34,777 bases of DNA, taken from assembly GCA_017442445.1 (NCBI GenBank), contig JAFRZS010000042.1, forward strand, positions 1 through 34,777, read 5' to 3'. This DNA is from Clostridia bacterium (GTDB lineage: Bacteria > Bacillota > Clostridia > Oscillospirales > Acutalibacteraceae). A program made the position numbers and the translations under genes. The notes beneath the pieces are model-generated. The model was not told the DNA's origin and made no database searches. It worked only from the letters and a program-made list of their open reading frames with translations. This document shows, piece by piece, positions 1 through 34,777 of this stretch (the stretch's first letter is position 1; each line of letters opens with the position of its first letter).

Positions 1-246
1 TAAAAAAAGCGAAGACCGTATAAAACCGCATAGAATAAGGGGTTCTGCAGGTGTAAAAGCCTACAAGAACCCCATAAACATGCATATAATATCAAAAACT
101 GTAAAGTATTATGTTTTATACTACGAACAAACCTCACCGCTTGGGCGTCTTTGTACGCCTTCGGGCATACAAAATCAAGGCTGAAGCCTTGATTTCGCTC
201 GGTTTGTCCGTTCTTCATCTTTTTTTCCTATCCCCCTTAAGACTGA

Positions 247-275
247 GCTGTAAAAAAAATTCGTTTTTTTACAGC
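247..275 (+). terminator. A/T-tract hairpin, putative terminator closing the upstream structured intergenic element
   Basis: GCTGTAAAAAAA (247-258) pairs perfectly with TTTTTTTACAGC (264-275) around a 4-5 nt loop. The T-run lies inside the stem rather than after it. Confidence 0.45.
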
Positions 276-308
276 CTCTTAGTTTTTAAAAAGAATTTTA
301 TTTAATTG

Positions 309-337
309 TTGATTTATGAATTTTTTTGTGTTATTCT
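309..337 (+). promoter_or_regulatory. sigmaA-type promoter for the 398 oxidoreductase gene
   Basis: TTGATT (309-314), 17-nt spacer, TGt-TATTCT extended -10 (329-337). Confidence 0.4.
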
Positions 338-397
338 ATTAGAGCTGAGTATTTTGATATATCAGCAGACTAATTTTTTGCAGGAGATACTTTTATT

Positions 398-1684
398 ATG
401 AAACAGTTTACCGCAATAGTTATCGGTGCAGGCAGCAGAGGTTCAACCTACACAAATAAAATGGCAGAGATGCCTGAAAAGTTCAAGGTTATCGGTGTTG
501 CAGAGCCTATTGATGACAGAAGAAATTACATAAAAGATAAGCATAATATTGCAGATGAGCATTGTTTTGATACATGGGAGAAAATTTTAGATATCCCTAA
601 ATTTGCAGATGTTGCAATTATTGCAACAATGGACAGAATGCACACAGAACCCGCAATCAAGGCTATGGAGTTAGGTTATGATCTTTTACTTGAAAAACCT
701 GCAGCTCCCACACCTGAGGAGTGTGCACTCATTATGAAAAAGGCTGAAGAATACGGCAGAAAGGTACTTGTTTGTCACGTTCTTCGTTACACATCATTCT
801 TCAAATCACTTAAAAAGATTCTTGATGACGGTGTTATCGGTGAAGTTATAAATGTTGAGCATATTGAAGCAGTCGGTTATAAGCATCAGAGCCACAGCTT
901 TGTAAGAGGTAACTGGGGCAACGAGGAGAGAAGCTCCTTTATGCTTTTACAGAAGTGCTGTCATGACCTTGATATTCTTCAGTGGTTGCTTGATAAGAAG
1001 TGTGAAAGAATACAGTCCTTTGGTTCATGCAGACATTTCCGTGAGGAAAATGCTCCCGAGGGTTCACCTGATTATTGCATCGAGGGTTGTCCGGTTGGCG
1101 AAACCTGCTACTACAACGCAATGAAGCTTTATTATGACGATAAAAATAACGGTTGGTTCCGCGGCGCAGCAACAGGTAAGACAGTACCGAAAGATTGCGA
1201 TGTTCTCAAGGCATTGAGAGAAACACAGTACGGCAAATGTGTCTACAAGTGTGATAATGATGTTGTTGACCATCAGACAGTCAATATGGAATTTGAAGGC
1301 GGTCTTACAGTTGTTATGACTATGAGTGCTTTCACAAGAGGCGGAAGAAGACTCAGAATTATGGGAACAAAGGGTGAGCTTGTTGCAAATATGAGTATGC
1401 CCTCTGATCAGGCTTTTTGCTTATTCTCATTCGACACAAACGAAACTACACACATTAATGCAGACTATGCTAATGTAGGCGACAGCATCACAGGCGGTCA
1501 CGGCGGCGGAGACCAGGGAATTATCGCGGACCTTTACAGATACCTTACAGGAGAGCTTGATGCTGAAGATGTAAGTGAAATCGGTATTTCATGCCAGAAT
1601 CATATGTTGGCATTTGCTGCTGAAGATTCACGCAGAAACGGCACAGTTGTTTCACTTAAAGAGTATATGGAAAAATATATGTAA
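398..1684 (+). CDS. Gfo/Idh/MocA family NAD(P)-dependent oxidoreductase, long (428 aa) form with Cys-rich insert
   Basis: AGGAGA lies 10 nt upstream of the ATG. N-terminal Rossmann motif IGAGSRG and the family-typical EKP motif (LLLEKP) are present. A Cys cluster (C211, C227, C231, C237, C281, C285) sits in the C-terminal domain. Confidence 0.9.
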   Translation: MKQFTAIVIGAGSRGSTYTNKMAEMPEKFKVIGVAEPIDDRRNYIKDKHNIADEHCFDTWEKILDIPKFADVAIIATMDRMHTEPAIKAMELGYDLLLEKPAAPTPEECALIMKKAEEYGRKVLVCHVLRYTSFFKSLKKILDDGVIGEVINVEHIEAVGYKHQSHSFVRGNWGNEERSSFMLLQKCCHDLDILQWLLDKKCERIQSFGSCRHFREENAPEGSPDYCIEGCPVGETCYYNAMKLYYDDKNNGWFRGAATGKTVPKDCDVLKALRETQYGKCVYKCDNDVVDHQTVNMEFEGGLTVVMTMSAFTRGGRRLRIMGTKGELVANMSMPSDQAFCLFSFDTNETTHINADYANVGDSITGGHGGGDQGIIADLYRYLTGELDAEDVSEIGISCQNHMLAFAAEDSRRNGTVVSLKEYMEKYM

Positions 1685-1692
1685 TACACAGC

Positions 1693-1724
1693 AAACGGCA
1701 GTTGGTGACAGCTGCCGTTTTTTT
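1693..1724 (+). terminator. rho-independent terminator
   Basis: AAACGGCAG / CTGCCGTTT stem followed by a T-run, directly after the 1684 stop. Confidence 0.7.
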
Positions 1725-1780
1725 GATATGCTTTGCTTTTTGTTATTGTTTATGATATAATTCTTATCAGAGGTGATATT

Positions 1781-2758
1781 ATGGAAAAATATCTCATACA
1801 CGATTTTGAAACCTGCACAAGAGAGCCGATTTTAAGAAAAATGAAAGACGGAAGTCTTATCTGTATGTTTCTGACAGGCGGAAAAGAAGAACCGCTTAAC
1901 GAAAATTATGTTGCAGTATCACGCAGTTACGATGACGGAAAAACCTGGAGTGAACCTGAAGCGCTTTTTGACCACAAGATAAGAGGTGTGTGGTGTACTG
2001 AAATATTCACAGGTGACGAAAATCCTTTTGCTGTGGTTCATACATATAACGCAAACTGTTGGTACAGAGAATTGCATACATTTATTTCTGTAACAAAGGA
2101 CAACGGAAAAACATGGTCGGAGCCTTTGAATTTTCCCGGTCTGGTAGGCGGTTGTTCGTTAAGACAGGCTATCACACTTTCAAACGGAGATACCCTTATT
2201 CCTCTTTATTGGCAGGAGTCTTTGGGTAAATTTGATTGGTCAGGCGGAAAAGGCTGGGATAATTTATTTTTCAGAACAGGTGTCGGTATTCGTCCCAAGG
2301 GAAAAGATCACTGGGAAAGATACGGTTACATCGCAAGTGATGAACGCTCACTTTGGGAGCCTAATGCGGTTGAGCTTGAAGACGGTCATATAATCATGTA
2401 TATCCGTTCTGATATCGGATATCTTCAGTATGTTGAAAGCTTTGATTACGGCAGAACTTGGACAGAACTCAAAAAGCTTGACATCAAGCACTCGGATTCA
2501 AAAATCACTTGCCTTAAAGTCAAAGGTAAAGTGCTTATGTTCAATAATGCAGTTGAATCGGGCCGTACACATCTTGAAATGTCAATAAGCGAAGACGGAC
2601 TTGATTTCAAGCATGTATGCTATCTTGAAGATGAAAATGAAAGCTTCTTCTATCCGCATCCTTGCTGTGATGACGAAACGGAAACTTTATATGTTGCCTA
2701 CGAGAACAGAAGACAGCATTATCTGAAAAAATTTACCTATGAAGAAATAGGATTATAA
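1781..2758 (+). CDS. BNR (Asp-box) repeat / sialidase-fold beta-propeller protein, cytoplasmic (325 aa)
   Basis: Three Asp-box motifs of the SxDxGxTW type: SYDDGKTWS, TKDNGKTWS, SFDYGRTWT. Start moved to ATG 1781, which has GAGGTGA 5 nt upstream; the track start at 1733 has no RBS. No signal peptide. Confidence 0.8.
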   Translation: MEKYLIHDFETCTREPILRKMKDGSLICMFLTGGKEEPLNENYVAVSRSYDDGKTWSEPEALFDHKIRGVWCTEIFTGDENPFAVVHTYNANCWYRELHTFISVTKDNGKTWSEPLNFPGLVGGCSLRQAITLSNGDTLIPLYWQESLGKFDWSGGKGWDNLFFRTGVGIRPKGKDHWERYGYIASDERSLWEPNAVELEDGHIIMYIRSDIGYLQYVESFDYGRTWTELKKLDIKHSDSKITCLKVKGKVLMFNNAVESGRTHLEMSISEDGLDFKHVCYLEDENESFFYPHPCCDDETETLYVAYENRRQHYLKKFTYEEIGL

Positions 2759-2770
2759 AAGGTGTTTTTG

Positions 2771-3973
2771 ATGAAAAAGATATTTAGTTTATTATTAGCG
2801 GTTTTAACAGTTTTTACATTTGCTGTCCCTGTCGAAGCAAAGGCTCAGAAAGAACTTACCTTTAATGCAGACGGAGAGTTTACCGTTTTGCAGATAAGCG
2901 ACCCTCAGGACGATCAATATATTGCATATGAGCTTGTGCATTTTATTGACCTGGCTATAAAGGAAACTAATCCCGATCTTATTGTTTTCACAGGCGATAT
3001 TGTTGAAGACAATATTGACGGCAAAGACGGAGTTGACGAAGAAGACGGACGCGAGGGAGTTGTGGTTGAGGGTGACTATGAAAAAACTCTTGCGAATGTA
3101 AAAGCAGTTTGTGATGCGGTTTTTTCTTCGGCTGAGAAAGCGGATATTCCGTTTGCTGTTGCTCAGGGAAACAATGACTATAAAAGCACAGTTACTGCAG
3201 AGGATTGGCTGAAGATATATGCTTCTTACGAAAACTGTCTTGTCAGCGATGAGAGTGAAGATTCTTCATCAAGAATTGACTACAATCTTGAAATTAAATC
3301 TTCAGACGGAAAAACAGCTTTTAACATCTGGATTATGGACACAGGTGCAGATACCGTTACAAAAGAACAGATTGAATGGTATAAGGCTGAAAGCAATAAG
3401 CTTAAAAATTCAAATTCAGGAGAAATTGTACCGTCAATTCTTTTTCAGCATATACAGACAGATGATGTGGGAAATCTCTTTGAAGAATGTGAATCATGGC
3501 ATAAGAATGCAAGACAAAAAGGCGGTAAATATTACAGATTAAATTCTGATGTAGCTGAAGGCTATTTTAAAAATGTCAGCTTCCCGGGCTTTACAAGCGA
3601 TCAGTTCAGAGCGTGGAAAGAACAGGGTGATGTTCTCGGTGCATATTTCGGTCATCAGCATCAGGACGGATATACCGGAACTTATGATTCAATTGAGCTC
3701 GGACTTACATACGGTTGCCAATTTGCAAAGGACGGCCCGTACGGAATAAGGGTGTTTACATTTTACGAAGACAACATAAAAGAATATAGTAACGACCTTT
3801 ATACATACGAGGGAAGTGTGTTAAAAGGAAATGCAAGATTTGAACTGCAGACAAACGAAAGCGGCTTTGAAAAGTTTCTTGATAAAGCAGAGGCTTTTAT
3901 TGCGAAGGTATATGTAGTGATTAAAATGATATGGAGTTGTATCGTGGAAATCAAAAACTTTTTAAACATCTGA
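2771..3973 (+). CDS. secreted calcineurin-like metallophosphoesterase
   Basis: Signal peptide MKKIFSLLLAVLTVFTFAVPVEA|KA. MPE motifs are present in order: ISDPQ (variant of DxH), GDIVED (GDxxD), GNNDY (variant of GNHD/E), FQH, GHQHQ (GHxH). AAGGTG RBS precedes ATG 2771. Confidence 0.8.
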   Translation: MKKIFSLLLAVLTVFTFAVPVEAKAQKELTFNADGEFTVLQISDPQDDQYIAYELVHFIDLAIKETNPDLIVFTGDIVEDNIDGKDGVDEEDGREGVVVEGDYEKTLANVKAVCDAVFSSAEKADIPFAVAQGNNDYKSTVTAEDWLKIYASYENCLVSDESEDSSSRIDYNLEIKSSDGKTAFNIWIMDTGADTVTKEQIEWYKAESNKLKNSNSGEIVPSILFQHIQTDDVGNLFEECESWHKNARQKGGKYYRLNSDVAEGYFKNVSFPGFTSDQFRAWKEQGDVLGAYFGHQHQDGYTGTYDSIELGLTYGCQFAKDGPYGIRVFTFYEDNIKEYSNDLYTYEGSVLKGNARFELQTNESGFEKFLDKAEAFIAKVYVVIKMIWSCIVEIKNFLNI

Positions 3974-3983
3974 TGATAAAAAA

Positions 3984-4013
3984 CGGCTGTAAAACCTCAA
4001 GGTTTTACAGCCG
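3984..4013. terminator. bidirectional terminator between convergent genes
   Basis: CGGCTGTAAAACC / GGTTTTACAGCCG 13-bp stem with a TCAA loop. It is flanked by A-run and T-containing sequence on both sides. Confidence 0.75.
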
Positions 4014-4021
4014 ACATTATT

Positions 4022-5095
4022 TTAAATTTCAACCGATAACGGATTTTCTGCATGAACATGTTCAATAACGCTGATTACCATAGCTGCCTGTTCGGGAGTT
4101 ACTTCCATAGGCTTGTCTTCTGTGATTGCATAGTACATCATCTCATAAAATCTCTGTGTTCCTACAGTAAAAGCGGAGCCCTGAAATTCGCCCGATTCCT
4201 CGTGAGTTTTAAGCTCTTCTTTGCAGTAAAGAGGTAAGCCTTCATCAGTTCTGAGTGTTTCAAGCTGAACCTCGTGCTCAGGATTTTCGCCTTCAACAAG
4301 ATATTTCATTTCGTAAGCACAGTCGCTTGATTTATAGCAACCCTTTGTGCCGAGAATTTTGAATACGGGAGCAGGGTAAGCGTCGTCTGAACAAATCTCA
4401 ATGTCAATTACGGGTTTGTGCGGTGCTGTCATAACGATTTTTGCATAGTCGTCAGCATCACCGCTTGTGAGAGTACGGCCGAGGCGTGAGAATACAACCT
4501 CAAAATCAGGGTCAAAATCAAGAAAAGCGAGAGCGAATCCGATGGGGTGAGGGCCTGTGTTATAAACACTTCCGCCCATTTTAAGCTGTGTTGTCTGCCA
4601 GTCCCATCTTCTCTGGAATCCGCTGTAAGTAATATCAATCTGTTTGATTTCACCGAGCTTACCGCTTGCGATTGCTTCTTTTGCACCGTCAAAGAAAGGT
4701 GCGAGAAGTGACTGCTGGAATACGCCTAATTTTACATTGTTTTCTTTTGCAATTCTGATAAGCTTATCACACTCATATCTGTTTCTTGCGAAGGGTTTTT
4801 CAACAACAACATTCTTGCCGTTTTTGAGTAAGTTTTTTGTGATTTCATAGTGGTCACATGAATATGTTGCGTTGACGACAAGGTCAATATCGTCTCTTTT
4901 ATAAAGTTCGGTATAGTCTGAGTATGTATCACAACCGGGATATTCCTCGGCGGCGCGAAGACGCCTTTCTTCGTCAATCTCAACTACCGCGGCAACATCA
5001 AAAAGATGATTTCTCATTTCATTTTTGAAATGTCTGCCGTGGATATCGCGACCGCTTCGTCCTTGTCCTATAATTGCAACTTTTAATTTTTCCAT
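4022..5095 (-). CDS. Gfo/Idh/MocA family oxidoreductase (357 aa)
   Basis: Rossmann motif VAIIGQGRSGR and EKP motif (VVVEKPFA). AGGAGG RBS lies in the 15-nt gap after the upstream gene's stop, so the two are co-transcribed. Confidence 0.9.
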   Translation of the reverse strand: MEKLKVAIIGQGRSGRDIHGRHFKNEMRNHLFDVAAVVEIDEERRLRAAEEYPGCDTYSDYTELYKRDDIDLVVNATYSCDHYEITKNLLKNGKNVVVEKPFARNRYECDKLIRIAKENNVKLGVFQQSLLAPFFDGAKEAIASGKLGEIKQIDITYSGFQRRWDWQTTQLKMGGSVYNTGPHPIGFALAFLDFDPDFEVVFSRLGRTLTSGDADDYAKIVMTAPHKPVIDIEICSDDAYPAPVFKILGTKGCYKSSDCAYEMKYLVEGENPEHEVQLETLRTDEGLPLYCKEELKTHEESGEFQGSAFTVGTQRFYEMMYYAITEDKPMEVTPEQAAMVISVIEHVHAENPLSVEI

Positions 5096-5110
5096 AACTG
5101 TTTCCTCCTG

Positions 5111-6988
5111 TTATTTAATAAGTTCAAATCCCGCAAAACTGAAAGCGGGAATATCGTCAAGTTTAACTTTATCACCTGATAAAACACCGCCGCCTTGTAT
5201 GAATTTAATCTGACTGTAATTTTCAGCTAATTCAACAACAGGTTCAATTGCAACATCGGCAAAGAAATTCCAAAGACCGACGGAAAGTGAATTTTCATTT
5301 TCCTTGCATTGAATATACATAGCGGGGTGTCCGTAGGTATATGCGGGTAATTTTTTACCGCTGAACCATTCGACAGCATCGGCAAACTGACGGCTTCTTT
5401 CATAATGCCTTAAGAGGTTTGAATTCATCTGATCTCTTGAATTTATATTAAGCACCAAAAATCTGTTTCCGTCTGCGTTTTCATAGCGGTAGGAAACAGG
5501 AAGAACACCGACAGATGTTTCAATATCAGAAAGAATTTCTGCGCTTTCCTTTAATTTAATGTTATAAACAGCGGTTTGTAGGGCGCTTATATTATTATCG
5601 TTATATAAAAAATGTTCTCTGAGACCGTCTTTAATTTTTTCTCCGATGCTTTCAATACCGACATCAATTCCTCTCTCAGAAAGAATTTCTGTAGCGGCAA
5701 GGTCAAGAATCAAGCCGTTTTCAACTGCGGAGAGAGGGATATGTCTTGCGTTTTCATCAAAAACCATACCGCAGATACCTTCACCATCATAAACAGTGGG
5801 GATTGTATTGAAGGCAGCTGTACGAGCAGCTTTTGAGAAGAACATATTTTCGGGATTGACAGTTGAATTTACCTTTGTCGGCACAACCAAGTCGGAAAGC
5901 TTTGCAGGAGCTTCGTAAATTCTGACACCACAGCTTTTTTTATTTCCGAAAATTTCATCAATGTTTTTGTATAGCTGACGGTTTCTTTCGTGGAAAAGAG
6001 CATAACCTTCTTCGTAATCTCTGTTTGAATGATAGTCAATGCCGTATTTTAAAATTCCGTCAGTGCAACCTGCAGCTCTCAATGCAGTATCAAAGCCCTC
6101 AACATAACTTGCAGGACAGTTGGTTCTCGGACGCGGGAAAGAGTCACCTTCCGAGAAAATCTCAATTTCATCGTCGCGAGTCCATGAACTTTCCATTCGT
6201 TCAAATTCAATAACATCCTGAAGGCTGTTGCCCCAGCGGTTTCCGACAGCCCAATAGGGCGCACCGATAAGACGGACGAAGGGTTTTGTTTTACCGGCAA
6301 GAATATGGGCAAGTTCGTTTGCGCTGACACCGTCTAAATCCCATGATGTCATACAAGCACAGGCCCCGATTCTGATATCGGGATTTATTTCGTCAACAGT
6401 ATTTCTTAGCTCCCGTGCAAAATTCCTGAAAGCATCGCCGTTTGCTTTTATATAAGCATCTCTGTATTTATTTTTACCGCCGTTTTTTATATGAAATTCC
6501 AATTCCTCACGGGTGGAATTTTCACCTGTAATTTTATTGATTTCAGCAATATGATTATCGCAAAGACAGGCAGGGGAATCGTATAAAAATCCGTAACGGA
6601 AATCGTCATCAAACATAATAAGGTCAACACCGCACAAAGCAATATCTTTAACATAACCTTTTACAAACTCAACAAAATTTTTATCAAGAGGACATTTCAC
6701 ATCAGGGATATCTTTTCCGCCGATAGTTTTCATGTTGATAAAATTATCAGCCTTGGGAGTTTTAAAAGTCCAGTTCCATGAACCGACTTCAAATCCGTTT
6801 TCTTTCAGAAAAGATACATTTCTTTTGAGAGTTTCCATAACAACTTTTCGTTTTTCTGTGTCGGTTTCGTAAGTGCTGATTGAAAGAAAAACTCGCTCGG
6901 CATCAAACCTTTTGAGGTCTTTTACTGTTCTTTCTCTGCCGAGTTCTTCAAGATTACGGCTGACTACAGGTACTGAGATTTTATACAT
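5111..6988 (-). CDS. hypothetical protein (625 aa), possibly a TIM-barrel glycosidase-like fold; family not recognisable by eye
   Basis: Long uninterrupted ORF. Start set to the ATG at 6988 (MYKISVPV...), which has GGAGG 7 nt upstream. The track ATG at 7018 lies inside the predicted -10 box. No signal peptide or TM segment. Confidence 0.8.
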   Translation of the reverse strand: MYKISVPVVSRNLEELGRERTVKDLKRFDAERVFLSISTYETDTEKRKVVMETLKRNVSFLKENGFEVGSWNWTFKTPKADNFINMKTIGGKDIPDVKCPLDKNFVEFVKGYVKDIALCGVDLIMFDDDFRYGFLYDSPACLCDNHIAEINKITGENSTREELEFHIKNGGKNKYRDAYIKANGDAFRNFARELRNTVDEINPDIRIGACACMTSWDLDGVSANELAHILAGKTKPFVRLIGAPYWAVGNRWGNSLQDVIEFERMESSWTRDDEIEIFSEGDSFPRPRTNCPASYVEGFDTALRAAGCTDGILKYGIDYHSNRDYEEGYALFHERNRQLYKNIDEIFGNKKSCGVRIYEAPAKLSDLVVPTKVNSTVNPENMFFSKAARTAAFNTIPTVYDGEGICGMVFDENARHIPLSAVENGLILDLAATEILSERGIDVGIESIGEKIKDGLREHFLYNDNNISALQTAVYNIKLKESAEILSDIETSVGVLPVSYRYENADGNRFLVLNINSRDQMNSNLLRHYERSRQFADAVEWFSGKKLPAYTYGHPAMYIQCKENENSLSVGLWNFFADVAIEPVVELAENYSQIKFIQGGGVLSGDKVKLDDIPAFSFAGFELIK

Positions 6989-7016
6989 ATAAATACCTCC
7001 ACATCTTCCTGAAAAC

Positions 7017-7045
7017 ATTTTAGTCCTAAAAGTTTTTTAAGTCAA
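7017..7045 (-). promoter_or_regulatory. sigmaA-type promoter of the 6988-4022 operon
   Basis: On the minus strand: TTGACT (7045-7040), 17-nt spacer, TAAAAT (7022-7017). Confidence 0.55.
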
Positions 7046-7129
7046 TGATTTTTAATGATTTAATAAAAATTGAAAGTACTGTTTTCGGGACTTTGGAAAG
7101 AAAAACAAAAATTTTTCAAAAAACAACTC

Positions 7130-7157
7130 TTGATGTTTTTTAAAAAAGTAATATACT
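7130..7157 (+). promoter_or_regulatory. possible promoter for the miniprotein gene
   Basis: TTGATG (7130-7135), 16-nt spacer, TATACT (7152-7157). Confidence 0.35.
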
Positions 7158-7186
7158 TAAAGTAAAGAAATAAAGGAGGAAAAAGC

Positions 7187-7342
7187 ATGAAAGGTATATT
7201 CGGTGATTTATTTGATTTTAACGGCGACGGTAAGCTTGACGCTTTTGAAAAAGCTGCAGAATTTGCTGCGTTCATGAATCTGATTGAGGAAGATGAAGAT
7301 GATAACGATGAAGATATAGATTTTGATGAAGATGAGTTTTAA
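7187..7342 (+). CDS. 51-aa acidic miniprotein with a single canonical EF-hand Ca-binding loop (not in the ORF track)
   Basis: AAAGGAGGA RBS 6-7 nt upstream of ATG 7187. Translation: MKGIFGDLFDFNGDGKLDAFEKAAEFAAFMNLIEEDEDDNDEDIDFDEDEF. Residues 10-21 (DFNGDGKLDAFE) match the 12-residue EF-hand loop D-x-N-x-D-G-x-(ILV)-D-x-x-E. Confidence 0.6.
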   Translation: MKGIFGDLFDFNGDGKLDAFEKAAEFAAFMNLIEEDEDDNDEDIDFDEDEF

Positions 7343-7351
7343 AATTTTAAT

Positions 7352-7380
7352 TTGACACAAATCAAAACTATTGGTATAAT
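7352..7380 (+). promoter_or_regulatory. consensus sigmaA promoter for the lipoprotein gene
   Basis: TTGACA (7352-7357), exactly 17 nt, TATAAT (7375-7380). Both hexamers are perfect. Confidence 0.7.
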
Positions 7381-7447
7381 CTTCTCGAAAGTGAAGAGGA
7401 TTACACTTTTTATAATACCGACAGATTTTTGATTGAGGTGTAATATT

Positions 7448-8101
7448 ATGAATTTTTTTAAATTATTATATACAGGCGTTCTGTTTCTGATTTTTGCGAT
7501 GGTTTTATTTGGCTGTGGGGATAGTGTTGTTGATGCAGTGATTATAACAAAGAATACAACAGCAGAAACAATAACTGAAAAAGAAAGTTCAACAACAAAT
7601 ATTGAGGAAAGCACAGAAATAACAACAAAGCAAGAAACAACAAAAGATGAAACAAGCACAAAAAAGCAGAATATAACAACAACTGAAAAACAGACAACAG
7701 CACAGAAGGAAACTACACAGACAACTGCAAAGGAAGAATCGAATAGCGAAATTAAAAAGAAAGAAGATTTGTTGGAAATTTTAAAATCGGAAAAAGTTTC
7801 GCTTGAACAAGAACTCAGCAGTGCTGAAAAAAGTGTAACAAGAGTGGAAGATTATCTTAATGAATATCAGGGTAAGCTTGAAACACTTAATAAGGATTTA
7901 GCAAAGATCAGAGAGAGTGGCGATGAAGAACAGATAAATTATCTGACAAATGAAATAGCGAAATGTACAACAGCTATCGCAAAATATATGTCGGATTATA
8001 ATAAAGCTGTCAATTACAAAAATTCAAGAGTAGCGATGCTTGAAGCGGTTGAAAAAAGAATTACCGAAACAGAAAAAGAATTAATCGAATTGAAAAAATA
8101 G
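7448..8101 (+). CDS. probable lipoprotein with Thr/Glu/Lys-rich low-complexity linker and C-terminal coiled coil
   Basis: Signal peptide MNFFKLLYTGVLFLIFAMVLFG|C with a lipobox-like LFGC. GAGGTG RBS precedes ATG 7448. A T/E/K/Q-rich tract is followed by a heptad-like helical region (LEQELSSAEKSVTRVEDYLNEYQGKLETLNKDLAKI...). Confidence 0.8.
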   Translation: MNFFKLLYTGVLFLIFAMVLFGCGDSVVDAVIITKNTTAETITEKESSTTNIEESTEITTKQETTKDETSTKKQNITTTEKQTTAQKETTQTTAKEESNSEIKKKEDLLEILKSEKVSLEQELSSAEKSVTRVEDYLNEYQGKLETLNKDLAKIRESGDEEQINYLTNEIAKCTTAIAKYMSDYNKAVNYKNSRVAMLEAVEKRITETEKELIELKK

Positions 8102-8125
8102 TTGTATATGCAGAAATTTTTTTAA

Positions 8126-8152
8126 AGGACAGGGAAACCTGTCCTTTTTTTA
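8126..8152 (+). terminator. rho-independent terminator
   Basis: AGGACAGG GAAA CCTGTCCT hairpin followed by a T-run. Confidence 0.8.
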
Positions 8153-8153
8153 T

Positions 8154-8182
8154 TTGACGGATAGAAAAATATTTGATATAAT
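8154..8182 (+). promoter_or_regulatory. sigmaA promoter for the NSS transporter gene
   Basis: TTGACG (8154-8159), 17-nt spacer, TGa-TATAAT extended -10 (8174-8182). Confidence 0.6.
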
Positions 8183-8212
8183 TTCAGCAGTTTATTTTTA
8201 GGAGAGTTTAAT

Positions 8213-9610
8213 ATGGCGAGAGAACGATTGGGTAGCAGATTAGGTTTTATATTGCTCAGCGCAGGTTGTGCAATAGGCGTCGGAAACGTCTGGAAATTTC
8301 CGTGGATGGCAGGTCAGTACGGCGGAGGAGTATTTGTACTGATTTACCTCGCTTTTCTTATCTTGTTGGGATTGCCTGTTATGGTTATGGAATTTTCACT
8401 CGGCAGAGCAAGTCAGAAAAGTCCCGCAAAGATTTATCAACAGCTTGAAAAACCAGGTCAGAAATGGCACTTGCACGGTTATGCCGCATTAGCGGGTCTT
8501 GTAATACTCATGATGTTTTATACATCGGTCACAGGTTGGATTTTATATTACTTTGTAAAATTTATAAAGGGCGATATGACAGGCATAACGGATATTGCCT
8601 CAAATCAACAGTTTGGTGAAATGCTTTCAAGCCCGACAATAACCGTAGGCTTTATGGCAATAGTCGTTGTCCTCGGATTTTTCATTCTTTCCTTCGGTTT
8701 GCAGAAAGGTGTTGAAAGAGTTACAAAATATATGATGATAGCGCTTTTGTTGCTTATCATTGTATTGGCTATTAACAGCTTCACTCTTGACGGGGCAAAA
8801 GCCGGACTTACATTTTATCTCAAACCTGATTTTTCAAAGATTAACGGTAATGTCATCGTGGGTGCGATGAATCAGGCGTTCTTCACTCTGAGTCTTGGTA
8901 TCGGTTCAATGGCAATCTTCGGAAGCTATATCGACAAGGAACGTTCTTTGCTCGGCGAGTCAATGAACATTTTACTCCTTGATACATTTGTTGCTATTAT
9001 GGCGGGACTTATCATTTTCCCTGCGTGCTTCACATTTGATGTTGAGCCGGGTGCAGGTCCGAGCTTGTTGTTTGTAGCGATGGCAAAGGTATTCAACAGT
9101 ATGAACGGCGGAAGAATCTGGGGTTCACTTTTCTTCCTCTTCATGTTCTTTGCGGCTATGTCAACAATTATCGCAGTTGCAGAAAACATTATCGCTTGTG
9201 TAATGGATCTGACAAACTGGTCAAGAGTAAAAGCTTGTATAATCTGCGGAATAGCGGTTCTGATTTTATCAGTACCCTGCGCACTTGGTTTCAACCTCTG
9301 GTCATCGGTTCAACCGTTTGCTTCAGGCTCATCAATCATGGATGTTGAGGACTTTATCGTAAGTAACTGTCTGTTACCTCTCGGTTCGCTTTGTTACCTT
9401 CTTTTCTGCGTAACGAAAAAAGGTTGGGGCTTTGATAATTTCATGGCAGAAGCAAATTCAGGTAAGGGCATGAAAATCAAAAAATGGATGAAACCTTACA
9501 TGACTTATGTTTTACCTGTTGCAATCGGCGGATTATTTATAATCGGAATACTCAATTATCAGTTTGCCGACAACTTCACAATTCTTTCGTGGCTTAAAAG
9601 TTTAGTTTAA
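8213..9610 (+). CDS. sodium-dependent transporter, neurotransmitter:sodium symporter (NSS/SNF) family
   Basis: N-terminal family signature GFILLSAGCAIGVGNVWKFPWMAGQYGGG. About 11-12 hydrophobic spans. GGAGAG RBS. Confidence 0.92.
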   Translation: MARERLGSRLGFILLSAGCAIGVGNVWKFPWMAGQYGGGVFVLIYLAFLILLGLPVMVMEFSLGRASQKSPAKIYQQLEKPGQKWHLHGYAALAGLVILMMFYTSVTGWILYYFVKFIKGDMTGITDIASNQQFGEMLSSPTITVGFMAIVVVLGFFILSFGLQKGVERVTKYMMIALLLLIIVLAINSFTLDGAKAGLTFYLKPDFSKINGNVIVGAMNQAFFTLSLGIGSMAIFGSYIDKERSLLGESMNILLLDTFVAIMAGLIIFPACFTFDVEPGAGPSLLFVAMAKVFNSMNGGRIWGSLFFLFMFFAAMSTIIAVAENIIACVMDLTNWSRVKACIICGIAVLILSVPCALGFNLWSSVQPFASGSSIMDVEDFIVSNCLLPLGSLCYLLFCVTKKGWGFDNFMAEANSGKGMKIKKWMKPYMTYVLPVAIGGLFIIGILNYQFADNFTILSWLKSLV

Positions 9611-9616
9611 AAAAAT

Positions 9617-9649
9617 ATCAGCCGACACAGAATTTCTGTGTCGGCTGAT
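9617..9649. terminator. bidirectional terminator between convergent genes
   Basis: 14-bp perfect stem ATCAGCCGACACAG / CTGTGTCGGCTGAT with a 5-nt loop. An A-run lies upstream and T-rich sequence downstream. Confidence 0.8.
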
Positions 9650-9665
9650 TTGCTTATAAGGTATT

Positions 9666-12395
9666 TTAATAGTTGAAAACTTTTGAACCGCTTGTTACTG
9701 ACTGGTCAATATATGCTTCGTAGTTAGTAACTGCGCTTATGGACTCTTCATCCATTATATCAACAACACCGTCGCCGTTTACATCAGCTGCCATGAACAA
9801 ATACTCATAATCAAAATAATCGAATATTTCAAAGTTGGCAATCGCTGAGAAATAGGTTGTATCTTCTGTATCAACTATGCCGTCGCCGTTATAGTCACCG
9901 AAGATAACTATTGTGTATTCAGCGATAACTTTTTGTGTTGCTGTGTTTGTTACAGTCACTACTGTACCTGTACCGATAACATCGTTACTGAAGCTTACCT
10001 CAGCAGAGCCTACTGTTTTGATGTAATTCATAATTGTTGTCTTATCAAGACCTTCGCTGAGACCGTAGATAAGATTCTTTTCGTTATCAATTGTAGTTGC
10101 AACACCGTCTTCAACCTCAACTGAAGCCACGCTTAATTCGTTTACACTTTCGGGCATATTGCTTGAGTAATTTCCGGGTGTGTAATTAGCATTGATTTCG
10201 GATCTTGAGAGAATGACCTGAGGAGAACCTGATGTATCACCAAGACCTACATTTCCGTTTTCGGGAGTAAATCTGATTTCGTCAAGATTGACTATTGCGC
10301 CGCCTGCTGACTGTGAGAAGTTGAATTTAATTTCTCGGACATCCTCTAACTTACTGTTGTTATAAGTTGAACCGCTTGTCTTTCCGTTTTTAAAGAGTGT
10401 GTTAAGGTCAAAAGTGATAGTAACCCAGGGGCAATTTTCAGGAACAGTAATTCCTGTCTTTCCTGTTGCGGTACAAGCGGGAGAATAGTAGGTTTCTAAA
10501 ATTGTATCGCCAACATAGAAATCAATACTTTCAATTCTGAATGAAACGGGAAGACCGTTGCTGATATGGAAAGTCATTGTACTGTAATCGCTGTAATCCG
10601 TATCAATTTCCGCAAAGGGCACATCTTCGTCGCCATCATCAAATGTAAGAACAGGCTCGATAGAAAATTCTTTTCTTGTTGTGAAAATCTGAAGTCCGAA
10701 ATCACCGCTGTAAGCTGCTTCCTCTTTAAATGAAGTGTCAGCGCCTGACCAAGTGTAATAAAACAATGCGTCACCGTCAGTGTCACCGTAGTTATGGAAT
10801 GTTGTACCTTCCTCACAGTCTAACCATTCCTTATCTCTCCAGAAATGAGGACTGTCGATATATTTAAGGAAGAACGGACAAACAGGCATCAGAAGCTTGT
10901 TGTCTTTGGTTGAATATAGGTTTGCGTTCACGTTATTTGTGCTGTATGCATAGGCTGCTGAAACAGGTGCTGTAACACCCTTAGCCCATACTCTGACGGT
11001 GTTTTTATTAACTATTTCTGCTTCAGCAGGAACATAAACACCGTTTGCGGCACAGATTGAAAATCCGTTGATAAGTGTAGAAGGTGATGAAAGACCGCTA
11101 CCTACATTCTCATCAAAAGTGATATAAATATCTGAACCTGAAACTTGATAGCTTTCGGGCTGTGCAATAGATGTCGGACCGTTACCGCCGTAAACAAGAC
11201 CTTCTGTACACTCTGCCATTCTTACACCGATTTCCTGCTTGGTTTTAGGATGAATGAATCCCATATCGGGCAGATATGATAAGTTAACATCATAGTTGCT
11301 GACAACAGCTCTTTTGTCGGGTTCATGGTCAACAAAGTTTGCAAGAGCATTGTTCCACATAGCAAACTCAAGACCTGTAGTAGAATATTTAAAGGGAGCG
11401 AGTTGAGTGCACACCAAAGGCATAAGCTCGTTTTCGTAGCCGAAAAGCTCACTGTAGGAACGCTGTAACAAATCAAGCTGTTCTGCGTACTGCTTCGGAG
11501 TTGTTTTATTGAAAAGATCTGATTCGCCCTGATACCAGATCATACCTGCAGGTCTGAAATGTCTTGTCGGATAAATCTTTACATTGTAGTTGGAAGTCAT
11601 ATTCTGGTAACGGTTAGGAGTAGTTGTGCTCCATGCAGCTTCAGTGATATAAGTTCCTTTAGAAGTATATGTAGATTTAACATTAGGACATCTGTCAATA
11701 GCATCTCTTGAGAGCCATGAATTGATTGTTGAACCGCCGAGTGCATTGTGCATAATACCTACGGGCATATCAAGCTTTTTCTGAAGCTTCTCTGCGAAGA
11801 AATATGCAACAGCACTCAGGCTGTAGATTTTTTCATGTTCGCCGGTAACCCACTGAGTACCTTGAATATCATTCTGCGGATTGAGAGGAGTAGCATCTGC
11901 TGAGCCGTTATATTTAGGTGTGCCGGGAACTATTAAAGCTCTGATCCATTTGGAGAGCTTCTGACCTGCCTCATACATTTTAGAGCCGGTAGCTTCCTGC
12001 TTTAATGTATATGCCATGTTACTCTGACCGCTTGCAAGCCACAATTCGCCGAATACAACTTTTTCAAGTCGGCTGAACTCTGTACCGTCAACTGAAAGAA
12101 CAACGGTGTATTCTTCATAGCTTCCTGCGGGTGCGGGGAAATAAACTTCAAACAAACCGTTTTTTGCATACGAGGAGTATTTTCTTACGAGAGTGTTTGC
12201 AGAATCATAAAGTTCTGCAGTGATTTTTGCTCCTGTTGTTGCTGTACCTGCAAAAATCGCTTTTTCATTTTGCTGGAACAGCATTGAGTCTCCGTATATT
12301 CCGTAAAGCGATGCGCTTGAGGCTGCATAAGCCATAGGAATAATGCTGAGAGTAAGGACAATGCTTAAAAGAATTGAAATTGCTTTTTTGAACAT
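9666..12395 (-). CDS. secreted multidomain carbohydrate O-acetylesterase (SASA / sialate-O-acetylesterase-like domain) with C-terminal dockerin
   Basis: Signal peptide MFKKAISILLSIVLTLSIIPMAYA|AS. SASA-family blocks LASGQSNM and IWYQGESD. Long beta-rich middle region. Two dockerin Ca loops at the C-terminus. AAGGAGG RBS. Confidence 0.9.
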   Translation of the reverse strand: MFKKAISILLSIVLTLSIIPMAYAASSASLYGIYGDSMLFQQNEKAIFAGTATTGAKITAELYDSANTLVRKYSSYAKNGLFEVYFPAPAGSYEEYTVVLSVDGTEFSRLEKVVFGELWLASGQSNMAYTLKQEATGSKMYEAGQKLSKWIRALIVPGTPKYNGSADATPLNPQNDIQGTQWVTGEHEKIYSLSAVAYFFAEKLQKKLDMPVGIMHNALGGSTINSWLSRDAIDRCPNVKSTYTSKGTYITEAAWSTTTPNRYQNMTSNYNVKIYPTRHFRPAGMIWYQGESDLFNKTTPKQYAEQLDLLQRSYSELFGYENELMPLVCTQLAPFKYSTTGLEFAMWNNALANFVDHEPDKRAVVSNYDVNLSYLPDMGFIHPKTKQEIGVRMAECTEGLVYGGNGPTSIAQPESYQVSGSDIYITFDENVGSGLSSPSTLINGFSICAANGVYVPAEAEIVNKNTVRVWAKGVTAPVSAAYAYSTNNVNANLYSTKDNKLLMPVCPFFLKYIDSPHFWRDKEWLDCEEGTTFHNYGDTDGDALFYYTWSGADTSFKEEAAYSGDFGLQIFTTRKEFSIEPVLTFDDGDEDVPFAEIDTDYSDYSTMTFHISNGLPVSFRIESIDFYVGDTILETYYSPACTATGKTGITVPENCPWVTITFDLNTLFKNGKTSGSTYNNSKLEDVREIKFNFSQSAGGAIVNLDEIRFTPENGNVGLGDTSGSPQVILSRSEINANYTPGNYSSNMPESVNELSVASVEVEDGVATTIDNEKNLIYGLSEGLDKTTIMNYIKTVGSAEVSFSNDVIGTGTVVTVTNTATQKVIAEYTIVIFGDYNGDGIVDTEDTTYFSAIANFEIFDYFDYEYLFMAADVNGDGVVDIMDEESISAVTNYEAYIDQSVTSGSKVFNY
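9690..9899 (-). other. dockerin module (two EF-hand-like repeats) of the esterase
   Basis: GDYNGDGIVDTEDT ... DVNGDGVVDIMDEE, two DxNxDGxxDxxD loops about 38 residues apart within the last 77 residues. Confidence 0.8.
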
Positions 12396-12423
12396 CTTAA
12401 AACCTCCTTTAATTTATGAATTT

Positions 12424-12453
12424 ATTCTATCACTGTATATAGTATTATGTCAA
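12424..12453 (-). promoter_or_regulatory. sigmaA promoter for the esterase gene
   Basis: On the minus strand: TTGACA (12453-12448), 18-nt spacer ending in TGa, TAGAAT (12429-12424). Confidence 0.55.
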
Positions 12454-12479
12454 CATTTTCAAAAAATAAATTAAAAAAG

Positions 12480-12508
12480 TTGACTAAAAAATTTTTTGGT
12501 GTTATCCT
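12480..12508 (+). promoter_or_regulatory. sigmaA promoter for the GH2 gene
   Basis: TTGACT (12480-12485), 17-nt spacer, TGt-TATCCT (12500-12508). Confidence 0.45.
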
Positions 12509-12538
12509 ATAAAAAACGTCTCAAGGAGGTCAATTTCT

Positions 12539-14257
12539 ATGCTTAAAAATTATGATGAAATAAGAAAGCCTTTTGATTTGAACGGAGATTGGTTGCTTAG
12601 CGAAGATAAAGCAGAGAATGCACCGTATTTTCAAAATATCGGAAACCTTGAAAGCTGGAGGAAAATTTCAGTGCCTTCAGATATTTCAATCTGTTTTCCG
12701 GAAAGACCGTATAACACAGGTGTTTTCTGGTACAGAAAAACTTTCACTCTCGATAACACTTATGCTTCAAGCAGAATTATACTTCATTTTGATGCTGTAA
12801 ATTATTGTGCACATATTTATGTAAACGGAAAATATATCGGTGTAAATGAGCAGGGATTTTTGCCGTTTGATATGGATATTTCTGATGCTGTTTTTCTTGG
12901 TGAAGAAAACGAGCTTTTGGTACGCGTTGATATGAGAAGAAAACAGGGAGAGCTTCCCACTTCTTTTTATTGGAAAAACTATGGTGGCATTCTTCGAGAT
13001 GTCTGTATTTACGCAACAGCAAATTCTTATATTGATAAAGCTTATGTTGAAGCACACTTTGACGGTACGGCAATTTTTGATACAAAGATTGTTTTGAACG
13101 GTGAAAATTTAACACAGAAGATTGTTATAAAAGATGCAGATGAAAATGTGATATTTGAAACAGAAAATAAAGCAGAAGCAGAAAACAAAATTGAAACAAA
13201 AGCAGAAATCATAAATTGGAGTGTTGAAAATCCCGTTCTGTACACAGCGGAAATTTCTCTTTATAAAAACGGAGAAATCATTGATAAAAAAACTGTAACT
13301 TTCGGTTACCGCGATATTGAAATTATTGACGGCAAAATCTGTCTTAATAAAAAAGAAATTTTCTTAAAAGGTTTTAACCGCCACGAAGACCATATAAAAT
13401 CAGGCGGCGCAGCTTGTGAGGAAGTTGTAAAATCTGATTTTAAAATGATAAAAGAAACTGGTGCGAATTTCATCAGAATGTGCCATTACCCGCACGATGA
13501 AAGGGAGCTTGACGAAGCGGACAGACTCGGACTTTTACTCTTGGTTGAAATTCCTCTTTGTGCTTATATGACAGACTGCTTCGGCATTGAAAATCCCGAA
13601 GACCCTCGTCATAATGAGGTGGTTTACAGAAACGCAAGAGAAGTTCTCACAAGAATGATAGAACGCGACCGCAATCACCCGTCAGTAATTATTTGGTCGG
13701 TAAGTAATGAAAATAATGAGCCTGGATATGATGAGGTGCTTGATAATCATAAGGCACTCATAGAACTTGCTCACAAGCTTGATAATACACGACTTGCAAC
13801 CCATGTTTCTATGTTCTCAAGAAACGGCAAAAAGGATACCTTCTTTATATATGATGATGTTATCTGTGTTAATACTTATGTTTCTTTACTCGGCAGAAAA
13901 ACAAAACGAAATGCAAACTATGATTTCAAAAAATCACATCAGATGTTAAAGGAAACTATAATAGGACTTAAAACAGCTTATCCCGGAAAGCCTGTTGTGA
14001 TTTCTGAATTCGGATACAATACAGGTATTGCATTTGATTCGACCGAGGACGAGAAAATTCAGGCTGAAGCGGTGAAAACTGAATACCTTGCGATAAAAGA
14101 ATTTGCCGAGGGAGCAAGTGTCTGGCTTTTTGCAGATCATCAATGGGTTGATGCAAAGCAAATTCCCGGAACACTCAGTACATACGGCTTATTGAACCGT
14201 GACAGAAGCAAAAAAGAAGCGTTTGATGTATATGCTCAATTGCTGAAACAAGACTGA
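12539..14257 (+). CDS. glycoside hydrolase family 2, beta-glucuronidase-like architecture, specificity uncertain
   Basis: GH2 blocks: LNGDWLL, FWYRKTF, AVNYCAHIYVNGKYIG, FNRHEDH, acid/base WSVSNE and nucleophile ISEFG. AAGGAGG RBS. No signal peptide. Confidence 0.9.
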   Translation: MLKNYDEIRKPFDLNGDWLLSEDKAENAPYFQNIGNLESWRKISVPSDISICFPERPYNTGVFWYRKTFTLDNTYASSRIILHFDAVNYCAHIYVNGKYIGVNEQGFLPFDMDISDAVFLGEENELLVRVDMRRKQGELPTSFYWKNYGGILRDVCIYATANSYIDKAYVEAHFDGTAIFDTKIVLNGENLTQKIVIKDADENVIFETENKAEAENKIETKAEIINWSVENPVLYTAEISLYKNGEIIDKKTVTFGYRDIEIIDGKICLNKKEIFLKGFNRHEDHIKSGGAACEEVVKSDFKMIKETGANFIRMCHYPHDERELDEADRLGLLLLVEIPLCAYMTDCFGIENPEDPRHNEVVYRNAREVLTRMIERDRNHPSVIIWSVSNENNEPGYDEVLDNHKALIELAHKLDNTRLATHVSMFSRNGKKDTFFIYDDVICVNTYVSLLGRKTKRNANYDFKKSHQMLKETIIGLKTAYPGKPVVISEFGYNTGIAFDSTEDEKIQAEAVKTEYLAIKEFAEGASVWLFADHQWVDAKQIPGTLSTYGLLNRDRSKKEAFDVYAQLLKQD

Positions 14258-14259
14258 AA

Positions 14260-14298
14260 AAAGACTGTAAAAAAACGAAAGTTTTTTTACAGTCTTTT
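14260..14298. terminator. bidirectional A/T-tract terminator
   Basis: AAAGACTGTAAAAAAAC GAAA GTTTTTTTACAGTCTTT, a 17-bp stem between convergent genes. Confidence 0.8.
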
Positions 14299-14303
14299 TA
14301 ATG

Positions 14304-15386
14304 CTATTTAAGTGTTTCATAAAGCGCTTCGGCAATTTGTTCGCCCCAATAATAAAACTGCTCAACAGTGTAACCGTTTTTTAAATTTCCCGAATAGGGA
14401 GTTTCAATGCATAAGGAGATGTTTGCGTTTCTTTCATACTTGAAAAAGTTTTTTGAATTTTTTGCATCGGGTTTGTTTGCGGGTTCGCCGATGTGAGTAA
14501 CATGATTTTTGAATATTATGTTGTCACCATTGTCAGAAAGTGTGAGGTCGCTTAAAATCTTTGAAAATTTTTCCTGTAAATCGGGAGTAGGTTCAACCGA
14601 CGGACCTAAATGCAGATGCGGTTCGTCATCAAGACCGCCCCAACACCAAGGAGAATGAAAATCAAAGAAAACTGCAATATCCATATTCTTTGTATATTCA
14701 TAAATCGCTTTTGTATAATTGTAAATCGGGGAGTCTGAATAATCTCTGTTGTGGTCGTGAGGTATTCTGTTTTTGCCCTGGTCACCTTCCTCGGCACCGT
14801 CAATATCGGTAAACGGAATTATATGAAATTTGTAATCATCGAGCATAGAACGGTGATTTTTCAGAATAGCTCTTACAACTCCGTCAAGTGTATAAGAGCC
14901 TGATGATTCACAACAATGATGTCTTGCAGTGAAAATTATATTTCGCTTTCCGTTTCCGAATGTAAGAAGCGGCAAATCTCTGCCCTTTTCACTTTTTGTG
15001 AGAACGGTTCTTTTTACATCGTTTTTTATTGTGTCATAAAAGCGTTCAAAATCAGATAAAACATAAGGGATACAAAATGCGAAATATCTGCTTTCGTTTT
15101 CTGAAAAATTATATCTGAAATGTGTGTGGTCTATAAAATTTTCACACCAAGTCCAGTTGATACCGTCTGCACTTGTTGCGGGGCCGTGAGGACAAACAAC
15201 CTTTTTGTTATGAAACGCAAATTCAATTTCACCCTCAGGTGCATCTTCAATTTTAAAGCACCAGTAAAACCACCAGGGGTCAGTATCTCTTATTTCCTGT
15301 TCAAGATTTATTATTATTTTTTTGTCATCATATTCCGCGGAAATAAATTTACAATTACCGCCGGGGAAATCACTTATAATTCTCAT
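14304..15386 (-). CDS. M14 family zinc carboxypeptidase-like protein with N-terminal extra domain, cytoplasmic
   Basis: HxxE zinc motif (RHHCCES), substrate-binding NR motif (HDHNRDY), third zinc ligand region (FFDFHSP). About 150 residues precede the HxxE motif, as in cytosolic-carboxypeptidase-like M14 members. GGAGGTG RBS. No signal peptide. Confidence 0.8.
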   Translation of the reverse strand: MRIISDFPGGNCKFISAEYDDKKIIINLEQEIRDTDPWWFYWCFKIEDAPEGEIEFAFHNKKVVCPHGPATSADGINWTWCENFIDHTHFRYNFSENESRYFAFCIPYVLSDFERFYDTIKNDVKRTVLTKSEKGRDLPLLTFGNGKRNIIFTARHHCCESSGSYTLDGVVRAILKNHRSMLDDYKFHIIPFTDIDGAEEGDQGKNRIPHDHNRDYSDSPIYNYTKAIYEYTKNMDIAVFFDFHSPWCWGGLDDEPHLHLGPSVEPTPDLQEKFSKILSDLTLSDNGDNIIFKNHVTHIGEPANKPDAKNSKNFFKYERNANISLCIETPYSGNLKNGYTVEQFYYWGEQIAEALYETLK

Positions 15387-15412
15387 TGACAGACACCTCC
15401 GAATATATAGTA

Positions 15413-15444
15413 ATTATAACATAAAATAAAAATATTTAAAGCGC
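15413..15444 (-). promoter_or_regulatory. possible promoter for the M14 gene
   Basis: On the minus strand: TGt-TATAAT extended -10 (15421-15413). The -35 is weak (CTTTAA). Confidence 0.4.
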
Positions 15445-15473
15445 TTGACCGTGATAATTTATTGTGATATACT
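15445..15473 (+). promoter_or_regulatory. sigmaA promoter for the SGNH gene
   Basis: TTGACC (15445-15450), 17-nt spacer, TGa-TATACT (15465-15473). The track GTG start at 15464 lies inside this promoter. Confidence 0.55.
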
Positions 15474-15493
15474 CACCGAAAAGGTGGTGGATA

Positions 15494-16141
15494 ATGATGA
15501 ATAATAATCATTGGAACGAAAAAACATGGTATGTATACGGTACTTCAATGTCAAATCCCGATTGGGGCGGATATGTTGAAACGGTTGAAAAGCTTTCGGG
15601 ACTCAAAGTTGTTAATAATTCAATTCCCGGCGGCTCGATAACACCGAGCGGTTACGGCAAAGGTAATTTGAAACCCAGAATTATGAACATGGATGACGGC
15701 AAAGAAAATGCTGATTTGATAACACTCGAATTACTCCCCAACGAGGGTGCTCCCGTCGGTGATATTTATGCCGAAGATAACGAATCATTCTGCGGCTGCT
15801 TTAATCAGTGCATAAGATATTTGCAGAAAAACACAAACGCACAGATTGTTGTAATCATTATGATAGGCGGCAATCAGCAACGTCCCGAAATTCCCTACAA
15901 CGGTAGAGGAATTACAGAGTTTGAATTTGCGGAAATTATTGAAAGAGTTGCACATTTGAACGGTGTTCCCGTAATAAATGCTTTTGCGGAAAGCGGCTTC
16001 GGTTGGGCAAGAGTTGCTGACAGACATTATCAGGTTGACCAGATTCACTTCAATGAAGTCGGCAGATTGAATATGGGCAAGTTTATCTGGAGTAAGTTAA
16101 AAGACATACCTACATGGGAAACCGAAATAATTGACGATTAA
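15494..16141 (+). CDS. SGNH/GDSL-like hydrolase (esterase), cytoplasmic
   Basis: Block I-like YGTSMS, block II IPGGS, block V DQIHFN (DxxH). AAGGTGGTGG RBS precedes ATG 15494 (or 15497). Confidence 0.7.
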   Translation: MMNNNHWNEKTWYVYGTSMSNPDWGGYVETVEKLSGLKVVNNSIPGGSITPSGYGKGNLKPRIMNMDDGKENADLITLELLPNEGAPVGDIYAEDNESFCGCFNQCIRYLQKNTNAQIVVIIMIGGNQQRPEIPYNGRGITEFEFAEIIERVAHLNGVPVINAFAESGFGWARVADRHYQVDQIHFNEVGRLNMGKFIWSKLKDIPTWETEIIDD

Positions 16142-16320
16142 ACCGCATAATGACTTTTTTTCTCCCTTGACGTACTTTTGTACGCCGTCGGTCGAAGAAA
16201 AAGCCATTCTACAATTTACTCGCCAATTATTTAAAACAGAGGAAGATTAAACCGCACAACGATTTTTTTCTTTGACGGTACTTCGTCTGACAAGAAGTCC
16301 ATTAACAAACAACGCATTTT
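16137..16320. repeat. diverged tandem duplication of the SGNH gene 3' end plus its downstream sequence
   Basis: GATTAAACCGCATAATGACTTTTTTTCTCCCTTGACGTACTT (16137-) versus GATTAAACCGCACAACGATTTTTTTCTTTGACGGTACTT (16246-). Similarity continues more weakly (GAAGAAAAAGCCATTCTACAA versus CAAGAAGTCCATTAACAAA). Confidence 0.45.
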
Positions 16321-16349
16321 TTCACTTTACGGCGGTGAGAAAATGCGTT
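16311..16349 (-). terminator. hairpin downstream of the MFS gene
   Basis: AACGCATTTTTTCAC / GTGAGAAAATGCGTT, a 15-bp stem with one mismatch and a 9-nt loop. The trailing U-run on the minus strand is weak. Confidence 0.55.
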
Positions 16350-16355
16350 ATTTGC

Positions 16356-17612
16356 TTATAACATATTTTTGTTTTTTATGAATGTTTTTCTTGTGTAGAT
16401 AATTGCAATAATTATAAGAGTAAAGCTTATAAATGAAAACAATTGCTGTCCGTAGATATTAAAGCCTAAGAAAGTATTGCCGTTATTCTGAATGTGAGCA
16501 AGTAACGGACTGGTTGCTATTGTTGTAAGTGAACCGAGGGCTCCTGAAAACGCCTGACATACAGCAAGTGAATTTGCTCGTTTGTCGGGGTCTGCATAAT
16601 CGAAAACAAGATTCATTGTACCGCTGCTGATACCGCCCATTGAAATGTAATGGAAAATATAATAAAGCAAAACCATAATTTTTCCGTTACTCGGAGTTGC
16701 AAACATAAAGCACAAAAAGCTGAGTCCGAAGAAAATGAAACACTTTTCCATCATAACAGCAAATGAATGTCTGTCGGCGTATCTGCCCCAGAAACGAGAA
16801 ACGAACATACGGACAAAGCTTCCGACAATATGAACGATGGAAATAAATTTCAGACTGAAACCAAGCTCACTTATCTGATATGTTCCGTAAAAGGATGTCG
16901 AGAAATTTGAAACATGATAAAGAATTAAAACAAACGCAACCTTCAGAACATTTTTATTTGAAAAGGTATCACGGATAGTGGTAGAAAGCTTTTGTTTGTC
17001 AGGCTGAGGAATGTCGGGCTCAACGGTGAGAAACATTGATATTGTATGAAGTATCATTATTACAAAAATGACAACAGCGGATATAATAAATGCGGTTTTT
17101 ATTTCACCCTTTTGAGCGTAAGCGTCAATCACCGCACTCATAGTGAACTGGAATATCATACCGACCAGAAGGGAAATGATTTCCTTGTTGGCAGTAAATC
17201 TGCCTCTTTCGTTATCTTGAACCAAGGACATCATCCATGTCAGTTTTTTCGGATGAGCTGTATAGTAAACGATATAGGCTGTAAAGATTGCAATTATAAA
17301 CAGTGCGCCTTTAAAAGGCTTGTTAGAAAATGAAAGCGGAATAACATACAATGACAAAAACAGAAGCTGATTTATAATACTCAGGACAATAACAAAATTT
17401 TTCATTTTCTTTCTTTGAATGAACATTGAAAAAAGCTGAAAAAGAGCACCGAGTGAAATGAATGAAGTTACGATACCCGTAACGCTGTCGGATATACCTA
17501 AATTTTTTGTAAGCGTTGCAAGAAAAGATGTGCCGACTAAAATTGATATTAAATATTCAAGCGCCGCTTCCGCATTATACATCGCACGGCTGAGCTTTAA
17601 TTTTTTATCCAT
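16356..17612 (-). CDS. MFS-type transporter (418 aa, about 12 TM)
   Basis: Hydrophobicity pattern of 6+6 helices with a central loop (TVEPDIPQPDKQKLSTTIRD). GAGGTG RBS. Divergent from the hydrolase operon. Confidence 0.85.
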   Translation of the reverse strand: MDKKLKLSRAMYNAEAALEYLISILVGTSFLATLTKNLGISDSVTGIVTSFISLGALFQLFSMFIQRKKMKNFVIVLSIINQLLFLSLYVIPLSFSNKPFKGALFIIAIFTAYIVYYTAHPKKLTWMMSLVQDNERGRFTANKEIISLLVGMIFQFTMSAVIDAYAQKGEIKTAFIISAVVIFVIMILHTISMFLTVEPDIPQPDKQKLSTTIRDTFSNKNVLKVAFVLILYHVSNFSTSFYGTYQISELGFSLKFISIVHIVGSFVRMFVSRFWGRYADRHSFAVMMEKCFIFFGLSFLCFMFATPSNGKIMVLLYYIFHYISMGGISSGTMNLVFDYADPDKRANSLAVCQAFSGALGSLTTIATSPLLAHIQNNGNTFLGFNIYGQQLFSFISFTLIIIAIIYTRKTFIKNKNML

Positions 17613-17634
17613 TGTTTCACCTCAAATCCTTAAG

Positions 17635-17663
17635 ATAATATCATCAATATAAAATAATTGCAA
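17635..17663 (-). promoter_or_regulatory. sigmaA promoter for the MFS gene
   Basis: On the minus strand: TTGCAA (17663-17658), 17-nt spacer ending in TGa, TATTAT (17640-17635). Confidence 0.5.
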
Positions 17664-17715
17664 TATTTTTTTGAATTTTGCAGATACTATTTTTAAAAAG
17701 CAAAGGAGAAAGAAC

Positions 17716-18150
17716 ATGATAGAACAAGATACAATAAAATTATTACGCGAATGTGATGCGGGAGTTAAGATGGGAGTATCCTCAATTGATGATGTTCTGA
17801 AATATGTAAAGAGTGAGGCGTACAGAAATTTTCTTCTTGACTGCAAAAAGGAACATGAACAATTAGACCGCGAAATTCAGGAACAGCTTGACAAATTTAA
17901 TGACGAAGGCAAAAATCCTAATCCGATGGCAAAGGGAATGTCCTGGATGAAAACCAATATCAAAATAACATTAGATGCTTCAGACAGCACGATTGCAGAT
18001 TTGATGACAGACGGTTGCAACATGGGAGTAAAATCGTTAAACAGATATCTCAATGAGTATAAAGCGGCTGATGAGTTTTCAAAAGACATTTGCAAAAGGC
18101 TTATAAATCTTGAAGAAAAACTGACAATTCAGTCAAGAAAATTTTTATAA
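17716..18150 (+). CDS. hypothetical all-helical cytoplasmic protein (144 aa)
   Basis: AAAGGAGA RBS precedes ATG 17716; the track start at 17671 has no RBS. The sequence is helix-rich and charged, with no recognisable motif. Confidence 0.7.
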   Translation: MIEQDTIKLLRECDAGVKMGVSSIDDVLKYVKSEAYRNFLLDCKKEHEQLDREIQEQLDKFNDEGKNPNPMAKGMSWMKTNIKITLDASDSTIADLMTDGCNMGVKSLNRYLNEYKAADEFSKDICKRLINLEEKLTIQSRKFL

Positions 18151-18156
18151 ATACAG

Positions 18157-18185
18157 TTCACATATCGCCTGTTTTGTGCTACAAT
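18157..18185 (+). promoter_or_regulatory. sigmaA promoter for the hydrolase operon
   Basis: TTCACA (18157-18162), 17-nt spacer, TGc-TACAAT extended -10 (18177-18185). It is bracketed by the inverted repeat CCTGTTTTGT / ACAAAAACAGG. Confidence 0.5.
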
Positions 18186-18218
18186 TACACTAATAGTACA
18201 AAAACAGGTGGTTTTATT

Positions 18219-19787
18219 ATGAGCAATTTCTTCTCTAAGTACGAATATCTTGAATCTGCAGGAAATGAAATTTTTACAATCATATTTCGACCGACGGAAG
18301 AAGGAAAATTTCCGACAGTAATTTTCCGCAGTCCTTATGTCTGGGAATATGAAAAAAAGACAGAGGAAGAGGTACTTGAAATTTATAAAAAGGAATATAC
18401 TCCGTGGGTTGAAAGAGGTTACGCAGTAATCTGTCAGCACTGCAGAGGTACAGGAAAAAGCAAGGGAGATTTTTTACCGTTCATCTGTGACAGAGAAGAC
18501 GGACTCAATGTTCAGGAGTGGGTAAGACATCAGAGCTTTTACAACGGTGAAATTTATCTTGTTGGCGGCAGTTATACAGCTTGTGTTCATTTTGAAACAG
18601 CACCGTTTGCTGATGACATCAAAGGCGTTATTACAACCGTTCACGACAGTGACAGATATAATTTCAGCTTCCGCAACGGAAACTTCAAAAAGAATTTATT
18701 GGGCTGCTGGTATGTTGACTTTTACAAGGCAAAATCGGGAATGAAAAAGAATAAATCTCCCGATATGTTTGAAATGGTACCCCTTAAAGATTTTACGGAA
18801 ACAGTATTTGGTGAGAAGAATGAAGGTCTGGGTGAATTTTTCAGAAATCCCGATCCGAAAAGTGATTTCTGGGAAACACAGCTCGGCGGTAAATATCCGA
18901 AACACGCACTTGAAAATATAGATATTCCTGTTCTTATAACGACTGCGTTTTACGATATTTTTGCAGGCGGAGTTTTTGATATGTGGTATAACATGGACGA
19001 AAGAGCAAAGAAAAAATCTGCGCTGATCGTAACTCCTTATAACCATGGTGACGGATATGATGAAAATACCGTTAAATTTGAAAACGGAGCAAGAATTGAA
19101 AAATTCGGTGAACACTACTTAATTGATTGGATAGATTATGTAAGAGGCAAAAAAGAACCTTATGTTCCTCTCGGCAAGGTTACATATTACAGAGCATTTG
19201 AAAACGGCTGGACAACAGACGATTTTGATTTTGCTACAGGCAGAATGGATATTACAATTGGCGACAAGGATGTAACATATAAATATGACCCCGATAATGC
19301 ACCGTCATTCCTCGGCGGATTATCCTGCGGCTTCGGCGGATCGGTTTTTCAGGAAGAACCTTATAAGAGAGATGATATCGTAACTGTTTATACAGAGCCT
19401 TTCTCGGAAGATGTTTTCGTAAAAGGTAAAATGTCGGCAAAGCTCAAAGTAAAATCCGATTGCGAGGACACAGCATTTTATATAAGATTAAGCCTTACAA
19501 AAGACGGCAGAGATTTAGGAATAAGAGATGATATAACTTCTCTGTGCTTCCAGTTGGGTGACTATGAACCGAACAGCGAAGTGACACTTGATTTTACATT
19601 TGATGAACACGCATTCGCAATTAAAAAAGGTGAGAAGCTGAGAATTGATATTTCTTCAGCTGACAAAGAGCATTACATTCCGCACACAAACACAAAGGGC
19701 GCATTACACGAGCGCAATTCAAAGAAAATTGCAAACAATACGGTATATTTAAGCGAGTCTGTTCTGACTTTACCGATAGAAGAATAA
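18219..19787 (+). CDS. CocE/NonD family (peptidase S15 / COG2936 acyl-esterase) alpha/beta hydrolase, paralog 1
   Basis: Family pattern: short N-terminus, then FPTVIFRSPY (oxyanion Tyr), GYAVICQHCRG..S.G, nucleophile elbow GGSYTA, YDIF Asp, PYNHGD His. The C-terminal PepX_C-like jelly roll carries VKGKMSAKLKVKSDCEDTAFYIRL...GEKLRIDISSAD. AGGTGG RBS precedes ATG 18219. Confidence 0.9.
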   Translation: MSNFFSKYEYLESAGNEIFTIIFRPTEEGKFPTVIFRSPYVWEYEKKTEEEVLEIYKKEYTPWVERGYAVICQHCRGTGKSKGDFLPFICDREDGLNVQEWVRHQSFYNGEIYLVGGSYTACVHFETAPFADDIKGVITTVHDSDRYNFSFRNGNFKKNLLGCWYVDFYKAKSGMKKNKSPDMFEMVPLKDFTETVFGEKNEGLGEFFRNPDPKSDFWETQLGGKYPKHALENIDIPVLITTAFYDIFAGGVFDMWYNMDERAKKKSALIVTPYNHGDGYDENTVKFENGARIEKFGEHYLIDWIDYVRGKKEPYVPLGKVTYYRAFENGWTTDDFDFATGRMDITIGDKDVTYKYDPDNAPSFLGGLSCGFGGSVFQEEPYKRDDIVTVYTEPFSEDVFVKGKMSAKLKVKSDCEDTAFYIRLSLTKDGRDLGIRDDITSLCFQLGDYEPNSEVTLDFTFDEHAFAIKKGEKLRIDISSADKEHYIPHTNTKGALHERNSKKIANNTVYLSESVLTLPIEE

Positions 19788-19808
19788 AAAGAAATTGGTG
19801 GTATTATT

Positions 19809-21440
19809 ATGAAAAATTCTCAGGAAATTTACATTACCGATAAAGCGATGAACAGCAGTGACTGTAATATCGTCAAGAAAGATTTTTCTGTAACTTATGA
19901 GTATTTGGAGTCAGAAGGGTACAGGCTTTTCACAGCAATACTCAAGCCTTCAGAGGAAGGGAAATTTCCTACGGTTATCATGCGCAATCCGTATCTTGAA
20001 ATGTATGAAAACTCAACCGAACAGGAAGTACTTGACGTATATCGCAAAGACTATGAACACTGGATAAACAGAGGCTATGCCGTAGTTTATCAGCACTGCA
20101 GAGGTGAGGGCAAAAGTGAAGGAGAGTTCATTCCGTTTATTTATGAAAATACAGACGGCAGAAATCTTCAGGAATGGATAAGACATCAGAACTTCTATAA
20201 CGGAGAAATGTATCTTGTCGGCGGAAGCTACACCAATATCGTTCATGTTGAAACCGCACCGTTTGCAGATGATATCAAGGGTATAATTATTTCTGTAAAT
20301 GACTGCAACAGATATAATATGATTTACAGAAACGGTGTGTTTAAAAGAGGTCTTTTCGGCGGCTGGTATATTGATATGTACAAGTCAAAGTCACACATGA
20401 AGAAAAACAGAAGTGACAAGATGTTTGAAATAGTACCGTTCAAAGATTTACCTGAAACAGTGTTCGGTGAAAAAGATGAATATATGTTGCAGTTTATAAA
20501 AAATCCCGACCCGAAAAGTGATTTCTGGAATACAATGCTCGGCGGAGTTCATATAAAAGAAGCGGTCAGAAATGAAAATGTTCCCGTATTGCTTCACACA
20601 GCATTCAATGACATTTTCCTTGGCGGAAATTTTGATATGTGGGACAGCCTGACAGATACTTTAAAAGCGAAATCAGCATTTCTTTTGTCGCCCTATGACC
20701 ACGGAGATGTATGCTCCGAGTTCGGATATCATTTTGAAAACGGTACCTGCAAAGAACAGTTCGGTAACGATTTCCAGATAGATTGGATTGACTATTTAAG
20801 AGGCAAGAGAGAAGCTCCGTTTGAACCGGGCAAGGTTACATATTTCAGATCATTTGAAAACGGCTGGACTACCGATGAATTTGAAAGAGGAAAAAATAAA
20901 ATTGATATCACAGTCGGAGAAGGCGAAGCTTCATACAAATATGACCCCGATAATGCACCCAGCTTTGCAGGAGGATTGTCGTGTAATTTCGGAGGCTCAC
21001 TTTATCAGAAGGAGCCTTATCAGAGAGATGACATAATTACCGTCTATACAGATGAATTTTCAGAAGATGTTTTTGTAAAAGGTAAAATGAAAGCAAAACT
21101 CAAAGTAAAATCAGACTGCGAGGATACAGCATTTTATGTCAGAATCAGCCTTACAAAAGACGGTAGGGATTTAGGTATCAGAGATGATATAAGAACTTTG
21201 TGCTTTGAACTCGGTGATTATGAACCGAACAGTGAAGTCACACTTGACTTTACATTTGATGACCACGCTTTCCTTATCAGGAAAGGTGAAAAATTAAGAA
21301 TCGATATAACATCGGCAGACAGAATTCATTATGTGCCGCACACAAATACAAAAGGTCCGTACTATGAATGCACTCAAAAGAAAATTGCGAATAATACGGT
21401 ATATCTTTCAGAATCGGTTTTAACATTACCGACAGAATAA
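19809..21440 (+). CDS. CocE/NonD family alpha/beta hydrolase, paralog 2 (about 24-aa N-terminal extension)
   Basis: Same motif set (MRNPY, GGSYTN, NDIF, PYDHGD, PepX_C-like C-terminus). GGTGG RBS. 21-nt gap from paralog 1. Confidence 0.9.
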   Translation: MKNSQEIYITDKAMNSSDCNIVKKDFSVTYEYLESEGYRLFTAILKPSEEGKFPTVIMRNPYLEMYENSTEQEVLDVYRKDYEHWINRGYAVVYQHCRGEGKSEGEFIPFIYENTDGRNLQEWIRHQNFYNGEMYLVGGSYTNIVHVETAPFADDIKGIIISVNDCNRYNMIYRNGVFKRGLFGGWYIDMYKSKSHMKKNRSDKMFEIVPFKDLPETVFGEKDEYMLQFIKNPDPKSDFWNTMLGGVHIKEAVRNENVPVLLHTAFNDIFLGGNFDMWDSLTDTLKAKSAFLLSPYDHGDVCSEFGYHFENGTCKEQFGNDFQIDWIDYLRGKREAPFEPGKVTYFRSFENGWTTDEFERGKNKIDITVGEGEASYKYDPDNAPSFAGGLSCNFGGSLYQKEPYQRDDIITVYTDEFSEDVFVKGKMKAKLKVKSDCEDTAFYVRISLTKDGRDLGIRDDIRTLCFELGDYEPNSEVTLDFTFDDHAFLIRKGEKLRIDITSADRIHYVPHTNTKGPYYECTQKKIANNTVYLSESVLTLPTE

Positions 21441-21453
21441 TAAAGGTGATTTT

Positions 21454-23028
21454 ATGAGTGAATTTTTCTCGGAATACAAGTATCTTGAATCATCAGGCGG
21501 AGGACTTTTTACGGTGATATTAAAGCCGTCAGTACAGGGTAAATTTCCGACTGCAATTTTCAGGAATCCGTATGTTCAGCTGTTTGAAAAAACCGAAGAA
21601 GATGAGATAGTAAAGCTTTATCTCAAAGAGATGACACCGTGGCTTGAAAACGGATATGCCGTTGTAATGCAACACTGCAGAGGTCAGGGAAAAAGCGAGG
21701 GAGATTTTATTCCCTTTACATACGAAAGAGAAGACGGACTCAATCTTCAGAAATGGGTAAGACAACAGCCGTTTTATAACGGAGAAATTTTCCTTGTGGG
21801 TATCAGCTATACAAGTCTTGTGCATTGTGATACCGCACCTTATGCCGACGACATAAAAGCGATGATTTCTTCCGTTCACGATTGCAACAGATATAATTTT
21901 GTTTACCGTAACGGCGTATTTAAAAACGGACTTTTCGGTGAGTGGTATTCAAAAAATTATAAAGCGAAAACAATCAAAAAAAGAAACTACAATCCTGACA
22001 CATCATTTAAGGTTTTACCGTTTAAAAATTTTTCAGAAGCTGTTGTGGGTGAAGACAGTGAACTCTTTACAACTATATTGACAGCGTCCGACCCCGACCA
22101 CGAATTCTGGTCAACTCTGCAAGGCGGAAAATATACAAGAACTGCGGTCAGGGATATAAATGTTCCGGTGTTGCTGACAACGGGCTTCAATGATATTTTT
22201 GTCGGTGGAATTTTTGAGATGTGGAGAAACATCAGAAACAAAGACGCTAAAGAAAAGAGTGCTCTTGTTGTATCTCCGTATGACCATGTTGATGATTTCA
22301 GTAAGGATAATTCTATCTGCTTTGAAAACGGAAAACGCGGAGAACAATTCGGTTGGAGTTATGAAATTGATTGGTTGAATTATGTAAGAGGACTTCGTCC
22401 CTCTCCGTTTGAAAACGGTAAGGTTACCTATTACAGAATGTTTGAAAATAAATGGGCAACTGATAATTTTGAATACGGAAAAAAGAATGTGAATATCACT
22501 CTTGGTGATAAAGAAGTTACATATAAATATGACCCTGAAAATGCGCCGTCATTTCTCGGCGGATTGTCCTGTAATTTCGGTGGCGGAATGTTTCAGAATA
22601 AACCGTATCAGAGAGATGATGTAATTACAGTTTATACGGATAAGTTTTCGGAAGACACCTTTGTGAAGGGTAAAATGAAAGCAAAGCTTAAAGTAAAATC
22701 CGATTGCGAGGATACTGCATTTTATATCCGTATAAGTATCGCAAACGGAGAAAAAGATTTCGGAATAAGAGATGATATAAAAACATTGTGCTTTGAATTA
22801 GGTGACTATGTTCCGGATACGGAAGTATTCCTTGATTTCACCTTTGATGAACACGCATTTCTTGTTAAAAAGGGTGAGAAATTAAGGATAGATATTGCTT
22901 CTGCAAATGATCTTTATTTTCTCAATCACACGAATTTCAAAGGTGCTTATTACGAACAGACAAAAACAAAAACCGCAAATAATACAGTATATCTTTCAGA
23001 GTCGGTTTTAACATTACCGACAGAATAA
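21454..23028 (+). CDS. CocE/NonD family alpha/beta hydrolase, paralog 3
   Basis: Same motif set (FRNPY, GISYTS, NDIF, PYDHVD, PepX_C-like C-terminus). AAGGTGA RBS. 13-nt gap from paralog 2. Confidence 0.9.
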   Translation: MSEFFSEYKYLESSGGGLFTVILKPSVQGKFPTAIFRNPYVQLFEKTEEDEIVKLYLKEMTPWLENGYAVVMQHCRGQGKSEGDFIPFTYEREDGLNLQKWVRQQPFYNGEIFLVGISYTSLVHCDTAPYADDIKAMISSVHDCNRYNFVYRNGVFKNGLFGEWYSKNYKAKTIKKRNYNPDTSFKVLPFKNFSEAVVGEDSELFTTILTASDPDHEFWSTLQGGKYTRTAVRDINVPVLLTTGFNDIFVGGIFEMWRNIRNKDAKEKSALVVSPYDHVDDFSKDNSICFENGKRGEQFGWSYEIDWLNYVRGLRPSPFENGKVTYYRMFENKWATDNFEYGKKNVNITLGDKEVTYKYDPENAPSFLGGLSCNFGGGMFQNKPYQRDDVITVYTDKFSEDTFVKGKMKAKLKVKSDCEDTAFYIRISIANGEKDFGIRDDIKTLCFELGDYVPDTEVFLDFTFDEHAFLVKKGEKLRIDIASANDLYFLNHTNFKGAYYEQTKTKTANNTVYLSESVLTLPTE

Positions 23029-23043
23029 AGCGAGGTTTTTATA

Positions 23044-24984
23044 ATGAGAAAACGCCAGGTACATCTTGATTTTCATACCAACGAGCTTTTGCCCGTGGGA
23101 GAAAAATTTTCAAAAGAACAGTTCAAGGAAGCTTTAAAGGCAGGTCATGTTAATTCAATAACTGTTTTTTCAAAGTGTCACCACGGATGGTCATATCATC
23201 CGACCGAGGTCAACGAAATGCACCCGACACTTAAATTTGATTTGCTCGGAGCACAGCTTGAGGCTTGTAAAGAGGCGGGGGTAAATGCACCTGTTTATAT
23301 CTCCGCAGGTCTTGATGAAAAAGAATACAGAAGACACCCCGAATGGCATTGGGTAAGTCCCGAAGAAGGCAGATACGAAAGACATCTGAAGGAAGTGCGT
23401 TTTCATTTCCTTTGCTTTAATACAGGATATCTTGATTTGTTGTGCAGACAGATTGAGGAGGTTATGCAGAAATATAATCCCTGTGGAATTTTTCTTGATA
23501 TTATAGCAGCAAGGGAGTGCTGCTGCGAAAGCTGTAAAGCTGATATGAAAAAATTGGGACTTGATGTAAACGATAAAGAGGACCGTAAAAAGTTTTCATA
23601 TACCGTACTTGAAAAATATCTCAATGCCGCCAATGCTTCTGTCAGAAAATACAGCAGTACAACAACAATTTTTCACAACACGGGACATATTCCCAAGGGC
23701 GATTATGATTTCATAGAAAAGAATACTCACCTTGAGCTTGAAAGTTTACCCACAGGCGGTTGGGGTTATGACCATTTCCCGCTGTCAGCCGCATATGCCA
23801 GAACTCTCAAAGATACTGAGTTCTTAGGCATGACAGGTAAATTTCATCAGGGTTGGGGAGAATTCGGCGGCTATAAGCACCCCAACGCACTGATTTATGA
23901 AACCTCTCTGAGTATTGCAAACGGCGCAGGTTGTTCAATCGGTGATCAGATGCACTCCTTGGGTGAAATGAATATGGCAACATATAATCTTATCGGAAAG
24001 GCATATTCTGTTGTAGAAGAAAAAGAGCCTTGGATTGACGGTGCTGTAAATGTTGCGGATATCGCTGTTTTAAGTCAGGAATCTGTAACAGGTAACCGTG
24101 ATTCTATGGGTGATGTCGGTGCAAACAGAATGTTGCTTGAAAATAATTATCTCTATAATTTCATTGACAAGAGAGCGGATTTTTCAAAATACAGGCTTCT
24201 GATTTTACCCGATGTATCAGACTTTGATGACGAAACAACCGAAAAAATTATAAGCTATGCAAAGTCAGGCGGTAAGATTATAGCGAGTGGCAAATCTCTC
24301 ATAAAAGAAGGAAAATTCATCCTTGATATCGGAGCAGAATTTAAGGGTGAAAATGAATTTAATCCCACATATTTAATTCCCTGTTACGAAACAGTAAACG
24401 GCGTAACAGAATATATAATGCGCTGTGATTTTAATAAATTTGAAGCAAGAGATTGTGAAGTTGTAGCAAAAATGCAGAATCCTTATTTTAACAGGACACT
24501 TGAACATTTCTGTTCACATATGCACGCACCGAACAATCCGGATGAAACCTTCCCTGCCACAGTAATTAAGAACAATATTGCATACATTGGCTGGAATATT
24601 TTTGAAGCGTATGCTGAGCTCGGTCACCTTTGCTTTAAAGAACTTTTCACATATATCATCAAAAGATTGATGGGCGACGAAACAACTGTTATAGCATCGG
24701 TACCCGATAAAGCTGTTGTGACTTATACAAGACAGGAAAAGGAAAAGAGAAATATTCTCCACCTTCTCTATGCGCACACAACACTAAGAGGAAAAAATAC
24801 AGAGGTTATTGAAGATACAGTACCTCTTTACAATGTAAAATGCAGTGTAAAATGTTTGTCAAAGCCTTCAGAAATAATGCTTGTACCTCAGAATCAGAAA
24901 ATTGAATTTGAGTACAACTCAGGCAGAGCGGAATTTGTTGTGCCTTGTGTGGAAATTCATCAGATGATAGAAATAAATGACTGA
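23044..24984 (+). CDS. GHL6-type putative glycoside hydrolase (TIM barrel plus GH42-like trimerisation-type domain), uncharacterised family
   Basis: The N-terminus RQVHLDFHTNE...VNSITVFSKCHHGWSYHPT matches my recollection of the 'hypothetical glycosyl hydrolase 6' signature. 646 aa, no signal peptide, 15-nt gap from paralog 3. Confidence 0.7.
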   Translation: MRKRQVHLDFHTNELLPVGEKFSKEQFKEALKAGHVNSITVFSKCHHGWSYHPTEVNEMHPTLKFDLLGAQLEACKEAGVNAPVYISAGLDEKEYRRHPEWHWVSPEEGRYERHLKEVRFHFLCFNTGYLDLLCRQIEEVMQKYNPCGIFLDIIAARECCCESCKADMKKLGLDVNDKEDRKKFSYTVLEKYLNAANASVRKYSSTTTIFHNTGHIPKGDYDFIEKNTHLELESLPTGGWGYDHFPLSAAYARTLKDTEFLGMTGKFHQGWGEFGGYKHPNALIYETSLSIANGAGCSIGDQMHSLGEMNMATYNLIGKAYSVVEEKEPWIDGAVNVADIAVLSQESVTGNRDSMGDVGANRMLLENNYLYNFIDKRADFSKYRLLILPDVSDFDDETTEKIISYAKSGGKIIASGKSLIKEGKFILDIGAEFKGENEFNPTYLIPCYETVNGVTEYIMRCDFNKFEARDCEVVAKMQNPYFNRTLEHFCSHMHAPNNPDETFPATVIKNNIAYIGWNIFEAYAELGHLCFKELFTYIIKRLMGDETTVIASVPDKAVVTYTRQEKEKRNILHLLYAHTTLRGKNTEVIEDTVPLYNVKCSVKCLSKPSEIMLVPQNQKIEFEYNSGRAEFVVPCVEIHQMIEIND

Positions 24985-24998
24985 CAGGAGAAAAAACA

Positions 24999-27095
24999 AT
25001 GGATATTAAAATTGCAAGAAAAAGAGCAGAAGAACTTGTAAATCAGATGACCGCAGAAGAAAAAATGTCACAGCTTTTATATAATTCTCCTGCCATTGAA
25101 AGATTAGGTATTAAAGACTATAACTGGTGGAATGAAGCTTCCCACGGTGTTGCAAGAGCAGGTGTGGCAACAGTTTTTCCCCACGCTATTGCATTGGCTT
25201 CAACATTTAATCCGGAACTTATAAACACAGTTGCAGATGCAATATCAACAGAAGGAAGAGCAAAGTATAACAAGAGTATTGAGTTTGGTGACAGAGATAT
25301 TTTCAAGGGGCTTACATACTGGGCTCCTAACATAAATATATTCAGAGATCCCCGTTGGGGTAGAGGTCAGGAAACCTTTGGCGAAGACCCGTATCTTACA
25401 GCAATTTTAGCTGCAGAATTTATTGACGGAATACAGGGTGACGGAGAATTTTTAAAAGCCGCCGCCTGTGCAAAGCATTATGCGGTACATTCAGGTCCCG
25501 AAAGATTGCGCCATGAATTTGATGCAAAAGCAACAGAAAAAGATTTGTGGGAAACATATCTTCCTGCATTTGAATACACAGTTAAAAACGGTGTTATCGG
25601 TGTTATGGGTGCATACAACCGTACAAACGGAGAGCCTTGCTGTGCAAGTAAAAGGCTTATCGGTGAAATTCTCAGAGGTCAGTGGGGCTTTGAAGGTTAT
25701 TTCGTTTCTGACTGCGGAGCGATTGCAGATATTTCAGAGCATCACAAAGTTGTAGGAACCAAAAAAGAGGGTGCGGCTGAAGCACTCAAAAACGGTTGTA
25801 ACTTAAACTGCGGAGATACATACAAATATCTTATTGATGCATATGAAGAAGATCTTATTGACGATGATGATATCACAAATGCTGCAGTAATTTTATACAC
25901 AGTTCGTATTATGCTCGGCGAATTTGAGGAAAACCGTCCCTATTCCGATATCCCATATTCAAAGGTTGACTGTAAAGAACATAAGGAATTAAATCTCAAA
26001 GCGGCTAAAGAAAGTCTTGTGCTTTTAAAGAATGATAACTACTTACCGCTTAAAGATAATCAGCCGAAAAAAATTGCCGTTGTAGGCCCCAATGCTATGT
26101 CAAGAGAGGTGCTTGAAGGCAACTATAACGGTCATGCTTCAGAATATATAACAGTTGCAGACGGTGTGCGCAGAGTGTTTACCGACTCTGATATTATTGT
26201 TGCAACAGGTTCAAATATCTATGTTGAACAGCTCAATTCATGGGACGGCGCGAGATATCTTCTGAGCGAAGGTCTTGCGGCGGCATCAGAAGCAGATTTA
26301 ACAATTTTGTGCTTAGGTCTTAACAGACATTTTGAAGGTGAAGATACAGGTCACGATGACGATTTCTCAGATTACGGCGACAGAAAAACCCTCAACCTTC
26401 CCAAAACACAGATGAAACTTGCAGAAGCAGTTTGCGATGTTGCAAAAAATCTTGTGGTTGTAGTTATGTGCGGCAGTGCTACAGATGTCGGAGAAAAAGT
26501 AAGAAATCATGCAAAGGCAATTATTCACGGCTGGTATCCCGGTGCAGTGGGCGGTCTTGCGATTGCAGAGTTGATTGCAGGTGAATATTCACCCATGGGC
26601 AGATTGCCGCTTTCATTCTATCATGCAGACGGAAAAATGCCTTCATTTGAAGACTATAATATGGAAGGCAGAACATACCGATTCACAGATGAAAATATTC
26701 TCTATCCCTTCGGCTACGGTCTTACATATACAACTGTTGAATACAAAGATTTCAAAGTATTGTCGGCAGACGAAAATGAAATCTCTGTTGAGGTCACAAT
26801 GACAAACACAGGTGATTATGATACAGTTGAAAAAATGCAGATTTATTCTCACTACGATGACAGCAGAACAAAAACACCTTTATATCAGCTTTGCAAAATT
26901 GAGGCTGTTGAGATTAAATCAAACGAAACAAAAACAGTAACAACAACAATTGACCGCCACTGGATAAAGGCAGTTTTAGAAGACGGTGTGAGAGTGACAC
27001 CTGACGGAAAAATCACACTCTATGTCGGAGGCCACCAGCCTGACAAACTCAGCGAAAATCTCGCAGGTTATCCGTGCCTAAAGATTACATTATGA
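24999..27095 (+). CDS. glycoside hydrolase family 3 beta-glucosidase/beta-xylosidase (BglX-like)
   Basis: GH3 blocks: WWNEASHGV, FRDPRWGRGQETFGEDP, KHYAVHSGPE, nucleophile region GYFVSDCGAI, C-terminal sandwich and Fn3-like domains. AGGAGA RBS. 14-nt gap from the GHL6 gene. Confidence 0.92.
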   Translation: MDIKIARKRAEELVNQMTAEEKMSQLLYNSPAIERLGIKDYNWWNEASHGVARAGVATVFPHAIALASTFNPELINTVADAISTEGRAKYNKSIEFGDRDIFKGLTYWAPNINIFRDPRWGRGQETFGEDPYLTAILAAEFIDGIQGDGEFLKAAACAKHYAVHSGPERLRHEFDAKATEKDLWETYLPAFEYTVKNGVIGVMGAYNRTNGEPCCASKRLIGEILRGQWGFEGYFVSDCGAIADISEHHKVVGTKKEGAAEALKNGCNLNCGDTYKYLIDAYEEDLIDDDDITNAAVILYTVRIMLGEFEENRPYSDIPYSKVDCKEHKELNLKAAKESLVLLKNDNYLPLKDNQPKKIAVVGPNAMSREVLEGNYNGHASEYITVADGVRRVFTDSDIIVATGSNIYVEQLNSWDGARYLLSEGLAAASEADLTILCLGLNRHFEGEDTGHDDDFSDYGDRKTLNLPKTQMKLAEAVCDVAKNLVVVVMCGSATDVGEKVRNHAKAIIHGWYPGAVGGLAIAELIAGEYSPMGRLPLSFYHADGKMPSFEDYNMEGRTYRFTDENILYPFGYGLTYTTVEYKDFKVLSADENEISVEVTMTNTGDYDTVEKMQIYSHYDDSRTKTPLYQLCKIEAVEIKSNETKTVTTTIDRHWIKAVLEDGVRVTPDGKITLYVGGHQPDKLSENLAGYPCLKITL

Positions 27096-27110
27096 TTAAG
27101 AGATAAAAAA

Positions 27111-27134
27111 AATCGCACCTTTAAAGGTGCGATT
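27111..27134. terminator. bidirectional terminator (ends the hydrolase operon and pncB)
   Basis: AATCGCACCT TTAA AGGTGCGATT stem flanked by AAAAAAA upstream and TTTTTT downstream. Confidence 0.85.
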
Positions 27135-27137
27135 TTT

Positions 27138-28583
27138 TTAATTATTCTTTATCATTTGTTGTTTTTTGTCCCAGAGTTTTTGTGAGAGGTCAACATAGTA
27201 GTTGTGCGGATTTTCAAAACGGAGAACTTCTTCCCACATTGTGTCTATCTGCTCACAGCAGTAGTTTCTTATGTCTTCAATTGAGGGAGATTTTGCGATA
27301 TATTTTCCGTTTTCAAAAATCTTTTTAAGCAAAGGTCTTGCTACGAAGTTTGTAATCGTTTTCTTCTTCCAAGTGTAATCGGGATCAAAAATTTCAAGCG
27401 GTTTTGTGTCGTCAATTTCTTCATCGTGGCAGGTGATTAAATCTGCAATTGCCTTGCCGCTTTCTCTGGAGAAAAGACGCCATACTTTTTTATAATCGGG
27501 AGTTGAGATTTTTGCGACATTATCGGATAGCTTTATTTTCGGAATAATCTTTCCGTCTTTTTCTATTGCACAGAGCTTATAAACTCCGCCGAGTACGGGC
27601 GAAGATGAAGATGTAATAAGTCTTTCGCCTACACCGAAAAGGTCAACTGCCGCACCCTGCATGAGCATATCTCTTATGATGTATTCATCAAGCGAGTTTG
27701 ATGCAACGATTTTACAATCGGGGAAACCTGCTTCGTCAAGCATTTTTCGGGCTTTTTTGGAAAGATAGGTTATGTCACCGCTGTCTATTCTGACAGCTTT
27801 AGGTCTGTGACCGCCGGGGACAAGAATTTTATTGAATACCTCAATAGCATGGGGAATACCCGACTCAATAGTGTGATAGGTATCAACAAGCAAGGTGCAG
27901 TCATCGGGATATTTTTTTGCATATGCAGTAAATGCGTCAAGCTCTGTGTCAAACATCTGAACCCAGCTGTGTGCCATTGTGCCTGAAACGGGAATACCGA
28001 AATGTCTTCCGCAGAGAGTATTTGAGGTTGCAGAACAACCGCCGATATATGCGGCTCTGCCTCCGTAGATTGCCGCATCAAAGCTGTGCGCACGGCGTGA
28101 ACCGAATTCAAGAACATCTCTGCCTTCTGCAGCACGGACAATCCTGTTGGCTTTTGTTGCAATAAGACTCTGATAGTTTATGCAGAGTAAAACCATTGTT
28201 TCTATAAACTGAGCCTGAAGAAGAGGACCTCTTACCGTGATTATAGGTTCACCCGGGAAAATGGGTGTACCTTCGTCAACTGCCCATACGTCACAGGAAA
28301 ATTCAAAATTTCTGAGATAATCAAGAAATTTTTCATCAAATTCCAATGATCTCAGATATTCTATATCTTCTTCCTCAAACTTGAGGTTTTTGAGATAATC
28401 AACAAGCTGATGAAGTCCTGCCATCAGAACAAATCCGCCGTTGTCGGGAATTTTTCTGAAAAACATATCAAAGTAGGCAACAGTGTTTTCCATTGAATTT
28501 GAAAGATAGCCGTTTGCCATAGTGATTTCATAAAAATCGGTAAGCATGGCGAGATTTCTGTCATTTATCATTTGGTTTTCCAT
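27138..28583 (-). CDS. pncB: nicotinate phosphoribosyltransferase
   Basis: NAPRT N-terminal signature NLAMLTDFYEITMANGY, plus SGTMAHSWVQ and EFGSRRAH blocks. 481 aa. Confidence 0.93.
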   Translation of the reverse strand: MENQMINDRNLAMLTDFYEITMANGYLSNSMENTVAYFDMFFRKIPDNGGFVLMAGLHQLVDYLKNLKFEEEDIEYLRSLEFDEKFLDYLRNFEFSCDVWAVDEGTPIFPGEPIITVRGPLLQAQFIETMVLLCINYQSLIATKANRIVRAAEGRDVLEFGSRRAHSFDAAIYGGRAAYIGGCSATSNTLCGRHFGIPVSGTMAHSWVQMFDTELDAFTAYAKKYPDDCTLLVDTYHTIESGIPHAIEVFNKILVPGGHRPKAVRIDSGDITYLSKKARKMLDEAGFPDCKIVASNSLDEYIIRDMLMQGAAVDLFGVGERLITSSSSPVLGGVYKLCAIEKDGKIIPKIKLSDNVAKISTPDYKKVWRLFSRESGKAIADLITCHDEEIDDTKPLEIFDPDYTWKKKTITNFVARPLLKKIFENGKYIAKSPSIEDIRNYCCEQIDTMWEEVLRFENPHNYYVDLSQKLWDKKQQMIKNN

Positions 28584-28710
28584 AGCCTTTCCGACTGCGG
28601 ATTTGTATTTTTTTGTGCCACGGTGCAGTCATACGGGGCGCAAAGTATATAAAATAAGGGGTTTATATTAGTTAAAGTTACAAAAAATTTCTAATTTTTG
28701 TTAATTGCTG

Positions 28711-28739
28711 TTGCAAAAACAAAAATATTGTGCTAAAAT
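28711..28739 (+). promoter_or_regulatory. sigmaA promoter for the XRE regulator gene
   Basis: TTGCAA (28711-28716), 17-nt spacer, TGc-TAAAAT (28731-28739). Confidence 0.5.
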
Positions 28740-28820
28740 AAACGCATGAGTTGATACTCGTAGGAAAGGTGTCAGCTTGAAAGACTAATAAGAAAGAAAA
28801 GATGGAAAGAAGGAGAAAAC

Positions 28821-29066
28821 TTGAGGATACGAAAACAATCTTTGGGAGACAAAAACATAGTGGGGGCAAAGGTTGAACAAAAGCGCAAAGCGATGGGAAT
28901 GAAACAGAAGGAGTTGCTTACTCAGCTTCAGATAAAAGGGATTGATCTTAACGCATCAGGTCTTTCAAAGCTTGAGGGTCAGTTGAGAAGTGTTTCTGAT
29001 ATTGAAACAAAGGCTCTTGCCGAAGTACTGGGTGTTTCTGTAAACTGGCTTCTCGGTATTGATTAA
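28821..29066 (+). CDS. XRE-family helix-turn-helix transcriptional regulator (81 aa, TTG start)
   Basis: HTH_3 pattern KVEQKRKAMGMKQKELLTQLQIKGIDLNASGLSKLEGQLRSVSDIETKALAEVLGVSVNWLL. AGGAGA lies 4 nt upstream of TTG 28821. No in-frame ATG lies upstream of the HTH. Confidence 0.75.
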   Translation: MRIRKQSLGDKNIVGAKVEQKRKAMGMKQKELLTQLQIKGIDLNASGLSKLEGQLRSVSDIETKALAEVLGVSVNWLLGID

Positions 29067-29836
29067 AGCAAGTCTATCAGTTTTTCAAGTCTTTCAACAG
29101 CGATAGTTGCTTTAATATCTGAGACAGTATAATCTTCTTCGGAGGTTACACCGGAAAAGACTAAAATTGATGTTATATTGTGGTCGCAACCAATTTTTAT
29201 ATCGGTTTCCAATCTGTCACCGATAAATGCAATTTCATCACGCTTGCATCCTACCAAATCAGTTACATAATCGACCGTAGGTGTCATGGGTTTGCCCAGT
29301 ACCTGCGGTCTTTTATTTGTAGAGGCATAGAAAAGTTCGATCATAGAACCTGTATCCGGCATAAAACCGTCTGCTGTGGGACAGTTGAAATCCGGATGTG
29401 TTGCAATATAAGTACATCCGTTTGCAATAAACATAGCGGCTTTTCTGATTTTTTCGTAAGTGAGAGTTGTGTCAAATCCCAGAACAACGATGTTGGGGTT
29501 ATCGTCAACCAATTCAATGCTTGACTTTTCAAATTCTGCAGTGAGTCTTTCGTTACCTAAAAGGTAAACGGTTTTACCGGGATAATTTTTTTCAATATAA
29601 TCTATTGATACATCGGTTGAAAGAATAATTTTTTCTTTCTCGATATCACAGCCGAGCTTTTTAAGTCTTTCGGCACATACAGTTTTATTGTTTGAGGAAT
29701 TGTTTGTAAAAAACATAAAATCTCTGCCGCTTTCCTTAACGGCTTTTAAAAAATCAAGAGAACCTTCAATGAGGTTGTCACCGAGATAAAATGTTCCGTC
29801 CATATCAATGATAAAATATTTTACTTTACTTAACAT
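29063..29836 (-). CDS. HAD-IIA subfamily phosphatase (NagD / pNPPase-like)
   Basis: HAD motif I IIDMDGT, motif II FFTNNSS, motif III Lys in LGKP, motif IV IGDRLETDI. GGTGA RBS precedes ATG 29836. Confidence 0.9.
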   Translation of the reverse strand: MLSKVKYFIIDMDGTFYLGDNLIEGSLDFLKAVKESGRDFMFFTNNSSNNKTVCAERLKKLGCDIEKEKIILSTDVSIDYIEKNYPGKTVYLLGNERLTAEFEKSSIELVDDNPNIVVLGFDTTLTYEKIRKAAMFIANGCTYIATHPDFNCPTADGFMPDTGSMIELFYASTNKRPQVLGKPMTPTVDYVTDLVGCKRDEIAFIGDRLETDIKIGCDHNITSILVFSGVTSEEDYTVSDIKATIAVERLEKLIDLL

Positions 29837-29857
29837 AATAATCACCGCCTGTGGATA

Positions 29858-29886
29858 ATTCTAACATAAAAAGTGTACGCAGTCAA
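29858..29886 (-). promoter_or_regulatory. sigmaA promoter for the HAD gene
   Basis: On the minus strand: TTGACT (29886-29881), 17-nt spacer ending in TGt, TAGAAT (29863-29858). Confidence 0.55.
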
Positions 29887-30010
29887 TGAATAAAAAGCTT
29901 GTAATAATAAAAAAACAAGCGTATAATTGAAGTGGAGGAAACCATTATTAAGCAGATTAAGAATGTGAATAACAGCTACAAGGTGCGCTCATTTATCTGC
30001 AAAAGAATTA

Positions 30011-30059
30011 TGTGAATATTACTCACGATTTGATATAATTCTACACTTTGTGATAAAAT
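30011..30059 (+). promoter_or_regulatory. tandem candidate promoters upstream of the AbrB-like gene
   Basis: TGa-TATAAT (30031-30039) and TTGATA-18-TGa-TAAAAT (30030-30059). The long 310-nt AT-rich leader region is typical of transition-state regulator genes. Confidence 0.45.
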
Positions 30060-30156
30060 TATCATTGATTGTGGGCGTATGCTTATAGCACATTAGACAG
30101 GAACGAAATTTACTATTGTCTGCCCTCAAAATTTAATATTTATTTAGGAGGCAATT

Positions 30157-30423
30157 ATGAAATCGCTTGGAATTGTAAGACCGATCGATAATGTTGGCCG
30201 TATCGTATTACCCAAGGAGCTCAGACGCTTATTTGACTTGGTTGACGATAAGGATTCGGTTGAAATCTTTGTAGAAGGTGATCAGATCATTTTGCGCAAG
30301 TACACACCTGCTTGTTCAATTTGCGGTTCTGCAGAAAAGGTTGTTGATTATAAAAATCATAAGCTTTGCAGTGATTGTATTGACAAGATTACAAAGATGA
30401 GAGACATTCAGTTCGCAGAATAA
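30157..30423 (+). CDS. AbrB/SpoVT-family transition-state regulator with C-terminal CxxC...CxxC zinc-ribbon-like tail
   Basis: The N-terminus MKSLGIVRPIDNVGRIVLPKELRRLFDL..D.VEIFVEGDQIILRKY is near-identical in pattern to AbrB swapped-hairpin domains. The C-terminus reads CSICGSAEKVVDYKNHKLCSDC. AGGAGG RBS. Confidence 0.9.
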   Translation: MKSLGIVRPIDNVGRIVLPKELRRLFDLVDDKDSVEIFVEGDQIILRKYTPACSICGSAEKVVDYKNHKLCSDCIDKITKMRDIQFAE

Positions 30424-30438
30424 AACTTTAAGCTATTG

Positions 30439-30474
30439 CCTGCCCCGATGTATCGGTGCAGGTTTGCTTTTTTT
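30439..30474 (+). terminator. rho-independent terminator after the AbrB-like gene
   Basis: CCTGCCCCGAT GTA TCGGTGCAGG stem with one mismatch, followed by TTTGCTTTTTTT. Confidence 0.75.
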
Positions 30475-30505
30475 CAGATAAAAAAACGGAAAGGAATGAA
30501 CTAAT

Positions 30506-31912
30506 ATGAAAGCGTTTATGGGAAAGGATTTTTTGTTGAATAATGAGGTTGCATCGACATTGTATTTCAATGCGGCAGCACCGATGCCGATTTTTGATTG
30601 GCATTGTCATTTATCGGCAAAAGAAATTTATGAAAACAAAACTCCGAAGGATATAACAGAGTTATGGCTCGGCGGAGATCATTACAAATGGCGTGCTATG
30701 AGAAGCATGGGTATTGATGAAAAATATATCACAGGCGATGCTGACAGTTTTGAAAAATTCAAAGCATTTGCAAAGACACTTTCTTATGCAATCGGCAATC
30801 CGCTTTATCATTGGGCGCATCTCGAATTACAGAGATATTTCAATATCTATACACCTTTGACAGAGGCTACTGCAAGAGAAATTTTTGATGAAGCAAACAT
30901 GGCAATAATCACGGGCGGATTTACTCCGAGAGAGCTTATAACATCATCAAATGTTGTATGTCTTTGCACAACAGATGACCCGGCAGACACACTTGAATAT
31001 CATCAGAAATTAGCAGAAGATGACAGCTTCAAATGTAAAGTATTACCTGCATTCAGACCCGACAAGGCATTATATATAGAACAGGAAGCCTTTACACCGT
31101 GGCTTGAAAGTCTTGAAGCAGTTTGCGAAAAAGCTATAAATAATTTTGATGATTTTATTGATGCTTTAAATTCAAGAATTGAATTTTTTGATTCACTCGG
31201 CTGTAAGGCATCTGACTGTTCGCTTTCGTATGTTCCTTTCGCAGAAGCTGATAAAGACGAAATTAACAGCATCTTTATAAAGGGCAAAAATAAAGAAGCT
31301 CTTACAAAAGAAGAGCTTGATAAGTATCGCACATATATGATTCAGTTCTTTGCAGAAAAATATGCAGAGAAGAATTGGGTAATGGAACTCCACATCGGCG
31401 CTATGAGAAACAACAATACACTCATGTTCAATAAGTTAGGTCCCGATGCAGGTTTTGACTCAATTGATGACTGTAATATCGCAGTAGGACTTTCAAGATT
31501 CCTGGACAGTGTTGCAGTAAAAGGAAAGCTTCCGAAAACTGTTTTATTCAATCTCAATCCCAAGGACAATTATGTTCTCGGAACAATGCTTGGCAATTTC
31601 CAGAGCAGTGAATGTGCATCAAAAATTCAGTTCGGTTCTGCATGGTGGTTCAACGATAACCTTGACGGCATGATGACACAGATGAAAACACTTGCAAACC
31701 TCGGTGTACTCGGCAAGTTTATCGGAATGGTAACAGACTCAAGAAGCTTCTTATCTTATCCCAGACACGAATATTTCAGAAGAATTGTCTGCGCACTTAT
31801 AGGCGATATGGTAGTAAACGGACTTTATCCCTGCGATGTTGAAATGCTTTCTGAAATCGTAAGCGGAATTTCCTACAAAAACGCAAAAGATTATTTCGGT
31901 CTGGAGCTGTAA
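30506..31912 (+). CDS. uxaC: glucuronate (uronate) isomerase
   Basis: Aligns by eye along the N-terminus with E. coli UxaC: FLL...PIFDWHCHL, GDHYKWRAMR, IGNPLYHWAHLEL. 468 aa. Confidence 0.93.
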   Translation: MKAFMGKDFLLNNEVASTLYFNAAAPMPIFDWHCHLSAKEIYENKTPKDITELWLGGDHYKWRAMRSMGIDEKYITGDADSFEKFKAFAKTLSYAIGNPLYHWAHLELQRYFNIYTPLTEATAREIFDEANMAIITGGFTPRELITSSNVVCLCTTDDPADTLEYHQKLAEDDSFKCKVLPAFRPDKALYIEQEAFTPWLESLEAVCEKAINNFDDFIDALNSRIEFFDSLGCKASDCSLSYVPFAEADKDEINSIFIKGKNKEALTKEELDKYRTYMIQFFAEKYAEKNWVMELHIGAMRNNNTLMFNKLGPDAGFDSIDDCNIAVGLSRFLDSVAVKGKLPKTVLFNLNPKDNYVLGTMLGNFQSSECASKIQFGSAWWFNDNLDGMMTQMKTLANLGVLGKFIGMVTDSRSFLSYPRHEYFRRIVCALIGDMVVNGLYPCDVEMLSEIVSGISYKNAKDYFGLEL

Positions 31913-31922
31913 AAAATATTAA

Positions 31923-31951
31923 GTCGGGTGGGCAAAGTCCACCCGACATTT
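31923..31951 (+). terminator. rho-independent terminator of uxaC
   Basis: GTCGGGTGG GCAAAGT CCACCCGAC followed by ATTTT. Confidence 0.75.
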
Positions 31952-31956
31952 TGCAT

Positions 31957-31992
31957 AAAAAACAGTCAGGAAGTTTTTCCTGACTGTTTTTT
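31957..31992 (-). terminator. terminator of the proB-proA-membrane protein operon
   Basis: AAAAAACAGTCAGG / CCTGACTGTTTTTT 14-bp stem. It overlaps the stop codon of the 31991 gene. Confidence 0.7.
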
Positions 31993-32644
31993 ATGCTGTT
32001 TCGGGAGGGATTGTATCTTGTAATGAAATTATGTGATATTTTCCGTCTTTTTCACTGAGAGATATCTTGACATACTTTGACGGCTGAGGTTCAATGAGCT
32101 TGGAATTTTCATCTGTTTCCCAATCACTGCTTCTGAGATATCCGACAGTCAGCGTTGTGATTTTACTGAACTTTGAAATACTGCAAACCTTCGGAGTGTA
32201 AATAGGTAAAACTCCCGTTACGGGAATGAGATAACCTTTCTGCGTTTCGTCATATACAAAATATTCGTTGACGGTTTTATGTTCGGGAGTGACTTCATTT
32301 CCGAAAAGTTTTTCAAAAGCCTTCTCAACATCCGATTGAGGAATTAAAATTCCGCCGTCGGAATAGGTGTACTTATCGGGAGAAAGATTATCACCCATAA
32401 GCGACCAGATTGAAGCTTCAATCAATTGTGATGTATCAGCCAAAGTGATATCATCAAACGGAGTCGGGTCATTCATAACTACCGGGGCAAGAAAAGCTTC
32501 ATATTCAGCCTTCTTTTCGGAGTTGTCTGCGGCATCTGAAATTTTCCCGACGATAAAAACAATTGAAACAACAACGCCTATTACCGCAAAAAGCATAACG
32601 ATAAAACCGATTATCAATGAAGAAATAGATCTTTTTTCAGCCAT
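31991..32644 (-). CDS. single-pass membrane protein of unknown function (217 aa)
   Basis: N-terminal TM helix (LIIGFIVMLFAVIGVVVSIVFIV) followed by a soluble domain with no recognisable motif. It starts 15 nt downstream of the proA stop. Confidence 0.75.
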   Translation of the reverse strand: MAEKRSISSLIIGFIVMLFAVIGVVVSIVFIVGKISDAADNSEKKAEYEAFLAPVVMNDPTPFDDITLADTSQLIEASIWSLMGDNLSPDKYTYSDGGILIPQSDVEKAFEKLFGNEVTPEHKTVNEYFVYDETQKGYLIPVTGVLPIYTPKVCSISKFSKITTLTVGYLRSSDWETDENSKLIEPQPSKYVKISLSEKDGKYHIISLQDTIPPETA

Positions 32645-32659
32645 ATTTTATCCAAGCCT

Positions 32660-33907
32660 TTACTTTCTGATTTGTCCGTTACCGATAATTGTATATTTGT
32701 AGCTTACGAGCGTATCAATCCCCAAAGGTCCTCTTGCGTGAAGCTTCTGAGTGGAAATTCCGATTTCTGCACCGTAGCCGAATTCACCGCCGTCTGTGAA
32801 GCGGGTGGAAACATTGACATAAACCGCTGCAGAATCAACCTCTTTAATGAATTTCTGTGAAGCTTCAAGATTATTTGTTATTATACATTCGCTGTGACGG
32901 GTAGAATATTTTGAAATATGGTCAATAGCTTCATCAATACTGTCAACAGTTTTGATTGAAATTTTATAATCAAGATATTCTGTTGCCCAATCATTTTCTG
33001 TTGCGGGAATTGCATCGGGAAGAATTGCACACACAATTTCATCACCGTGAATTTCAACATTCTTTTCTTCAAGCTTTTTTGCAACAGCGATCAACGCAAT
33101 TTCTGCGATATCCTTGTGTATAAGCACACTCTCACAAGCGTTACATACGGAAGGTCTTGAAGTTTTAGCGTTGAAAATAATTTCTGCCGCCATGTCAATA
33201 TCGGCATCTTTATCAATGTATGTATGACAGTTACCGCTTCCTGTTTCGATGACGGGAACTGTTGAATTTTCAACAACTGTGCGGATAAGTCCCGCACCGC
33301 CTCTGGGGATAAGCACATCAACATATTCGTTGAGTGTCATAAGCCCTCTTGCGCTGTCCCTTGAGGTGTCTTCGATAAGCTGTATGCAATCAGCGGGAAG
33401 ACCTGCTTTTTCAACAGCATTTCTCATGACTTCAACAATAGCTATGTTTGAATTTATTGCTTCTTTACCGCCGCGGAGAATAACTGTGTTACCTGCTTTA
33501 AGACAAAGCACAGCGGCATCGGATGTAACATTCGGTCTTGCTTCAAAAATTACAGCAATAACACCTAAAGGCACTGTGATTTTTGTAACGGTCATTCCGT
33601 TTTTGTTGACACCGCCGTCAAGCACTTTGCCGACGGGATCATTCATAGCGGCAACCTCCATAGCTCCCTGAGCCATTCCCTTGATTCTTTCGGGAGTAAG
33701 TGCAAGGCGGTCTAAAAGTGAATCCGAAAGACCGTTGTTCTTTCCGTTTTCCAAGTCAATTTTATTGCTTTCAATAATTTTATCCGTGTTTTTAATAAGC
33801 TCATCGGCAATAGATTCAATAGCCGAAGTTTTCTGAGCAGCATCTGCTTTTGCTAAAAATCTTTCAGCTGCCTTTGCTTTTTTTCCGATTTGTTCAAGTG
33901 TCATCAT
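32660..33907 (-). CDS. proA: glutamate-5-semialdehyde dehydrogenase (gamma-glutamyl phosphate reductase)
   Basis: ProA-typical blocks: VIFEARPNVT, ILRGGKEA, catalytic Cys region TSRPSVCNACE, HSECIIT. Its ATG overlaps the proB stop (TAATG). Confidence 0.95.
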   Translation of the reverse strand: MMTLEQIGKKAKAAERFLAKADAAQKTSAIESIADELIKNTDKIIESNKIDLENGKNNGLSDSLLDRLALTPERIKGMAQGAMEVAAMNDPVGKVLDGGVNKNGMTVTKITVPLGVIAVIFEARPNVTSDAAVLCLKAGNTVILRGGKEAINSNIAIVEVMRNAVEKAGLPADCIQLIEDTSRDSARGLMTLNEYVDVLIPRGGAGLIRTVVENSTVPVIETGSGNCHTYIDKDADIDMAAEIIFNAKTSRPSVCNACESVLIHKDIAEIALIAVAKKLEEKNVEIHGDEIVCAILPDAIPATENDWATEYLDYKISIKTVDSIDEAIDHISKYSTRHSECIITNNLEASQKFIKEVDSAAVYVNVSTRFTDGGEFGYGAEIGISTQKLHARGPLGIDTLVSYKYTIIGNGQIRK

Positions 33908-34695
33908 TATTTTTTCCCCTTAAAGAAAGTTCCGACCTGATGTCCGTCAAGTAAATCATAAATGTGTTCAGGTTGTTCACCGTTCATAATAATTGTATCA
34001 ATTCCGGCACCGCAGGCAATTTCTGCCGCGTGAATTTTTGTAGTCATTCCGCCTGTGCCGAATTTTGTACCGCTTCCGCCTGCGATAGAATATATGTAAT
34101 CATCAATTTCATTTACCATAGGAATGATTCTTGCATCTTCGTTTTCTCTCGGATCTTCATCGTAAAGTCCGTCAATATCAGAAAGAATAATCAGCGCATC
34201 GGCATTAACAAGTTTTGCAACAACTGCTGAGAGAGAGTCGTTATCACCGAATTCAATTTCTTCAACTGCGACAGCATCGTTTTCGTTTACAACGGGAATT
34301 GCATCAAATTCAAAAAGCTTTTCAAACGAGTTTTCAAGGTTATGTTTTCTTTCTTCAACATCAACATCGCTCCTGGTAATAAGAAGCTGACCGATTGTGT
34401 GACCGTATTCCGAAAAAAGTTTGTCATATAAAAACATCAGTTCGCACTGACCTACAGTGGCTGCCGCCTGGCGTCCGGGAATGTCAGCAGGTTTTTGTCT
34501 GAGATTAAGTTTTCCCACACCGATGCCGATTGCACCTGATGTTACAAGGATAATTTCCTTACCTGAATTTTTTAAGTCTGAATGAACCTTTACAAGCTTT
34601 CCGATGCGTCGGATATTTGTTTTTCCGTTAGGATAAGTAAGAGTTGATGTTCCGACTTTAAAAACAAATCTTTTTGCATTTGCTGAAATAGCCAC
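33907..34695 (-). CDS. proB: glutamate 5-kinase, short form without PUA domain
   Basis: Amino-acid kinase blocks: FVFKVGTSTLT, ILVTSGAIGIG, NDAVAV, DNDSLSA, GTGGMTTK. Start set to GTG 34695 with AGAGGTG 7 nt upstream. The track ATG at 34731 lies inside the predicted -10 box. Confidence 0.9.
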   Translation of the reverse strand: MAISANAKRFVFKVGTSTLTYPNGKTNIRRIGKLVKVHSDLKNSGKEIILVTSGAIGIGVGKLNLRQKPADIPGRQAAATVGQCELMFLYDKLFSEYGHTIGQLLITRSDVDVEERKHNLENSFEKLFEFDAIPVVNENDAVAVEEIEFGDNDSLSAVVAKLVNADALIILSDIDGLYDEDPRENEDARIIPMVNEIDDYIYSIAGGSGTKFGTGGMTTKIHAAEIACGAGIDTIIMNGEQPEHIYDLLDGHQVGTFFKGKK

Positions 34696-34729
34696 TGAAT
34701 TACACCTCTGTTTTAATAGTATATCAAAC

Positions 34730-34738
34730 ATTGTAACA
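34730..34738 (-). promoter_or_regulatory. extended -10 element upstream of proB
   Basis: On the minus strand: TGt-TACAAT. The -35 is poor, and the window ends 39 nt further upstream. Confidence 0.35.
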
Positions 34739-34777
34739 CATACAGAATGAAAAATAAAGTTAAATTTTACCCAAAAA

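Follow-up and report, generated by a model that had tools for sequence, protein, structure and literature searches.

A young, lineage-restricted run of CocE/NonD, GH151 and GH3 genes and its possible role in the end-stage breakdown of imported fucosyl and xylosyl glycoconjugates

The alf-2 cluster of Lactobacillus casei, which contains an MFS permease, a fucosidase and peptidase/amidase genes, acts on Fuc-α1,6-GlcNAc-Asn (PMC6960285). In the plant N-glycan loci of Bacteroides, a GH3 β-1,2-xylosidase acts with GH29 fucosidases and a GH2 enzyme (PMC9522356). GH151 enzymes, for which the nucleophile, the acid/base and a complementing His have been assigned, accept as substrates only aryl fucosides and the disaccharides Fuc-Gal and Fuc-GlcNAc (PMC10154630). 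Our literature search found no report linking CocE/NonD enzymes with glycosidases, in agreement with the first-pass annotation of the DNA studied here, which knew of no described pathway joining the two.

Here we analyze a window of 34,777 nucleotides from an uncultured Acutalibacteraceae-like (Oscillospirales) gut bacterium, in which three CocE/NonD genes, a GH151 gene and a GH3 gene follow one another. We tentatively favor the view, with less than even confidence, that they constitute a young, lineage-restricted operon for the end-stage breakdown of imported fucosyl/xylosyl glycoconjugates.

Anatomy of the gene run and its enzymes

An ORF check recovered the MFS gene, a 144-aa ORF and the five hydrolase ORFs, all where the first-pass annotation had placed them. 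The hydrolase genes extend from 18219 to 27095 on the forward strand, with intergenic gaps of 21, 13, 15 and 14 nt, and each is preceded by a purine-rich Shine–Dalgarno (SD) sequence (GGTGG, GGTGG, AGGTG, GAGG and AGGAG). Such a series of five co-directional genes, with no gap above 21 nt, greatly exceeds what chance would give and is the usual pattern of an operon. Upstream, at 18157–18185 on the same strand, lies a sigma-70-type promoter-like site with an extended −10 element (TTCACA-17-TGcTACAAT; 10/12 in a consensus scan). It is conserved base for base, with both hexamers identical, in two close relatives (L001 and L002); overall, the region shows no excess of promoter-like matches (40, with 36.8 expected). 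The run ends at a bidirectional intrinsic terminator (27106–27139; 15-bp stem, 4-nt loop, T/A runs on both sides) common to a convergent NAPRTase gene. The short gaps, the separate SD sequences, the single conserved promoter-like site and the single strong terminator together support the operon reading already offered by the first-pass annotation, and this layout indicates that the five genes are probably co-transcribed as one unit. The family assignments of that annotation are upheld by profile matches. The cytoplasmic location is upheld as well, as no hydrophobic N-terminal signal-like segment was found in any of the six soluble products. As had been stated, the stretch 16356–27134 has neither a regulator gene nor an ABC gene, and the operon contains no substrate-specific regulator, kinase or isomerase.

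The first three genes encode CocE/NonD (S15) serine hydrolases. Paralog a (18219–19787, forward strand, 522 aa) matches PF02129 (108 bits), PF08530 (46 bits) and TIGR00976 (158 bits, cut-off 66 bits). Paralogs b (19809–21440, forward strand, 543 aa) and c (21454–23028, forward strand, 524 aa) match Peptidase_S15 plus PepX_C and TIGR00976 CocE_NonD, and are 66% and 61% identical to paralog a, respectively. All three have a catalytic triad, Ser118/Asp246/His276, and an oxyanion residue, Tyr40, at positions aligned to S117/D259/H287/Y44 of CocE. The best Foldseek match of the AF2 model of paralog a (pLDDT 92.8) is CocE itself (PDB ID: 1JU3), with a TM score of 0.80 and 20% identity. The paralogs diverge fastest in residues 121–280, comprising the cap domain and the Asp/His loops, where their identity is 0.72–0.82 of the family norm. 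Positions A137, F139 and T249, whose conservation among single-copy relatives is 95% or more, are different in each paralog; T249 adjoins F248, the counterpart of CocE F261. This cap and active-site divergence fits a diversification of the binding pockets, as far as can be judged from sequence.

The fourth gene (23044–24984, forward strand, 646 aa, no signal peptide) combines the Pfam GHL6 and a GH42M-like domain, and had been described as an orphan glycosidase. This description does not hold. The product matches the α-L-fucosidase ALfuk2 (PDB ID: 6TVK) over its full length (E = 6e-186), and the equivalents of D154 (GIFLDI), E235 (HLELES) and the complementing H503 (CSHMHAP) are conserved, so that it is clearly a predicted GH151 α-L-fucosidase. 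Since GH151 enzymes are restricted to disaccharide-sized substrates, such an activity would fit a finishing role in the cytoplasm.

The fifth gene (24999–27095, forward strand, 698 aa, no signal peptide) encodes a β-xylosidase-like GH3 exo-glycosidase with GH3 N, GH3 C and Fn3-like domains. Its best NCBIfam match is Xyl3A, at 693 bits and under the equivalog cut-off of 1250, and its best PDB matches are β-xylosidases (e.g., 7VC6 at 6e-91). Motif inspection found KHY and FVSDCG, by which the catalytic residues are predicted to be intact.

Distribution in other genomes and the proposed shared substrate

The S15–GH151–GH3 combination turned up solely within the lineage of the window, in L001/L006 (84% amino acid identity), L002/L003 (76%) and L090, whose first S15 protein is identical to the window's copy. 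The full arrangement, whose recurrence bears on the system that the first-pass annotation had put forward, does recur in two close relatives (76–84% identity) with syntenic flanks; it does not recur in 37 other S15 loci. Because the flanks are fully syntenic, the arrangement represents synteny by descent, and its conservation is uninformative about selection for linkage. The 3′ end of the operon varies between relatives, since L002 has an additional 456-aa gene 3′ of GH3.

The S15 subfamily is widespread (901 matches at E ≤ 1e-10), and some 50 other Oscillospirales genomes carry its gene in one copy, with no glycosidase, MFS or other partner recurring close to it; among the other loci sampled, the sole exception is an independent tandem pair (L068). 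In a neighbor-joining tree, the three paralogs form a single clade, (c,(a,b)), and orthologs of each occur in L001 and L002. By these sequence relationships, the three genes are a recent, lineage-specific tandem triplication of an elsewhere single-copy gene. That the triplication has been retained with intact triads while the proteins diverged by 16–24% suggests that dosage or specificity is under selection at this locus.

In the favored glycoconjugate-finishing reading, the promoter-like site would drive five cytoplasmic hydrolases up to the shared terminator, and the operon would carry out the last intracellular steps in degrading small imported glycoconjugates that bear fucose and/or xylose. 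In this scheme, the CocE/NonD paralogs would split an ester or amide bond that links the sugar to a non-sugar moiety, which may be an acyl group, an aglycone, or an amino-acid or peptide stub. GH151 would remove a terminal α-L-fucose, and GH3 a terminal β-xylosyl or β-glucosyl residue. The gene layout, the family membership, the intact catalytic residues, the history of duplication and the distribution across genomes can be read from the sequences; co-transcription, a common substrate and the order of the pathway are inferred from them. A new pathway shared by the S15, GH151 and GH3 enzymes is thus possible, as is the stepwise de-acylation and subsequent glycan cleavage first suggested for the locus; comparative support for that scheme did not extend beyond one genus-level lineage.

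It is also quite possible that the operon is of mixed function. The S15 enzymes would then hydrolyze peptides or small esters that have nothing to do with the sugars of GH151 and GH3, and the genes would be neighbors by chance, through compaction of the genome and local duplication within a single lineage. The survey of the 37 non-redundant S15 loci points in this direction. The 126 neighbors sampled represent 155 Pfam families, each with at most three members. No GH or MFS appears among the listed recurrent neighbor families (at least two members), and several of the S15 homologs sit amid housekeeping genes, a frequent setting for the subfamily. The single-copy state of the subfamily outside L068, a linkage kept only by descent and the variable 3′ end also favor a mixed function. 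The partners of GH151 likewise differ in each lineage examined: relatives at 73–77% identity have very different gene contexts, and none has an S15 or GH3 neighbor. However, GH151 stands beside two M42 aminopeptidases and a GNAT gene in one other lineage (L092/L093) and beside a patatin-like esterase in another (L091), and these peptidase and esterase neighbors, whose folds are unrelated to S15, cleave non-glycosidic bonds. A mixed function also has to account for the retained triplication, with its sign of selection, and for the fact that all five products are cytoplasmic hydrolases encoded 13–21 nt apart.

We consider it unlikely that the locus scavenges glycopeptides or glyco-amino acids by the logic of alf-2. 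Here the S15 enzymes would be amino- or dipeptidyl-peptidases trimming plant or host N-glycopeptide stubs, GH151 would remove the core Fuc-GlcNAc fucose and GH3 the β-1,2-xylose, assisted by a nearby M14-like peptidase and GH2. The S15 family does include X-Pro dipeptidyl peptidases and an archaeal aminopeptidase, which are Foldseek neighbors of the paralog a model (4PF1 and 1LNS). Fuc-GlcNAc cleavage by GH151 (PMC10154630) and the Bacteroides GH3, fucosidase and GH2 activities on plant N-glycans (PMC9522356) are consistent with such a role, as are the operon of two M42 genes, GNAT and GH151, the M14-like and GH2 genes upstream of the locus, and the origin of related MAGs in herbivore guts. 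Nevertheless, CocE, an esterase, is the closest match in both structure and sequence, and the catalytic Asp is followed by hydrophobic residues (I-F-A; G-F-V in CocE). They differ from the acidic amine-anchoring pair of α-amino-acid ester hydrolases. Moreover, no glycosylasparaginase, ENGase or GlcNAc-processing gene was found among the window ORFs scanned, and the assignment of GH3 goes no further than β-xylosidase-like.

The flanking MFS and 144-aa genes

The 144-aa gene (17716–18150, forward strand) had been regarded as an orphan and as a member of the system, and neither view was borne out. Its product is a DUF2383-like/ferritin-like helical-bundle protein (PF09537, E = 0.0023) with more than 8000 homologs at 74–81% identity, many with a recorded PF09537 match, which occur stand-alone in unrelated contexts. 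The top Foldseek matches of its AF2 model (pLDDT 90.5) are Dps/YciF (TM 0.74–0.77). Between this gene and the operon lies a terminator-like hairpin (18164–18212, forward strand) followed by UUUAUU, with an MFE of −23.4 kcal/mol (z −4.15; equally good folds in 0 of 200 shuffles). Its outer stem is retained in L001 and L002, where G:U changes to A:U and U:G to U:A. The 5′ arm sits within the promoter spacer, the −10 element reaches from the end of this arm into the beginning of the loop, and the SD sequence of the first CocE/NonD gene lies inside the 3′ arm. The 144-aa gene is therefore probably a neighbor outside the hydrolase system.

The MFS gene (16356–17612, reverse strand) matches MFS_1 (PF07690, 65 bits) and, more weakly, the MFS_2/GPH-like family (PF13347, 35 bits); no PDB relative was found. 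It adjoins the locus in all three syntenic genomes and is conserved beside it only in these relatives. By this adjacency it is a possible importer of the operon's substrate, as proposed earlier; the comparative link did not materialize, since MFS_1 is absent from the families recurring beside S15 homologs elsewhere and, in L001, the MFS gene lies 37 nt upstream of a same-strand M14-like gene. The original full model, in which the MFS importer, the 144-aa protein and the hydrolases form one system that strips various acyl or aminoacyl groups, one after another, off a single imported oligosaccharide, agrees with the GPH-like signature, the adjacency and the diverged paralog pockets, but is rendered improbable by the ubiquity of the 144-aa family, the intervening hairpin and the two comparative observations on the MFS gene.

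Comparison with described systems

The paralogs share with Rhodococcus CocE (MEROPS S15) the three-domain fold, the Ser-Asp-His triad, the oxyanion Tyr, the GxSY nucleophile elbow and, through the hydrophobic F248, the acyl-pocket position F261. In contrast, the closest characterized S15 enzyme is only ~20% identical to paralog a, A, N or S stands in place of the final Gly of GxSYxG, a QHCRG motif is specific to the paralogs' subfamily, and the gene is triplicated here and co-operonic with glycosidases. The GH151 protein resembles ALfuk2 of Paenibacillus thiaminolyticus in full-length homology, domain order, nucleophile, acid/base and complementing His, and differs from it in organism and gene context.

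The Bacteroides N-glycan loci, also from gut bacteria, likewise bring together a xylosidase-type GH3, a fucosidase and GH2 functions (the last nearby in the window). Their enzymes, however, are periplasmic and SusC/D-linked, use other GH families for fucose and lack S15 members. In alf-2, the GH29 fucosidase is co-transcribed with the permease, and a glycosylasparaginase, an Asp decarboxylase, a sugar kinase and a regulator are present, all four of which the operon described here lacks; the MFS gene here is transcribed in the other direction and separated from the operon by an unrelated gene. Conversely, both loci cluster a cytoplasmic fucosidase with an MFS permease and hydrolases of non-glycosidic bonds, and alf-2 acts on a small imported glycoconjugate, as we propose for this locus. 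We count the alf-2 and Bacteroides GH3/fucosidase precedents in favor of the glycoconjugate-finishing reading.

Operon architecture and the upstream neighbors

The ORF map and profile scans recovered every gene listed in the first-pass annotation. The MFS transporter gene (16356-17612, minus strand) and a 144-aa ORF (17716-18150, plus strand) precede three CocE/NonD paralogs, each with the Peptidase_S15 and PepX_C domains and a TIGR00976 match, referred to here as a (18219-19787), b (19809-21440), and c (21454-23028). They are followed by the genes for a Pfam GHL6 protein (23044-24984) and a GH3 protein (24999-27095), and downstream of GH3 lies a convergent nicotinate phosphoribosyltransferase (NAPRTase) gene. 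The gaps between the five operon genes are 21, 13, 15, and 14 nt, a Shine-Dalgarno sequence is present at each gene, and none of the soluble products has a signal-peptide-like N-terminus. A consensus scan also recovered the promoter-like site at 18157-18185 and the hairpin at 27106-27139, and all of these features were borne out as originally described. The region holds no excess of promoter-like matches overall (40 vs 36.8 expected); the site at 18157-18185 has an extended -10, sits in the sole sizeable upstream gap, and is kept in two related species. We infer that the five genes are co-transcribed, and the anatomy is secure: a single promoter is followed by five genes for cytoplasmic hydrolases and a single terminator. 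An Rfam scan of the whole window found no riboswitch or leader. The locus showed no signal of horizontal transfer, its GC content (0.37-0.42) being similar to that of the remainder of the window.

A further hairpin (18164-18212; -23.4 kcal/mol, z -4.15) is located between the stop codon of the 144-aa gene and the start of paralog a, with UUUAUU after it. The promoter spacer contains its 5' arm, the -10 element straddles the junction of this arm with the loop, and the Shine-Dalgarno sequence of paralog a is inside its 3' arm. Read-through from the 144-aa gene would be terminated here or would carry a masked Shine-Dalgarno sequence, and the 5' arm would be missing from transcripts begun at the operon promoter. 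The hairpin has the appearance of an upstream-gene terminator that also serves as an insulator. Because it would stop read-through or mask the Shine-Dalgarno sequence, and because its stem is kept in the related loci L001 and L002, where G:U and U:G pairs are replaced by A:U and U:A, it argues for placing the 144-aa gene outside the operon.

The 144-aa product had been regarded as an orphan helical protein. Its homologs number more than 8000 (74-81% identity), and many of them have a recorded PF09537 (DUF2383) match; its own PF09537 score is 18.5 bits, under the cut-off of 30.8. The AF2 model is a helical bundle for which Foldseek returned Dps/YciF (TM 0.74-0.77, E about 1e-2), so that a ferritin-like helical-bundle fold is predicted and the orphan label no longer applies. 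The family is unusually conserved, and its invariant C13, C43, H47, and C101, together with several acidic residues, suggest a possible metal site. Elsewhere, the homologs stand alone: adjacent to genes of the HemN-like and NUDIX types, flanked by a flavodoxin-like gene and a GH2, or after a GDSL gene. This distribution, these contexts, and the intervening hairpin all speak against the protein as an operon member. The MFS protein scores over the cut-offs of MFS_1 (65 bits) and MFS_2 (35 bits), with no NCBIfam equivalog and no PDB relative in a sequence search. A called ORF of 67-69 aa lies between the MFS and 144-aa genes in L001 (9220-9429) and L002 (9226-9429) and is missing from the window.

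The CocE/NonD paralogs and their triplication

All three paralogs exceed the cut-offs of TIGR00976 (147-158 bits; cut-off 66.3), PF02129 (104-118 bits; cut-off 23), and PF08530 (33-46 bits; cut-off 22.5), and their pairwise identity is 61-66%. In the profile alignment, Y40, S118, D246, and H276 (numbering of paralog a) align with Y44, S117, D259, and H287 of the cocaine esterase CocE, the corresponding motif pairs (paralogs/CocE) being RNPY/RNPY, GGSY/GVSY, F(N/Y)DIF/WYDGF, and PY(D/N)H/PWSH. The triad and the oxyanion Tyr are invariant in 45 homologs. The AF2 model of paralog a (pLDDT 92.8, pTM 0.91) has an alpha/beta-hydrolase core, a helical cap, and a C-terminal beta jelly-roll, and its top Foldseek match is CocE (1JU3; E=1e-37, TM 0.80, 20% identity), followed by alpha-amino-acid ester hydrolases (AEH), the archaeal S15 aminopeptidase 4PF1, and PepX. 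The three proteins are bona fide and probably catalytically active CocE/NonD hydrolases, and they are far from every characterized enzyme.

In AEH, two acidic residues directly after the catalytic Asp anchor the alpha-amino group of the substrate. The paralogs carry I-F-A/L/V after D246, which is hydrophobic like the G-F-V of CocE; the AEH alignment ended short of this segment. F248 aligns with CocE F261. Because of the hydrophobic residues shared with CocE and the F248/F261 alignment, the sequence leans towards an esterase-type acyl pocket.

In a neighbor-joining tree, a, b, and c are monophyletic with the topology (c,(a,b)), and each has orthologs in L001 and L002. Judged from this tree, the triplication is lineage-specific and older than the L001 and L002 species. 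Gene conversion among the paralogs was rejected, since the same-codon fraction at identical residues is ~0.4-0.7 over the full length, with no clear converted tract. Divergence is fastest at residues 121-280, which comprise the cap domain and the Asp/His loops, and A137, F139, and T249, near-invariant in single-copy relatives, are replaced by a distinct residue in each of a, b, and c. This cap and loop divergence is consistent with a diversified specificity.

The GH151 and GH3 enzymes

The GHL6 product, previously listed as an orphan glycosidase, matches 6TVK end to end (query 1-644 to chain 30-685; E=6.2e-186, 623 bits). The motifs GIFLDI, HLELES, and CSH(M)HAP are identical or conserved at the aligned catalytic positions, allowing for a chain offset that equals the 29-residue tag. 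It is accordingly no orphan: this match and the conserved catalytic residues identify a GH151 family member and a predicted alpha-L-fucosidase. 6TVK is the alpha-L-fucosidase ALfuk2, a founding GH151 member, with the nucleophile D154, the acid/base E235, and the complementing H503 (PMC10154630). The substrates of GH151 enzymes are aryl-fucosides and Fuc-Gal or Fuc-GlcNAc disaccharides, and larger glycans are not cleaved (PMC10154630, review).

Relatives of the GH151 protein (73-77% identity) were found in six further contexts. One includes GH36 and GH95, another adjoins GH78 and GlcNAc-processing genes, and another lies amid cell-wall housekeeping genes. In L091 (7046-10819), the homolog is flanked by a gene for a pectate-lyase-like beta-helix protein and by one for a patatin-like esterase, and in L092 (5269-9947) and L093 it ends an M42-M42-GNAT cluster (76-77% identity in L091-L093). 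None of the six contexts has an S15 or GH3 neighbor; therefore, GH151 is a promiscuous operon partner. In two other lineages, the gene next to GH151 encodes a peptidase or esterase with an unrelated fold, which lends anecdotal support to the idea that it acts on glycoconjugates whose non-sugar part also needs cleavage.

The GH3 protein has the N- and C-terminal GH3 domains (PF00933, 140 bits; PF01915, 161 bits) and the Fn3-like domain (PF14310, 35 bits). It contains FVSDCG, which we take to be the nucleophile Asp motif of GH3, and KHY, presumably a GH3 motif as well. Its score against NF041776 (Xyl3A) is 693 bits, under the equivalog cut-off of 1250, and its nearest PDB matches are beta-xylosidases (7VC6, 6e-91), suggesting a specificity of the beta-xylosidase type.

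Distribution of the arrangement and its possible role

At E<=1e-10, the database relatives of paralog a number 901; they come from Clostridia/Oscillospiraceae MAGs, and most show 50-56% identity. A genome scan with one genome per species yielded 55 loci, whose ORFs were probed with all window proteins. The full arrangement was present in one of them, in the Acutalibacteraceae MAG GCA_045540355.1 (L001/L006, 84% identity). Protein-collection look-ups located it further on the JGI metagenome contigs L002/L003 (76%) and on the L090 contig, whose first S15 protein is an identical copy. The flanks of L001 and L002 are syntenic as well (NAPRTase, M14-like peptidase, and SASA esterase, with a HAD hydrolase in addition in L001 and GH2 and GDSL in L002), so the arrangement is conserved by descent. 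In L001, a gene for a small HTH_3 regulator separates the SNF gene from the M14-like gene. In L002, an extra 456-aa gene without a family match (18920-20290) lies between GH3 and NAPRTase, and a PDB sequence search with its product gave no meaningful match.

The other loci carry one S15 copy each, and no homolog of GH151, GH3, MFS, or the 144-aa protein lies within 10 kb of it. The exceptions are L069, a metagenome contig with a 144-aa homolog upstream of S15, and L068, where a tandem S15 pair of independent origin (6060-10402) lies right behind a GFO/IDH/MocA oxidoreductase gene. A metagenome scan with the paralog alignment gave 15 loci, none with the arrangement. Thus, among the 55 genome loci, the 15 metagenome loci, and the six GH151 contexts, no independent lineage combines multiple S15 genes with GH151, GH3, and MFS. 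The neighborhood, whose recurrence the first-pass annotation had left to be checked, is confined to syntenic close relatives; it is limited to one narrow lineage, without independent comparative support. A Pfam census of 126 neighbors (two genes per side, 37 non-redundant loci) yielded 155 families of at most three members each, with no glycoside hydrolase among the listed recurrent families, and neither this census nor flanking-ORF clustering revealed a conserved neighbor of the S15 subfamily. Only in the tight L021-L033 clade does the single-copy S15 gene have an Iso_dh-type dehydrogenase gene upstream of it and, ~630 nt downstream on the same strand, a GH20 (for example, L022 5806-10901 and L027 8790-11545). 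In L008 (4520-8578), a transporter gene of the Mem_trans/SBF type comes after a run of putative esterase genes (beta-lactamase-fold, GDSL, a 223-aa ORF, and S15).

Glycan-related genes abound in the upstream half of the window (398-16141). This half encodes two GFO/IDH/MocA oxidoreductases, a BNR sialidase-like protein, a secreted metallophosphoesterase, an SNF-family symporter, a GH2, an M14-like peptidase, a GDSL hydrolase, and a SASA-domain esterase of 909 aa that carries a signal peptide and is present in two copies in L001. A 635-aa ORF (5111-7018, minus strand) has zero Pfam matches, and no family was matched by a 222-aa ORF (7433-8101, plus strand), whose N-terminus (LFGCGD) is lipoprotein-like. 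UxaC is found downstream at 30506-31912.

As the most likely role of the operon, we tentatively propose that it completes, inside the cell, the breakdown of small imported glycoconjugates carrying fucosyl and/or xylosyl residues. An ester or amide bond to a non-sugar moiety would be cleaved by the diversified S15 paralogs, and terminal Fuc and Xyl/Glc would be taken off by GH151 and GH3. The main rival explanation, a mixed-function operon in which the S15 and GH genes have no common substrate, is only slightly less likely, and it is favored by the lack of any independent recurrence of the arrangement. A more specific claim is that the Oscillospirales CocE/NonD subfamily, or at least the triplicated copies here, are glycoconjugate-specific de-acylases or de-peptidylases that cooperate with GH3 and GH151 to process an imported fucosyl/xylosyl glycoconjugate. 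We consider this improbable; if true, the S15/CocE fold would gain its first role linked to carbohydrates, amounting in effect to a new carbohydrate-esterase-like family, and GH151 enzymes would gain their first physiological substrate. The wider catabolic system originally outlined, including the MFS and 144-aa genes, is unlikely as stated, the contexts and the hairpin speaking against the 144-aa gene.

If the coupling proposed for finishing glycoconjugates is real, it would offer a functional handle on a large gut-Clostridia CocE/NonD subfamily that is only ~20% identical to any studied enzyme, and on the GH151 fucosidases, which are poorly understood as to their natural substrates. It would also introduce an esterase/peptidase step of a new fold into glycoconjugate catabolism in herbivore gut bacteria. 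Otherwise, the locus amounts to an operon of known enzyme families that is easily annotated and in which a gene was recently triplicated. All parts belong to known families, including the two initially taken for orphans.

A search for literature linking CocE/NonD, PF02129, or COG2936 with glycoside hydrolases returned nothing relevant, so the combination is undescribed in the literature searched, in agreement with the initial statement that no such operon had been described. The alf-2 cluster of L. casei, which acts on Fuc-GlcNAc-Asn (PMC6960285), follows a logic similar to the proposed operon role, but its defining features, namely a co-transcribed permease, a glycosylasparaginase, a sugar kinase, and a dedicated regulator, are absent here. 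The window MFS gene is on the opposite strand with an unrelated gene in between, and no asparaginase, kinase, or regulator domains were found among the window ORFs scanned. A similar logic is also seen in the plant N-glycan enzymes of Bacteroides, which include a GH3 beta-1,2-xylosidase (PMC9522356).
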